From NCBI GenBank assembly GCA_016219325.1, contig JACRNH010000010.1, forward strand, positions 1 through 57,635: 57,635 nt of DNA, written 5' to 3'. The notes beneath the pieces are model-generated. The model was not told the origin of the DNA, made no database searches, and worked only from the letters and a program-made list of their open reading frames with translations. This stretch comes from Candidatus Collierbacteria bacterium (GTDB lineage Bacteria; Patescibacteriota; Microgenomatia; UBA1400; JACPES01). Shown here piece by piece: positions 1 through 57,635 of the stretch. Numbering within the stretch: the stretch's first letter is position 1; every line of letters begins with the position of its first letter. A program made the position numbers and the translations under genes.

Positions 1-136
1 CTTCTTTTCGGATTATCTCCTGGAGACCGAATGGCGGTTTAATCATCGTGATACAATGGAGACAATGTTGAAACGTTTAGTGAGAAACGACCGGAGGATA
101 CCGCTGTAAAAGTGGACGCTTATCTGGGCAAGACCC
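1..136 (+). mobile_element. Right end of an IS1595-family (IS1016-like) element: transposase C-terminus (2..109) and terminal inverted repeat
   Basis: Frame 2..109 reads FFSDYLLETEWRFNHRDTMETMLKRLVRNDRRIPL*; YLxExEWRFNHR is the C-terminal motif of IS1595/ISXO2 DDE transposases. The reverse complement of 120..136 is GGGTCTTGCCCAGATAA, like IS1016-group ends. AT-rich TAATTTTA follows (possible TSD). Confidence 0.7.
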
Positions 137-587
137 TAATTTTATATTCGCCGGGAGGAAAATCTGTCTGATTACCACTTGGGTATTTCTCAGTAAAAAA
201 ATGCAAAATGTCAAATCCCTTATGCACATAGCAAACATCCAGTCTCCTTGGCGTATCCGTATCGATATCTTTAGAAGAAAAATCTTTTTCATGAGCCCAC
301 TTTAGACGCATTATATTTCTATACTCTGAAACATTCTGAAATACATCGTTTTTTAATAGCTTAATACTTTTAAGTTCACCTACGCAACCTACAGCTGTAT
401 TTTTACCTTTATTTCGCACCATAACATGACAAAAAAGTCCTAATACAGCATTAAAGCCTAAATCTCTAGCTTTGTAATATGTCTCCCTTGGGTCATAATA
501 AACCTCTAATTGTGGCCTACTAATATAAATTGATCCCTTTTGAATCCAACTAATGGGATTTAACCACCCCAGAATTGTTTCCCACAT
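120..587 (-). CDS. Hypothetical protein, probably 3'-truncated by the IS (last residues VLPR* come from the IS end)
   Basis: 155-aa ORF with a GGAGG SD upstream; the stop codon lies inside the putative IS terminal repeat. Confidence 0.55.
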   Translation of the reverse strand: MWETILGWLNPISWIQKGSIYISRPQLEVYYDPRETYYKARDLGFNAVLGLFCHVMVRNKGKNTAVGCVGELKSIKLLKNDVFQNVSEYRNIMRLKWAHEKDFSSKDIDTDTPRRLDVCYVHKGFDILHFFTEKYPSGNQTDFPPGEYKIRVLPR

Positions 588-612
588 ATTTTTACCTCCG
601 ATAAACTGTCCC

Positions 613-642
613 TTGACTTTCGAAACAGTTTCGATATATTTT
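613..642 (+). promoter_or_regulatory. Putative lexA promoter with palindromic operator TCGAAAC-A-GTTTCGA (620..634)
   Basis: TTGACT at 613..618, then a perfect 7-1-7 inverted repeat, then an AT-rich -10 region just upstream of the ATG. Confidence 0.55.
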
Positions 643-649
643 AAATATC

Positions 650-1258
650 ATGCAGAAAAAAGTCAATAGGATGTTAACCGTAAAACAGAAGAAAATACTA
701 GATTATGTCACTTCATCTGCCAACCACCATGGTTACTCCCCTTCATTAGAAGAGATCGCTTCCCATTTTGGTCTTAGCGCTATCTCGACCGTTCACCACC
801 ATGTAAAAGCTCTTAGAATTAAGGGTTATCTCAAAAAGGAGAAGAACCAGCCAAGGGGCGCATCTCCGTTAGAGAGAACGTCTGACAGCGTAGAAATCCC
901 GTTGCTTGGATTTATCGCCGCCGGCACGCCTATTGAACCTATCGAAAATCCGGAACCAATAAAAGTGCCCAACAATCTCATCTCTAAACGTGGTGATTAT
1001 TATGCTTTGAAGGTGAAAGGAGACAGCATGATTGAAGACGGTATTTGGGATGGTGATTTAGTTGTTATAAAAAGTCAACAAACTGCCGATAATGGAGATA
1101 CTGTAGTTGCGGTTACTGAAGGCGGTGCAACGCTAAAAATATTTAGAAGCAAAAACGGTACAATATTCTTAGAACCAAGAAATAAAAGGTTAGAGAATAT
1201 ATATCCTCAATCTTTAGAAATTAGAGGTAAATTTGTTGGTTTAATTAGAAAAAATTAA
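650..1258 (+). CDS. lexA: LexA-family repressor (wHTH plus S24 peptidase)
   Basis: LTxKQKKILDY..GYSPSLEEIASHFG..STVHHHV N-terminus, IAAG cleavage site, GDSM catalytic Ser, TLK catalytic Lys. Confidence 0.9.
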   Translation: MQKKVNRMLTVKQKKILDYVTSSANHHGYSPSLEEIASHFGLSAISTVHHHVKALRIKGYLKKEKNQPRGASPLERTSDSVEIPLLGFIAAGTPIEPIENPEPIKVPNNLISKRGDYYALKVKGDSMIEDGIWDGDLVVIKSQQTADNGDTVVAVTEGGATLKIFRSKNGTIFLEPRNKRLENIYPQSLEIRGKFVGLIRKN

Positions 1259-1259
1259 T

Positions 1260-2066
1260 ATGAGGTCAATTAACGAATACACCAATAAAGTTATCTGCGG
1301 GGACTGCATTGAGATAATGCAGAAGATGCCAGAAGAAAGCATTGATTTAACTGTCACTTCGCCTCCTTATGATGAGTTAAGAAATTATAATGGTTATCAC
1401 TTCGACTTCGAGAACATTGCCAGAAATTTATTTAGGGTAACCAAGAAAGGCGGTGTTGTGGTTTGGGTTGTTGGCGATAAAATTAAAAAGGGGAATAAAA
1501 GTCTCACAAGCTTCAGGCAAGCACTATTCTTTCAATTAGCGGGTTTCAATGTTCACGATGTTATGATTTATAGGAAAAAAAACACGCCTTTTATGAGATC
1601 AAATGCTTATACAAATGGTTTTGAATTCATGTTTGTATTAAGCAAGGGTGCTCCGAAAACATTTAATCCCTTAAAGACTAAAACTGTAAGACAGGGTCAA
1701 GAAATGCTGCCATTTAACAAAAAGGCTGATGGGATCAATAAGAAAACTTTAGGGGAACTTAAACCTGAAAAAACAAGAACAAATATTTGGGAATATGCAG
1801 TAGGTTTAGGTGGTTCGACCAGCGATAGAATTGCCTTTAAACATCCTGCTATTTTCCCAGAGAAATTAGCAGAGGATCATATACTTTCATGGACTAATCA
1901 GGGTGAGATTGTTTTCGATCCAATGTGTGGCTCTGGAACTACTTGTAAAATGGCACTTAAGAATAAGCGTTTATATATTGGCTGTGATATATCTGATAGA
2001 TATGTTGAATTAACAAAAAAAAGGCTCGAAATATTAAGCCCTCAATATCTTACTCGAGGAATTTAA
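1260..2066 (+). CDS. Beta-class amino DNA methyltransferase (likely N4-cytosine)
   Basis: Motif IV TSPPY precedes HPAIFP and motif I DPMCGSGTT; adjacent to an endonuclease. Confidence 0.9.
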   Translation: MRSINEYTNKVICGDCIEIMQKMPEESIDLTVTSPPYDELRNYNGYHFDFENIARNLFRVTKKGGVVVWVVGDKIKKGNKSLTSFRQALFFQLAGFNVHDVMIYRKKNTPFMRSNAYTNGFEFMFVLSKGAPKTFNPLKTKTVRQGQEMLPFNKKADGINKKTLGELKPEKTRTNIWEYAVGLGGSTSDRIAFKHPAIFPEKLAEDHILSWTNQGEIVFDPMCGSGTTCKMALKNKRLYIGCDISDRYVELTKKRLEILSPQYLTRGI

Positions 2067-2628
2067 TGGCTCTTTTAATAAGCCCTACGTCATCTTTAAA
2101 TCTACCTATTCCTGTGTTGCAACTATCACATACCCAACCCCTTATTTCTCCAGTGCGGTGATTATGATCAAGGACTACCTTACTAGTTATACCGGCAATA
2201 GTTCGCTTAGCACATATCGGGCACTCAAAAGGTTCATTTTGCGGCTTGGTTTTTGACCATTTAAGTTTTTCTTTTGGAGTCGGGCTCACCCCTTCAAGTT
2301 GTTTCCTGCATTCTTGACATGATGGTCTTCGAACTTGTCTATTGTTTACGCCATTTTGATTTCTTGCAAATTCTGTGGTGTTTAGAAGTTTATGGCAGAT
2401 ATTACAAATTTTTTTGAGAAAACCGTCTCCCGTTTTTTTGACATCAAAAATCTTAAAATCATTTTTATTTAACGCAACCTCCTGCCAAATTCTTATGAAA
2501 AAAATAGGGATACCTTCTTTCGACTCAGGTTTTATAATACCAACGTCACCCTTTTTAACCAAAACTCCACTTGGCCTTTTGGTATTTCTTTTGGCTATTA
2601 CAAACTTATCCGTAAAAGATGAATTCAT
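2050..2628 (-). CDS. Hpy99I-family type II restriction endonuclease (beta-beta-alpha-Me, two Zn sites)
   Basis: KICNICH..RPSCQECRK..CPIC..LDHNHRTG..WVCDSCNTGIGRFKDD matches the motif order of R.Hpy99I as recalled; convergent with the MTase. Confidence 0.8.
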   Translation of the reverse strand: MNSSFTDKFVIAKRNTKRPSGVLVKKGDVGIIKPESKEGIPIFFIRIWQEVALNKNDFKIFDVKKTGDGFLKKICNICHKLLNTTEFARNQNGVNNRQVRRPSCQECRKQLEGVSPTPKEKLKWSKTKPQNEPFECPICAKRTIAGITSKVVLDHNHRTGEIRGWVCDSCNTGIGRFKDDVGLIKRAIKFLE

Positions 2629-2702
2629 TGCCAGTTTGTCATTCTAGCATAGCCGATCGTCATACTAGAAGGTTTGATTGCCCCTCAGGGTAAAATATAG
2701 CT

Positions 2703-3485
2703 ATGAGGAAGTATTGGGCTATGGCCCGGGCCGAACTTCTGGATGCGATTGCCGAGAAAGAAGAGATCTTAATTTGGATCATTATTGACGCCATTCCGGT
2801 TTTTGTGATGGGATCTTTGTGGCTGGCAAACAGCCATAACTTGGTTCAGGTCAGTATTTCTGAAATGGTGACTTATTACTTGGTGGTGATGATTACATCC
2901 AGATTAACAGAGTTCTATTTTGACGAATATGTTCAGGATGAAATCAGGGATGGGACATTTTCCAGATATTTGCTTAAGCCCTTGAGGCTGCCTTGGCTGT
3001 TTTTGCCGGTGATTTGGGGCCGGAGGCTGTTTGAGAACATATTACTGATCCCGGTGTCTGCTTTAATTATTATTCTTTTCAGGCAATATCTGGTGATTCC
3101 GGATTTGTCTGCCTTGGCGCTATTTGCGGTTTATTTGGTTATTTCTTCATTCATCCGTTATTCCCTGTCGGTGTTAATCACTACGGCGGCTTTTTATTGG
3201 GAACAAACTTATTCCCTAGTCCATTTGCGCTGGATTTTGGAAGCAGTAGCCGGAGGCTATGTTTTGCCTTTGATTTTTTATCCTTCGTGGATAAGGTTTA
3301 TTCCGGACAGTCTGCCATTTAAATATATTTTCTTTGTTCCGACGGCGGTGTTTATCGGCATGATTTCGGTCCAAGAGGCGGTTGCCAGCCTGCGGCCGGC
3401 TTTATTATGGATGGTCGGATTATTGTTATTAAGCAATTTGCTGTGGAAGACCGGGGTCAAAAAATATTCCAGCGTCGGAGGCTAA
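2703..3485 (+). CDS. ABC-2 family (DUF990) permease A, pair 1
   Basis: Six-TM hydrophobic protein with EIRDGTFSRYLLKP, LPFKY..FVP and C-terminal LWKTGVKKYSSVGG. Confidence 0.85.
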   Translation: MRKYWAMARAELLDAIAEKEEILIWIIIDAIPVFVMGSLWLANSHNLVQVSISEMVTYYLVVMITSRLTEFYFDEYVQDEIRDGTFSRYLLKPLRLPWLFLPVIWGRRLFENILLIPVSALIIILFRQYLVIPDLSALALFAVYLVISSFIRYSLSVLITTAAFYWEQTYSLVHLRWILEAVAGGYVLPLIFYPSWIRFIPDSLPFKYIFFVPTAVFIGMISVQEAVASLRPALLWMVGLLLLSNLLWKTGVKKYSSVGG

Positions 3486-4277
3486 ATGAAAACATTAATA
3501 AGATATTTATCTCTATACCGGAAAGTATTCATTCAGTCGGTAATGCAGAATTTGGCATATCCGCAAAATTTCATGACCTGGATGATGGTGGATATTGCTT
3601 GGGCGATCGTGAATATAGGATTTTTCCGGATTTTGTTATTCACTCTGCCGGAAATATCGGGTTGGAATTTTGACCAATTAGCCATACCTTTGGGAATTTT
3701 ATATTTGCTGAATACGCTGATATGGGGATTTTTTTACGGGAATATGAACGCGATCCCGCAGATGGTGGATAAAGGCGAATTGGATCTATTGCTGACAAAA
3801 CCGGTTAATTCCCAATTTATTGTTTCTACCCGTCAAATAGGATTAGGGAGTTTGCCGTCGTCTGCTGCCGGGGCCTATTTATTGTGGTATGGATTCCAAG
3901 CCAATGCCGTTTCCTGGAAAATGGTTTTTATTATCCCGTTGGCGTTATTGTTTTCCGGAATAATTTCCTATTCTCTTTGGCTGATGACGGTGACTTTGTC
4001 ATTTTGGACCAACCGGCTTTACAACTCTCCAGATCTGTTTGCTCACGCGGTGGATATATCCAGGTACCCTGTCACGATTTTCCGCCAGCCTTTCAGATTT
4101 ATGTTTACTTTTATTCTGCCTTTCGCGATTTTAGGATTTTTGCCGGCAGAAATTATTTTGGGCAGGATCGGGCTTGTTTGGCTGTTTTGGCCGTTGGGAT
4201 TGGCGGTTTTATTTTCCTTTTTATCCAGCCGGTTTTGGCAATTTTCCCTTAAGCGCTACCAAAGCGCCTCGTCGTAA
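3486..4277 (+). CDS. ABC-2 family (DUF990) permease B, pair 1
   Basis: GELDLLLTKP, RYPVTIF, C-terminus FWQFSLKRYQSASS*. Confidence 0.85.
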   Translation: MKTLIRYLSLYRKVFIQSVMQNLAYPQNFMTWMMVDIAWAIVNIGFFRILLFTLPEISGWNFDQLAIPLGILYLLNTLIWGFFYGNMNAIPQMVDKGELDLLLTKPVNSQFIVSTRQIGLGSLPSSAAGAYLLWYGFQANAVSWKMVFIIPLALLFSGIISYSLWLMTVTLSFWTNRLYNSPDLFAHAVDISRYPVTIFRQPFRFMFTFILPFAILGFLPAEIILGRIGLVWLFWPLGLAVLFSFLSSRFWQFSLKRYQSASS

Positions 4278-4309
4278 ATATTGTTATGTCCCGATGATAT
4301 AATTCAGTC

Positions 4310-4579
4310 ATGTCTCAAGTACTAAGTTTTAAAGTAATAATGGAACAAGATGAAGATGGGGTGTTTGTGGCCTCAGTGCCGGCTATTCCCGGCTGTCATA
4401 CACAGGGAGATACCTACGAAGAAGCCGTAAATAATATTGAAGAGGCGATAGGCGTATGTTTGGAGGAAGCCCGGGAAAACAAGGACTACAAGAATCAAAT
4501 TGTTTGGCCAAATCAAGAAAGTAAATCCAATTTTTTGGGAATTTTGGATATGACCGTTAAAACTCCGTCATTTGCATGA
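4310..4579 (+). CDS. hicB: HicB-family antitoxin
   Basis: EQDEDG.FVASVPAIPGCHTQGDTYEEA..NIEEAI; ATGA overlap with hicA; leaderless promoter TGaTATAAT-N6-ATG at 4295..4312. Confidence 0.9.
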   Translation: MSQVLSFKVIMEQDEDGVFVASVPAIPGCHTQGDTYEEAVNNIEEAIGVCLEEARENKDYKNQIVWPNQESKSNFLGILDMTVKTPSFA

Positions 4580-4800
4580 GCAAACCACCGGTTCTTAAGG
4601 CAAAGGAATTAATTAAAATTGTTGAGAGATTAGGGTTTGTTAACTCCAGAAGCAGAGGAAGTCATTTTTTCTTTAAGCATAAAAACGGAAGAACTACGGT
4701 TATACCTGTCCATTCCGGGAAGACAATAAGTTTGGGTTTGATGCGAAGCATTTTAAAAGACATCGGAATGTCAGTAGATGAATTCAGAAAATATCTTTAG
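4576..4800 (+). CDS. hicA: HicA-family toxin
   Basis: LGF...RSRGSHFFFKH..GRTTVIPVH.GKTI..GLMRSIL. Confidence 0.9.
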   Translation: MSKPPVLKAKELIKIVERLGFVNSRSRGSHFFFKHKNGRTTVIPVHSGKTISLGLMRSILKDIGMSVDEFRKYL

Positions 4801-4880
4801 AGGAATTAAGAAATTAATGGAAAAGAAATTCTTGGAAAAATTATAAGTAGAATAAAAGTGCTGTTGAAATAATTAGAGTT

Positions 4881-5030
4881 TCGTCTTGGTGGCAATCAAA
4901 TATTCGACCTATATCGAATATAGACAATAATTTCATAAAGAAAATCGAAAATACTATCGGGAGGATCCTTGAAGGAGAATCCTTTTTGGTAAGGTTTGAT
5001 ATTGTTATCTAGCTGCTGGCGGAGGAATAG
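4881..5030. repeat. Deletion scar: degenerate copy of 10664..10736 joined to a 72-bp copy of 11874..11945
   Basis: 4881..4953 aligns without gaps to the promoter/operator/start of gene 10718 (ATG changed to ATA at 4935). 4959..5030 matches 11874..11945 with 5 mismatches. Confidence 0.8.
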
Positions 5031-5797
5031 AAGCGGACGGCGAAATGGAAAAATTTCCGTGAGATAATAAATAAAATTAAATTGCTAAGCAGCACCCACG
5101 GTAAAATCTCCCAGCCGGCGGTTCCCATCAATACTTTTGTCGGGATGGTAGCGATAAGCCCAACCGGAACGACGAATAATATTGCGCCTCCGGCTACGCC
5201 TGTAAAAATGTCAGTAGTCCGTTTGCCAACATCCAGAATTTCGGCGAATAAATCATTGAGATTAAAAATATTCTGGAGCCAGAAACTTAAACTGGCGATC
5301 ATAAAATATAGGCTATAAAAAGCCGCGACTGCCAAAATAATCAGAATTAAAAATAATATCCATGAGCCGAAGCTGACAGCCAGTCCCATTTTCCCCAAAT
5401 ACCATGGTAAGGCAAAAGCTATGATTAATACTCTGGCCAGTTGGTTGGGATACATTTTTGTTAAAGAAACTAATAGCTGGGCATCTACCGGGCGCAATAA
5501 ATAGAAATCAAATCCGCCGGTTCTGACTAATTCGGCCAGCTGATTGGCCCCGGGAATAACCAGAGACTTAATAAATGAACCGGTAATATAGTAAACCAAA
5601 ACCAAAAGCATGGCTTGCGACCGGGTCCAGCCGGCGATGGTTCCGGCTTGCTCAAAAACCAAAGAAATTCCGGCCAAACTTGTCAAAATCCAGACAATAT
5701 TGAACACTAAAAAAAACAACAAATTGAATTTAAATTCAAACTCGCGTTTGATTGCGTAATCAAAAGAAGATAGAAACAATTTTAATAGCCGTTTCAT
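5009..5797 (-). CDS. ABC-2 family permease B, pair 2
   Basis: GGFDFYLLRP; C-terminus RKFFHFAVRFYSSASS*. Confidence 0.85.
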   Translation of the reverse strand: MKRLLKLFLSSFDYAIKREFEFKFNLLFFLVFNIVWILTSLAGISLVFEQAGTIAGWTRSQAMLLVLVYYITGSFIKSLVIPGANQLAELVRTGGFDFYLLRPVDAQLLVSLTKMYPNQLARVLIIAFALPWYLGKMGLAVSFGSWILFLILIILAVAAFYSLYFMIASLSFWLQNIFNLNDLFAEILDVGKRTTDIFTGVAGGAILFVVPVGLIATIPTKVLMGTAGWEILPWVLLSNLILFIISRKFFHFAVRFYSSASS

Positions 5798-6588
5798 TGT
5801 CCGAAAGCCGAGTAGGCTTTAACTCCTTTCTTCCATAAGAACCGGTATAACATCAATAAGGCAATTGACCAAAGTCCGGCCATAAGCAGTGAAACTAAAA
5901 GCTCTGGACCTTGTGTTTTATGGAATATAATTTCTACCGGAAAAGACAATTCATACCGGAACGGTAAAAACATATTTATGGTTTTCAGCCAATTCGGAAG
6001 AAACGAAACCGGCATCCATAACCCGCCTATAAATATAAATATTGTCCAAAACAAGAAGTTGACATATTCAACCTCGGTAAACCAGAAAGCTAAAGTCACC
6101 ATTGACATAGTGGTAAAAAATGAAATAACAACTCCGGTAAATATGGCCGGAATTACTAAAAGCCAGTCCCAGCCGGGAGTCAGAATTACCCGCAGATTTA
6201 ATATTTTTAATATGCTAAAAACGAAAATGGCGGCGATTGCCAGAATTCCCATGGCGGTAAATTTAAATCCGGCCTCTTTGGCAAACCAGGCTTTGGCATA
6301 ATTGAGCGGTTTAATCAGCATTGTCAGGATATATCCGGACCTGATTTCTTCAGCGATAGGATGAAATGGATTCCACATCAAAAACCATTCCGCGAACATG
6401 ATAACAACGTAGTAGCTGATAATTTCTTCTCTGGTGTATCCGCCTATAATCGTGTTGCCGGCTGCCAGCCACATCAGTAGGGCGATGCCGGTCCTGACCA
6501 GACTAATCAGCATCCAGATTACGATAGCTCCGCGGTAAGTGACATTGCTGCCGAATGAGGCTTTGGCAAAAGCCAAAAAAATCTTCAT
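5794..6588 (-). CDS. ABC-2 family permease A, pair 2
   Basis: EEIRSG..LIKP, LPFRY..SFP, LWKKGVKAYSAFGQ; leaderless TGaTACAAT-N6-ATG promoter. Confidence 0.85.
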   Translation of the reverse strand: MKIFLAFAKASFGSNVTYRGAIVIWMLISLVRTGIALLMWLAAGNTIIGGYTREEIISYYVVIMFAEWFLMWNPFHPIAEEIRSGYILTMLIKPLNYAKAWFAKEAGFKFTAMGILAIAAIFVFSILKILNLRVILTPGWDWLLVIPAIFTGVVISFFTTMSMVTLAFWFTEVEYVNFLFWTIFIFIGGLWMPVSFLPNWLKTINMFLPFRYELSFPVEIIFHKTQGPELLVSLLMAGLWSIALLMLYRFLWKKGVKAYSAFGQ

Positions 6589-6639
6589 GTAAAGATTGTA
6601 TCAGCAACGTCTTGTCATAAATCGTGATAGTATAAAAAT

Positions 6640-6843
6640 GTGATTATTGTTTCTAATTCTTGGTTTAAAGTTCTTTCCGGTCTTTTTATTAATCTTGGGG
6701 CCGGTTGGTTCGGAGTAGTTTTCATCGCTCCGGGAATTGTCGGTCAATCACTTTTGTTTTCATCTATTGTGTTGACCAAGAACATACTGCTTGGTACACT
6801 ATGTCTGGTAATCGCCAAGAAAATGGAGGATTTTATTTCATGA
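6640..6843 (+). CDS. Small 2-TM membrane protein (module gene 1, copy 1)
   Basis: W..LSGLFINLGAGWFG..FIAP; near-identical paralog at 10287..10502; ATGA overlap with the next gene. Confidence 0.7.
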   Translation: MIIVSNSWFKVLSGLFINLGAGWFGVVFIAPGIVGQSLLFSSIVLTKNILLGTLCLVIAKKMEDFIS

Positions 6844-6965
6844 CAAACGATAGATTTATCGAGATTATCAGCAGTGCCCAAGGTTTTACCCTTTTGTTTA
6901 TTATCGCGGTAATGTTGATGCTTATAGCTTTGAAAAAGACTCCTCAGAGCTCCAAAACTCGTTAA
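6840..6965 (+). CDS. Small 1-TM protein, 41 aa (module gene 2, copy 1)
   Basis: MTNDRFIEIISSAQGFTLLFIIAVMLMLIALKKTPQSSKTR; the paralog at 10499..10624 differs mostly at synonymous or conservative positions. Confidence 0.65.
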   Translation: MTNDRFIEIISSAQGFTLLFIIAVMLMLIALKKTPQSSKTR

Positions 6966-7012
6966 TAATTTGAGCTGTTGTAATGTTTCTTTTAGAAAAA
7001 AGCTAACTTACA

Positions 7013-7141
7013 ATGAATATAAATCTTGAACAAGGATTCAACACAGCTTCTATATTGATCACTCTTTATGTCATCGCGATAACGCTGATTTATTTTGTAT
7101 TTCTGCGGTCGTCTCTAAGATCTTCGGTAAAAGGAAAATAG
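7013..7141 (+). CDS. Small 1-TM protein with basic tail, 42 aa (gene-2-like)
   Basis: Hand translation MNINLEQGFNTASILITLYVIAITLIYFVFLRSSLRSSVKGK*; same architecture as 6840..6965. Confidence 0.5.
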   Translation: MNINLEQGFNTASILITLYVIAITLIYFVFLRSSLRSSVKGK

Positions 7142-7149
7142 CCGGAAGC

Positions 7150-7200
7150 TCAACTGCTGGCGGAGGAGTAGTGTTTGAGGGAGTAGAGCCAGAATTTTCT
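7150..7200 (-). repeat. Orphan permease-B 3' tail
   Basis: Minus strand reads RKFWLYSLKHYSSASS*, versus RKFWLYSLRHYSSAGG* at the end of 13275..14069. Confidence 0.9.
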
Positions 7201-7215
7201 GCTATACTTTGGAAT

Positions 7216-7545
7216 ATGACTAAGGCACAATTCCAAAAACATTTGCAAAGAGTAACCAAAATCATAGTGGATAAATATCAGCCAGAGAGAATCATTTTAT
7301 TTGGTTCGGCGGCTAGCGACAATATTCATGAAGATAGCGACGCGGATTTAGCTGTTATTAAAAAGACAAACAAGAATTTTTACGACCGGATAGGCGAGGT
7401 CAGTGGGTTAGTCCCTCACGGAATCCCTTTGGATATTTTAGTTTATACTCCGGAAGAATTCGAGCAAATGAGGACGGATAAGTATGGATATTTTGTTAGA
7501 GATGAGATTTTAGGCAAAGGAAAAGTTTTATATGAATCGAGTTAA
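7216..7545 (+). CDS. Minimal nucleotidyltransferase (MNT) antitoxin
   Basis: PERIILFGSAA...EDSDADLAVI; start reassigned to ATG 7216 after TGcTATACT-N6 and by alignment with paralog 12341..12670. Confidence 0.85.
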   Translation: MTKAQFQKHLQRVTKIIVDKYQPERIILFGSAASDNIHEDSDADLAVIKKTNKNFYDRIGEVSGLVPHGIPLDILVYTPEEFEQMRTDKYGYFVRDEILGKGKVLYESS

Positions 7546-7923
7546 AGACTGGCTATTAGCAGCCGATCTTGATTTGAAAGCTGCCCGCGGTTCGCTGAAT
7601 GAAGGTGCTCCCAACATTGCTTGTTTTCTATCTCATCAGGCAGTTGAAAAAATCCTGAAAGCTTATTTATTGCAACGCTATCTGAAAGTTCCTAAATACA
7701 TTCTTTAGTTGAGCTATTAGATATGGCGACATTGAACGCGATTGGGCTTAAAGCGTTTAGCGATCAGATTGTTTTTCTCAACCAATTTTATATCCCAACC
7801 CGCTATCCGGATGCCTTGCCCGGCTCTTTGCCCGAAGGATTGCCATCTATAGAAGTTGCCGAAAAGGCTATAGTTCACGCCACAGAAATAGTCGAATTTA
7901 TAAAACCCCTTCTTGCATCCTAA
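7532..7923 (+). pseudogene. HEPN-domain toxin with a 1-nt frameshift near 7695
   Basis: MNRVKDWL..SHQAVEKILKAYL..VPK continues in another frame as (I)HSLVELL..LNQFYIPTRYPDALPGSLP; intact paralog at 11974..12354. Confidence 0.8.
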
Positions 7924-8033
7924 CTACTGGCACTGGAGTAGTGTTTGAGGGGGAACTTCCAAAATATGCGCGACAGAACAAACAAAACTATCGTCATCGC
8001 TACCGTCGCCGCTGCCAAAGCGCCTCCTCCTAA
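7920..8033. repeat. Two fused, back-to-back orphan permease-B tails
   Basis: Minus 7920..8015 reads AAATVAMTIVLFVLSRIFWKFPLKHYSSASS*; plus 8007..8033 reads RRCQSASS*. Confidence 0.85.
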
Positions 8034-8440
8034 ATCGGCTCGAAAATAATCTGTTTTTGACGGACGCTAAAATTCCAACTATAGACTACGTCTAACAAAT
8101 CTACCCTGCCCAATAAGAACGGCGTAGAGTTTTCATCTGTAATTGATGCCCGAACTGTCAATTTATTATCTGGAAGAATCAGGTCAACTTTTACCAACCA
8201 TGTTTTTACTCTAAAACCCCCCAACCCCTCAGCCACGCCCTGCTTTTCTTTGCTTAAATCTATTCCTAGCCGAGAAGCCATAAAATGCGGCAGAGTAGTC
8301 AAATCGGCCCCGGTATCAACCAAAAAATTAAACTTGGCGACTCCATTAACCGTTTTGAGCTTAATCGGAATAATCGGGGTAAAAATACGGCCAATATAAG
8401 GTATGGCTGAATACTGAAAAGGAAATGATAGTTTATCCAC
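8030..8440 (-). CDS. Retropepsin-like aspartic protease
   Basis: FLVDTGADLT catalytic motif and LLGR motif; single 136-aa domain. Confidence 0.8.
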   Translation of the reverse strand: MDKLSFPFQYSAIPYIGRIFTPIIPIKLKTVNGVAKFNFLVDTGADLTTLPHFMASRLGIDLSKEKQGVAEGLGGFRVKTWLVKVDLILPDNKLTVRASITDENSTPFLLGRVDLLDVVYSWNFSVRQKQIIFEPI

Positions 8441-8645
8441 GCCAATATAAACTCAAAGAACCATATTTAGGTACATGGCTAATAACCACCTTAGAAAAGT
8501 CAATCCGTTTTTTTTCCGCGTCTTCCCACATCTTTTTTATATCCCGCCCATGAGCCAATACCCTCCCGGACGCTTCGGAAAACGCTACAAATCCGGGACC
8601 ATATCTTTTCATCAAGCCGACAAACTTTTGGCCTTGTTTCTTCAT
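8433..8645 (-). CDS. Small partner of the aspartic protease (DUF5678-like)
   Basis: 70 aa, KRYGPGFVAF..GRVLAHG.D; overlaps the protease start; leaderless TGgTACACT-N6-ATG. Confidence 0.6.
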   Translation of the reverse strand: MKKQGQKFVGLMKRYGPGFVAFSEASGRVLAHGRDIKKMWEDAEKKRIDFSKVVISHVPKYGSLSLYWRG

Positions 8646-8669
8646 GAGTCTAGTGTACCATAGCTCTAA

Positions 8670-9458
8670 ATGAAAAAACTTTTTGCCGTCATCCGCGCCT
8701 ATACTCTTGACGCTCTAACTTATCGGGGAGACATCTTTATTTACACTGTTGTCGGCGCCATCCATCCTATTATTTTATTAATCATTTGGCTGGCGGTCAT
8801 TGCCTCCGGCGGCAATCCGCCCATGAATCGCCAAGAATTTCTTTTGTATTATTTTACCGTCTTAGTCATAAAAGTATGGACCACCGCTTGGCACGCCCGT
8901 GAATGGTCGACAAGAATCCGCTTGGAGGAATTATCCCCATACTTACCTAAACTCGCGGCCTTTCCGTTTTTTCTGTTAGGAAACAACATCGGCGAAAAAA
9001 TTTTAAAAAGCATATATTTGCTGCCGCTTATTTTATTAGCCGGAACAGCGCTAAATATCAACCTTCCCTAACTGTCGATTGAGACAATTCTATTATTAAT
9101 AGTCAGCTGGCTCCTGGCCGCAATCTTAACATTTGCCATTGAATTATCTGTATTACTAACCACGTTTTGGCTGGACGATATCGAGTCGCCGGACAATTTC
9201 GTCGTTTTTTCCTCGTATATTTTCTCCGGCCAATTCATCCCGCTGATCGCTTTCCCTCAAGCAATTCAATCATTTCCACTCTTCTCGCCTTTTCGCTACA
9301 TTCTGTCGTTTCCGGTCGAAATTTTTACCGGCAGAATCATCGGTTGGAATATTCCGGTGGGCTTTGCTCTTCAAATATCCTGGTGTATCATCATGATTTT
9401 TCTCTGTCGCCTCCTATGGAAAAAAGGTTTAATTCGTTATAGCGCCGTCGGCGCCTAA
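8670..9458 (+). pseudogene. ABC-2 permease A, pair 3, with an in-frame TAA at 9069..9071
   Basis: The same frame continues past the stop to SPFRYILSFP..LLWKKGLIRYSAVGA* (262 codons, as in the paralogs). Confidence 0.85.
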
Positions 9459-9467
9459 CCACCTAAT

Positions 9468-10250
9468 ATGAAATATCTCAAATTATTTCTGCTTTTTATC
9501 CGTTACAACCTGATCAGAGACATGGAATTCCGGGGAAATTTTTTGCTGTTGATAGCCGTCGATATTTTGTGGGTCTCATTTCAGCTCTTGCTAATAGAAT
9601 TGTATTTCCAGTTCACCGGTTCAATCTTCGGCTGGACCAAACCCCAGGTCTTCGTTCTCATGGGATTATTTCGAATAGTCAAAGGCGTCGTTGACGTATT
9701 CTTAAGACCCAATATCAACCAATTGCCGATAGCAGTTAATCGCGGCGAACTGGACTACATTCTTACCAAACCCCAAGACAGCATGTTTCTTGCCAGCGTC
9801 AAAAGGCACGCCTATACCGAATTTTCAACTATCGTTTTGGGGTTAGCCATATTTGCTTACGGTCTATTACTGGACGGAGCTTTTAATTTCGGCAAAATTG
9901 TCTTCCTGCTATTTCTTTTACCATTCGGGGCAATCATGTTTTATTGTTTACTTTTCTGCTTCGCTTCCCTATCGCCGTTTATTCATCGCCTGTCTGCCAC
10001 TTACCAGTACTACGACATTCTATCTAATCTTTTCCGCTTTCCCACCGACTTTTTGGGGATGCAAATTCGCCAGTTAAACCTGGTTCTTTTCCCTCTGGCA
10101 ATTGTCGCCACCGTTCCGGCAAAATTTATTTTAGGCAAATCCGGCTGGAATTCTATCGTTGCCATGACGTTTATCAGTTTGATCACTTTGGCTCTGACCC
10201 GCCGTTTCTGGTTCTTCGCTCTCCGCCGCTACCAATCCGCCAGCTCATAA
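9468..10250 (+). CDS. ABC-2 family permease B, pair 3
   Basis: GELDYILTKP; C-terminus FWFFALRRYQSASS*. Confidence 0.85.
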   Translation: MKYLKLFLLFIRYNLIRDMEFRGNFLLLIAVDILWVSFQLLLIELYFQFTGSIFGWTKPQVFVLMGLFRIVKGVVDVFLRPNINQLPIAVNRGELDYILTKPQDSMFLASVKRHAYTEFSTIVLGLAIFAYGLLLDGAFNFGKIVFLLFLLPFGAIMFYCLLFCFASLSPFIHRLSATYQYYDILSNLFRFPTDFLGMQIRQLNLVLFPLAIVATVPAKFILGKSGWNSIVAMTFISLITLALTRRFWFFALRRYQSASS

Positions 10251-10286
10251 AATCTGCAATTTTTCGGTATTCCCAAACATGATAAT

Positions 10287-10502
10287 ATGAATTCCATTAT
10301 GACAATCCTGTCTCCGCAGTGGCTAAAAGTTCTCTCGGGGCTATTTGTCGATCTCGCCGCCGGCTGGTTCGGAGTAGTTTTCATCGCTCCGGGAATCGTC
10401 AGCCAATCTCTAATACTGACTTCGGCCATATTGACCAAAAACTTTCTCCTTGGTACACTATGTCTGGTAATCGCCAAAAAGATGGAGGATTTTATTTCAT
10501 GA
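10287..10502 (+). CDS. Small 2-TM membrane protein (module gene 1, copy 2)
   Basis: Paralog of 6640..6843. Confidence 0.7.
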   Translation: MNSIMTILSPQWLKVLSGLFVDLAAGWFGVVFIAPGIVSQSLILTSAILTKNFLLGTLCLVIAKKMEDFIS

Positions 10503-10624
10503 CAAACGATAGATTTATCGAAATCATCAGCAGCGCCCAAGGATTCACCCTTTTATTTATTATCGCCGTAATGTTGGTACTCATTGCTTTTAAGAAAACT
10601 CCCCAAAGCTCTAAAGCTCGTTGA
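10499..10624 (+). CDS. Small 1-TM protein (module gene 2, copy 2)
   Basis: MTNDRFIEIISSAQGFTLLFIIAVMLVLIAFKKTPQSSKAR*; ATGA overlap. Confidence 0.65.
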   Translation: MTNDRFIEIISSAQGFTLLFIIAVMLVLIAFKKTPQSSKAR

Positions 10625-10627
10625 ATT

Positions 10628-10672
10628 TTCCATAATTTCTCCCTTCGCCGCTACCAAAGCGCCTCGTCTTGA
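10628..10672 (+). repeat. Orphan permease-B 3' tail
   Basis: Reads FHNFSLRRYQSASS*; CGCTACCAAAGCGCCTCGTC is identical to the end of gene 3486..4277. Confidence 0.9.
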
Positions 10673-10704
10673 CAATAGGTTAATATTCGATTAATATCGA
10701 ATAT
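10669..10704 (+). promoter_or_regulatory. Sigma70 promoter TTGACA-17-TAATAT with inverted repeat TATTCGA-N6-TCGAATA over the -10
   Basis: Read directly; the inverted repeat is conserved in the scar copy at 4901..4920. Confidence 0.7.
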
Positions 10705-10717
10705 AGGTGGTATTCTT

Positions 10718-11305
10718 ATGAAGAAAATCGAATATATTTGGAGGGAACTTTTAATCCAAACTCTGGAAAATCGGGAAACGGTATTTGGCCAACAAGCTTT
10801 AACGGCTAAATTCGGACTGTCTTCGTCTACGGTTAATTTGGCTTTATCCCCATTGCGAAAACTAGGGGCAGTCCGCATCGGCAAGCGTCATTCTGAGGTA
10901 ACTGATTACGAAAAAATTCTTTATCATTGGGCCAACCATCGGAATTTGGAAACGGATATCGCCGTGAAGCTCAGGGTAAATCTGCCTGTTATGGAAATTG
11001 AAGGAAGGTTGCCGGAAAACTCCATCCCCACAGGATATACGGCAGTCAGAGAAAGATTCGGCGAGCCTCCGTCCGATTATGGCAAAGTCTATTGTTACCA
11101 TTTCAATCCTGAAATTGTGGCCGCAAGATTTGCCGCAGATATTATTAGGGGAGAGTCTAATGTTTTTATTATTAAGGCAGACCCATTTTTAGGCTCTCAA
11201 ATTTGTCTGCCGCAAATATTTGTCGATTTGTGGAATTTGCGCGATTGGTACGCCAAAGATTTTTGCCGCTTTATTATGTCTAAGTTTGAAGAAAAGATGT
11301 TATGA
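10718..11305 (+). CDS. Winged-helix protein, probable type IV TA (AbiEi-like) antitoxin
   Basis: N-terminal HTH (QQALTAKFGLSSSTVNLAL), C-terminal PQIFVDLWN; ATGA-coupled to a nucleotidyltransferase. Confidence 0.6.
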   Translation: MKKIEYIWRELLIQTLENRETVFGQQALTAKFGLSSSTVNLALSPLRKLGAVRIGKRHSEVTDYEKILYHWANHRNLETDIAVKLRVNLPVMEIEGRLPENSIPTGYTAVRERFGEPPSDYGKVYCYHFNPEIVAARFAADIIRGESNVFIIKADPFLGSQICLPQIFVDLWNLRDWYAKDFCRFIMSKFEEKML

Positions 11306-11874
11306 ATTATTACCGCGATCAGGTAACCCAAAAAAGCTGGCGGATATTGACAAATTTGTCTTCAAAATATCAGTTTGTTTTAATCGGCGGATGGGCGGTA
11401 TGGCTATATACGAAACAGTTGAAATCCAAGGACATAGATATTGTCGTTGGTTTAGACCAGCTGGGAAAATTAAGCGCTGATTTTGAGTTGGGGAAAAACG
11501 AGAGGCTTAAAAAATATGAGATTAGGCAGGAGGAAATTGAAATTGACGTTTATGTTCCATTTTATTCCGAGCTTGGCGTCCCCGGAGAGATCATTTTACA
11601 AACTGCCGTAAATCTAGAAGGATTTAATGTGCCTGCGCCGGAAACATTGTTAAAATTGAAAATGGTCGCGTATCAAGGCCGCAAAGGGTCGGATAAGGGC
11701 AGGAAAGATTTAGTGGATATGATTAGCTTGTTGTGTTTGCCTGAACTGAAATGGACGGATATCTCACCGGAAATCATAAACCTGGCTCTTAGCCAGTCAG
11801 AAATTCCGGAATTGTCTCTAAATTCTCACCAGTATTCCAAGTATAAGAAAATCTGGAAAACTAGGTTTTTGTAG
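11302..11874 (+). CDS. Nucleotidyltransferase-superfamily protein (probable type IV TA toxin)
   Basis: LIGGWAV...SKDIDIVV, LKLK..AY..R...KGRKDL.D. Confidence 0.7.
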   Translation: MNYYRDQVTQKSWRILTNLSSKYQFVLIGGWAVWLYTKQLKSKDIDIVVGLDQLGKLSADFELGKNERLKKYEIRQEEIEIDVYVPFYSELGVPGEIILQTAVNLEGFNVPAPETLLKLKMVAYQGRKGSDKGRKDLVDMISLLCLPELKWTDISPEIINLALSQSEIPELSLNSHQYSKYKKIWKTRFL

Positions 11875-11902
11875 GGAGGATCCTTAAAGGAGAATCCTTT
11901 TT
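11875..11902 (+). terminator. Putative intrinsic terminator (copy at 4960..4987)
   Basis: Imperfect GGATCCTT/AAGGAGAATCC stem followed by T5, just after a stop codon; duplicated. Confidence 0.4.
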
Positions 11903-11923
11903 GGTAAGGTTTGATATGGCTAT

Positions 11924-11965
11924 CTAGCTGTTGGCGGAGGAGTAGTGTTGAAGGGAGAATTGAGA
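11924..11965 (-). repeat. Orphan permease-B 3' tail
   Basis: Minus strand reads SQFSLQHYSSANS*. Confidence 0.85.
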
Positions 11966-11973
11966 TCTAAAAA

Positions 11974-12354
11974 TCAAGCGATTTGCTTCCGGATAAATCC
12001 TACAATTCCTTTTGCGTTTTGCAATGCCATGTCAGCCTCTTGTTTTGTAGGCAGTCCGGTTTCTAAAGATCCGGCTATGGCGTCGGGATATCTGGTCGGT
12101 TGATAAAATCGGTTCAAATATTTTAATTGAGAGATAATTTCGTCGTTAGTTATTTCTGCCTCTTTAGCCAATTTCATCAAATCGTGGGTTTTAGAAATTT
12201 TATGGAACTTCTTTAAAATAAGTGCTTTAATAGCCTTTTCGGCTGCTTGTTGAGAATGGAATGCGATTGGAGCCGAAAGGTCGGTTCCAACCCCCAAAGT
12301 TTTGGCCGATTTTAAATCGATTTCAGCGGCTTTTATCCAGTCAATTGGCTTCAT
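11974..12354 (-). CDS. HEPN-domain protein (MNT-HEPN toxin)
   Basis: AFHSQQAAEKAIKA, KTHDL, TRYPD. Confidence 0.85.
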   Translation of the reverse strand: MKPIDWIKAAEIDLKSAKTLGVGTDLSAPIAFHSQQAAEKAIKALILKKFHKISKTHDLMKLAKEAEITNDEIISQLKYLNRFYQPTRYPDAIAGSLETGLPTKQEADMALQNAKGIVGFIRKQIA

Positions 12355-12670
12355 AAATTATTTTTCCTTTTTCTATGATTTCATCTCTGACAAAATATCC
12401 GTATTTATCATTTTTCATTGTTTCAAATTCTTCAGGAGTATAAACAATGATGTCTAAAGCAATATCATGTTCGACCATATCGCTGACTTCACCGATGCGG
12501 TCGTAAATATTTTTTTTAGTTTTTTTGATAATCGCCAAATCAGCATCACTGTCTTCGTGAATCAGTCCGGAAGCCGCCGACCCAAACAGAATAATTTTTT
12601 CCGGTTGATACTTTTTGGCGATAGTGGCAACGATTTTATCCAGATGTGACTGGAAAGTTTTGTTTGTCAT
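12341..12670 (-). CDS. MNT antitoxin
   Basis: PEKIILFGSAA..EDSDADLAII; leaderless TGcTATACT-N6-ATG. Confidence 0.85.
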   Translation of the reverse strand: MTNKTFQSHLDKIVATIAKKYQPEKIILFGSAASGLIHEDSDADLAIIKKTKKNIYDRIGEVSDMVEHDIALDIIVYTPEEFETMKNDKYGYFVRDEIIEKGKIIYEAN

Positions 12671-12690
12671 AATTGGAGTATAGCAAATTT

Positions 12691-12747
12691 TTAACTGCTG
12701 GCGGAGGAGTAGAAGCGGACGGCGAAGCGGAAAAATTTCCGCGAAGA
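12691..12747 (-). repeat. Orphan permease-B 3' tail
   Basis: Reads SSRKFFRFAVRFYSSASS*, nearly identical to the end of gene 5009..5797 (RKFFHFAVRFYSSASS*). Confidence 0.9.
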
Positions 12748-12748
12748 T

Positions 12749-12973
12749 TTACAAGTATTTCCTAAACTCGCCAGCCGACAATTTAATATCGCTCAAGATC
12801 GATCTCATCAGTCCCGGACCGATTGTCTTCCCCGGATGAACCGGAACCACCGTTGTTCTCCCATCGCTATGTCTGAAGAAAAAATGGCTGCCTCTTCTTC
12901 TGGTATTTACAAATCCCAACTTGTTCAACCCTCTTATCGCTTCTTTTGATTTTAAAATCGGAACTTTGCTCAT
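12749..12973 (-). CDS. hicA: HicA-family toxin
   Basis: RRGSHFFFRH.DGRTTVVPVH; paralog of 4576..4800. Confidence 0.9.
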   Translation of the reverse strand: MSKVPILKSKEAIRGLNKLGFVNTRRRGSHFFFRHSDGRTTVVPVHPGKTIGPGLMRSILSDIKLSAGEFRKYL

Positions 12974-13239
12974 GTAGCAAATGTCACTTTTACAGGTAAA
13001 TCAATTACTCCTAAAAAACGTGGTCTTTTTTCTTCTCCCGGCCATATAATCTGCTGACGATAATTTCTGTTTTCCTCGGCTTCTTCCAAACACAACTCAA
13101 TCGCTTCTTCGATATTTTTCATCGCTTCCTCGTAGGTTTTTCCTTGAGTGTGGCAGCCGGGAATTACCGGCACGTTGGCTACAAACCAGCCGTCTTCATC
13201 TTGCTCAACAATAACTTTAAAATTCAAAATCTTAGGCAT
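12970..13239 (-). CDS. hicB: HicB-family antitoxin
   Basis: EQDEDGWFVANVP.IPGCHTQG.TYEEA; paralog of 4310..4579. Confidence 0.9.
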   Translation of the reverse strand: MPKILNFKVIVEQDEDGWFVANVPVIPGCHTQGKTYEEAMKNIEEAIELCLEEAEENRNYRQQIIWPGEEKRPRFLGVIDLPVKVTFAT

Positions 13240-13274
13240 ATTTATTAATTATACACCGGATGAACTTCGGTGTT

Positions 13275-14069
13275 TCAGCCCCCGGCGCTGCTGTAATGCC
13301 GCAGGGAATACAGCCAAAATTTCCGCGACAACACAAACAGAACTATCGCCGTCGCTACCGTCGCCGCTGTCATTTCGCCAGATAATTTTCCCCACAGCGC
13401 CTTGGTCGGAAAACTCACCACCATAAATAACGGCAACAAAAAATTAAACGCCCATGAATTTGCTATCCGGAACGCATCTGACGGAGTTCGGCTGGTTTGA
13501 TCAAATAACTCCAATAAAAAACTTATCATATTATCTAATCTCCGGGTGTAAAAATTTAAAGTTACTAGTAATAGCCAAATGCTGTATAGAATCATTACCG
13601 CAGATACTAATAATAAAAGAAAAATGATCATTTTCTCCAAATTCATTGAGTAATTTTTTATCGTAATTAACAATATTGATATTCCGATCAGAAATCGGGC
13701 AATATTTGCGTGACTGAAATTAAACATGGTAGCCAAAAATTGGCTATCCAGGGGTTTCGTAAGGAGAACATCCAGCTCGCCGGTATTTATCCTTTCGGGA
13801 AGGTTTATAAAATTCAACAGGAAAAAAGTATAGGCGAACCCGGTAACAATAGAGAAAACTCCGGTTAGAGTTAGTAATTCTGTTCTGGACCATCCGGCTA
13901 AATTGGGGGCTTGTTGAGAATATAAAAGGACTGCAAATATTGCGAACATTGCCCAGCTAACAGTGGTCAGAACATTAGTTAAAAGACTAAAACGATAAAC
14001 CAAAATAAGGCTGGTGTTGGCCTTGATAATCTGCCAATAAATTTTGACATATCTTTTAAAATTATTCAT
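13275..14069 (-). CDS. ABC-2 family permease B, pair 4
   Basis: GELDVLLTKP; C-terminus YSLRHYSSAGG*. Confidence 0.85.
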   Translation of the reverse strand: MNNFKRYVKIYWQIIKANTSLILVYRFSLLTNVLTTVSWAMFAIFAVLLYSQQAPNLAGWSRTELLTLTGVFSIVTGFAYTFFLLNFINLPERINTGELDVLLTKPLDSQFLATMFNFSHANIARFLIGISILLITIKNYSMNLEKMIIFLLLLVSAVMILYSIWLLLVTLNFYTRRLDNMISFLLELFDQTSRTPSDAFRIANSWAFNFLLPLFMVVSFPTKALWGKLSGEMTAATVATAIVLFVLSRKFWLYSLRHYSSAGG

Positions 14070-14872
14070 TGCCTGGTATCTGAAAAAGCTTTTAAACCGC
14101 GTTTAAAAAATATTGACGACAAAAGTCCTAATCCAATCATCCATAATAAAGCCATGAATAAATCTATTGAATAGTTAGACAATTCCTGCTGCTCAAAAAT
14201 AATTTTTGCGGGGAAATAGTAAAAAAACCTAAACGGAAAGAACCAAGTAATGGATTGTAGCCATTTTGGCAGAAAGTCTAACGGAATTAGCAAGCCGGAC
14301 AAAAGGGCATGGATCATCCAAAAAAAATTTACAAGCCCATCATTATCTGTTATCCAAAATGAGGTTATGCCAAGTAAAAATCTTTGGAAAAAAATTATCA
14401 TATAAGAAATTGCTGCGAATAAAACCGCTATCGTTAAAGACGGCAATGATGTTGATACGCTTAAATATTGACGGAAAATAATAACCAGTAAAGAATACGG
14501 TAATAAAGAGAATAGGAAACGGACAGTTTTCCAGCCGTTACTTCCGGAAAATATATACATTAAATAGGAAACCGGCTTTATTAAATATTTGATTAGGCCC
14601 CCTTCTTTGATATCGCGGAAGCCAATCGGGAATTCAATATAATGGTTTAACGTGAGAGTTAGAAACGCCACCACAATATAATAAGAAATTAGTTTGTTTA
14701 ATTCCCATCCGGACGCAACTTTACCGCTAAAACTAAAAATTCCCAGCCATAATATAATTGATACCGTCGGCGGAATAAAATCTTCAAGAATATAAACTAC
14801 TAGCCGGGCGCGGTCAGCTAAAGCGTCCTGTATAGAATTAACATAAACCCTCCAGTATTTTTTCATTAACAC
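14066..14872 (-). CDS. ABC-2 family permease A, pair 4
   Basis: DIKEGGLIKYLIKP, FPFRF.YYFP. Confidence 0.85.
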   Translation of the reverse strand: MLMKKYWRVYVNSIQDALADRARLVVYILEDFIPPTVSIILWLGIFSFSGKVASGWELNKLISYYIVVAFLTLTLNHYIEFPIGFRDIKEGGLIKYLIKPVSYLMYIFSGSNGWKTVRFLFSLLPYSLLVIIFRQYLSVSTSLPSLTIAVLFAAISYMIIFFQRFLLGITSFWITDNDGLVNFFWMIHALLSGLLIPLDFLPKWLQSITWFFPFRFFYYFPAKIIFEQQELSNYSIDLFMALLWMIGLGLLSSIFFKRGLKAFSDTRQ

Positions 14873-14904
14873 AAATTGTAGCAGTTAAGATATAATCTTT
14901 AGAT

Positions 14905-15883
14905 ATGCCGATTATTACAGCCAAAAACCTGACTAAGTACTATAAAGTTCATCAGAAAGAGCCGGGGCTGGGGGGATCGCTAAAGTCGCTGTTTCATCGC
15001 AAATATTATGATGTTAAGGCGGTGGATGATATTTCATTTGAGATTGAAGAAGGGGAGCTGATCGGCTTTATAGGCCCAAACGGAGCCGGAAAAACTACCA
15101 CTCTAAAGATGTTGTCCGGATTGCTGTATCCGACTTCCGGCCAAGTCAGCGTTTTAGGATTTGAACCCTGGAAGCGCGACCATAAATACCTAAAACAAAT
15201 GTCCCTTGTTATGGGCCAAAAAAACCAACTGTGGTGGGATTTGCCGGCCCAAGAAAGTTTTATTCTAAACAAAGAAATTTACGAGGTCCCGGACGAACAA
15301 TACAAAAAGACTCTCGGAGATTTGGTTGAGTTGCTGGACGTTAAAGATGTCTTAAATGTCCAAGTCAGGAAATTATCGTTGGGCCAACGGATGAAATGCG
15401 AGCTGATCGCCGCTCTTTTACATTCTCCCAGAGTTTTATTTTTGGACGAACCGACTATCGGATTGGACGTAGTCATGCAAAAGGCGATGCGGGATTTTAT
15501 CGCCGAGTACAACAAAAAATATAACGCCACGATTATTTTAACCAGCCATTACATGGAAGACGTTAAAAAATTGGCAAAAAGAGTGGTGATTATTGATCAC
15601 GGGAAACTGGTTTTTGACGGAAAATTGAAAGACATTATTGACAAATACGCCGAACATAAGATTTTAACTTTGGAGTTTTCGGAAGAATTCCCCAGGGAAA
15701 AATTGGAAAAATTCGGAGAAATAGATAGTTGGGAATACCCCAGAGCTGTTATAAAAGTCTCCCGCCAGTTGGCCTCAAAAAGGGCGGCGGAATTACTGGA
15801 AACTTTGCCTGTGGCGGATATCAATATCGAAGAACCGCCGATTGAAGCGATAATCCGCAGGGTCTTTGCCGGAGGCAAAGACG

Positions 15884-15906
<23 letters not shown>
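14905..15906 (+). CDS. ABC transporter ATP-binding protein (COG4586-type)
   Basis: Walker A GPNGAGKTT, signature LSLGQ, Walker B FLDEPT, SH loop. Confidence 0.95.
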
Positions 15907-17107
<1,201 letters not shown>

Positions 17108-17112
17108 TGGTG

Positions 17113-17232
17113 GCCCCAAAGTACACTTGCTTCGGTCCGTGCTCTGCGTGCACGCTACCGAAGAGCGTGACTTCGGGGTTCGGGCGTGACAGCTGATTTT
17201 CCGCTGGGCGTAAAATCAGGTCTCGTCCGAAA
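17113..17232. repeat. Double-hairpin element (second copy in frame in rplO, 55369..55505)
   Basis: GCCCCAAAGTA..CTTGC..GAGCG..ACTTCGGGGTTCGG..CAGCWGATTTT..AAAATC..TCRTCCGAA is shared with 55369..55505. Confidence 0.7.
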
Positions 17233-17244
17233 AGGGCGATAATT

Positions 17245-18027
17245 ATGAAACGATATCTTAGGGTTTGGTTACGATTGGCGCATATCAGTTTTTCGGAACA
17301 AATCGCGACAAGGTTTAGTTCGGTCTTGTTTTTGTTGAGCAAGACCCTGCGGTTTGTTTTCTTTTTGATATTTATTTTTAGCCTGACCGACAGGATCGGC
17401 GGACTGGCCGGCTACAACCGCGATCAGATAATTATTTTTTTTCTGGTATTTAATTTTGTGGATATCGCCACCCAATTATTATTCAGGGGAGTTTATTTTT
17501 TCCGCCAGAAAGTAGTCAATGGAGAATTTGATTTCTATTTAGTCAAGCCAATGAGTCCTTTGTTCCGGATTATGGCCGGATATACGGATTTTATGGATTT
17601 AATTACTTTAATTGCTTTGGCTATTTACGGATTAAAATTCGCGATAACCGCAATTACTTTGACTCCGGCGATTGTGTTCTCGTCGATATTGATGATCGTT
17701 TTTAGCTTTCTGATTTCATTTTCTATTCACGTTTGGGTGGTGGCAATCGGAATTTTAACCACGGAAGTTGACAATGCGATTATGGTGTACCGCGATTTAA
17801 CCAGCATGGCCCGGTTTCCGGTTGACGTTTATTCCGCTCCGGTCCGGATTTTCTTAACATATATCGTTCCGGTGGCCTTCATTATGACCGTCCCGGCGAA
17901 ATCTTTAATGGGGTTAGTGTCGATACCGATATTCTTCATTTCATTACTCATTACTTTCTGTTCATTACTTTCTTCTTTTTTCCTCTGGCGTTACGCCCTG
18001 TCCAAATACAGTAGCGCGAGTAGCTGA
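17245..18027 (+). CDS. ABC-2 family permease B, pair 5
   Basis: GEFDFYLVKP, RFPVDVY; C-terminus LSKYSSASS*. Confidence 0.85.
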   Translation: MKRYLRVWLRLAHISFSEQIATRFSSVLFLLSKTLRFVFFLIFIFSLTDRIGGLAGYNRDQIIIFFLVFNFVDIATQLLFRGVYFFRQKVVNGEFDFYLVKPMSPLFRIMAGYTDFMDLITLIALAIYGLKFAITAITLTPAIVFSSILMIVFSFLISFSIHVWVVAIGILTTEVDNAIMVYRDLTSMARFPVDVYSAPVRIFLTYIVPVAFIMTVPAKSLMGLVSIPIFFISLLITFCSLLSSFFLWRYALSKYSSASS

Positions 18028-18030
18028 TAT

Positions 18031-18114
18031 AGGAGTAAGGAGTAGGGGGTAAGGAGTAGGGGGTAAGGAGTAGGGAGTAAGGAGTAGAGAGTAGGGAGTA
18101 GAAAATAATGAGTA
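18031..18114 (+). repeat. Tandem heptamer run, 12 units of ~AGGAGTA ending GAAAATA-ATGAGTA
   Basis: Read directly; lies between convergent genes. Confidence 0.9.
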
Positions 18115-18124
18115 ACGGGATAAA

Positions 18125-18150
18125 TATAAAATGTTATATAACATTTTATA
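18125..18150. repeat. 26-bp perfect palindrome TATAAAATGTTATATAACATTTTATA (related copies 41532..41561 and 55906..55927)
   Basis: Read directly. Confidence 0.8.
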
Positions 18151-18949
18151 CTCGTGAAGCGGAGCAGAGTTTGTATAGGGGGCAATGAAGGCAATCGGGA
18201 TTTTGGGCCTTGCAGATTGCCCTGCCATGATCGATCAACCAATAAGTGGTTTTGAACCAATCTTCTTTTGGAATAATCTTCATTAACTCCCTCTCAATTT
18301 TCTCCGGACTGGCGTCTTTATAGTAGTCTACTGTCATTCCGGATTTAATCCGGAATCTATTTAGATTATCTGTATAGATTCCCGCTTTCGCGGGAATGAC
18401 ATTGTTCACGGGAATGACGAGAGGTTTATTGCCGGGACCAACACGCTCAGAGTCCACCAGTCTTAACCGCTGTGATAGGCGCAAAACATGAGTATCAACC
18501 GCGATGCCTTCAACTATTCCGTAAGCGTTTCCCAACACCACATTTGCCGTTTTTCTGGCCACCCCGGGAATCGTCAGCATCTCTTCCATTGTCCGCGGCA
18601 ATTTCCCGCCGAATTTTTCCAAAATTATCTTCGCCGCCGCCTGAATATTTTTAGCTTTGTTTCGATAAAACCCCGTCGACTTAACATCCTGTTCTAACGT
18701 TTTAATTGGAATTCTTGAAAAATTTTCTAGTTCCCCCTCTTCGTCCGACATTGTTTTCTGCTCATTGCTCATTGTTTTCTTATATTTGGGAAAAAGTTTC
18801 GCCGTCACTTCATTTACTTTCTTATCCGTGCATTGGGCCGAGAGGATAACGGAAACCAATAATTCCCAATTGTTTCCATAATTGAGGACGATTTTGGCGT
18901 GGGGATAAGTTCTTTTTAGGATTGTTAAGATTTCGGAAATTCGGCTCAT
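18146..18949 (-). CDS. nth: Endonuclease III with two in-frame insertions
   Basis: ELLVSVILSAQCTD..VN, GFYRNKAKNI, PGVARKTANVV, AVDTHV.R, C-x6-C-x2-C-x5-C FeS motif; start set at MSRIS. Confidence 0.92.
   Translation of the reverse strand: MSRISEILTILKRTYPHAKIVLNYGNNWELLVSVILSAQCTDKKVNEVTAKLFPKYKKTMSNEQKTMSDEEGELENFSRIPIKTLEQDVKSTGFYRNKAKNIQAAAKIILEKFGGKLPRTMEEMLTIPGVARKTANVVLGNAYGIVEGIAVDTHVLRLSQRLRLVDSERVGPGNKPLVIPVNNVIPAKAGIYTDNLNRFRIKSGMTVDYYKDASPEKIERELMKIIPKEDWFKTTYWLIDHGRAICKAQNPDCLHCPLYKLCSASRV
18332..18418. repeat. REP/RPE-like palindromic element TGTCATTCC..GGAATC..GATTCC..GGAATGACA, in frame in nth
   Basis: Intergenic relatives at 22411..22471 and 42589..42644, and a fragment near 26703..26718. 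Confidence 0.8.
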
Positions 18950-18968
18950 GGTTGTTATACTAGCAGAT

Positions 18969-19041
18969 AAGAAATAATGAGTAAGAAGTAATGAGTAATG
19001 AATATACGTCATTACTTTCTACTTTCTACTCATTACTCATT
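18969..19041 (+). repeat. Empty heptamer hairpin element
   Basis: TAATGAGTAAGAAGTAATGAGTAATG-9 nt-CATTACTTTCTACTTTCTACTCATTACTCATT. Confidence 0.9.
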
Positions 19042-19042
19042 A

Positions 19043-20176
19043 ATGTCATCTTATTTTATTAAAACGTTCGGGTGCCAAGCTAATAAAAGTGATTCGGAAC
19101 GGATCGAGGGGGATTACCGGGCCAGAGGATATAAGCCGGCGGCGTCATGGAAGCAGGCCGATGAAATTATCGTCAACACCTGCGCGGTCCGCGAGAGGGC
19201 CGAACATAGGGCAAGGGGGTTTATAAATAATGTGATGACGATGACAAGGAGACCAAAGATAATTTTGACGGGCTGCATGACGCATCACGGAGAGAAAAAA
19301 CTTTTGGAAATGATTCCGGGATTGGATCAGGTTTTGCCGATTAACGAAGTCGGATTTAATCAGTTTGCGGTTCGCCGCGACAAAATTCACGCCTGGGTGC
19401 CGGTTTCTGAAGGGTGCAATTCATTTTGTACTTTTTGCATTGTTCCTTATTCCAGAGGGCGGGAAAAAAGCCGGCCGATGGAAGATATTTTAGAAGAAGC
19501 GGAGAGTCTGGCTAAGCAGGGTTATAAGAAGATAACGTTACTGGGCCAAAACGTTAATTCTTACGGATTGGAAAGGATCGGAATCGGATATCGTAAACTT
19601 TTATTGAACAATAATTTCACGCGTTCACAAATACCCCTCAATCAGTCCCAATATATGAGGCCAAAGGGGATTCCGCCATTTGTGAAATTACTGAAAGAAA
19701 TATCTAAAATTAGAGAAATTGAGAAAATTGGTTTTTTGACCAGCAATCCCTGGGATTTTTATGATGAATTGATTGAAGAAATCGCCCGGAATAAAAAAAT
19801 TGACAGATTTATCCATTTGCCAGTACAGTCCGGTTCCGACCGGATTTTGAAATTGATGAACCGAGGATATACAAGTCAGGACTATTTGAGATTAATTAAC
19901 AGATTAAGAATTGCAGTTCCGGACGTCGTTATCGGAACCGATATTATTGTCGGATTTCCGACAGAGACGGATGAAGATTTTAAACAAACTGTGGAATTGG
20001 CTAAAAAAGCCGGTTGGACGGTGGCATTTGTGGCTCAATATTCGCCCCGGCCGGGGACGGCGGCATTTAGAATTTATAAAGATGATATTCCTCCGGCAGT
20101 AAAAAAAGAAAGATGGCTAATTTTGGAGAAATTGATTAACAGAGGTAATTTAAATAAAAGACCGGTGTTCCAATAG
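19043..20176 (+). CDS. miaB: MiaB-family radical SAM methylthiotransferase (no obvious C-terminal TRAM domain)
   Basis: TFGCQAN..DSE, NTCAVR..AE, GCNSFCTFCIVPYSRG, DIIVGFP; next to miaA. Confidence 0.85.
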   Translation: MSSYFIKTFGCQANKSDSERIEGDYRARGYKPAASWKQADEIIVNTCAVRERAEHRARGFINNVMTMTRRPKIILTGCMTHHGEKKLLEMIPGLDQVLPINEVGFNQFAVRRDKIHAWVPVSEGCNSFCTFCIVPYSRGREKSRPMEDILEEAESLAKQGYKKITLLGQNVNSYGLERIGIGYRKLLLNNNFTRSQIPLNQSQYMRPKGIPPFVKLLKEISKIREIEKIGFLTSNPWDFYDELIEEIARNKKIDRFIHLPVQSGSDRILKLMNRGYTSQDYLRLINRLRIAVPDVVIGTDIIVGFPTETDEDFKQTVELAKKAGWTVAFVAQYSPRPGTAAFRIYKDDIPPAVKKERWLILEKLINRGNLNKRPVFQ

Positions 20177-20247
20177 AAAGTAATGAGTAAGAAGTAATGA
20201 GTAATGAAAATCGTGCATTACTTTCTACTTTCTACTCATTACTCATT
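20175..20247 (+). repeat. Empty heptamer hairpin element
   Basis: 26-bp left core and 32-bp right arm identical to the 18969 copy; 9-nt loop. Confidence 0.9.
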
Positions 20248-20248
20248 C

Positions 20249-21376
20249 ATGAATAAAATTCTAATTATCTCCGGACCGACGGCGGCCGGGAAGACGCAAT
20301 TGGCGTTTAGGTTGGCAAAACAATTTGACGGGGAATTGATTTCTGCCGATTCCCGTCAGGTGTATAGGGGGATGGATATAGGCACTGGAAAGGAATTCCC
20401 AGTGCAAGTCAAAACTCAAAACTCAAAGCTCAAAATTTTTGGATATGATCTTGTTAATCCAGACGAGGAGTGGAGCGCTGCGCATTTTGTAAAATTAGCC
20501 GATAAACTTATCCCTGAAATTCAAAGCAGGGGGAGGCTTCCGATAATTGTCGGCGGAACAGGCTTATACATCGCTAATTTATTGAATCCGCCGGAAACGT
20601 TGAATATCCCGCCGGATAGGAAATTGAGGGCTGAATTGGAAAAGCCGGCGGTGGCTGAACTTCAGGATAGATTGAAAAAAATCAATCAGAAGCGGTTTGA
20701 AAAAATGAATGAATCGGATAGAAGTAATCCCAGAAGGTTAATCAGGGCGATAGAAATTTGTTCTGTCGATCTTAGCTCGTTGGCGGAAATTTGCTCGTTC
20801 GCTGTCACCCTTCGTAAGACTCAGGGCAAGCCCACTCGCTGTCGCTCGGGGTGGCCTCGGGCGGCAGCTAGCTCACTTCGCAAATTTGCCAACTTCACTA
20901 ATTCCGATATGCGGAATCCACATATAAATGGATTACGGGTCGAGTCCGGAATTACAAATGTGTTGCATATTGCCCTCACGGCTCCGATTAGCATTGTCGA
21001 TAAACGGATTGAAGACAGGGTTAGGCAGAGAATTGATCAGGGGGCTGAAGAAGAAGTGCGCGGATTGGTTAAAAAATACGGCTGGGATAGCGCTTTAAAG
21101 TTTACGATTGGGTATAAAGAATGGAGGCCGCATATAGACGTAAGTAAGGAAGAAACAGAGGACAGGAAATCCTGCGAAGCAGGATCCCGCTCTGCGGGAC
21201 AAAGAACAATGAAAAAAGAAATTGTCAAACTTTGGACTATTCACGAAAAGCAGTATGCCAGAAGGCAATTGACGTGGATGGCAAAGTTTCGTCCTGATAA
21301 ATTATTTGATATTTCCAAACCGGATTATATCTTGGATATTGAGGCTTGCGTTGACCGGTGGTATTATGGAAAATAA
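20249..21376 (+). CDS. miaA: tRNA dimethylallyltransferase with several in-frame repeat insertions
   Basis: GPTAAGKT, SADSRQVYRGMDIGTGK, VGGTGLY, RRLIRAIE, IGYKE, YARRQLTW. Confidence 0.92.
   Translation: MNKILIISGPTAAGKTQLAFRLAKQFDGELISADSRQVYRGMDIGTGKEFPVQVKTQNSKLKIFGYDLVNPDEEWSAAHFVKLADKLIPEIQSRGRLPIIVGGTGLYIANLLNPPETLNIPPDRKLRAELEKPAVAELQDRLKKINQKRFEKMNESDRSNPRRLIRAIEICSVDLSSLAEICSFAVTLRKTQGKPTRCRSGWPRAAASSLRKFANFTNSDMRNPHINGLRVESGITNVLHIALTAPISIVDKRIEDRVRQRIDQGAEEEVRGLVKKYGWDSALKFTIGYKEWRPHIDVSKEETEDRKSCEAGSRSAGQRTMKKEIVKLWTIHEKQYARRQLTWMAKFRPDKLFDISKPDYILDIEACVDRWYYGK
20772..20902. repeat. ~130-bp hairpin element (family B), in frame in miaA
   Basis: TTAGCTCGTTGGCGGAAATTTG...AAATTTGCCAACTTC[A/G]CTAAT is shared with 30586..30726, 39075..39212 and partly with 22396..22523. 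Confidence 0.85.
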
Positions 21377-22377
21377 TGAAAATAATGGCAAATAATATTT
21401 TATCCGACGGCCGGCACACTGTGGAAATTAGCCATAAGACGATTGTTTTTACGGCATTTTTCATAATATTTTTGGCTGTCATCCGCCAGATTGAAGGAAT
21501 ATTAGTCGGAATATTCGTTTCCTACCTGATAATGGCGGCGGTTAATCCCCTGGTTAATATTTTAGAAAAATTTAAAATCCCCCGGGCGATTTCCGCGATT
21601 GTAATTTTAATCGGGATGCTTTCGGCGATTGTTTCGGGAATCGCGGCTCTAATTCCGCCGATAGTTGATCAAACAGGCGCTTTTTTGGCGCAATTGCCTA
21701 AATTATTGGGCCAACTCGGGGTTCAGCTGGATCAATCTTTAGTCAGCAGCCAATTGGGATCGATCCCGCAAAATGCTTTTAAGGTGATAAGCGGAGTGTT
21801 TTCTAACGCTATAGCGGTATTTACGATTTTGGTAATGAGTTATTACATGATCTTGGAGCGGCAGCATTTATCCGGACGGTTGACAAAATGGTTTGGCGAT
21901 AACGAGGCCACATTGGAAGCGCTATTGGCTAAAATTGAAACTAAAATCGGGGCTTGGATCAGGGGACAGGTAATTTTGTCATTGATTATCGGAGCGGCGG
22001 TATACATTGGCTTGATTTCTTTGTCGATTCCTTACGCGGTGCCATTGGCAATTATTGCCGGATTGATGGAATCAATTCCGAATATCGGTCCGACGGTGTC
22101 TATGGTTCCGGCAGCTGTAGTTGGATTTACCATCAGCCCTTTGCATGGCGGAGCGGTAGTCCTTTTATATTTCTTGATCCAACAGTTTGAAAATAATCTG
22201 ATTGTGCCTTTAGTGATGCGCCGAGCGGTTGGGTTAAATCCCTTAGTTACCATTATTGCTTTAATGGTAGGTCTTTCTTTGGGCGGGGTGGCCGGAGCGG
22301 TTTTGTCAATTCCGGTGGTTTTAATTGGCGAAGTGTTGATTCCTTACTTTATCGGCCGGTCCAAAAGCAAGGTTTAG
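21376..22377 (+). CDS. AI-2E family transporter
   Basis: P+V..LE, IPNIGP, QQFENNLIVP.VM...VGLNP, GGVAGAVLSIP. Confidence 0.85.
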   Translation: MKIMANNILSDGRHTVEISHKTIVFTAFFIIFLAVIRQIEGILVGIFVSYLIMAAVNPLVNILEKFKIPRAISAIVILIGMLSAIVSGIAALIPPIVDQTGAFLAQLPKLLGQLGVQLDQSLVSSQLGSIPQNAFKVISGVFSNAIAVFTILVMSYYMILERQHLSGRLTKWFGDNEATLEALLAKIETKIGAWIRGQVILSLIIGAAVYIGLISLSIPYAVPLAIIAGLMESIPNIGPTVSMVPAAVVGFTISPLHGGAVVLLYFLIQQFENNLIVPLVMRRAVGLNPLVTIIALMVGLSLGGVAGAVLSIPVVLIGEVLIPYFIGRSKSKV

Positions 22378-22395
22378 TTTATTCTTGTTTTAGTT

Positions 22396-22523
22396 ACGAG
22401 TTTTGCGTCTTGTCATTCCGTACTTGATACGGAATCTATTTAAATAGATTCCCGCCTGCGCGGGAATGACATAGAGTGATCTCATTAGAGCTGTGAAATT
22501 TGCCAACTTCACTAATGATTAAA
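22396..22523. repeat. Decayed family-B element containing a REP/RPE-like element (22411..22471)
   Basis: ACGAGTTTTGCG left end and AAATTTGCCAACTTCACTAATGATTAA right end around TGTCATTCC..GGAATGACA. Confidence 0.7.
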
Positions 22524-22554
22524 CCAAGAAATTTAATCCGTTATAATTGCCAAC

Positions 22555-24108
22555 ATGCGGATCAGCGATTTGGATTTAATCAAAAGCAGTTTATCTGCCG
22601 GATTGCCGGAAATTTTAACGGATCATAATAAAAATTACATTGATATCAGGGTGGAAGCCGGTGAAGGAGTCGGGGCTTATTCCGAAAACGGTAGTTCTAA
22701 AGTTACCAGCCGGGATTGGTCATTTTCATTAGGAGTCAGGGTAATTGATAAAAGCGGAATTCCGGCGGCCGGATTTTACGGCCGGCAGTTGGGCGGAAAC
22801 GATTTAAAAAACTTTAATAAAATCGCCCGCGAAATGATTGAAGTGGCTAAAGCCAGAGCTAGAGCAAATTCTTTAGCCAAGGCCGGATTTAAAAAGAAAT
22901 ACGGAAAATTCGCCGAATCCGTCATGCCGGTTTTCTTGGCTCCGGTTAAAGCGGTAGTTGATACGGTTCCGGCAATTTATGAAAAAGATCCCCGCAAAGT
23001 AACTTCTAAAGAAATGACGGAGTTGGCAAAAAGCGTTTCGGCGGCGGCGCTGTCATTTAACAGTTATATCAAAAGATCAGATGTGGTTGTCAGCACCGGC
23101 ATTACCCGGCAAATATTTTTTTCTTCCGAAGGGGCATTGATTGACCAGTCCTGGTGCAGTAGCGGGGTTACAATTTTTGTATTATCCCAAAATAATTCCG
23201 GCGATAAACCGGTTGATTTATACCACCATACCGGAAATCAACTTGGTCTTGAGGCTTTAACTAAGGCTAAAAATTCCCATCATAAAACCGGCGAGGAGTT
23301 CGCGAGGCAAATTGCCGGGGAAGCAGTTTTATTGGCCGACGCCAAACCATCTCCGGAAATCAATAAGCCGGTGACGGTGGTTTTGGATCCGGATTTAATC
23401 GCCTTGTTCGCTCATGAGATTATCGGCCACCCCTCGGAATTGGACCGGGCTTTGAAAATGGAAACCGGGTATGCCGGCAGATCGTGGCTATTTTCCGATT
23501 TGAAAAATAATATGGTAGGCAAGCAGGTTGGATCATCAATCCTGACGGCGTTTTCCGATCCGACTTTGACCGGCGGATACGGAGTTTATAAATATGATGA
23601 TGAAGGAACGCCGGCAAAGCGGGTATATCATATAAAAAACGGGATATATCATGATTTTATGAATAGCCGGCAAACGGCGCCGACTATCGGGGCGCAACCA
23701 AATGGACATTACAAGGCCAATAATGCTTCCGCGGTGCCCTTAATCAGAATGTCGGTTTCGGCTATAGCCGGCGGGGACACGCTTCCTTCTAAAATAATTT
23801 CCGAAGTGGAAAACGGATATTATTGCGTTGGCCACCGGATTCCGTCAATTTCCGAATCGCGGGAAAATTTTCAGATCGCCCCCAGATTGATTTATGAAAT
23901 TAAAAACGGCAGAATGGGCCAGGTTTTCCGCGACGGCAGAGTGACTTCCGATTCTAAAGATTTTTTTATGTCAATTGACGCTTTGGGAAACGATTTCACC
24001 GTTTTTCCGATTCCCAATTGCGGCAAGGGCCAGCCGATGCAGGCTAAACAAGTGGGGAATGGCGGGCCGACGGCGAGGGGAAGGGCAAGAATTGCCAGAG
24101 GAGATTAG
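22555..24108 (+). CDS. tldD: TldD-family metalloprotease
   Basis: HEIIGHPSELD, YDDEG, RMS, CGKGQP..VG.GGP. Confidence 0.85.
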   Translation: MRISDLDLIKSSLSAGLPEILTDHNKNYIDIRVEAGEGVGAYSENGSSKVTSRDWSFSLGVRVIDKSGIPAAGFYGRQLGGNDLKNFNKIAREMIEVAKARARANSLAKAGFKKKYGKFAESVMPVFLAPVKAVVDTVPAIYEKDPRKVTSKEMTELAKSVSAAALSFNSYIKRSDVVVSTGITRQIFFSSEGALIDQSWCSSGVTIFVLSQNNSGDKPVDLYHHTGNQLGLEALTKAKNSHHKTGEEFARQIAGEAVLLADAKPSPEINKPVTVVLDPDLIALFAHEIIGHPSELDRALKMETGYAGRSWLFSDLKNNMVGKQVGSSILTAFSDPTLTGGYGVYKYDDEGTPAKRVYHIKNGIYHDFMNSRQTAPTIGAQPNGHYKANNASAVPLIRMSVSAIAGGDTLPSKIISEVENGYYCVGHRIPSISESRENFQIAPRLIYEIKNGRMGQVFRDGRVTSDSKDFFMSIDALGNDFTVFPIPNCGKGQPMQAKQVGNGGPTARGRARIARGD

Positions 24109-24109
24109 T

Positions 24110-24218
24110 AAACTCAAAGTGCAAAAATCAAAGCTCAAAACTAAGCGCAAAACTAAAAGCCGTAGGAAAAGTTTTAAGTTTTAAGCTAGGTTTTGATTTT
24201 TGAGTTCTGAGATTTTAG
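24110..24218. repeat. Heptamer-repeat hairpin of a second sequence type (AAA[C/A]TCA... / ...TTTTGA)
   Basis: A-rich 7-mers followed by complementary T-rich 7-mers fill the tldD-tldE gap. Confidence 0.7.
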
Positions 24219-24226
24219 TTAATTTT

Positions 24227-25780
24227 ATGATAGAACTATCTAAATTAAAAAAAGTAACTAAAGACGGACTAAAGTATGTCAAGTCTGAATCTGGGATCAT
24301 CGAGGCTCTCGTTTACGCCTCGGTTAATCATCGGACTGTCGGACGGATAGTTTATACCACTCATTTGCCGTGTAACGGTTTGGAAGAACCCAAGTCGGAA
24401 GAAGATTGCGGAATAGCCGTTGAGATTTGGTTTAAAAAAGGAAACAAGAAATTGGTCGGATTCGGCCATGAGCCAAATGAAATTTCTCTTGATGGGGTAA
24501 AAAGAGCTTTGGCAAAGGCTAAAAGAGACGCGGTGGAAGATCCTGATTTCAACGGATTTTTAAAGCCTGATAAAAATGACCACAGTATAAAAGAAACTTT
24601 TAACACCAATAAGCTGATGGATGTTGATTTTCAAAAAGAAGCCGAACTATTGGCCAAATTGAGCTGGGAAGTTATTGAAGGATCAATTGACGGTTTGGAA
24701 CAATATGCCAAACAAAAGAATTTATCCCCTAAAGATTTGGGGTTTATTTTAAACGGCGACAATTTTATTATCCGGGAACGGATGGCTTTGGCATCAACCA
24801 ATTGGATTGAAGACTCCGAAGAATCAACGGTATTTTTATCATTTTTGACCGCGATGCTGGAAAAAAGAAATGCCAAAGGCTCGGCTTGGGGAAGCCGAAT
24901 CGCGGTTGACGACGGATTTTCGGCTTACGAAATCGGTAAGAAAGCGGCATTGGCGGCCGTTAACGCGGTTGGCGGTAAAAGGATTGTTGGCCGCAAATAT
25001 AAAGTGGTATTCGGGCCGCAAGCGGTGACGGAATTGTTTGGAAATTTACTTTTACCCAATTTGAATTTGGGGATGATGGATTTTGGGGCCTCAATTTTTA
25101 CGGCCAAATACGGACAAAATGTGGCTTCTCCGTTATTGACGGTTTATGACGACGCCACTTTGCCGGGCGGGGCCGGGAGCAAGCGGATTACTTGCGAGGG
25201 CTGTTTAACCGGAAAAACCAAATTAATTGAGAGAGGGAAACTGGTCGGATTTTTATCGGATTTCAGGACCACCAGCAAAATGTTAAATAAATCTAAAGAA
25301 TCAGCGGTTAAATTAGGGGTTGATCCTCATGAAATCCGCCACGCCATCAACCCCCGGAACGGTTTCCGGTTTTCCGAAGGCGGGGGGAGAGTGGCGGCGG
25401 CCGGAGTCGGAATTCATGCTACCAATTTAGTAATTGAATCTCATCGGCCAATGACCGAAGGAGAAATATTAAGTAAAGTCGGGGACGGAATCTACATCGG
25501 CAGGCTTTGGTACACTTATCCGGTTGGAGGAATTTCATCAGGGATTATTTCCGGCACCGCTATAGCCGATAATTACGTTATCCGCAATGGCAAATTGGCC
25601 GAACCGATTTTGCCCAACACTTTAAGAATTGAAGACAATATCGGGGAAATGATAAAAAGGATTATCGGTATTGGGAATAATCAAGTTCCGACCATCCTGT
25701 GGGCTTCCGACGAAATCACTCACGCCCCCTGGGTCGCGATGGATGGAGTCAATTTTGTGGAGATAAATAAGGGGGAATGA
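24227..25780 (+). CDS. TldE/PmbA-family protein
   Basis: VVFGPQAV.EL, ASPLLTVYDDA, EG..T.K..LIE.G; no HExxH; follows tldD. Confidence 0.8.
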   Translation: MIELSKLKKVTKDGLKYVKSESGIIEALVYASVNHRTVGRIVYTTHLPCNGLEEPKSEEDCGIAVEIWFKKGNKKLVGFGHEPNEISLDGVKRALAKAKRDAVEDPDFNGFLKPDKNDHSIKETFNTNKLMDVDFQKEAELLAKLSWEVIEGSIDGLEQYAKQKNLSPKDLGFILNGDNFIIRERMALASTNWIEDSEESTVFLSFLTAMLEKRNAKGSAWGSRIAVDDGFSAYEIGKKAALAAVNAVGGKRIVGRKYKVVFGPQAVTELFGNLLLPNLNLGMMDFGASIFTAKYGQNVASPLLTVYDDATLPGGAGSKRITCEGCLTGKTKLIERGKLVGFLSDFRTTSKMLNKSKESAVKLGVDPHEIRHAINPRNGFRFSEGGGRVAAAGVGIHATNLVIESHRPMTEGEILSKVGDGIYIGRLWYTYPVGGISSGIISGTAIADNYVIRNGKLAEPILPNTLRIEDNIGEMIKRIIGIGNNQVPTILWASDEITHAPWVAMDGVNFVEINKGE

Positions 25781-26580
25781 GCGTTTTAGATATGAATAAT
25801 TTTAATTTTCTTCAGAAATATCAGAGGTTGCAGCATACTATTATGTACGACGAGCTGATAGATCTTGGATTTACAGTAGTCGGATATTCGAAAACAGATT
25901 CTTACGCATTTTGGAATTTGGCGTTAACTAATGTAAATCTTAGCGAAAACCAAATTTTCGAAATTGAAGATGTTTTAAGACGATGTCAACGAGATTCGAC
26001 CATTTATTTTGAAAATAAAAATCAGCTAAAAGAACTTAAGGAGGTGCTGGGGAAAAATGGGTATAAAAAAAATTTCGAAGACTGTTGGCAATTTTGGGCT
26101 GGCGGAAAAAAACCAGAAAGCAGATATTTTAATTCGGCCAAAAAAGTGACAGACATAGCAACCTTGAAAATATTCCTTGAAGCATTTAATCGGTGTTATC
26201 AAAAAAATGACCCTCAAAACCCATATGGAGAATTAGGAAGCGACTATCTGAAAGTTTCAGCTGAGGTGTGGCGCAGACACAGCCAAAGTGAGAGGATTGA
26301 ATACTTCATGATTTATAAAAATAACCAGCCTGTCGCTGTATCCACATTGACTAATCATGACGGAATAGGCTACATTTCAAACGTTGGATCGCTTCGCGAT
26401 GTCAGAGGTGAAGGTTATGGTAAGGCGGCAACTTTGTTTTGTATTCAAGAATCTATAAGGCGCGGGAACAATGAACATTGTCTTGCGACTGAAGAAGGCG
26501 CGTACCCCAATGAGTTTTATAAAAGAATCGGATTCGAAACCAGATTTACGGCAGTTGGTTATACAAAGATTCTGAAATAA
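25777..26580 (+). CDS. GNAT-family acetyltransferase
   Basis: ISNVGS...RGEGYG and FYKRIGF motifs. Confidence 0.75.
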   Translation: MSVLDMNNFNFLQKYQRLQHTIMYDELIDLGFTVVGYSKTDSYAFWNLALTNVNLSENQIFEIEDVLRRCQRDSTIYFENKNQLKELKEVLGKNGYKKNFEDCWQFWAGGKKPESRYFNSAKKVTDIATLKIFLEAFNRCYQKNDPQNPYGELGSDYLKVSAEVWRRHSQSERIEYFMIYKNNQPVAVSTLTNHDGIGYISNVGSLRDVRGEGYGKAATLFCIQESIRRGNNEHCLATEEGAYPNEFYKRIGFETRFTAVGYTKILK

Positions 26581-26760
26581 TTAAAATATTCATTAACGGC
26601 TGCCGATCGGCAGTCTGGAATAATAAATCAAATGTTAATACTTTGTTACGATCGTGAGAAAGTATTAACAAATCACAAATAATTATTTATATAAATTTCT
26701 TTATTCACGGGAATGACAAGAAAGTTGACAGCTGATTAGCGCAGACTTAAGATAATTTGA

Positions 26761-26955
26761 ATGAAAATATGGTTGGAAATAATTTCAGAATGGTTGGTAA
26801 ACATTTCAGCCGGATGATTCGCGGTGGCGGTAATTGAACCAAATTTCAGCCAAGCATTTGGTCCGGACAAAATAGCATCGTTGACTTTAAGATTTACCTT
26901 TGGTATTGTGTCTTTGATGTTGGCAAAATTATTCAGAGAAAGGTCAAGATTATGA
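26761..26955 (+). pseudogene. Small 2-TM module gene 1, copy 3, with TGA at the conserved Trp
   Basis: MKIWLEIISEWLVNISAG*FAVAVIEP...LTLRFTFGIVSLMLAKLF; TTGACA-17-TAAGAT upstream; ATGA overlap with the next ORF. Confidence 0.6.
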
Positions 26956-27095
26956 ATTTAAATTTTACTCAAATCGCCAATAATATAACTTTTTTGTACG
27001 GAATCTTATTAATAGTTTTATTATTAACGTATATCGCTTTTTGGAAGCGATCAGAAACTCCAACATCTTCAAAATCTTCCAGAGCGCGGAATTGA
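26952..27095 (+). CDS. Small 1-TM protein, 47 aa (module gene 2, copy 3)
   Basis: Hand translation MNLNFTQIANNITFLYGILLIVLLLTYIAFWKRSETPTSSKSSRARN*. Confidence 0.55.
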   Translation: MNLNFTQIANNITFLYGILLIVLLLTYIAFWKRSETPTSSKSSRARN

Positions 27096-27229
27096 ATGTT
27101 AATAAAACTCTATAATCCGTCCTTACTAAAGTTTCGGCGAGGCAAGCCACAGGGAACCTAAATCTACCAGCAGAGTATTGGCGTAGCCGGTTCGTTCCAA
27201 GACGTCGTCAGTTATGCTATTCTATATTT

Positions 27230-27514
27230 ATGATAAAGGCAATCGCGTTAACTCCGGAATTATGGAAGTCTATTTCCTGGGATCGGCCGGAAATGACGCT
27301 TCAAAAGGCAGATTTAATTTTGAACAGGCCGGATGATCCTGAATATTATTGGCTGGTGGGGCGAATGGTTGAAAGATTAAGTCCGGAAGAAATCTTTTCG
27401 GTAATTGACAGAGAAAGCCTGTATTCTATGTTTCCTAAACTGCGGATTTGGAAGAAATGGTCAATCGAGAAAGCAGAGGCTTTGTTTCCGGAAAAGTATC
27501 GCCAGTTGAATTGA
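27230..27514 (+). CDS. Small protein upstream of an AbiEii toxin (putative antitoxin)
   Basis: LW..ISWD...W+V.R+VE; leaderless TGcTATTCT-N6-ATG; abuts the AbiEii gene. Confidence 0.6.
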   Translation: MIKAIALTPELWKSISWDRPEMTLQKADLILNRPDDPEYYWLVGRMVERLSPEEIFSVIDRESLYSMFPKLRIWKKWSIEKAEALFPEKYRQLN

Positions 27515-28198
27515 ATGATTAATCAACTTAATCCTCAAAAACATTTAACGCCGCTTCAATGGCTGGTATTAAAAAAGTTTTTTGCCGACCCGATTTCGGC
27601 GCAGTTTTTCTTAACCGGCGGAACGGCTTTATCAGGTTTCTACTATCATCACCGTGACAGCGTGGATTTGGATTTATTTACCTTAAATCCGTTTGATTAT
27701 CCAAAGATTAAAGAGCGGTTGGCTAAATTAGCGGCCGATATTGGAGGGATATACCAAGTGAGAACAGAATCGCCCCCGCTTTTGACCGGATTTATTGAAA
27801 CCGGAGACGTTAAATTAAAAGTGGATATAGTCCATGATATTCCGGTGCACGACGGGGAATTTAAAGTTTTTGAATCAATAAGAGTCGATGCTTTGGAAAA
27901 TATCGGGTCCAACAAAATTACCGCTATCTACGGACGGCTTGCCCCTAAAGATTTTATTGACCTCTACTGGATTTTAAAGATTGACGGAAAATTGAATTTT
28001 GAGAAATTAATGGAAACAGCTAAGAAAAAAGATTTAGGATTGACAGAATTTCATCTGGGACATATTTTTGCCGGTATTCCGGAGAATCTATTGTTTCCAC
28101 CGACAATGCCTTCAGTTTCTCCTCAAGAAATCAGAAGTTTCTTTGTGGATTTAGGCAATAATCTTTTGGAAAAAGCAGAAAAGCCCAAATTTGGCTAG
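27515..28198 (+). CDS. AbiEii/AbiGii-family nucleotidyltransferase toxin
   Basis: FFLTGGTALS.FY.HHR.S.DLDLF, NKI.A...R...KDFIDLY. Confidence 0.85.
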   Translation: MINQLNPQKHLTPLQWLVLKKFFADPISAQFFLTGGTALSGFYYHHRDSVDLDLFTLNPFDYPKIKERLAKLAADIGGIYQVRTESPPLLTGFIETGDVKLKVDIVHDIPVHDGEFKVFESIRVDALENIGSNKITAIYGRLAPKDFIDLYWILKIDGKLNFEKLMETAKKKDLGLTEFHLGHIFAGIPENLLFPPTMPSVSPQEIRSFFVDLGNNLLEKAEKPKFG

Positions 28199-28292
28199 AT
28201 ATTCAAAAGCATTTTGATCCTTGGCAGGGCTTTAGTGATGGCCTGTTCGCGGTGGGATTGAACGCTCTAAAGTATTCTGCTAGAGTGGCTTA

Positions 28293-29828
28293 ATGTTGGC
28301 CAGGGTGTTTTCCGGGGCAAACGTCGGTTTGGATAGCTTGGTAGTTGAAGTGGAAGTGGATGTTTCCGAACATGGCCTGCCCCATTTTGACATTGTCGGT
28401 CTGCCTTCGCAAGCGGTCAAAGAAAGCAAACAAAGAGTCTGGGCGGCATTAAAAAACAGCGGGCTTAAATCTCCGGCCCGCAGGATCACCATAAATTTAG
28501 CTCCGGCCGATCTGCCCAAAGACGGTCCGGCTTACGATCTGCCGATTGCGGTCGGAATTATGCTGGCGTTTAATCAAATAAATTTCGACTCCAGCCAGGC
28601 GATGTTTTTCGGCGAGCTGTCTTTAGACGGATCTTTGCGGCATACTTCCGGAGTTCTTCCCCTTGCGCTTTTGGCCAAAGGCCACGGATTCAAACGGGTT
28701 TTTTTACCCAAAGCCAATGCCAAGGAAGCGGCGGTGGTTGACGGGATTGAGACCATGCCGGTGGTTTCAATTCAGCAGTTAATAGAACATTTTTCCGGAT
28801 TGGAAAACTTAAAAATTATCCCTCATCCGCCGATTGATTTCGGGCGGATTTTATCCGAACCTACTGCGGAATTTGACATGAGCGAAGTCCGCGGGCAGGA
28901 AGAAGCTAAAGAAGCGGTAAAAATTGCCGCCGCCGGAGGCCACAACGTATTTTTACAGGGTCCGCCGGGGTCGGGAAAAACCATGCTGGCCCGGGCCATG
29001 CCGTCAATTTTGCCTGACCTAACCCAAGACGAGGCTTTGGAGGTGACTAAAATTTATTCAATCTGCGGATTGGTGCCGGAAGGGGAATCGATTATTAAAT
29101 TAAGGCCGTTCCGGTCGCCTCATCATACGACAAGCAGGGTGGGTTTAATCGGGGGCGGAACCCATCCCCGGCCGGGAGAGATTTCTTTAGCTCACCGCGG
29201 AGTTTTGTTTTTGGACGAGTTTCCGGAATTCCCGCGGAATGTTTTGGAATCCTTGCGCCAGCCTTTGGAAGATGGAGTGGTGACGGTTAGCCGGGCCATA
29301 GGAACATGGACATATCCAGCAAATTTCGTTTTAGTCGCCGCCGCCAATCCCTGCCCATGCGGAAATTACGGCAGTAAATGGAAAGTCTGCACTTGTCCTC
29401 CTTCTAACGTTGAAAGGTACAGGAAAAGAATCTCCGGCCCGATTCTGGACAGAATAGACCTTCATGTTTCGGTTAAAGAAGTCCGGCCGACCGATTTGGA
29501 AAATTTATCCGCCGGAGAAACATCTTTAATAATCCGCCAAAAAATTCAAGCGGCCAGAGAGCGGCAAACTCTGCGGTTCAAAGGAACAAAAATTGTCTGC
29601 AACGCGGACATGGGGATAAAAGCGGTCAAAACTTATTGTAAATTATCAGCCGAATGCAGTGAATTGGTAACCAAATTATCTTTACACTACCGGCTTTCGG
29701 CCCGGGCCCACGTTAAATTAATTAAAGTCGCAAAGACCATCGCCGATTTAGCCGGAGACGATAATATTTTCCCCACCCACTTATTGCAGGCCGTCAGATT
29801 CCGCCAAACCGGACCTATTCCCGCTTAA
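28293..29828 (+). CDS. comM: YifB/ComM Mg-chelatase-like AAA ATPase
   Basis: IVGLP..AVKES..RV, INLAPADLPK.G..YDLPIA, GPPGSGKTMLA, RSPHH, LFLDEFPEF, NPCPCG. Confidence 0.9.
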   Translation: MLARVFSGANVGLDSLVVEVEVDVSEHGLPHFDIVGLPSQAVKESKQRVWAALKNSGLKSPARRITINLAPADLPKDGPAYDLPIAVGIMLAFNQINFDSSQAMFFGELSLDGSLRHTSGVLPLALLAKGHGFKRVFLPKANAKEAAVVDGIETMPVVSIQQLIEHFSGLENLKIIPHPPIDFGRILSEPTAEFDMSEVRGQEEAKEAVKIAAAGGHNVFLQGPPGSGKTMLARAMPSILPDLTQDEALEVTKIYSICGLVPEGESIIKLRPFRSPHHTTSRVGLIGGGTHPRPGEISLAHRGVLFLDEFPEFPRNVLESLRQPLEDGVVTVSRAIGTWTYPANFVLVAAANPCPCGNYGSKWKVCTCPPSNVERYRKRISGPILDRIDLHVSVKEVRPTDLENLSAGETSLIIRQKIQAARERQTLRFKGTKIVCNADMGIKAVKTYCKLSAECSELVTKLSLHYRLSARAHVKLIKVAKTIADLAGDDNIFPTHLLQAVRFRQTGPIPA

Positions 29829-30516
29829 GATCTTTGCGGACACCGCTATACCATTCAGTCAGGATGTCTTTAACAATATCTTTACTCCCCAAACCCAAAG
29901 CCAGTCCTAATCCCAGCGAGAGCATGGCGATAGTTCCAGTAATCAGAGTGTTGATAAAATTGGCGGCGATCCCTAATTCCGAAATCGCGGCTAGCGCCGC
30001 AAAAATCATTACAATCCAGCTAGCGAGCTTCCCCAAAAATCTGGAAACTGAAACAGCCACGGATCCGACCGCGCCTTTTACCAAACTTTCGACCAATCCG
30101 GCCAAAAGGACTCCGGCCAATAAAACTATCGCGGCCGAAAAAACTTTAGGCATATAACTTAAGATATTATTTAAAACCTGGGATACGGTAGACAGCCCCA
30201 GAATGTTGACCGCGGCAATAAAGAAAATAAAAATCGTCAGCCACCTGACGGTACTGCCCAGAATATCTTCAACTTTCCCGCCGATCTCGGCCTTTTTTAG
30301 AAATGTGTCCACTCCTGTCCCGGAAATTAAGGCATTTAATTTGACGGCGCCTAAAATCTTAGACACTAAGAATTTCAGCCAAGCTCCGGCCAGCCAGCCG
30401 ATAATCAAGACTAAAATCGCGCCTAAAAGATTCGGAATAAATATCGCCAGGCGGCTTAAAACGGAAGAACCGGCGACGATTATGGCGTCCTGCCAATTAG
30501 AAATATTTTCAGGCAT
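29815..30516 (-). CDS. TM-helix-repeat membrane protein (MscS/CmpX N-terminal-like)
   Basis: Repeated F+P.++GA++++++G motifs; ALGLGSKD. Confidence 0.7.
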   Translation of the reverse strand: MPENISNWQDAIIVAGSSVLSRLAIFIPNLLGAILVLIIGWLAGAWLKFLVSKILGAVKLNALISGTGVDTFLKKAEIGGKVEDILGSTVRWLTIFIFFIAAVNILGLSTVSQVLNNILSYMPKVFSAAIVLLAGVLLAGLVESLVKGAVGSVAVSVSRFLGKLASWIVMIFAALAAISELGIAANFINTLITGTIAMLSLGLGLALGLGSKDIVKDILTEWYSGVRKDLKRE

Positions 30517-30585
30517 TTTTTATCACCTCCCGTCTGCTTATTTTAGATTATACAGTGTTATCGGATTACGCAAATTTTCATTCAC

Positions 30586-30726
30586 ACGAGTTTCGCGCGC
30601 ATTAGCTCGCTGGCGGAAATTCTGAGAGATGGGTGGCGGTCTGGCAGAGCCAGATCCTGCTCCGCAGGACAGCTAGCTTACTTCGCGAATTTGCCAACTT
30701 CGCTAATGATTAAACGCGAAACTCGT
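30586..30726. repeat. Family-B hairpin element with a nested 30-bp element (30640..30669)
   Basis: Terminal IR ACGAGTTTCGCG/CGCGAAACTCGT; the nested TCCTGCGGAGCAGGATC..GCTCTGC also occurs at 21170..21199 and 31473..31502. Confidence 0.85.
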
Positions 30727-30861
30727 ATAGAATTCAATATCGCCATTTAAGTTTTTGAGAAAGAATTAGAGGAGAATAAAGGAATTTAGGGGAGATTAGG
30801 GAGATAAGGGAGATGGGGGAAGGCTTAAAGCGTTAGTTTAAGTTTGATGTATAATGCGATC

Positions 30862-31449
30862 ATGGCCATCAGGGAAACAATTCAAATCGGGCATCCAGCG
30901 TTAAAGCGCTTAAACCAAGAAATAGTTGATTTTTCGGCTCCGGAATTGGCTCAATTAATTCTGGACTTGCAAGACACTATGCGGGCAACCGGATTAATTG
31001 GTATCGCCTCTCCACAAATAGGCGAGAATTTCAGAGTTTTTGTGACAGAACCAAGAGAAACCGATACCAGACCGGCCGATCAGGCCGATGAATTCAGAGT
31101 ATATGTAAATCCTGGAATAGTTTTTAAATCAGAAGAGAAAGTCGTAATCTGGGAAGGGTGCGGAAGCGTATTAAATGCAAAGTTATTTGGGCCGGTTGAA
31201 AGGCCAAAAGTGGTTGAAGTGGAAGCTCGTGATGCTAAAGGCGGGAAATTCAGATTTAAAGCGGACGGAATTTTAGGTCGAGTCATCCAGCATGAACAGG
31301 ATCATTTAGACAGGAGCGAATTTACTGAACACGTTCTGGATTACAGGGATCTTAAGGTGGTCGAGTTCTACATAAAAGACGAAAAAAATAAACCAGAGCA
31401 TTTGGAAGCTCAAAGAATAACCATTAAGGAATTCAGAAAGGTTGAATGA
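30862..31449 (+). CDS. def: Peptide deformylase
   Basis: GIASPQIG, EGCGS, QHEQDHL; TATAAT-N6-ATG. Confidence 0.85.
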   Translation: MAIRETIQIGHPALKRLNQEIVDFSAPELAQLILDLQDTMRATGLIGIASPQIGENFRVFVTEPRETDTRPADQADEFRVYVNPGIVFKSEEKVVIWEGCGSVLNAKLFGPVERPKVVEVEARDAKGGKFRFKADGILGRVIQHEQDHLDRSEFTEHVLDYRDLKVVEFYIKDEKNKPEHLEAQRITIKEFRKVE

Positions 31450-31567
31450 TAAAAATTTATAGGAGATTAAAGTCCTGCGGAGCAGGATCCGGCTCTGCCG
31501 GAGAATTTAGGAGAAATTAGGGGAGATTGGGGGGGATTAGGGAGATCGTAAGTGCTAGTATTAAACC

Positions 31568-32242
31568 ATGAAGAAAATGGGGTTGGCGGTGTTGGCGGTT
31601 GCGGTCATCGCCGGAAGCGGATTGGCCTTTAAAAATTTTGTTGATCCGTACGAAAATGTTTTTAGGGTGGTTGACGGAGACACTTTCATTCTTGAAGCCA
31701 ATAAGCAGGCCGTCCGGTTATTCGGGATTGACGCTCCGGAACTTAATAATTGTTACGGACAGGAAAGCTTTTCCTATTTGAGCGGACTTTTAAAAAAGGG
31801 GAAAGTCCAGCTAAAAGAACCGGTTGTCGATAAATTCGGCCGGATTGTGGCTTTGGGGTTTGTTAACGGCCAACTCATAAATGAAACCATGATTAAAGAA
31901 GGTTTTGCCGCTTATAGGAGTGAGCCCGGGAGCGGGAAAGAAGCCATGAAAGCCGCCCATGAATTGGCCAAATCAAACAAAACCGGAATTTATTCCCCGA
32001 CTTGCACCGACGAAGTTCCTCCGGACCCAAAATGCGCCATCAAGGGAAATAATGATTTGGACCGGAATGAAAATTTATATCTAATGCCTTCGTGCCCGTA
32101 TTATGATTCGGTAATCATCAGAAGATTTGAGGGCGATCAATGGTTTTGTTCGGAACCTGAGGCTAAAAAAGCCGGCTTCAAATTATCTCCGGCTTGCGGA
32201 CTGGGGACCAATAGGGATTTTGACGGTAAAAAATCCTTTTGA
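31568..32242 (+). CDS. Thermonuclease (SNase-like) with signal peptide and Cys-containing C-terminal domain
   Basis: RVVDGDT, VRLFGIDAPE, DKFGR, C.IKGN..WFCSE.EA..AGF. Confidence 0.85.
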   Translation: MKKMGLAVLAVAVIAGSGLAFKNFVDPYENVFRVVDGDTFILEANKQAVRLFGIDAPELNNCYGQESFSYLSGLLKKGKVQLKEPVVDKFGRIVALGFVNGQLINETMIKEGFAAYRSEPGSGKEAMKAAHELAKSNKTGIYSPTCTDEVPPDPKCAIKGNNDLDRNENLYLMPSCPYYDSVIIRRFEGDQWFCSEPEAKKAGFKLSPACGLGTNRDFDGKKSF

Positions 32243-34730
32243 TTATTTCAACTAAAACTAAATAACACACAACCAATCCGGCGATGATAAGCAAAATATT
32301 GGTTGGCAACGGAGAAAATTTAAAGAATTTAGCCAAGGGGCTGAAGGGGATCAGCCAGCCGATAATTACCACTGAAAAAGTGCTGAGCAAAAGGAAATTG
32401 CCGGCCCGGCTTTGCAAAAACGGGATTTGTTTAGTCCTGATGATATGAATAACCAGGGTTTGGGTGGCCAATGATTCCATAAACCAGCCGGTCTGAAAAA
32501 CAGACTGATTGACTTTGAATACTGAAAATAAAATAAAAAAGGTTAAAAAGTCAAAAATAGAGCTGACCGGGCCGAAAATATACATAAATTTTTTAATAAA
32601 TGCCATGTCTAATTTTCCGGGCCGGTCTATCCAATCATTGTCCACCTTATCGGAGGGAATCGTAATTTGGGAAAAATCATAAATTAAATTGTTTAACAGA
32701 ATTTGCAGCGGCAGCATCGGCAAAAACGGAATATAGAATATCGCGCCGGCGACGCTGAACATATTCCCGAAATTTGAACTTAGCCCCATCATGACGTATT
32801 TCATGGTATTGCCGAATGACCTTCTGCCTTCCAGCATCCCGCCGACGATGGCTCGCAGACTTTTATGGGTTAAAATTATATCTGCCGATTCTTTGGCCAC
32901 GTCCACTGCGGTATTAACCGAAATCCCGACGTCCGCGTTTTTGAGGGCCGGGGCATCGTTAATTCCGTCTCCCAAATAGCCGACGACGTGATTATTTGAT
33001 TTCAGAATCGTCAGGATCCGGTTTTTTTCATCCGGGGAAAAACGGGCGAAAATCGTGGTTTCTTCAGCTCTGATCCGCAAAGCGTCATCGGATAAAGTTT
33101 CCATTTCCGCGCCTAACATCACGCCTTTAATATTCAGGCCTATATCACGGCAAATTTTTTCGGTGACTAACTCGTTGTCGCCGGTTAAAATCTTGATTTC
33201 TACGCCTCGCTTTTCTATTTCCTTAATTACTTCCTTGACATCGCTTTTAGCCGGGTCCAGAAACGACACAAACCCTAAAAGCTCCAATCGGTCTTCGTCA
33301 GCGTGAGTATATTTATTTTTTGCCGGCAGGCCGGATTTGACGGCTACCGCCAGGACTCTGAAGCCGTCCAAACTTAATTTTCTATAATAGCCCATTGCTT
33401 CCCGTTTGCGGGTGTCGTTTAATAATTCTTTTTTATTCAGCTTTCGGTAATAAGCGCACCGTTCCAGAATCTCTTCAGGAGCGCCTTTGGTGATCAACAC
33501 TTTGCCGTTAACCCCGTCAACGGCCACGCTCATCATTTTCCGTTTGAAGTCAAAAGGGATTTCTTCAATCTTTTTATATTTTCCGATATCGGTTTTTTTG
33601 TAATCCAAAACCGCCTTGTCCAAAGGATTTTTAACTCCGGTTTGGTAGAAGCTGTTTAAATAAGTTTGCAGAAAAACATTTTCATTATGGTTGCCGTAAA
33701 TGTCGGTATAAGTCACCAGCCGGATTTTATCTTCCGTCAATGTTCCGGTTTTATCGGCGGACAAAATGTCCATTCCGCCTAAATTGGGAATAGATGAGAG
33801 CCTTTTGACGATCACTCCCAGTTTTGCCATTCTTTGCGATCCCCGGGCCATAGTGATTGACATGATCATCGGCAATAATTCCGGAGTCACCCCGACCGCG
33901 ATCGCCACCGCGAACATGAAAGAGCCGAGAATGTCTTTGTTGATTAACGAGTTAAACAGGAAAATAAACAAAACCAGAAACAGAATAATTTTAGTAATGA
34001 AAAAACCAAAAGAACTCAGACCAATTTCAAACTCGCTTTTTGCGTCTTTTCCGGTCAGGCTTTGGGCGATTTTCCCAAATTCAGTATTTTTGCCGGTGCT
34101 GAAAACAACCGCCAAGGCGGTCCCGCTGATGACGTTGGCGCCTAAACATAAAATATTGTCCGGAATTACCCTGTTTCCGCCATCCTTTTCCGTTCCGGGG
34201 ATTTTTTCCCGGGGGAATGATTCGCCGGTTAAGGCCGATTGGTTGACGAAAAAATCATCAGCCTCTATGACTCTGGCGTCGGCCGGAATTAAATCTCCGG
34301 AACTCAAAAAAATAATATCGCCGGGGCAGATTTCGGAATTTTTTATTTCAACTTTATTCCCTTGACGGATGACCGTGGCGGTATTGCCGACTTTTTCTTT
34401 TAATTTTTCGGCGGCATGGTTGGCGCTGTGCTCTTCCAAAAAATCTAAGATGACGCTGGCCAGGACCATAATTCCGACAATAACGGAATCGGCTATTTCC
34501 CTGAAATATCCGGAAACGATAGCGGCAAAAATCAAAATAATAATTAACGGGCTTTTAAAATGCGACAGGAACTCCAGAATGACGTTCAGTTCTTTTTTCC
34601 CGGAGATAATGTTGGGGCCGTATTTAACCAACCGCGATTTTGCCTCTCCATCGGCCAAACCGTTTTTTGAGGTTCTCAAATCCTGAAAAATTTTTTCAAT
34701 CGGGAGCGATGAATATTGATCAAAACCCAT
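32178..34730 (-). CDS. mgtA: Magnesium-translocating P-type ATPase
   Basis: LTGES, TPELLP, DKTGT, KGAPE, GDGIND, SSNFGNMFS. Confidence 0.9.
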   Translation of the reverse strand: MGFDQYSSLPIEKIFQDLRTSKNGLADGEAKSRLVKYGPNIISGKKELNVILEFLSHFKSPLIIILIFAAIVSGYFREIADSVIVGIMVLASVILDFLEEHSANHAAEKLKEKVGNTATVIRQGNKVEIKNSEICPGDIIFLSSGDLIPADARVIEADDFFVNQSALTGESFPREKIPGTEKDGGNRVIPDNILCLGANVISGTALAVVFSTGKNTEFGKIAQSLTGKDAKSEFEIGLSSFGFFITKIILFLVLFIFLFNSLINKDILGSFMFAVAIAVGVTPELLPMIMSITMARGSQRMAKLGVIVKRLSSIPNLGGMDILSADKTGTLTEDKIRLVTYTDIYGNHNENVFLQTYLNSFYQTGVKNPLDKAVLDYKKTDIGKYKKIEEIPFDFKRKMMSVAVDGVNGKVLITKGAPEEILERCAYYRKLNKKELLNDTRKREAMGYYRKLSLDGFRVLAVAVKSGLPAKNKYTHADEDRLELLGFVSFLDPAKSDVKEVIKEIEKRGVEIKILTGDNELVTEKICRDIGLNIKGVMLGAEMETLSDDALRIRAEETTIFARFSPDEKNRILTILKSNNHVVGYLGDGINDAPALKNADVGISVNTAVDVAKESADIILTHKSLRAIVGGMLEGRRSFGNTMKYVMMGLSSNFGNMFSVAGAIFYIPFLPMLPLQILLNNLIYDFSQITIPSDKVDNDWIDRPGKLDMAFIKKFMYIFGPVSSIFDFLTFFILFSVFKVNQSVFQTGWFMESLATQTLVIHIIRTKQIPFLQSRAGNFLLLSTFSVVIIGWLIPFSPLAKFFKFSPLPTNILLIIAGLVVCYLVLVEIIKRIFYRQNPYWSPVRKPEII

Positions 34731-34822
34731 ATTTCCATTTTACAGATTTGCGGAGATCATGCAAAAACCAGCGGAAAAAGATTAAATGATTCGAATCATT
34801 AAACCTAACCAGACAATCATTG

Positions 34823-35506
34823 TCAAGCAACTTTGTCAATTTGGAGTATTTTTTGGCGCTGTTTTCCGGCTTGAGCCATAAAGTATTTTTTTACTTCTTT
34901 CATGTCGATATCTTTCAGCATGATCGGCATATCGCCCAGAGTTCTGGCTTGAAGTAAGTTTTCTCCCAGCTGAAGCGGGTCAACCGTAATTTCAAATTTT
35001 TCTTGTCCCCTGCGGAGCAATTCTTCAAAACTCCAGTTTTTATGGCTTTCCAAGATCAAAAACAAATCGATAAAATCCCGAAGCCTTGGTCTGACGGATA
35101 TAGTGTGGGTTTTATCCACCGCGATGTCATATAGATCTTCCACCAGCAAGCCGTCGAATTTCTTTAAAGGATTGATTGGCCCGAAAGGATACTGTCCAAA
35201 ATCAATCTTATATTTCGCCACTTCTTTTTTGGGGTAGAGAAAAAAGGTATATAGGCCGAAGCCGCGCTGATATTCGATTTTATCCAGCTGAATCCGTGAC
35301 TGAATACCGGCCACAAACTTCTGCAAACTGGCCAAAGATAATTCATCTTGAGTAAAAAAATCGAGGTCTTCCGACTTGCGGTGATGCAAATAATATTCAG
35401 CCAAGGCCGTGCCGCCGGCCAAATAGTAGTTTTTAGCCAGGGGCGTCTTTTTGAACAATAAAAGAGTTTCTTTTTGAAACTCGCTTAGGATTGAAGTTAT
35501 CCCCAT
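34823..35506 (-). CDS. AbiEii-family nucleotidyltransferase toxin
   Basis: YYLAGGTALAEYYLHHRKSEDLDFF, RDFIDL. Confidence 0.85.
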   Translation of the reverse strand: MGITSILSEFQKETLLLFKKTPLAKNYYLAGGTALAEYYLHHRKSEDLDFFTQDELSLASLQKFVAGIQSRIQLDKIEYQRGFGLYTFFLYPKKEVAKYKIDFGQYPFGPINPLKKFDGLLVEDLYDIAVDKTHTISVRPRLRDFIDLFLILESHKNWSFEELLRRGQEKFEITVDPLQLGENLLQARTLGDMPIMLKDIDMKEVKKYFMAQAGKQRQKILQIDKVA

Positions 35507-35700
35507 AAAAGAAATCTAATAAATTCTCTCCGCCCGGGATCGAGCCGGCCGCGCAATGCTTCCCAATTGGCCAACAGTTCCTTTTTATCAATTTTTTCGC
35601 CTTCGCCCAAGCCATAGCTCAATTGCTGTTCCAATTTCCATAGCCGATATTTTTTCGGAAATTTTTTGAGATATTTTTCGTCCACAGACCAGTTTTTCAT
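35497..35700 (-). CDS. Small putative antitoxin upstream of AbiEii
   Basis: 67 aa, MKNWSVDE..W+LEQ.++YGL; overlaps the toxin start. Confidence 0.65.
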   Translation of the reverse strand: MKNWSVDEKYLKKFPKKYRLWKLEQQLSYGLGEGEKIDKKELLANWEALRGRLDPGRREFIRFLLWG

Positions 35701-36180
35701 TCTGACTATATTTTACCATCAATTTTGTTTGGGAAACGAATGTTGAGATTTACGAAAAAGCACGTCCTGAGCTTTGTCGAAGGGTTAGAACAGAATTTCG
35801 CCCTCGTTATTTTTTGCGCGCGCGATTTTGCGATTGCACCGCAATCGCATGTCTAGCCCTCTTTCTCTCTCCGTATTCTCGCTAGTCCTTCGGACATAGG
35901 CCGACGTTGTCTATCAACCCAAGACGTCAAACCATACTCTTGACGAAGTTCTGTTATTTATTCATTAATTATCAATAAACTTATACTCGAGTAATGATTT
36001 ATTGAAAATATTATCAATATTTTGATACTCGAGGATTGAATTATTGAAGTATTGAAATCTTGATTTCCCAATCCGATTTTGCAAAAGTCCAACTCCCCTT
36101 TTTCATCAGGATCCGCGCCATATAATTTTGGGACTTTGGTTCAGTGTTTCCCGCCCATATGAGCGCATGATTTTTATTTG

Positions 36181-36253
36181 TCGGGGGCAACGGTACTGCC
36201 CCGTTCACCTCGCGAACCCCATTCGCGCGTTCTACTATCTGAACTAGCCCCCG
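36181..36253 (-). tRNA. tRNA-Pro(GGG) with non-canonical D- and T-loops; CCA not encoded
   Basis: Full cloverleaf: CGGGGGC/GCCCCCG-A73, D-stem GTTC/GAAC, anticodon stem CGCGA-AT GGG GT-TCGCG, T-stem AACGG-GGCAGTA-CCGTT. Confidence 0.85.
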
Positions 36254-36311
36254 GTTTACTGTATTGTAACTCTTCATATTCTACCAGCAGAGGTGCTACA
36301 ATTTGGAGGCT

Positions 36312-38441
36312 ATGGGAAGAAGGCGCGGCCGGAGGCGGACACCATTTAAGCTGAATATTAAAAAAGATACGGTTTTATCGCTATCTTCGCTGCTGATGTT
36401 TTTATGCGGAATATTAATAATGGTCAGTTTTACCCGCCAAACGGCGGTATTTTTGAGATTAAACACGGAATTGGTAAGATTTTTGGGTTGGACGGCGTTT
36501 GCCTCTCCTTTTATCTTTTTTTCCGCCGGTTTGATGCTGACCAGATTAAAATGGCGGCTGGCCAGCCCCAATCTTTTTTTAGGCAGCTTATTGCTGACGG
36601 CATCTTTAGCGGCCCTGACCAAGGCCGGATTGATCGGGAAATTCGGTTGGGAAAACGTAGCCGTAATCCTGACAGACTGGGGCAGTATTATTCTATATAT
36701 AGCAGCGGTCCTGCTGGCAATTGTTGTTATGACCGAAGTTCAGATGGACGAGATATTAATGATTATGGCGGGAATATTGAATAAAATAAAATCAATATTC
36801 GGTTGGTTTTTCAGAAAAAAGACCAAGGTTTGGGAAACCGAAAATCCTCTTTCAAAGATTAAGCTGGAAGAGGAAAAAAGACCTGCCGGAACCGGAAAAC
36901 CGGTTGAAACTCCTGATAAACCGTCTTCCAATGGCAATGGAATTGAGGTTTCGCCTTCAACTACTTTGATGTCGCCGGCAATTCCCGGATCGTCGCCGGT
37001 AGTTTGGGAATATCCGCCTCTGTCCATTTTATCCGATGTGATGGGCGGAGAAGCCGATAGGGGCGACGTTAAAAAAAGCGCTGAAGTAATTGAAAATACC
37101 CTGGATTCCTTTGGAATTCAGGCCCGGGTAGTTGAGTTGAGTAAGGGACCGGCCGTTACCCAATATGCTCTGGAAATCGCTCAAGGGACGAAGCTGACTA
37201 AGATTACCACTCTCCAAAATGATTTAGCGCTGGCCCTGGCGGCCCCCACCGGTCAAATCAGGATTGAAGCTCCGATTCCGGGAAAAAGTTTAGTCGGAAT
37301 TGAAATCCCCAACCGGACCCCTAAGTTTGTATCCATGAAAGAAATGATGGCTTCTGAAGCCATGAAGTCCGCTAATTCCAAATTATCTGTCGGTCTGGGG
37401 TTGGACGTGTCCGGCAAACCGGTGATTTCCGATATTGAGAAAATGCCCCATGTTTTAATTGCCGGTTCTACCGGTTCGGGAAAATCAGTCGCCATCAACT
37501 CATTTTTGTGCGCCATATTATTCCGGGCCAGTCCGGAAGAAGTTAAATTGCTGATGGTTGACCCCAAGCGGGTGGAATTGACCGGATATAACGGGATTCC
37601 GCATTTAATCGCTCCGGTAATTGTTGATCCAAAGCAGGTTTTGTCAGCTTTAAAATGGGCTTTAAATGAAATGGAGCAAAGATACAAACAATTTTCCGAA
37701 GTCGGGGCCAGGAATATTCAGGCTTTTAACGAATTATCAGGTTTTCAAGCCATGCCGTATATCCTGATTGTGATTGACGAATTGGCGGATATTATGCTAT
37801 ATGCCGCGGCAGAAGTTGAAACCGCCATTACCAGACTGGCTCAAATGGCCAGGGCGACAGGAATTCATTTAATTGTTTCTACCCAAAGGCCGTCAACAGA
37901 CGTTGTTACCGGTTTGATTAAGGCCAATATCCCTTGCCGGATCGCGTTTAATGTTGCCAGTATGGTTGATTCCAGAGTAATTATTGACATGCCGGGGGCG
38001 GAAAAATTGCTGGGCCGAGGAGATATGCTGTATATCCCTCCGGATCAGGCTAAACCGACCAGAATTCAAGGAACCTATGTTTCCAATAAAGAAATTGACG
38101 CTTTGATTAAATATTTGCGGGATCAGGGCGTCAGACCAACATACGACCAGGCGGTGACGGAAAAATATCCGTCAGGGAAAATAATTGTTCCGGCTGACGG
38201 AGAGGTTGGGGAGTTGGACGAATTGGCTGCCGAGGCATTGAAAGTAATTTTTATGGATAAAAGGGCTTCGGCTTCATTGTTCCAAAGGCGGTTTAAAATC
38301 GGATATACCCGGGCGGCCAGGATTTTAGACCAATTGGAAAAATTGCGGATTATCGGCGCCGGAGAAGGGGCAAAGGCCCGGGAATTATTGGTTTCTAATT
38401 TGGAAGAGGGTTTGGCGCGCCTCTCGGGAGCGGCTAAATAA
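36312..38441 (+). CDS. ftsK: DNA translocase FtsK
   Basis: N-terminal TMs, PHVLIAGSTGSGKS, DELAD, QRPS, gamma domain FQRRFKIGYTRAAR. Confidence 0.95.
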   Translation: MGRRRGRRRTPFKLNIKKDTVLSLSSLLMFLCGILIMVSFTRQTAVFLRLNTELVRFLGWTAFASPFIFFSAGLMLTRLKWRLASPNLFLGSLLLTASLAALTKAGLIGKFGWENVAVILTDWGSIILYIAAVLLAIVVMTEVQMDEILMIMAGILNKIKSIFGWFFRKKTKVWETENPLSKIKLEEEKRPAGTGKPVETPDKPSSNGNGIEVSPSTTLMSPAIPGSSPVVWEYPPLSILSDVMGGEADRGDVKKSAEVIENTLDSFGIQARVVELSKGPAVTQYALEIAQGTKLTKITTLQNDLALALAAPTGQIRIEAPIPGKSLVGIEIPNRTPKFVSMKEMMASEAMKSANSKLSVGLGLDVSGKPVISDIEKMPHVLIAGSTGSGKSVAINSFLCAILFRASPEEVKLLMVDPKRVELTGYNGIPHLIAPVIVDPKQVLSALKWALNEMEQRYKQFSEVGARNIQAFNELSGFQAMPYILIVIDELADIMLYAAAEVETAITRLAQMARATGIHLIVSTQRPSTDVVTGLIKANIPCRIAFNVASMVDSRVIIDMPGAEKLLGRGDMLYIPPDQAKPTRIQGTYVSNKEIDALIKYLRDQGVRPTYDQAVTEKYPSGKIIVPADGEVGELDELAAEALKVIFMDKRASASLFQRRFKIGYTRAARILDQLEKLRIIGAGEGAKARELLVSNLEEGLARLSGAAK

Positions 38442-38443
38442 AA

Positions 38444-39073
38444 GTGAAAACAGCCGGGGAAATATTAAAAGCGGGCAGGAAAGAAAAAGGCTGGACAATT
38501 TCCGAGTTGTCAAAGCGGACTAAAATTCAGGAAAGATTTATTGAGGCTTTGGAAAATTCCGATCTGGCCAAATTGCCGGCAATGCCTTTTGTCAACGGAT
38601 TCTTAAGGACAATTTCTTCTGAATTGGATTTAAAGCCGGAAGGAATGGTGGCAATTTTCCGGCGGGATTTTGGAGAAGACGATAAAGGAAAAGTCATCCC
38701 TAATTCTTTGGAAAAAAAAGATAAGGGTTTCAGGTGGGCGCCGTCTACTTCAGTTGTGATTGGGGTTTTGGCGATGATATCGGTATTTGGATTTTACCTG
38801 ATAATTCAATTGAAAGGCCTATTGGGGGTGCCGAGCTTGGAAATTTTTCAACCGCAGGAGCAAGCGATAGTCGGCTTGGAAATTGTAGTTGAGGGCCGGA
38901 CTGATCCGACAGCATCGGTTTCGATAAACGGCCAAAAGATTAAGAAAAACCGCAACGGGACTTTTAGCCAAACCATCGGTTTATCGGAAGGTGCCCAGAC
39001 TGTGGCGATCAGCGCCACAGGACAGAATGGGAAAACGACCGAGGCGGTCAGGAATGTGCAGGTGAAGAAATGA
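38444..39073 (+). CDS. RodZ-like HTH-TM protein
   Basis: N-terminal Cro-like HTH (TKI...FIEALE), one TM, Ig-like C-terminus; follows ftsK. Confidence 0.7.
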   Translation: MKTAGEILKAGRKEKGWTISELSKRTKIQERFIEALENSDLAKLPAMPFVNGFLRTISSELDLKPEGMVAIFRRDFGEDDKGKVIPNSLEKKDKGFRWAPSTSVVIGVLAMISVFGFYLIIQLKGLLGVPSLEIFQPQEQAIVGLEIVVEGRTDPTASVSINGQKIKKNRNGTFSQTIGLSEGAQTVAISATGQNGKTTEAVRNVQVKK

Positions 39074-39074
39074 G

Positions 39075-39212
39075 ACGAGTTTTGCGCGCATTAGCTCGTT
39101 GGCGGAAATTTGCTCGTTCGCTGTCACCCACTCGTCAGACTCGGGGTGGCCTCGGGCGGCAGCTAGCTTACTTCGCAAATTTGCCAACTTCGCTAATGAT
39201 TAAGTGCAAAAC
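39075..39212. repeat. Family-B hairpin element
   Basis: Near-identical to the miaA-internal copy 20772..20902. Confidence 0.85.
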
Positions 39213-39218
39213 CAGGAA

Positions 39219-39830
39219 ATGATTGAGATCGAATTGAGGGGACGATTGACGGGGTTGGCGCGGAAAAGAGTTTTAGAATATTGCTGGAAACAGGGAAAAT
39301 TATTAGGGGAGTTTAATCAGATTGCGATTTTTTGCGATACTCAAAACGAGCAATTGGGGAATTTTTATGATCCCAAAGTCAGAATCGCGCTTCAATTGTC
39401 GCATGATGTTCGGAGCCGCGAGAAAACATTGTTTTTAAAGGCAAAAAACGGCCATTGGGCGGATGTGGGACGGGAAGAATTAATTTTAAAACTTGATTTT
39501 GGCGTGCTGAAACAAGCGTATCAGTTATTGGAGACTTTCGGAATTACCAAGGGCTGTCCGCGGTTTTATCACCGGCTGGACTATAAATTCGGCGATATAA
39601 TCTTATCTTTGAAAGACGGCGGATTGGTTCCGGAACATTGGGAGGCGGAAATTTCGGCCACGAAACAAAATGAAAAAGCTGCCCATAAAAAATTGCAAAA
39701 GTTTTTGGAAAAACTTAATTTAATTCCCTGGTCCGAAACGGAATATAAAGATATTGTCAATAAAGTCTACCGCGAAAATCCGGCGGTGGAGTTTGATAAG
39801 ATTGATACGGCCCCAGTTTGGGAGAAATAA
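39219..39830 (+). CDS. CYTH-like domain protein
   Basis: N-terminal MIEIELRG, REE, R..Y and EAE motifs. Confidence 0.5.
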   Translation: MIEIELRGRLTGLARKRVLEYCWKQGKLLGEFNQIAIFCDTQNEQLGNFYDPKVRIALQLSHDVRSREKTLFLKAKNGHWADVGREELILKLDFGVLKQAYQLLETFGITKGCPRFYHRLDYKFGDIILSLKDGGLVPEHWEAEISATKQNEKAAHKKLQKFLEKLNLIPWSETEYKDIVNKVYRENPAVEFDKIDTAPVWEK

Positions 39831-39833
39831 ACT

Positions 39834-40385
39834 TTAACGGAGAAGTTCGTTGACATTGTTTGAAAGATTGTCTATACCGGAAAATTCTTTAATAACAACA
39901 GATTTGATTTTACTTCTCAGTTCCGGTTTAACATGAGGATAGGTCATTTCGGCTTCTCCGCCAATGCTTTCGCAGTCGTCTTCGATTAAAATATCCGGCA
40001 TAATTTTTTCGGCTACATCTTTATAATTCTCGCCCTGTTGCCGGAAATATAAATTATTAGAATCGGGAAAATTATATTTTATTAAAACAGATTTAATCGC
40101 TTCGATTTCCGGTTTAATCCGTCTTGAAGAAAGGTAACAGATTGTTGCCCCCTGTTTTTTCCAACTAGTTAATTTTTTGACAGCATTTCCAACCGGGATA
40201 TAGTTTGAATAATCATGAACAGATTTAGGTTCTACGGGAACGTCGTTTTTTGATTCAAATCGCAATGCCGCTTCTTCTCTTCGTATTCCTTCTATTCTTG
40301 ACTGCTCAACGATTTCTTCCCGGTTTAGGCCTTTAGAAATTTTGAACGTTAAGATAGTCCCTTCGGTGAAAACTAAGATTTTCAT
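39834..40385 (-). CDS. Hypothetical HAD-like protein
   Basis: ILVFTEGT, YLSSR, ILIEDD. Confidence 0.5.
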   Translation of the reverse strand: MKILVFTEGTILTFKISKGLNREEIVEQSRIEGIRREEAALRFESKNDVPVEPKSVHDYSNYIPVGNAVKKLTSWKKQGATICYLSSRRIKPEIEAIKSVLIKYNFPDSNNLYFRQQGENYKDVAEKIMPDILIEDDCESIGGEAEMTYPHVKPELRSKIKSVVIKEFSGIDNLSNNVNELLR

Positions 40386-40442
40386 AAGTTAAATCCTGAT
40401 CAATTTTTCCAGCCAGGGAATATTATCATTTTTTCGTTTCCA

Positions 40443-41357
40443 TCACAGGTCTTCCCAGATATAATGAACCGCAAGTTGTTTATATTTTCCGAATCGCTCA
40501 AAATATTTCAATAATTTTTCTACCGTAACAGGATTTTCAGGGTCTTTATTGAAGAAAAGCTTAGAGTAAATTTTTTGTTCCCAGGGAGAAATGTGGTTAA
40601 AGAAATCCCAATGATGAAATACGTCAAATAAAAGATACCAAACTGTCGCCGGACCGACTCCGTATAACTTCAACAATTCTTCCATCTGCGTTTTTTGGTC
40701 TTTTGTTCTCAATTGTTGTTCATTGATCGCGCTAGAGTAAAAATAGTCATCAATTCTTTTTATAAACTTCGCTCGATAGCCAATTTTAAGTAACCGTAAT
40801 TCTTCTTCTAAAACATTATGGAGCGCGCCGGGTTTCCAGAAACACCAGAGAATTTTGCCGTCAAACTCGAGTTTGGTGCCGTATTTTTCTATTAGATTTT
40901 TGAACATTTGGATTGAACGGCGAACCGTCGCATTCTGGAGAACAACGCCGATAATTAAATATTCATAAAGTGAGCCGGGATGGCCCGGACGCATACCGTT
41001 CCATTTTTTAATAATCGGGCCAAGAATTTTATCTTTTTCGAATTGGCGATAAAAAGGATCTAGGTCTATATCAAGGTTATAGCGATAACGTACTTCGTAA
41101 GTTAAAAAATCAAGGGTTTTTTGAGAAAGTTTTGCGTTTGAATATATATGAAGCGTTATCGAAGGATTGTTTGCGTTGCTTTCATTAACAAATTTGAGCC
41201 CCAGCGGTTTTCCTTCGCATAGCCATGTTTGCCAGCGGATCCCAGGTTGCCACTCGTTGTCTTCGGTCGCAAAGTGGTCCGGTTTATGGAATGTCGGATC
41301 GAACGCGAACGACGCAGTCGGATGAAGCAGTATTTGCTGGTGAATAGAAAGCTTCAT
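40443..41357 (-). CDS. HhH-GPD DNA glycosylase (AlkA/Ogg-like); possibly shortened by a TGA
   Basis: GYRAK, LLKLYGVGP HhH; the frame continues past TGA as WKRKNDNIPWLEKLIRI* to 40389. Confidence 0.7.
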   Translation of the reverse strand: MKLSIHQQILLHPTASFAFDPTFHKPDHFATEDNEWQPGIRWQTWLCEGKPLGLKFVNESNANNPSITLHIYSNAKLSQKTLDFLTYEVRYRYNLDIDLDPFYRQFEKDKILGPIIKKWNGMRPGHPGSLYEYLIIGVVLQNATVRRSIQMFKNLIEKYGTKLEFDGKILWCFWKPGALHNVLEEELRLLKIGYRAKFIKRIDDYFYSSAINEQQLRTKDQKTQMEELLKLYGVGPATVWYLLFDVFHHWDFFNHISPWEQKIYSKLFFNKDPENPVTVEKLLKYFERFGKYKQLAVHYIWEDL

Positions 41358-41368
41358 GAGAGGATGAA

Positions 41369-41396
41369 TACTTCAATTATTTAAATAATTGAAGTA
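41369..41396. repeat. 28-bp perfect palindrome with core ACTTCAATTATTTAAATAATTGAAGT (second copy 43559..43586)
   Basis: Read directly; both copies lie upstream of minus-strand genes. Confidence 0.85.
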
Positions 41397-41791
41397 AATT
41401 GATTCTTAATATTGTAGCAAGTCATTTTCTTAAATAACATACTGTAATATACAGTAACAAGAAGAAACATCTGCGAAAATCAGGCGGTGGAGTTTCCTAA
41501 AATTGAAGTAACCCAAATCATTTTGGTCTCGAATATAAAATGTAGTACAACATTTTATATTAAGCCAAAGAAAGTATTTGGGGCGTGACACTTCTTCTTT
41601 AAAGTAGAATTCAGGAATTTGAAAACTTCCTCGGGACGGTCTATTTCTGCTTGTTTCAGGAAGTTCTCGGGCATATTCACAAAACTGGAAGATGCCGATC
41701 TAGGTGGTCCACTTTTAACTTTTTACGCTTAATACTGCTAGGTATTCATGCGCTTTAGCCAATGGATGCTCCGAGCTAAAAAGCCGTTCGT

Positions 41792-42445
41792 CTAATTCGT
41801 TTGCTCAAGAAGTAACAATAAATCGGCAGGACTATAGCAACGAATATCCTGTTTTAACACTTCCTCTGGATGATTGGAATCCCACCAAATATCAATAAAA
41901 CGATTATGGATAGGGTCAAAATCGATTTTTTGATTAACCGAGTAATTGTAGCCAAGTTCTGGTTCGGGATCCTTATGCTCTTCGTCTCCAGTCCACTTTG
42001 TCCAAACATAGGGATTCGCAATATCAATAAGGGCTTTACCGCTAGGTTTAAGCCACTCATTACTAATTCTCTCTAGTAATTTTCGCTGGTTACTGTCTGT
42101 GCCGATTCCAAATCCATTCCAATAAACAACTGCATCAAATTTGTCATCCAGCTTAACTTGATAAAAATCCTCTTTATGGAAAATAAGATTATTTGGATAT
42201 TCCTCTTTGTATTTACCCGAGAAATCAATTCTGTCACTAATCTCTACTCCTGTTACTTTTAGGCCATCACCTGCACACACCACTGCCGTATTCCCGTAAC
42301 TTGAGCCAAGCTCTAAAATATTTTTAGCATTTGGAACCAACCTTTTAATCGTCTTGGCTCTTTTGTGATCCTTGTCAGTAATACCAACTTCTGCGGGTCC
42401 CCACCATTTTCCTGTCTTTGAATAAAAATCCTTTGCCCACTTCAT
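41792..42445 (-). CDS. Class I SAM-dependent methyltransferase, C-terminus probably disrupted
   Basis: ILELGSSYG, VTGVEIS, EDFY, FDAVVYW, LKPSG; a plausible tail (HPLAKAHEYLAVL) lies in another frame downstream. Confidence 0.7.
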   Translation of the reverse strand: MKWAKDFYSKTGKWWGPAEVGITDKDHKRAKTIKRLVPNAKNILELGSSYGNTAVVCAGDGLKVTGVEISDRIDFSGKYKEEYPNNLIFHKEDFYQVKLDDKFDAVVYWNGFGIGTDSNQRKLLERISNEWLKPSGKALIDIANPYVWTKWTGDEEHKDPEPELGYNYSVNQKIDFDPIHNRFIDIWWDSNHPEEVLKQDIRCYSPADLLLLLEQTN

Positions 42446-42494
42446 CCTTTTTTATTGTACTACTCCTATCCTATCCGGTCCGGTTATGTATTAC

Positions 42495-42582
42495 CAAAGT
42501 GATTCGGTTTACGGAATGTCGGATCAAACGCGAACGACGCAGTCGGATGAAGCAGTATTTGCTGATGAATAAAGAGTTTCAT
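42495..42582 (-). pseudogene. Orphan 88-bp 5' stub of the glycosylase gene 40443..41357
   Basis: 80/88 identical to 41270..41357 by hand alignment (MKLFIHQQILLHPTASFAFDPTFRKPNHF). Confidence 0.9.
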
Positions 42583-42690
42583 ATTTATTCTATTTAAATA
42601 GATTTCCGCTTTCGCGGGAATGATACACGGGGATTGGAATGACATGGAAGTAATTATATTAGAACTGTGGAACTCGTGTCGCATAGATTG

Positions 42691-43494
42691 TCACGTCGTC
42701 CGCGACCCTATGGTCGGGGCTCCTCGCAATGACAAATATTTGTAACGGTAAAGAGAGATCCATTGATCGGGCGATAAACGCTTTGATTTGGAGTTGAGGT
42801 TAATTTTTAATTGTTGGGAAAGATTATTTATTTGATCCGGATTGAATTCTTGCCGCAGATTTTGACGCATCCGCCTGCCGCCGCCAAAAATATTGGTGAC
42901 AAATTTTTGAAACCGCGGTTTTTCCGATTCCGGAAGAAGCGGATTGGTTCGTTTATAAAACCTTAACATCGCGCTTTCAACTTGCGGTTTCGGAATGAAA
43001 TCTATCCGCTGAAACCGGTGGAAAATTTCAAAATCAAACCAAGGTTTGTGGGTTATCGCGAAAAGTCCGTTATTGAAAATTCCCGCCAGCCTTTTTGCCA
43101 ATTCTTCTCTCATAACCAGATAACAATCTTCTGGTGGATTTGGAGCGTCAATAAGTTTGCGGATGATTTTTCCTTCAATCGAAAACGGGATATTGGCAAA
43201 GACTTTATATGGTTCGTTTGGTAACTTAAACGATAGAAAGTCGGCGCAAATTAGATCCAGATTTGAATAACTGCAGAATTGCTGTTTTAACTGTGAATAA
43301 AGGGTCGGATCGCGCTCAATGGCAATAACTGTTTTTGCCGATTGAAGAAGAATTTTCGTGATAATTCCTTTTCCCGGACCGATTTCAATCACCGTGTCAT
43401 TTTTACCAATAGAAGACTTGCCGATTAGCCTTTTAACCAGCTCCGGAGAATGAAGAAAAACCTGCGATAGTTGCTCCCGCCGCAGTTTGAACAC
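42691..43494 (-). CDS. Erm-like rRNA adenine N6-methyltransferase
   Basis: SQ.FL, VIEIGPGKG.IT, ANIPF, F.PKP.V+S; more Erm-like than KsgA-like. The C-terminal SLRGAPTIGSRTT comes from a GTCATTGCGAG-type REP (42685..42734). Confidence 0.75.
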   Translation of the reverse strand: MFKLRREQLSQVFLHSPELVKRLIGKSSIGKNDTVIEIGPGKGIITKILLQSAKTVIAIERDPTLYSQLKQQFCSYSNLDLICADFLSFKLPNEPYKVFANIPFSIEGKIIRKLIDAPNPPEDCYLVMREELAKRLAGIFNNGLFAITHKPWFDFEIFHRFQRIDFIPKPQVESAMLRFYKRTNPLLPESEKPRFQKFVTNIFGGGRRMRQNLRQEFNPDQINNLSQQLKINLNSKSKRLSPDQWISLYRYKYLSLRGAPTIGSRTT

Positions 43495-43516
43495 GGCGGA
43501 ACCTCATGGTCATCAT
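43433..43516 (-). promoter_or_regulatory. Candidate leader peptide MMTMRFRRVQ... (27 aa) overlapping the erm start out of frame
   Basis: Hand translation; contains R-F-R (+X+). A 10-bp stem TTCCGCCGTG/TGCGGCGGGA sequesters the GTG start. Confidence 0.5.
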
Positions 43517-43642
43517 ATGTATATTATCTATAAATCCTTATGTATGTATTATATCAAAAACTTCAATTATTTAAATAATTGAAGTTATTTTAATGCTTCC
43601 AAAATTACTTATATCTTCAATTAATCAATTAATGAAAATATA

Positions 43643-44853
43643 TTAAGAAGTTAATGGATAGCTAGGAATATTGGTCTCTTGCACGTGCCGTTCGTTTATC
43701 CTGAAAATAGTTGAGCCCAATAAAACGATTACGCCCATAAATAAAAATGCGTAGAGAACTGAAAAGCCGGCAATCCAGCCAATAGCCAAACCCATCAGGG
43801 CGATATAAATACTGGAAAACATATTAATTGTTGAAAGGACAGTGGCCCTGACATCGCTCTTTATGTGAATGTTGTAATAGTCCGCAAATAAAGGGTCTTG
43901 CAGGCTCATAAATCCAAAATTGAAAACGAATAAAATGGCGGCGACAACCGGATGAATAAATAGGGCCATAGCAATGTAAAGCAGCCCCGGTAGACTGGTG
44001 GCTAAAAGCATTCCTTTCTCTGCGCCGAATATTTTTTCAATCTTGTAGGCATATTTACTGAACAGGGCGGCGGCTATTCCCCCTGTCCCAATGTCAATCC
44101 CAGCCAATAAGGGGAAATACCGGCGAGCTGAAAATAAGGCGGATGAAAATTCCGCAGATAACCGGCGAATGGAGTGGTAAAAATTCCGAGCAAAATGATT
44201 TTTTTTAGCGATGAATTTTGTTTGATTAGAGAGAAAGATTGAGAAATAATTTCCAGAGGATTTTTTTCAGTGTGTTCGTATTTTATCTTTGGTTCTTTAA
44301 GTAATAAACTAATCAATAAAGATATTCCAACGCTGACGACTGTCAGCAAAATAGCCAACACAATTCTTGTTTGAGTTATTTGGGAAACAATGAAACTACT
44401 GGCTAAAGCCCCTAAAACATGGCCGGCTTGAAAGAAGGACCCGATACTCCCCGCGGCTTTTTTCATCTCCTTTTCCCGTTTTTGCTCCTTTAGGGTATCG
44501 TAAACTAGGGCTTGAGAACAGCCTGATTGAAAGGCAAAGCCGATACCGGCAATGATTGAAATAATAATGAAAAAAAGATAATTTTGGGCGAACAAAAAGA
44601 GTATTTCTCCTATTAACTGGAGAGATAGGGAAATAATAATTGAAAATTTACGACCGATTTTATCCGCGATTAAACCAGTAGGGATCTCTGCTAAAAAAAT
44701 TGTTCCGGTGATAATGCCCCACAGAGAGTTAATTTGAACAAAGTTAAGACTTTTTTGCTGGTAATAAATCGTTAGGATTGGCAGATAAAAATACAGCGAG
44801 GAGAAAAAACTTATCAGGGAGATCTTAGAAACATTGTCAAATTTTTTAAACAC
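43643..44853 (-). pseudogene. MFS transporter split by a 1-nt frameshift near 44085
   Basis: EIPTG.IADKIGRK motif A; ..WLGLTLG joins GGIAAALF in the other frame; RATVLS. Confidence 0.8.
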
Positions 44854-44920
44854 TTGTTTATTTTACCAAGACGCCTGAATATCTGTATAATGGCGGTGTC
44901 GCTGATAATTAAATATTAAA

Positions 44921-45682
44921 ATGTTGGTAACACCGGTTAAAACTTCACTAGTCAGATCAGGGGACGATATATTGGAAATTTTAGCTAAAAGCATAAAGAT
45001 TTTACCGGAAAAGAGCGTAGTAGTGATTGCTTCCAAAATTTTCAGCCTGTGCGAAAACAGAATTGTAAAAAAGATTTCCGGCGCCAAAGAAGAAAAACAT
45101 GAATTAGTTAAACGGGAGGCCGAATATTACCTTGATCCTCATTCTTCAAAATACAATATGATGCTTACCGTCAAGGGCAGTTGGATGTTTGTCAACGCCG
45201 GAATCGACGAATCCAACTCCGAAAATAAATATTCGTTATGGCCTAAAGATCCGCAAAAATCGATTAATAATGTCTGGCGGTTTTTACGCCGTCATTATCA
45301 CCTTAAAAAGGTGGGGGCGATTATGTCCGACAGCAGAAGTTTTCCTCTTAATTGGGGCGTTGTCGGTCATGGGATTGCTCACTGCGGGTTTAAAACTCTT
45401 AAGAGTTACATCGGCAAATCAGATCTTTTTGGCCGGCTGATGAAGATGGAACAGGTTAATATGGTTCAGGGGATAACCGCGGCGGCGGTTTTGGAAATGG
45501 GCGAAGGGGCGGAGCAGACGCCAATCGCTATAGTCACAAATGTTTCGGATATTCTGTTTCAGAATCATGTTCCCTCTAAACAGGGACTTAGCCTTTTACA
45601 TATTAACCTTGAAGATGACGTGTACGCGCCGATTCTTCTTGCCGCAAAATGGAAAAAGGGCGGCGGAGGAAATCATTGTTGA
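44921..45682 (+). CDS. CofE-like gamma-glutamyl ligase (F420-0:Glu ligase / folate-metabolism type)
   Basis: SKI.S..E.R, NAGIDESN, SDS, GK.DLFGR, MGEGAEQTP. Confidence 0.8.
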   Translation: MLVTPVKTSLVRSGDDILEILAKSIKILPEKSVVVIASKIFSLCENRIVKKISGAKEEKHELVKREAEYYLDPHSSKYNMMLTVKGSWMFVNAGIDESNSENKYSLWPKDPQKSINNVWRFLRRHYHLKKVGAIMSDSRSFPLNWGVVGHGIAHCGFKTLKSYIGKSDLFGRLMKMEQVNMVQGITAAAVLEMGEGAEQTPIAIVTNVSDILFQNHVPSKQGLSLLHINLEDDVYAPILLAAKWKKGGGGNHC

Positions 45683-45691
45683 ACTTGGATA

Positions 45692-45726
45692 TTGACAACT
45701 GGTACCAGTAGATGTACGATTAAAAC
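45692..45726 (+). promoter_or_regulatory. TA promoter TTGACA-17-TACGAT-N6-ATG with palindrome ACTGGTACCAGT in the spacer
   Basis: Read directly. Confidence 0.7.
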
Positions 45727-45996
45727 ATGAATCAATTAAATTCAATTTTACCGGCTAGCGAGGCTCGGGCTAATTTATACCAAATTTTGGCGGAAGCCTC
45801 CGACGATTGGAGACAATTTACCGTTAAACTACGAGGGAAAAATGACGTCGTTATCATGTCTGCCGAGGAAGTTGAAGGATGGAAAGAAACCCTGGATATT
45901 GTATCTGATAAGAAACTCATGGCTAAAATTAAACGCGCAGAGAAATCAAAAAGAACTTACTCTCATAAACAGGTAAAGAAAATGTTTGGAATATAA
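45727..45996 (+). CDS. Phd/YefM-family antitoxin
   Basis: ASEARANLY, VVIMS.EE.EG..ETL. Confidence 0.85.
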   Translation: MNQLNSILPASEARANLYQILAEASDDWRQFTVKLRGKNDVVIMSAEEVEGWKETLDIVSDKKLMAKIKRAEKSKRTYSHKQVKKMFGI

Positions 45997-46003
45997 TTCT
46001 TGC

Positions 46004-46252
46004 ATGGATTTGAGGTATAAAGAACAAGCGATCAAAGACTTAAAAAAAATCGGTCCAGCAGAACGAAAAAAAGCGATCAGGAAGCTCGAAAATCTGTCTA
46101 ATTATCCATTTGCCGGAAAGCGCTTGGAGGGGAAATTGGCTCATTTGCGCAGTTTACGAGCGTGGCCGCTAAGAATTTTGTATGATTTTGATAAAGACAA
46201 TAAAATTATCACAATTTATACAATTGATTACCGAGGCCGGGTTTATAAATAA
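46004..46252 (+). CDS. RelE/ParE-family toxin
   Basis: A.KDLKKI, P..GK.L.G.L, SLR...RI+Y, I.YRG.VYK. Confidence 0.85.
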   Translation: MDLRYKEQAIKDLKKIGPAERKKAIRKLENLSNYPFAGKRLEGKLAHLRSLRAWPLRILYDFDKDNKIITIYTIDYRGRVYK

Positions 46253-46313
46253 ACTGATGTTATTTCAACAATTTAGTATATGGCCGATCAATTGACAATG
46301 ATATAATTGGAAT

Positions 46314-46808
46314 ATGTCTGAAGGAGAAACAACATTGGGTAGATTCAACCAAGTGGATTTTCAACCGGAAAAACATCTTGGAATGTGGGCGCAGGCTTCC
46401 GCTGACAATTTGGAGATTTTTAAAAGAAGTCTTAGCGATGTAGAAGTGGACGGTTTTCACTTGATTAATAGAATTTTAATTCTTGATGTGCCAATCGCGG
46501 ATGTAAAAAGTCCTGACTGGGAAATTAAGGCAAAGCCAATTACAGACAAATTACATAAAATCGCAAAGATGATTTCCAGTAAAGGCGAAGTCAAGATAAC
46601 GACTGCGTTGGTCGGGGAGCGTGAAAGGCCAATGATTGCAGAATTTTTTTCTGTCAAGCCAATAAGCGAAACTGATCATGTTTTAATGATGACGTTTGTT
46701 CAATTGGCTAGGGGATTTTTGCCAAAAAACTATAGGCAGATTCCTGTGTATAGCAGCATTGATTCGGGCGCGTTTGCCCCTAGATTTATTGGCGAAGTAG
46801 CGGGCTGA
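46314..46808 (+). CDS. Hypothetical protein
   Basis: 164-aa ORF with leaderless TGaTATAAT-N6-ATG. Confidence 0.5.
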   Translation: MSEGETTLGRFNQVDFQPEKHLGMWAQASADNLEIFKRSLSDVEVDGFHLINRILILDVPIADVKSPDWEIKAKPITDKLHKIAKMISSKGEVKITTALVGERERPMIAEFFSVKPISETDHVLMMTFVQLARGFLPKNYRQIPVYSSIDSGAFAPRFIGEVAG

Positions 46809-46831
46809 TAACTTCTTTACGGAATTTTTTG

Positions 46832-46956
46832 TTGAAGCTTGGGGGTTCATTATGGTACAATCACGGTTGATGTTGGCTTCAAGAATTATTTGAAGCGGAG
46901 TTAGTCACCAGTAACGCGGGCAAAAGCCGCCGCTGGCGGTTTTTTTATTGGAAAAA
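46832..46956 (+). promoter_or_regulatory. rplC operon promoter and structured leader with a terminator-like hairpin
   Basis: TTGAAG-18-TACAAT (TG-extended); hairpin GCTTCAA/TTGAAGC; AAAAGCCGCC-GCT-GGCGG-T7 at 46922..46946. Confidence 0.6.
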
Positions 46957-47616
46957 ATGATAAAAACTTTAATCGGAATAAAATCAGGAATGACTCATAT
47001 GTATGATGAAGCCGGAAAATGGCTGACGGTTACCCGTTTGGCTCTTGGGCCTTGTACTGTTTTACAGTCAAGGAATATGGAAAAGGACGGCTATCGGGCG
47101 GTTCAACTTAGTTTTGGAACCAAACGCAATATTACCAAGCCAATGGCAGGACATTTAAAAAAGAGCGGCACAAACAGAATGCCGCTTTTTATTTCTGAAG
47201 TATCAACGGAAGAAGATACTTTAAACGCCGGAAGCAAAATAACCGCTTCCGACGTTTTTTTAACGGGCGATATGGTAAATGTGGCCGGAGTTACCAGAGG
47301 TAAAGGATTTACCGGAGTGATCAAACGATGGGGATTTCATGGCGGGCCAAAGACTCATGGTCAATCAGACCGCCACCGGGCTCCCGGATCAATTGGTCAG
47401 GGAACAACTCCGGGACGGGTATATAAGGGCAAAAAAATGGCCGGGAGATCAGGGACTGCCGTCAAAACAATCAGAAATCTAAAAGTGCTCAAGGTTTTGA
47501 CTGAACAGAATGAAATTTGGGTGTCAGGGGCTGTTCCCGGTGCCCGCGGCGCTTATGTTGAAGCGACAGTAATTAAGCCAATGCCAAGAGAAAAACAGGA
47601 AGAGGTTAAGTTATGA
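46957..47616 (+). CDS. rplC: 50S ribosomal protein L3
   Basis: KDGY.AVQ, GKGF.G.IKRWGF, HRAPGSIG, RVYKGKKMAG. Confidence 0.97.
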   Translation: MIKTLIGIKSGMTHMYDEAGKWLTVTRLALGPCTVLQSRNMEKDGYRAVQLSFGTKRNITKPMAGHLKKSGTNRMPLFISEVSTEEDTLNAGSKITASDVFLTGDMVNVAGVTRGKGFTGVIKRWGFHGGPKTHGQSDRHRAPGSIGQGTTPGRVYKGKKMAGRSGTAVKTIRNLKVLKVLTEQNEIWVSGAVPGARGAYVEATVIKPMPREKQEEVKL

Positions 47617-48251
47617 AAATGGACATAGTTGATATGAACGGAAAGAAATCGGGAGTCATGGAGGTTGCAGGTGGGGTATTTGCGGTTCCGATGAATCCCA
47701 CATTAGTGGCACAGGCTGTTTATGTGGCAAATGCTAATTTGAGACAAGGAGCAGCCACGGCTTTAACGCGGGGAGAAACTTATGGCAGCCGGCGCAAACT
47801 TTACCGTCAAAAAGGTACCGGCAATGCCAGGCATGGGGATAAATTCGCTCCGCAATTTGTCGGAGGCGGAATTTCCCATGGTCCGCTAACTGAAAAAAAT
47901 TACCGCAAGAGTATTACTTTAAAGATGAAAAGAAAAGCTTTTTGCTGTGTTTTATCTCAAAAAGTCAGAACTAATAATTTAATAGTGATTGAAGATTTGG
48001 ATAAGAAAAAGAAGACAAAGGAAATGGCAAAAATGATGATCAAAATTTCCACAGGTTCTAAATTATTGTTTTTAGCCGACGAAAAGCACGCTTGGGCATT
48101 AAGGTTGTTAAAGAATTTGCCGGAAATAATATCTGGCAGAGCTATGAATATGGATATTTTGTCTTTAATGAAAACCAATACAGTTATTGTTACCCGTGAC
48201 GGAGTGACAGAGCTAGAACTTAGATTGAAAGGGGTTAAGGGGAATAAATGA
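47613..48251 (+). CDS. rplD: 50S ribosomal protein L4
   Basis: RQKGTGNARHG..AP.F.GGG..HGP. Confidence 0.97.
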   Translation: MKMDIVDMNGKKSGVMEVAGGVFAVPMNPTLVAQAVYVANANLRQGAATALTRGETYGSRRKLYRQKGTGNARHGDKFAPQFVGGGISHGPLTEKNYRKSITLKMKRKAFCCVLSQKVRTNNLIVIEDLDKKKKTKEMAKMMIKISTGSKLLFLADEKHAWALRLLKNLPEIISGRAMNMDILSLMKTNTVIVTRDGVTELELRLKGVKGNK

Positions 48252-48553
48252 AAACTTGGGAAATTATTAAAAAACCAATTGTCACCGAAAAGGCTTTAGC
48301 TAAAGGGGGAAATACCCATAGATTTACGTTTGAGGTTGATAGAAATTCAGCCAAAACGCAAATCAAAGAAGCAATTTTTGCTCAATTTGGGATTAGACCA
48401 AAGAGAGTAAATACGTCTGTTCGTAAGGGCAGATCTAAAAGAACAAGGGGTGGAAGGGCCGAGAGAATGATAGCCCCGAAGAAATACGCAGTAGTATTTT
48501 TTTCAGCCGATCAAAAGATACCTGAAACTTTGTCTGGTAGAACCGAAAAATAA
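48248..48553 (+). CDS. rplW: 50S ribosomal protein L23
   Basis: IIKKPIVTEKA, K.QIKEAI; operon position. Confidence 0.95.
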   Translation: MKTWEIIKKPIVTEKALAKGGNTHRFTFEVDRNSAKTQIKEAIFAQFGIRPKRVNTSVRKGRSKRTRGGRAERMIAPKKYAVVFFSADQKIPETLSGRTEK

Positions 48554-48562
48554 ATTAAAATT

Positions 48563-49393
48563 ATGCAACTCAAATCTTATAAACCAACCACGCCGGGTAG
48601 ACGCCATCTGGCTTTAGTTGAAGTTAAATTTAAAGGAAAGCCGGAAAAGTCCCTTATCGCTAGGGTTTCCCATCATTCGGCAGGTAGAAACTATGCTGGA
48701 AGAGTTACGATTCGTCATCGTGGCGGCGGTGAAAAAAGATTTTTACGGATAATTGACTGGAAGCGTAATATCGAAGGAATTCCCGGGAAAGTCGATCGTC
48801 TGGAATATGATCCTAATCGTTCTTCTTGGATAGCCCTAATTGTTTATGGCAATGGAGCCAAACGCTATATATTGGCTCCGGATGGTTTAGTTGAGGGACA
48901 AATAATTATGGCGGGGAATAAGGCCCCAATTGAAGTGGGCAATTGTTTACCTTTGTCAGAGATACCGATTGGAATGGCAATACACAATTTAGAAATTCGT
49001 CCTGGTAGGGGAGCTCAAATGGTAAGGAGCGCTGGCCAGGCAGCTATAATTCAAGCTAAAGACGAAAAAGGCATTGATGTTAAACTACCCTCTGGAGAGT
49101 TGAGACGATTTGTCATAGACGCTAAAGCCACTATTGGTCAGGTTAGTAACGTGATGCATAAAAATGAGAAACTGGGAAAAGCAGGAAGAAGGCGTCATAT
49201 GGGTTGGCGGCCGGCAGTCAGAGGAGTGGCTATGAATCCGCGGCGCCATCCTCACGGCGGCGGAGAGGGGCGAAGCGGAATTGGCTTAAAGAGTCCTAAA
49301 TCATTATGGGGTAAGAGGACGATGGGAAAGAAGACAAGAAAGAACAAATATAGTAATAGACTGATATTGAAGGATGGAAGAATAAAAGAATAA
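48563..49393 (+). CDS. rplB: 50S ribosomal protein L2
   Basis: [29 protein letters not shown]. Confidence 0.98.
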
Positions 49394-49395
49394 AT

Positions 49396-49680
49396 ATGTC
49401 ACGATCATCTAAGAAGGGTCCATACATTGACGAGAAATTGGCTAAAAAAGTCTTAAGTCAAAAAGCTTCTGGTGAAAAAACGCCGATTAAGACTTGGTCC
49501 AGAGATTCGCAAATTCCACCGGATTTTGTTGGCCACACTTTTTCAATTCATAATGGGAAAGCCTTTAAAGATGTCTTTATTACAGAGTCTATGGTGGGAT
49601 ATAGATTGGGAGAGTTTTCCCCGACCAGGACATTTAAAGGTCATGGCAGAATGGTTAAGAGATTAATGACTAAGACTTAA
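49396..49680 (+). CDS. rpsS: 30S ribosomal protein S19
   Basis: [22 protein letters not shown]. Confidence 0.98.
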
Positions 49681-49691
49681 AGGAGAAAACA

Positions 49692-50078
49692 ATGAGCAAT
49701 GAACAAGAAACAAGAAACAGGAAGCAGGAAGAAATTGTGGTCAGGGCGGAATCGTCTATTGCCAGACAATCTGTTAGGAAAATGCAATTAGTTTCAAGGG
49801 CTATTTCTGGCATGACGCCTGCTGCAGCGGTAGAAGTTTTAAAATTTATGAATAAAAAAGCGGCCGAGCCTATAGGCAAAACTATTCGACAGGCCATAGC
49901 AAACGCGACCAATAACTTAAAGATAGCAGAGAGTTCTTTTGGTAGATTACTAGTCGAGTTACAAGAAGGACCGACGATGAAGCGATGGCGAATGGGTAGT
50001 CGGGGAAGGACTAAGCCAATTTTGAAAAGAACGGGGAAAATTATAGTTAAATTGTTTATAAAAAAAGGAGAGAAATAA
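49692..50078 (+). CDS. rplV: 50S ribosomal protein L22 (heptamer-like N-terminal extension)
   Basis: RQS.RK, AIANA.NN, EGPTMKR..GR...ILKRT. Confidence 0.95.
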   Translation: MSNEQETRNRKQEEIVVRAESSIARQSVRKMQLVSRAISGMTPAAAVEVLKFMNKKAAEPIGKTIRQAIANATNNLKIAESSFGRLLVELQEGPTMKRWRMGSRGRTKPILKRTGKIIVKLFIKKGEK

Positions 50079-50081
50079 ATT

Positions 50082-50741
50082 ATGGGACAAAAAGTACACC
50101 CAACCGGTTTTAGGTTAGGACCACTTTATACTTGGGCTTCCCAGTGGTATGCCGAGAAAGGAAATTATCAGGAACAGATTTTTGAAGATCAAAGTTTAAG
50201 ATTGTTTTTAACTAAGCGTTTAACTTTGGCCGGAATTACAAAAATTGAAATAAAGAGATCTATTAATACTATTAACATCATTTTGCATGTGGCAAGACCT
50301 GGAGTAGTGATTGGCCGGGGAGGATCGACTTTGAAAGCCTTGCAAGATGAACTAGAGGGAATGATTGAGGTCAGTAAAAGCGGAAATAAGGGAAAAAGAA
50401 TAGGTCTGGATGTGGTTGAGGTTGAGAATGCGGAGCAGGAAGCTGCAATTGTAGCTCAAAGAATAGCCGATCAATTAGTCAAGAGGTATCCTTCTCGCAG
50501 GGCAGTCTCTCAGGCTTTAGATAAAGTTCGTCAGGCAGGAGCGCTGGGAATTAAGATTCAGCTTTCGGGGAGGATCAACGGAGCAGAAATTAGCCGGCGT
50601 GAAAAATATAGCAGTGGAACAGTTCCGACTCAAACTTTAAGAAATGATATTAGTTATGCGCAAGTGCCAGCATTGACTAGATCTGGATATGTTGGAGTGA
50701 AAGTCTGGATAAATAGAGGAGAAAAAATAATTATTTCTTAA
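50082..50741 (+). CDS. rpsC: 30S ribosomal protein S3
   Basis: MGQKVHPTGFRLG, RPGVVIGRGG, SGRINGAEI.R. Confidence 0.98.
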   Translation: MGQKVHPTGFRLGPLYTWASQWYAEKGNYQEQIFEDQSLRLFLTKRLTLAGITKIEIKRSINTINIILHVARPGVVIGRGGSTLKALQDELEGMIEVSKSGNKGKRIGLDVVEVENAEQEAAIVAQRIADQLVKRYPSRRAVSQALDKVRQAGALGIKIQLSGRINGAEISRREKYSSGTVPTQTLRNDISYAQVPALTRSGYVGVKVWINRGEKIIIS

Positions 50742-50744
50742 TAC

Positions 50745-51161
50745 ATGTTGCAACCGAAGAGACGGAAATTCCGCAAAGAATTCAGAGGAAATATGAAAGG
50801 AAACGCCACCAGCGGTTTTGAAGTGGATTTTGGTGAATACGGACTTAAGGCCATGGGTAGAGGCTGGATGACATCCAGACAGCTTGAGGCCGCCAGAAAA
50901 ACAATTGCCCATTGTACTAAAAGGCAGGGAAAAATCTGGATTAGACTATTCCCCAACAAGCCGATTACTGCTAAGGGTCCCGGAGTCGGGATGGGATCGG
51001 GCAAAGGTGATATTAAAGAATATGTGGCACCGGTAATTCCTGGGAAAATTCTGTTTGAAATTTCAGGAGTAACCCGGGAAATTGCAACAGAATCAATGCG
51101 TCTCGCAGGGCATAAATTGCCCTTTGCGACAAGTTTAGTCCAGAGGGGGGAAATATTATGA
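50745..51161 (+). CDS. rplP: 50S ribosomal protein L16
   Basis: MLQPKR.KFRK, RQLEAAR, MGSGKG. Confidence 0.98.
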   Translation: MLQPKRRKFRKEFRGNMKGNATSGFEVDFGEYGLKAMGRGWMTSRQLEAARKTIAHCTKRQGKIWIRLFPNKPITAKGPGVGMGSGKGDIKEYVAPVIPGKILFEISGVTREIATESMRLAGHKLPFATSLVQRGEIL

Positions 51162-51358
51162 ACAAAAAGAAATTAATTTTACCTAAAGATTTAAAAGAAC
51201 TGGAGGCGCTGTTAAACGAATGGAGCCAAAAAAGGCAAAAACTGGAACTTGAAGCAGTTACCGGAAAATTAAAAAAAATATCGGATCTGGCAGATGCCAG
51301 AAGAAAAATAGCTCAAATATTGACTAAAATAAATGAGCAGAAAAATATTAAAGAATAA
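51158..51358 (+). CDS. rpmC: 50S ribosomal protein L29
   Basis: RRKIAQILT; operon position. Confidence 0.9.
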   Translation: MNKKKLILPKDLKELEALLNEWSQKRQKLELEAVTGKLKKISDLADARRKIAQILTKINEQKNIKE

Positions 51359-51359
51359 T

Positions 51360-51578
51360 ATGAAAATACTTACTGGAGTAGTTATTAATACCAAAATGCA
51401 AAAATCAGCCACTGTCAGAGTGGACCGAATGTGGCGCCATCCAATTTACAAAAAACAGATGAAAAGATCTAAAAAGTTTTTAGTCCATGCTGAAAATCCG
51501 GTTGAAACCGGTCAAATCGTTAAAATAGTTGAAATTAAACCTATGAGCAGGCTAAAAAGATGGAGGATAGTCCAATGA
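51360..51578 (+). CDS. rpsQ: 30S ribosomal protein S17
   Basis: G.V...KMQK, HPIYKK, KP.SRLKRW. Confidence 0.95.
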   Translation: MKILTGVVINTKMQKSATVRVDRMWRHPIYKKQMKRSKKFLVHAENPVETGQIVKIVEIKPMSRLKRWRIVQ

Positions 51579-51949
51579 TTCAATTAAGGACAGTTTTAAC
51601 CGTAGCAGACAATACCGGAGCCAGAAAATTAAGAGTTTATATGATTCACGGAGGATTTAAGCGCAAATTCGGTTATATCGGAGATTTTGTTGGAGCTTCG
51701 GTGGTTGAGGCAATTCCGGAATCAGCTTTTTCGGCAGGAACTAAAGTTAAAGCGGTTATAGTCAGAACTAGGCATCCGTTAAGGCGCAAAGATGGATCCA
51801 GAATACGTTTTGACGATAATGCCGGTATTATCTTGGAAAGCGTAGAAAGTAAAAATCCGGCCGGTAGTAGGGTTTTTGGGCCGATTGCCAGGGAAGTGAA
51901 AGAAAAAGGATACACGAAAATTTCGTCATTGGCGGAAGAGGTGGTTTAA
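51575..51949 (+). CDS. rplN: 50S ribosomal protein L14
   Basis: MIQ..T.L.VADNTGA, IRFDDNA, RVFGPIARE. Confidence 0.98.
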   Translation: MIQLRTVLTVADNTGARKLRVYMIHGGFKRKFGYIGDFVGASVVEAIPESAFSAGTKVKAVIVRTRHPLRRKDGSRIRFDDNAGIILESVESKNPAGSRVFGPIAREVKEKGYTKISSLAEEVV

Positions 51950-51986
51950 AAGGAGTAATGAGTAAAGGGTAAGGAGTAAAAATATT

Positions 51987-52298
51987 ATGAAATTAAAAAA
52001 GGGAGACACCGTTTTTATAACTGCCGGAAAAGATAATGGCCGGGAAGGGAAGATAGTAGCAGTTCTGCCCAAAGAAGGGAAAGTTATAGTTGAAGGTATT
52101 AACAAATATAAAAAGCATATTAAACCGCGCGGAGAGGGACAGACAGGCAGTATTCAGGAAAGAGAAAGGCCGATTAGCGTTGCCAGTGTAGCTTTCATGT
52201 GCCCTAAATGCAAACAAGCCAGCAGAATTGGATATAAGAATAACCGTGACGGTAAAAAAATCAGAATCTGTCGTAAATGTGAAGAGAATTTAATATGA
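51987..52298 (+). CDS. rplX: 50S ribosomal protein L24
   Basis: KKGDTV....GKD.G..G, VEGIN..KKH. Confidence 0.95.
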   Translation: MKLKKGDTVFITAGKDNGREGKIVAVLPKEGKVIVEGINKYKKHIKPRGEGQTGSIQERERPISVASVAFMCPKCKQASRIGYKNNRDGKKIRICRKCEENLI

Positions 52299-52849
52299 AT
52301 AGATTAAAACAGAAGTACCAAAATGAGATAGTTCCCAATCTGGCCAAGGAATTAAGCCTGGATAATCTTTTGGCTGTCCCTTATTTAGATAAAGTGGTGG
52401 TATCGACGGCATTTAAAGAAGTCCAGCATCAGGATCAGGCCATAGATTCTGCTAAGAAATGGCTATCAGCCATGACCGGGCAGAATCCGAAAGTTACCAC
52501 AGCCAAAAAATCTATCGCTAGTTTTAATGTCAGGCAGGGGGACGTTCTTGGTCTTCAGGTAACTTTAAGGCGCGACAGAATGTGGGAATTTGTTGATAAA
52601 CTAATTTCGATTGCTCTCCCGAGGCTAAGGGATTTTCAGGGAATAAGTCCAAAAGGTTTCGATGGGCATGGAAATTATACTTTAGGATTAACCGAGCAAA
52701 TAATTTTTCCGGAAGTTGACTATGACACTATCGGCAAAATCAGGGGCTTGCAAATAACATTTGCCACGACTGCTTCTGATGATAAAATATCCCGAAGATT
52801 ACTAGAAAGTATCGGAATGCCGTTTGAAAAAACAGAAAGTAGAAAATAA
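52295..52849 (+). CDS. rplE: 50S ribosomal protein L5
   Basis: TGQ.P..T.AKKSIA.F, LPR.RDFQG, FDG.GNY.LG..EQIIFPE. Confidence 0.98.
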   Translation: MNRLKQKYQNEIVPNLAKELSLDNLLAVPYLDKVVVSTAFKEVQHQDQAIDSAKKWLSAMTGQNPKVTTAKKSIASFNVRQGDVLGLQVTLRRDRMWEFVDKLISIALPRLRDFQGISPKGFDGHGNYTLGLTEQIIFPEVDYDTIGKIRGLQITFATTASDDKISRRLLESIGMPFEKTESRK

Positions 52850-52914
52850 TGAGTAAAGAGTAATGAGTAATGAAATGAAAATCATTACTTTCTACTTTCT
52901 ACTCATTACTCATT
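52834..52914 (+). repeat. Empty heptamer hairpin element between rplE and the S14 gene
   Basis: Right arm 52883..52914 is identical (32 bp) to those at 19010 and 20216; the left arm contains the rplE stop. Confidence 0.9.
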
Positions 52915-52920
52915 AGATTT

Positions 52921-53106
52921 ATGGCTAAAAAAAGCAAAATTATCAAAGCCGAAAGGTTGAAAGACCATCCTACTAAAGCCCGGAATAGATGCCGGCGCTG
53001 TGGCAGGCCAAGAGGATATATCAGGGTTTTTGGGATTTGCCGTTTATGTTTCCGGGAATTAGCCCATAAAGGAGAATTGCCGGGAGTAGTTAAAGCATCA
53101 TGGTAA
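52921..53106 (+). CDS. rpsN: 30S ribosomal protein S14, zinc-binding type Z
   Basis: RC..CGR.RG, CR.CFRE.A..G.LPGV.KASW. Confidence 0.97.
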
Positions 53107-53110
53107 AAAT

Positions 53111-53509
53111 ATGGATACAATAGGAAATCTTATTACAATTATCAGGAATGGATATATGGCCCACCGAATGGCGGTTGCCGTTCCGTATAGCAAACAGTCA
53201 GAAAGCGTTTGTAGGTTGTTGCTGGAAAATGGTTATTTGGCCGGGATAAAAGAATCCAAAAAAACATCTAATAAAAGTGAATTTAAAATTCTGAAATTGG
53301 AACTAAAATATCAGAACAGCCAACCAATATTAACCAATATCACCAGAATCAGCAAACCGGGCCGGAGATTATATTCATCGTACAAGAAGTTGCCAAAGCC
53401 TTTAGGCGGATACGGGTTAGTTATTTTGACAACTAATAAAGGAATGATGATAGACAAAAGTGCCCGTAAGGACAAAGTTGGCGGAGAGCCGCTTTTATCA
53501 GTTTGGTAA
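53111..53509 (+). CDS. rpsH: 30S ribosomal protein S8
   Basis: D.I.++T.IRNG, RISKPGRR.Y, GGE....VW. Confidence 0.97.
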   Translation: MDTIGNLITIIRNGYMAHRMAVAVPYSKQSESVCRLLLENGYLAGIKESKKTSNKSEFKILKLELKYQNSQPILTNITRISKPGRRLYSSYKKLPKPLGGYGLVILTTNKGMMIDKSARKDKVGGEPLLSVW

Positions 53510-53516
53510 ATATATT

Positions 53517-54077
53517 ATGTCCAGAATAGGTAAAAAACCAGTATTATTAGGAGAAAGTGTGACGGCAACAATAGTTGATAATAAGATCACATTAAAAGGT
53601 CCAAAAGGCGAATTGTCATTAGACATGCACCCTTTGACTTCTGCAGTGGTAACGGATGGCCAGGTCGTCGTTTCTAAGAAAAACGATACAAAATTAGCCA
53701 ACGCAATCCATGGTTTGACAAGATCTCTGATTGCCAATATGGCCAATGGGGTCAAGAATGGATACGAGAAAAAATTAGAGATGGTAGGAACAGGTTACCG
53801 GGTGGTAAAAAAGGGTTCGGGCCTACAGCTGTCTTTGGGGTTTTCCCACACTATAGATTTTCCGGCAATTGAAGGAATTAATTTGGAAGTGGAAGGCAAT
53901 ACCATTATTTTCGTTAAAGGTATTGATAAACAGTTGGTTGGACAAATTGCCGCTAATATTCGAGCTTTGCGCCCGCCGGAGCCATATAAAGGTAAAGGAG
54001 TTAGATATTCGGGCGAACATGTCAGAAGAAAAGCCGGTAAGCAGGCAAAGGCAGGGGCCACCGGAGCAGGAAAATAA
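53517..54077 (+). CDS. rplF: 50S ribosomal protein L6
   Basis: [29 protein letters not shown]. Confidence 0.98.
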
Positions 54078-54084
54078 AAATAAT

Positions 54085-54438
54085 ATGATAAACAGATATA
54101 AAACTATTAACGACAGGCGTAAAGCCGCAGCCAGGAAGAAGCTTTTGGGCGTTGGAAACAGACCAAGATTGGCCGTCCATAGGTCTGCGCAACATATTTA
54201 TTGCCAGATTATTGATGTGACCGGCGGTAAGATTTTGGCAGCTGCTTCTGATTTGGATTTAAAAAGTAAAGAAAAATTATCCAAAACGTCTAGGTCAACT
54301 GCGGTGGGCGAAATTTTAGCTCAAAAAGCAAAAAAATCAGGGGTTACAAAAGTTATGTTTGATCGCGGAGCTTATAAATATCACGGCCGGGTAAAAGCTT
54401 TGGCCGAAGCAGCCAGGAAAGGTGGATTGGAGTTTTAA
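54085..54438 (+). CDS. rplR: 50S ribosomal protein L18
   Basis: [30 protein letters not shown]. Confidence 0.97.
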
Positions 54439-54440
54439 AT

Positions 54441-54911
54441 ATGAGAGAACAAAGCGAATTCGCAGAAAAAATTATTCAGATTAACCGGGTGTCCAAAAAA
54501 ACCCAAGGCGGAAATAAAATGGCATTTTCCGTATTGATGGTGGTGGGTGATAAAAAGGGTCGGGTGGGGATTGGCCTAGGGAAGGCTCCGGATGTTTTGT
54601 CTGGAATTAAAAAAGCTTCACGCAGAGCTAAGGATAGGATGATTAATGTTCCTATTGTTAATACAACTATCCCATTTCCGATGTCAGTTAAATTAGGAGC
54701 GGTTAAGATAATTTTGCGTCCGGCGCCATCAGGAACAGGGATTATCGCCGGCGGTGCTATCAGGGCAATTTTGGATGTAGCCGGTTATAGAAATGTGGTC
54801 TGTAAAATTTTGGGGACCAGCAATCCGGCGTCTAATACCTATGCGACTCTTGAAACTTTGGCTAAAATGAGCGTTATTGCTAAAAAGAAAGGGATAGAAG
54901 GAATTGTATGA
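54441..54911 (+). CDS. rpsE: 30S ribosomal protein S5
   Basis: INRV.K...GG, VVGD..G.VG.G.GKA, PAP.GTGIIAGG. Confidence 0.97.
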   Translation: MREQSEFAEKIIQINRVSKKTQGGNKMAFSVLMVVGDKKGRVGIGLGKAPDVLSGIKKASRRAKDRMINVPIVNTTIPFPMSVKLGAVKIILRPAPSGTGIIAGGAIRAILDVAGYRNVVCKILGTSNPASNTYATLETLAKMSVIAKKKGIEGIV

Positions 54912-55600
54912 ATGAATCCGGACAAATAAATTTACATTCATTACCGAAAATTGCGGCCCGCGGTAAAAAGAGGGTTGGTCGTGGATACGGGTCAGGCAAA
55001 GGCGGGCATACTTCCGGCCGCGGACAAAAAGGTCAACGCAGTCGCCGAACCATTCCGTGGTCTTTTGAAGGCGGAGCTTTGCCCATGTCGCAAAGAGTTC
55101 CGTTTTGGCGGGGAAAAGGCCGTCTAAATCCTTTAAGCGATAATCCGGTAGCAATTAACTTAAATCAATTGGATAAATTGCCGGCAGGGACAACCATTGA
55201 TGCTGAGTTTTTGGTGAAAAAGGGTTGGGTTAAGAATAAAGAAATTACCGCTAGAGGGGCTAAAATTTTGGGGGGCGGCAAGTTGACTAAAAAATTAACG
55301 ATCGTAGGTTTAAAAATATCCGCTTCGGCTAAAGCCGCGGTGGAGAAGGCAGGGGGAAAGGTGGAAGAGCCCCAAAGTATGCTTGCCACGAGCCACCCGC
55401 CCAAAGCTACGCATTTGCTGGCGGGGCGCTCTCGTGGAGCGCAACTTCGGGGTTCGGATGCACCAGCAGATTTTTCTAAGAAGAAAAATCTGGGTTCATC
55501 CGAAAAAACGGCTAAAAAGGTTGAGAAGGTTGAAAAGAAAGAAGTCGTGGAGAAAAAAGTGGTTAAAAAGAAAGCTGTTGCTAAGCCAAAGAAAGCTTAA
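54908..55600 (+). CDS. rplO: 50S ribosomal protein L15 with a long C-terminal extension (repeat insertion plus Lys-rich tail)
   Basis: RVGRG.GSGKG..SGRGQKGQ, FEGG, KILG.G; ~75 extra residues after AGGKV. Confidence 0.95.
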   Translation: MNESGQINLHSLPKIAARGKKRVGRGYGSGKGGHTSGRGQKGQRSRRTIPWSFEGGALPMSQRVPFWRGKGRLNPLSDNPVAINLNQLDKLPAGTTIDAEFLVKKGWVKNKEITARGAKILGGGKLTKKLTIVGLKISASAKAAVEKAGGKVEEPQSMLATSHPPKATHLLAGRSRGAQLRGSDAPADFSKKKNLGSSEKTAKKVEKVEKKEVVEKKVVKKKAVAKPKKA

Positions 55601-55608
55601 TCCCCCTC

Positions 55609-55644
55609 TTGACACTTCGGGTATTTTATTGGTAGAAATAATCC
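55609..55644 (+). promoter_or_regulatory. Promoter TTGACA-18-TAGAAA (TG-extended), leaderless
   Basis: Read directly; N6 spacing to ATG 55645. Confidence 0.5.
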
Positions 55645-55908
55645 ATGTCAGTTTTAATTCATGAGCCGGTGGCGGTGGTAGCGGTATTTAAGAATGGCCG
55701 GGTGAAGCCCGTAGTGTTTCGATGGAAAGATAAAAAAATTTCTATTGAGAATATTTCCTTTGCGTGGAAAACAATGCAAGGGAAGGAAAAACTTCTTCAT
55801 TTTACTGTTACTGCCGCTAAAACATTATACGAATTGATGTTTGACATTTCGTCAATGACATGGAGCTTGGAACGGGTTGAAACAAGCGCCGGAGTTTTTA
55901 CGACATAA
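55645..55908 (+). CDS. Small beta-rich protein preceding dinB (DUF6504-like)
   Basis: P..FRW, W...G....HF.V, YEL.FD.....W.L. Confidence 0.6.
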   Translation: MSVLIHEPVAVVAVFKNGRVKPVVFRWKDKKISIENISFAWKTMQGKEKLLHFTVTAAKTLYELMFDISSMTWSLERVETSAGVFTT

Positions 55909-55983
55909 AATGTTATATAACATTTTACTAATTCTAATACCTGTTGCTTTGGTTAATAACTAACGACTAATAACTAATAATTT

Positions 55984-57231
55984 ATGCAAACGACTATCCT
56001 CCATATCGACTTTAATTCCTATTTTGCCAGCGTGGAACAGCAGAAAAATCCGTTTTTGCGGGGCAAGCCAGTGGGGGTAATAAAGGCTGAAGGTCGGACG
56101 GTAATTATTGCCGCTTCATATGAGGCAAAGAGACGCGGGGTTAAAACAGGGACAAGCGTGTCCGAGGTTAAGCAGCTTTGCCCGGAGATTTTATTAGTTC
56201 CGGCGGATTTTGACAGCTATGATTACATTACTCATAAATTTTATGAAATTTGTAATAGATACAGCGATTTGGTGGAATTGTTTTCTTTGGATGAGGTTTT
56301 CTTAGATGTGTCGCGGACAGCGTTACTGTTTGGAGATGCCGGAAAGATTGCCTTTTTATTAAAAAAAGATATCAGGGAAGAGTTAGGAGAGTGGTTGCCG
56401 GTCAGCATTGGGATTGCTAAAAATAAACTATTGGCCAAATTGGCTTCTGATTTGGAAAAGCCAAATGGTTTGGTAGAAATTACCGGTGAAAATCTTGACG
56501 ATTGTTTGGGCCGGGCGGAGTTTGAGCAAATTTGCGGCATCGGCCGCCGGCTGGAGCAAAGATTGCGGGATATGGGGATTACTCAATTGCTGCAAATCAG
56601 GTCGGTGCCGGAAAGACTTTTGGCGGCCGGCTTTGGCCCGTACTGGTCTAAACAGTTAAGAAATATGTCTTGGGGAGAGGATAGCTCTCCGATTGTTCCG
56701 TCTTATGAATTGCCTTTGCCAAAAACTGTTTCCCGGACGCATACTTTATTTAAAGATGTCTTTGAAACAGTAAAAATTTTAGCCGTCATCAGAAATTTGG
56801 TTGAAGAGGCCGCCGAAAAACTAAGGCTGGCGAAAATGTCCGGCCGGCAATTCGGTCTGATGGTCAGAAGCGGAGAAAACAGCGAAGTGCGGTTTATAAC
56901 CAGAAAATATTTTAGCAACGATTCTTTAAATATTTTCCAGGAGTTAAAACGATTATTTTTATCACTAAAGTGGCGCGGTGGGGTTAGATTCTTAGGCGTT
57001 TGGATCGGCTTGTTGGCGGAAGAGAATAGTTTATCCCAGTCGCTTTTGCCGGAAGTAAACCGCCGGATTGCGGTTTTATCCGTTCAGGATAAGATCAATT
57101 TAAGATTCGGCCATTACACTTTATTTCCGGCCAGCCTCCTGCAAGCTTCAATCATTCATCCGGAAGTTAATGGATATTTGGGAGACGAGAGAATTAAGCA
57201 AAGGATAAACGAAATAAGCGCGATTTTCTAA
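55984..57231 (+). CDS. dinB: Y-family DNA polymerase (Pol IV/DinB-like)
   Basis: HIDFNSYFASVEQ, ASYEAK..GV, SLDE.FLD, SIGIA.NKLLAKLASD..KP, GIG. Confidence 0.92.
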   Translation: MQTTILHIDFNSYFASVEQQKNPFLRGKPVGVIKAEGRTVIIAASYEAKRRGVKTGTSVSEVKQLCPEILLVPADFDSYDYITHKFYEICNRYSDLVELFSLDEVFLDVSRTALLFGDAGKIAFLLKKDIREELGEWLPVSIGIAKNKLLAKLASDLEKPNGLVEITGENLDDCLGRAEFEQICGIGRRLEQRLRDMGITQLLQIRSVPERLLAAGFGPYWSKQLRNMSWGEDSSPIVPSYELPLPKTVSRTHTLFKDVFETVKILAVIRNLVEEAAEKLRLAKMSGRQFGLMVRSGENSEVRFITRKYFSNDSLNIFQELKRLFLSLKWRGGVRFLGVWIGLLAEENSLSQSLLPEVNRRIAVLSVQDKINLRFGHYTLFPASLLQASIIHPEVNGYLGDERIKQRINEISAIF

Positions 57232-57237
57232 GGTCAT

Positions 57238-57464
57238 TTAAAGTCTCGAATTAATTTTCTTTCTTGGCAACATTAAGTCAATGTATCGGAATTTTCGTCC
57301 AATCTGAAAATTATGTCTTTTAAATAAGTTTAAAGACGTTTCGTTTTCTTCTTGAATGTCACAGAATACGTGGTTACAGTCATTCGGTCTTTCCTCAAGT
57401 AGTTTTATTGTTTTTTGCAGTAGTTGTCCAGCAATGCCTTGTCTCTGGTAATACTGCAATAGTA
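57238..57464 (-). pseudogene. 3' part of a GNAT acetyltransferase cut off by the IS1634-like element
   Basis: YQRQGIA..LL and N..S..LF....F motifs; the 5' end abuts the IS end. Confidence 0.65.
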
Positions 57465-57635
57465 CCTGAGTTTCCCAAATTAGTGTCCTGAATTCAGTTT
57501 TTGCAATAGGGTGTGGATATCTTTGGAGATTTCCGGTTCTGCGGGATATTCAGTTCCATTGATAATGATTGTTCCTGAACGAATCGGGCGAAGAGTTTTA
57601 ATAATCCTTTTAATACTTAACCCCGTTAGTTTTTC
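57465..57635 (-). mobile_element. Right end of an IS1634-family element (transposase C-terminus 57480..57635)
   Basis: Minus frame EKLTGLSIKRIIKTLRPIRSGTIIINGTEYPAEPEISKDIHTLLQKLNSGH*, followed by ...GAAACTCAGG, as recalled for IS1634/IS1549 ends. Confidence 0.65.

Follow-up and report, generated by a model that had tools for sequence, protein, structure and literature searches.

Analysis of the window (the whole stretch of 57,635 nucleotides) showed that six short fragments lying among small gene modules are true remnants of ABC-2 (PF06182) "B" permease genes, and that they sit at the joints of a hypervariable island beside a conserved ATPase-A5-B5 core. Each fragment, hereafter a tail or orphan tail, is the 3' end of a B gene without the gene body. 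The genome that carries them (G000) belongs to the Microgenomates (CPR), sharing its genus with a 'Ca. Collierbacteria' MAG, is of groundwater origin and measures about 1.1 Mb. We consider it somewhat probable that the island was formed by displacement and reshuffling through homology and microhomology, with deletion scars in addition; permease genes and toxin-antitoxin modules would be swapped in it, apparently without a dedicated recombinase, leaving gene-end scars at the joints.

Pfam searches revealed five PF06182 A/B pairs, one of them with a broken A, and one ATPase, together with two HicB/HicA modules, two nucleotidyltransferase (MNT)/HEPN modules (one HEPN split), an Asp-protease/DUF5678 module and a DUF6036 nucleotidyltransferase whose partner has no family. 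The features are as follows:

A1 2703–3485 and B1 3486–4277, forward: resident PF06182 permease pair (Pfam), syntenic with G001 and L055; B1 ends in KRYQSASS-stop
4310..4800, forward: hicB-hicA module 1 (hicBA1; Pfam, blastn)
4899–4953, forward: remnant of the 5' end of a wHTH-NTase module (repeat comparison)
4959–5008, forward: 50-nt spacer (repeat), lying directly past the B2 stop and also present in L055
B2 5009–5797 and A2 5794–6588, reverse: inverted B1-type pair (Pfam, tree), 86% DNA identity to L055
6640–6965, forward: small membrane-protein pair, copy 1 (no Pfam match)
7013–7141, forward: 42-aa ORF (no Pfam match), within a segment (6976–7195) 93% identical to L056/L129
7150..7200, reverse: tail t7150, 17 codons, RKFWLYSLKHYSSASS-stop, equal to the L055 B4 tail (88% over 49 nt)
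From 7171, likely start 7216, forward: MNT nucleotidyltransferase (Pfam)
7532–7708 and 7723–7923, forward: split HEPN gene (Pfam); the module spans 7171..7923 and is 80% identical to the intact pair of L057
7920..8015, reverse: tail t7920, about 24–32 codons, AAATVAMTIVLFVLSRIFWKFPLKHYSSASS-stop; its stop overlaps the HEPN stop
8007..8033, forward: tail t8033, 9 codons, RRCQSASS-stop (YQSASS type, C for Y); its stop overlaps the Asp-protease stop
8030–8440 and 8433–8645, reverse: retropepsin-like Asp protease and DUF5678 (Pfam)
8670–9071 and 9167–9442, forward: A3 pseudogene with an internal TAA
9468–10250, forward: B3, intact (PF06182)
10287..10624, forward: small membrane-protein pair, copy 2, directly 3' of the B3 stop (no Pfam match)
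10628..10672, forward: tail t10672, 12–15 codons, B1-like, FHNFSLRRYQSASS-stop
10718..11923 (spacer included), forward: wHTH-like gene (no Pfam match) and DUF6036 nucleotidyltransferase
11874–11923: second copy of the 50-nt spacer, ending the DUF6036 module (repeat comparison)
11924..11965, reverse: tail t11924, 12–14 codons, SQFSLQHYSSANS-stop
HEPN 11974–12354 and MNT 12341–12670, reverse: intact module (Pfam)
12691..12747, reverse: tail t12691, 17–19 codons, SSRKFFRFAVRFYSSASS-stop, 98% identical to the L055 B2 tail
12749..13239, reverse: hicA-hicB module 2 (Pfam), 78–97% identical to L059/L062
B4 13275–14069 and A4 14066–14872, reverse: permease pair; B4 is mosaic, with a crossover near 13381–13412
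14905–15906, forward: ABC ATPase, conserved core
15906–16268, forward: 23S-rRNA-IVP/bAvd-like ORF, conserved core
A5 16268–17107 and B5 17245–18027, forward: conserved core, syntenic in the loci mapped

The six tails and their translations agree with the initial annotation, as does their derivation from different paralogues with differing start points. Its statement that every cassette lies immediately 3' of a tail holds for five of the eight modules, which are directly downstream on the same strand, and fails for the other three, each of which runs towards a tail so that the two stop codons face each other. When all six frames of the 1.11 Mb genome were scanned for the motif, 14 matches came up, 12 of them within C1 3.4–18 kb (the six orphans, the five intact B genes and A1) and two lacking the S-A-S-S core; a tighter motif matched once in the other 1.10 Mb (about 1 per Mb), and a degenerate DNA pattern of the tail found nine matches in the genome versus one for the reversed control.

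The repeats might have been created as chimeric joins during metagenome assembly, and some features of the Logan contigs would fit this: they break at longer repeats near 5000, 6735–6833, 10252–10492 and 11890–11916, and no single Logan record spans the whole array. Nevertheless, single contigs from X1, a run that probably represents the source sample, hold each of the six tails with both flanks and 0 differences, contigs from X2, a run on another sample in the same study, span at least t7920/t8033 and t12691, and read depth across the array is flat, at about 60–87. The tails are not local assembly chimeras, because X1 and X2 contigs bridge them and the depth is flat. Together with the recurrence of the architecture at 21 independent loci, drawn from many assemblies, this leaves assembly artefact with hardly any credibility.

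Comparison with relatives showed that a hypervariable island is lodged in the Microgenomates operon A1B1-ATPase-A5B5, for the most part upstream of the ATPase; its position is conserved and its content varies. Ahead of the ATPase, relatives have 0–3 additional A/B pairs, versus four in G000, and the island also holds small modules, mostly toxin-antitoxin. True orphan tails beside variable modules, as the initial annotation had expected of related genomes, numbered 31, spread over 21 of the 87 non-redundant loci, and their median length was 12 codons; tail lengths ranged from 5 to 45 codons, and 27 of 35 tails were of 18 codons or fewer. Module order is scrambled between relatives and both orientations occur, and some tails are translated there as C-termini of unrelated proteins. 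Several module-plus-tail units (DUF5674 with an 89-aa ORF, Phd-PIN, Fic and inverted hicBA) keep fixed junctions in differing array contexts. For 12 of 34 orphans tested (three of the four rejected later are among the 34), at most two of about 130 non-local intact tails were closer than the best local tail. Among 10 large island ORFs of relatives, one was an IS110 transposase and none an integrase.

The tail is the only DNA similarity between otherwise unalignable permease alleles, since the last 9–18 or so B codons are under strong protein-level constraint. B paralogues of G000 share 23–27% protein identity, and island pairs about 25% amino-acid identity; among 16 B1-type genes, nucleotide identity was 41% overall versus 71% in the last 9 codons. 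Conservation at synonymous sites of the tail is only modestly raised, with an identical-codon fraction of 0.53 versus 0.40, and gives no sign of selection on the DNA itself as a site.

Recombination breakpoints fall in the B tail region. Over 11.4 kb, the contigs of L087 and L089 share 99.95% identity, and the A-B pair of L089 (1.54 kb) is swapped in L087 for an rRNA-adenine-dimethylase gene; one break follows directly on the ATG, and the second lies 28 nt upstream of the B stop. The 2.6 kb to the right of the tail contain 0 mismatches, the 174 nt to its left 5. B4 of G000 is 85–90% identical to that of L055 up to about 13410 and 47–70% beyond, its last ~110 nt and hicBA matching L059/L062 (78–97%) instead; the ATPases of L059/L062 and G000 are 77–79% identical. 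The hicBA module and the 3' end of B4 have moved horizontally, because their similarity to L059/L062 far exceeds that of the flanks. The B4 tail of L055 persists in G000 as t7150, 6.2 kb downstream of B4.

Several tails are mosaics too. The joint of the hicA stop with TCGCGGAAATTTT is common to G000, L057 and L062, after which the G000 tail, t12691, switches from B4 type to B2 type once 13 nt have passed, these first 13 nt being shared with the B4-type tail 3' of hicA in L057/L062. One L057 tail aligns to both t7920 and t12691. Tail t7920 is B4-like in its 5' part and t7150-like in its 3' part, and in t11924 the last 21 nt and the spacer are B2-like (93% to L055) while the 5' part is t7150-like. 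Against recombination as the source of these patterns, only one read-level recombinant was found, in a Logan contig with a depth of 3.5 versus about 70 and a shorter side of 34 nt.

These breakpoints, swaps and mosaics uphold the B 3' end as a recurrent joint of structural change, and general recombination, we infer, would use the conserved tail in three ways. By displacement, an incoming segment, for example a B 3' end with a module, would have one homologous anchor in a related B body, the ATPase or a flank; its second end would join near the resident stop by short homology or illegitimately, and the resident tail would be pushed downstream. Crossover between tails, at identities of 13–30 nt, would delete, duplicate or re-associate units and produce mosaic tails. 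Lastly, redundant permease bodies could be lost by deletion, with tails left as scars. RecA and natural transformation would presumably be the machinery; comEC, dprA and a ComM architecture were found in the genome, in agreement with the natural transformation considered possible initially. The earlier proposal of capture by displacement stands for B4/t7150, which has exactly the proposed anatomy, and gives way for several tails that are better read as deletion scars, namely the L025 fusion, the L042–L044 remnants and the t7920/t8033 joint. Nor does every gain behind an intact gene leave a tail, as had been proposed: relative to L055, hicBA1 with 4801–4958 is a 682-nt insertion that begins precisely where the B1 stop ends, and blastn against L055 showed no tail duplication there. 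The direction of single events would be a matter of inference: G000, L055 and L056 are roughly equidistant, and L055 could instead have lost 6.2 kb through recombination between the B4 tail and t7150.

Deletion might even account for the whole pattern, former A/B pairs having been removed from a streamlined genome, with tails as passive scars that play no role in DNA acquisition and survive only where further deletion would damage a neighbouring gene or a promoter past the stop. Such decay would explain the 55-aa ORF of L025/L067, where an A head is fused to a B tail, the loss of A1B1 in L042, L043 and L044/L114/L115 with 11–44 tail codons left before the ATPase, the broken or split A genes of G000 (A3), L040, L041 and L103, and the head-to-head joint of t8033 to t7920 via 9 common nt, as expected for deletion across two divergent pairs. 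A same-strand gene starts within 82 nt of 17 of the 31 true orphans, and a -10-like hexamer occurs within 20 nt past the stop in 31–32% of tails versus 16% after other ORFs. We nonetheless regard decay as the sole cause as unlikely. L087 and L089 differ by a replacement, one edge of which lies at the tail, and not by a deletion; hicBA and the B4 3' end have moved horizontally; the mosaic tails and the identical module-plus-tail units in differing contexts need tail-to-tail recombination; 8 of 31 orphans have a convergent gene next to them, with no promoter to protect; and, with most tails so short, random deletion ends would need added progressive erosion.

The tail DNA could also have been kept in cis as a promoter, leader or coupling signal of which each downstream gene needs a copy. 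The ATPase or an A gene starts about 13–45 nt past the B stop in many loci, TAnAAT follows the stop directly, and the tail is kept before the ATPase despite the loss of A1B1 in L042–L044. Moreover, t10672 ends in a perfect TTGACA, a -35-like hexamer formed by its last codon and stop, 17 nt upstream of TAATAT and preceding the wHTH-NTase module. Against this, a predicted promoter coincides with only one of the six G000 tails, four of the six have no same-strand gene next, the -10 enrichment is merely twofold, and tails vary in length and sequence, some of them being the translated C-termini of unrelated proteins mentioned above, so that a cis-acting role seems improbable.

Profile searches of the window's contig gave zero Phage_integrase or Resolvase matches, in line with the integrase-free character first assigned to the array, and two Phage_integrase (tyrosine) and five Resolvase (serine) matches on other contigs. 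A recombinase of the Xer-type tyrosine or large serine class encoded elsewhere might recognise a tail core and insert or excise cassettes in order. Consistent with this, a 17–20 nt core (CACTACTCCTCCGCCAG...) is identical in four L054 and three G000 tails, junctions sit near -27/-28 in t8033, in L087 and in two L054 tails, and one minor read joint is arranged like a circle or tandem duplication. Yet the range of tail lengths leaves no fixed cut point, which speaks against the fixed-core alternative raised with the comparison of tail breakpoints; neither dyad symmetry nor a hairpin was found, DNA folds of six tail regions giving z from -1.0 to +0.7, and an Rfam search had no match. Amino-acid conservation accounts for most of the core, whose sequence is freely variable in genomes further away, and a genome scan allowing up to 3 mismatches, surroundings of recombinase genes included, found no further copy of either core. 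Modules stand in both orientations, carry promoter-like sequences and differ in order between relatives. A site-specific system is accordingly very improbable, and the description of the array as integron-like and chronologically ordered is contradicted by the mixed orientations and by tails that are mosaics of each other.

Homology-driven displacement and reshuffling has partial counterparts in known systems. Integrative elements such as e14 in icd, or ICESt1/CIME accreting at fda, replace a gene 3' end. They resemble the island in that the target 3' end is duplicated with synonymous differences and elements can stack in tandem at one gene end, but they need an integrase and a fixed core, whereas the island has no integrase, variable break points and units of only 0.4–1.6 kb. 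Integron arrays/CALINs and Xer-dependent pdif modules consist of small modules, often toxin-antitoxin, separated by a short repeat, and CALINs and pdif modules are generally without a recombinase gene alongside; both traits recur in the island, whose tail, unlike these, has no attC hairpin or Xer-type dyad, and whose junctions vary, with mixed orientation and a coding gene end as the repeat. Neisseria minimal mobile elements are alternative cassettes between conserved flanking genes, which move by way of transformation and homologous recombination and need no mobility genes. The island shares the cassettes, the conserved flanks and the lack of mobility genes, but has an internal repeated junction sequence and stacked arrays of gene-end scars, which minimal mobile elements are not known to have.

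Rhs/CdiA loci reportedly undergo C-terminal displacement and hold orphan toxin-immunity strings, in work attributed to Jackson et al. in 2009, Poole et al. in 2011 and Koskiniemi et al. in 2014. There, an Rhs orphan comprises a variable toxic tip with its immunity gene, whereas the island orphan is an invariant permease tip with no evident activity. Homology-facilitated illegitimate recombination in transformation is said to go back to de Vries and Wackernagel in 2002, Prudhomme et al. in 2002, and Meier and Wackernagel in 2003. Its homologous anchor, microhomology join and short resident loss near the anchor fit the B4/t7150 geometry; it is a laboratory-defined mechanism and not a locus type, and is not known from CPR bacteria. 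PMC3240628 is cited alongside this process.

The initial statement that no such arrangement had been described was too strong, as the mechanism is already proposed for Vibrio T6SS arrays and Rhs loci in passages of PMC5361080, where orphan immunity arrays of Vibrio cholerae are attributed to sequential displacement via homology-facilitated illegitimate recombination (Kirchberger et al. 2017). Going by those passages, Rhs loci and the island both have 5'-truncated 3' fragments behind the main gene, whose short homology to it allows later homologous recombination. As far as the same passages describe them, T6SS arrays and the island are alike in accumulating small modules 3' of a resident gene, with incoming DNA that has a homologous anchor at one end and an illegitimate join at the second, a downstream shift of old 3' gene ends and partner genes, orphans that match full genes of other strains, and a competent host (here competence genes only) with no dedicated recombinase. 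The anchor differs: the conserved part lies upstream of the variable effector end in the T6SS, whereas in the island the body is hypervariable and the extreme 3' end conserved. Unlike the T6SS arrays so described, the island has passengers without any relation to the permease, namely toxin-antitoxin and other modules in both orientations, and in it whole permease pairs are exchangeable and the tails also recombine with one another.

Between 2.7 and 18 kb, the ORF listing and Pfam scans revealed five pairs of permease genes (A1–A5 and B1–B5), whose products of about 260 aa belong to PF06182 (ABC2_membrane_6, formerly DUF990). Against a gathering cut-off of 22, B1 to B5 scored 117–171 bits, and A1, A2, A4, and A5 scored 62–80 bits. 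From the gene order, a single ATPase gene serves the five permease pairs.

Gene order between 2.7 and 18 kb of the window, each line following the one before it
A1–B1, plus strand, first permease pair
hicBA, plus strand
B2–A2, minus strand, permease pair
Pair of small membrane-protein genes, plus strand
MNT gene and split HEPN gene, plus strand
Asp-protease/DUF5678, minus strand
A3 (broken) and B3 (intact), plus strand, permease pair
Second membrane-protein pair, plus strand
wHTH-like gene and DUF6036 nucleotidyltransferase gene, plus strand
HEPN-MNT, minus strand
Second hicBA, minus strand
B4–A4, minus strand, permease pair
ABC ATPase gene, single, plus strand
15906–16268, 23S-rRNA-IVP/bAvd-like ORF, between the ATPase gene and A5
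A5–B5, plus strand, last permease pair

Of the 41 genomes of this order that were searched, 29 had PF06182, counting that of the window (G000) with its ten matches; every other genome had at most six. The B paralogues of G000 share just 23–27% identity with one another, and in the tree, B1–B4 fell within a fast-evolving clade of B proteins encoded upstream of the ATPase, with B5 in a slower sister clade.

Six orphan 3' ends of B genes ("tails"), named after their positions (t7150, t7920, t8033, t10672, t11924, and t12691), translate as the initial annotation had described, all of them ending S-A-[S/N]-S-stop. A six-frame motif scan of the whole genome (1.11 Mb, 29 contigs) gave 14 matches, 12 of them within this 15 kb, corresponding to the six orphans, the five intact B genes, and A1; the two others were weak, and a tighter motif had one match in the remaining 1.10 Mb. 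Neither of the two 20-nt tail cores had a copy outside the locus in the G000 genome with up to three mismatches allowed. The concern that the tails could be assembly chimeras was dispelled by Logan contigs from sequencing run X1, probably of the source sample, which cover every tail and both its flanks with no differences, and by contigs from X2, another sample from that study, which do the same for t7920/t8033 and t12691. Read depth in these contigs was flat across the array. Two further runs, X3 and X4, contained small shares of the stretch and were left aside. The orphan tails are thus a genuine feature, far in excess of chance.

The claim that every cassette lies immediately 3' of a tail holds for five of the eight modules, which are on the same strand as the tail, and not for the other three, which are convergent with it, stop against stop. 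Read along the minus strand, B4 is followed by hicBA, t12691, MNT-HEPN, and t11924; along the plus strand, B3 is followed by the membrane pair, t10672, and wHTH-NTase. The gap between the end of the upstream module and the start of the tail is usually 1–8 nt. Pairwise alignments with intact B genes stop at the stop codon in five of the six tails, and in t11924 they extend 50 nt past it, into a spacer also found after B2. The distance from the 5' edge to the stop varies between 27 and about 97 nt. Tails on the plus strand are all YQSASS, as in B1 and B3, and those on the minus strand are YSSAxx, as in B2 and B4. Several of them are mosaics, including t7920 (5' part B4-like, 3' part t7150-like) and t11924 (5' part t7150-like, 3' part B2-like). 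In addition, t7920 and t8033 form a head-to-head joint with 9 nt in common. A 55-nt remnant of the 5' end of the wHTH module lies beside B2 (repeat D9), so internal deletions also took place.

As DNA, the six tail regions did not fold better than shuffled sequences (z from −1.0 to +0.7), no local inverted repeat was found at them, and Rfam gave no match at E ≤ 0.1 over window 2500–18500. The promoter scan returned 39 sites (27.6 ± 6.1 in shuffles), t10672 being the sole tail end coinciding with one, and the terminator-like sites numbered 12 for 12.4 expected, none of them at tails. The complement of the tail core holds GCTGGCGG, which has 50 + 44 occurrences in the genome; a Chi-like role was considered for it and set aside.

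Conservation of the gene end was assessed on 16 B1-type genes of the clade, whose identity is 41% overall versus 71% in the last nine codons at the nucleotide level, and 25% versus 86% at the amino acid level. Codon identity at identical residues rises modestly, from 0.40 to 0.53 in the tail, and tail codons vary freely in more distant families, which argues that the tail is kept mainly as protein. This constraint makes it the sole place where divergent units share enough DNA for pairing.

As the eight B proteins have no conserved stretch of 7–10 residues in common, the ATPase was used as the query to search for the locus in species-representative genomes. The same-genus relative retrieved was a 'Ca. 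Collierbacteria' MAG, and the rest were Amesbacteria, Daviesbacteria, and other Microgenomates. The 134 mapped loci have a conserved frame, recA-recX-rny-HU followed by zero to three A/B pairs (four in G000) and ATPase-A5-B5, and according to the gene maps, the modules between the conserved flanks differ among relatives. A degenerate DNA pattern run over 41 genomes was too noisy alone (about 1–9 matches per genome, 0–6 for controls), and six-frame motif scans of the loci were used in its place. Loci with an identical 33-nt tail were merged (from 135 to 87), and tails in ORFs reaching the contig start were set aside as cut (seven in the non-redundant set). The scans gave 35 motif orphans in 24 loci, 30 of them within the A/B/ATPase span and five within about 2 kb of it, with lengths of 5–45 codons (median 12; 18 or fewer in 27 of the 35). 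After removal of four that were cut or split genes (L023:688, L041:7539, L090:12519, and L124:4035), 31 orphans remained in 21 of the 87 loci; orphan tails beside variable modules, as anticipated, do recur in relatives.

A similar arrangement in another family follows a B5-type gene in L020:1–2409, in the order B, MFS-like 424-aa ORF plus small membrane ORF, a 33-codon orphan tail near-identical to the intact one, AbrB-like gene, and PIN-like (vapBC-like) pair, these module names being read from the sequence alone. The contig of another relative has, at L059:850–3036, a gene for a 728-aa TraG/VirD4-like type IV coupling protein, flanked by a 53-codon B4 fragment and the ATPase gene; it may be what is left of a conjugative element in this CPR genome.

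Four kinds of Pfam-named module show a fixed junction with the tail in several assemblies.

Module kinds with a fixed tail junction
DUF5674 plus 89-aa protein, ending ...LQNY[AST]L[RH][HR][YS][QS]SASS-stop, before the ATPase gene or between two A/B pairs
Phd-PIN, ending ...PPHSSSASS-stop
Fic/HTH protein, ending ...AVVYSSASS-stop
Inverted hicBA, then ...IIHL[SRH]HYSSASS-stop

The tail of the 89-aa protein is YQSASS in the Collierbacteria genome, as in that genome's own B1, and YSSASS in other genomes, in agreement with their local B genes. For 12 of the 34 orphans tested, at most two of about 130 non-local intact tails were closer than the best local tail, a figure that is inflated by kinship and comes from a set still holding three of the four later-rejected orphans; as regards the kinship effect, the local B genes are very divergent paralogues. 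In L065:5402–5422, the 89-aa protein ends ...LFQNYSSASS-stop, five codons shorter than the usual ...LQNYSLRHYSSASS-stop, as if by a slip between the two Y codons.

Breakpoints could be followed at nucleotide resolution in a few cases. Over 11,420 nt, contigs L087 and L089 share 99.95% identity, and an rRNA adenine dimethylase gene in the former corresponds to an A–B pair in the latter. The difference begins just after the common ATG and stops 28 nt short of the last base of the B stop codon, with no mismatches over 2.6 kb on the right and five in 174 nt on the left; from this break position and mismatch asymmetry, the exchanged tract has one of its edges at the tail. The only other near-identical pair of contigs with island differences, L102/L103, has one break where A starts and the other where the ATPase gene starts, neither of them inside a tail.

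Three relatives with simpler islands (L055, L056, and L129) have ATPases with 94–97% amino acid identity to that of G000 and DNA identity of about 85%. The L055 island consists of A1B1, B2A2, and B4A4 and is free of modules and orphans, and L056 and L129 carry a B4-like orphan tail in the expected place of B4A4. Compared to L055, G000 has an extra 682 nt (hicBA and the wHTH remnant) exactly after the B1 stop, without duplication of the tail. In addition, 6.2 kb separate the B4 body from t7150, the surviving counterpart of the B4 tail of L055 (88% over 49 nt); the 5' edge of this orphan lies at positions about 6 nt apart in G000 and L056. The L055 B2 tail also has counterparts among the orphans, in t12691 (98%) and, together with its spacer, in t11924 (93%). 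B4 itself is mosaic, with 85–90% identity to L055 up to about 13410 and 47–70% thereafter, which places a donor switch near 13381–13412. Its last 110 nt or so, together with hicBA, are 78–97% identical to L059 and L062, the ATPases of which are 77–79% identical to that of G000, so the B4 3' end plus hicBA moved between lineages.

At the other end of this unit, the joint hicA-stop/TCGCGGAAATTTT is common to G000, L057, and L062; past these 13 nt, the tail is B4-type in L057 and L062 and B2-type in G000. The same 13-mer appears in the sole abnormal read joint of the array, from B4 (13315) to t12691 (12732), which goes back 584 nt, as a circularized or tandemly duplicated hicBA–tail unit would. 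This is a weak hint, as it comes from one contig of depth 3.5, versus about 70. No skip (deletion) joints between tails were listed among the Logan-contig joints. One L057 tail aligns with both t7920 and t12691, which is what a deletion between these two direct tails would give.

Taken together, these comparisons fit the capture model of the initial annotation, in which incoming DNA anchors in the permease gene, joins near the resident stop, and pushes the old tail downstream, for at least the B4/hicBA/t7150 event; some tails are simple deletion scars. Several observations speak for plain decay: an A head is fused in frame with a B tail in L025/L067, several A genes are broken, and A1B1 is gone from L042, L043, and L044/L114/L115, with 11–44 tail codons remaining just before the ATPase gene. 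Decay is also in line with the −10-like hexamer that 32% of intact tails (42/133) and 31% of orphan tails (11/35) have within 20 nt of the stop, compared with 16% for the stops of other ORFs and 6% for random 23-mers. Given this enrichment, deletions may be selected to halt short of the tail end. By tally, a same-strand gene follows within 82 nt in 17 of the 31 orphans, and eight face a convergent one. Both processes are brought together in the composite explanation that we moderately favor, in which the tails would be joints and scars of a recombination-driven island without an adjacent recombinase.

The absence of a recombinase from the window was borne out, as no Phage_integrase or Resolvase match was obtained on its contig. 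Genome-wide, PF00589 had two matches (contigs C16 and C25) and Resolvase five (C9, C11, and C14), four of the latter in open frames of 476–555 aa, the size of large serine recombinases. No attP-like copy of the tail core was found beside a recombinase gene in the genome with up to three mismatches. Among ten large island ORFs of relatives, there was one IS110-family transposase and no integrase; the former lies between A and B downstream of the ATPase gene in a Gottesmanbacteria contig (L036:10946–11986). G000 has comEC, dprA, and a ComM-type gene, and, according to PMC12455944, Patescibacteria are considered competent.

Complete integrons carry an IntI-type tyrosine recombinase beside the array. 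The G000 array differs from integrons and CALINs in lacking one, in having tails without hairpins instead of attC sites with imperfect inverted repeats that form single-stranded hairpins, and in having three convergent modules out of eight and promoter-like hexamers before modules, instead of promoter-less cassettes in one orientation. The integron-like chronological order that had been proposed is not supported either: recombination takes place between tails, relatives differ by loss and reshuffling of units, and G000, L055, and L056 are about equidistant (82–87%), so that their comparison gives no polarity of gain versus loss. Accretion of the e14/icd or ICE type involves an integrase in the element and a fixed core, in contrast to this integrase-free contig with junctions 5–45 codons from the stop. 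Xer pdif modules are bordered by 28-bp XerC/XerD sites made of two inverted arms around a 6-bp spacer, whereas no dyad exists in or beside the G000 tails. The locus is akin to minimal mobile element-like hot spots, with its conserved recA-recX-rny-HU and ATPase-A5-B5 flanking 0–4 A/B pairs and differing modules. It also resembles displacement arrays attributed to homology-facilitated illegitimate recombination (HFIR), in having orphan 3' fragments and partner genes downstream of an intact family gene, orphans that match intact genes of L055, and a homologous anchor in a mosaic resident gene (B4). The capture model, which fits at least the B4/hicBA/t7150 event, corresponds to HFIR as PMC5361080 proposes it for the T6SS effector-immunity arrays of Vibrio and for Rhs orphans. 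An abstract on toxin–antitoxin turnover (PMC13617665) fits the picture of these modules clustering in high-turnover spots. Our literature search, which covered articles without their supplementary files, returned no description of such an arrangement in CPR or for PF06182 permeases.

We consider it unlikely that the permease tail acts, by homology, as the counterpart of an integron attC. Such a system would leave traces like the fixed cross-genus module–tail junctions, the local matching of tail type, and the 584-nt joint described above. If it existed, recombination between direct tails would loop out module plus tail units in circular or tandem form, and these would re-enter any other tail, within the cell or after DNA uptake. 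It would be a recombinase-free cassette system for streamlined CPR bacteria, conserved across Microgenomates, that gathers toxin–antitoxin, rRNA-methyltransferase, and ABC-F-type modules beside a transporter with swappable pairs.

In CPR/Patescibacteria, whose genomes of about 1 Mb hold few classical mobile elements and for which genetics in culture is lacking, the ways in which accessory genes are gained and shuffled are, to our knowledge, poorly understood. The locus offers a concrete, recurrent case, in which a short protein-constrained gene end, the only DNA common to hypervariable alleles, is a site of module exchange, stacking, and loss. With it, the idea of sequential displacement is no longer confined to polymorphic toxin loci and takes in a membrane transporter with toxin–antitoxin modules, and the L087/L089 exchange, the B4 mosaic, and the 13-nt crossover provide nucleotide-resolution events for studying short-homology recombination in nature.

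The islands of relatives also contain two RrnaAD (KsgA/Erm-family) rRNA methyltransferases, a two-domain ABC-F-type ATPase, and an RsmB/F 16S methyltransferase whose ORF ends in a tail (rRNA methyltransferase and ABC-F ORFs at L087:2766–3563, L104:4518–6313, and L104:8564–10045). Combined with the exchangeable permease pairs, such content suggests a putative ribosome-protection/efflux theme (resistance or immunity), and the many permease alleles on one ATPase hint at a transporter with a variable function of this kind.

The 23S-rRNA-IVP/bAvd-like four-helix ORF lies between the ATPase gene and A5 in G000, its relative genome G001, L055, L057, and L058, upstream of the ATPase gene in L029/L081/L069/L094, and is missing from L056 (positions 13027–13389 in L001 and 9239–9496 in L029); it behaves as one more small mobile ORF in the transporter operon. 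At its boundary with the ATPase gene (15883–15917), X1 and X2 show many loose ends, an opposite-strands joint, and doubled depth, which indicates population variants or a repeat at the insertion point.

Directly upstream of A1, G000 has LexA, an N6/N4 DNA methylase, and an Endonuclease VII/His-Me finger nuclease (650–2628), where G001 and L055 have another minus-strand ORF (about 215–240 aa). Finally, A1B1 of G000 (2703–4277) is about 76–78% identical in DNA to L055, L056, and G001 alike, with flanks at 82–87% to L055/L056 and 81% to G001, and 81.5% between the L055 and G001 pairs, which suggests that the resident A1B1 pair may also have been allelically replaced.
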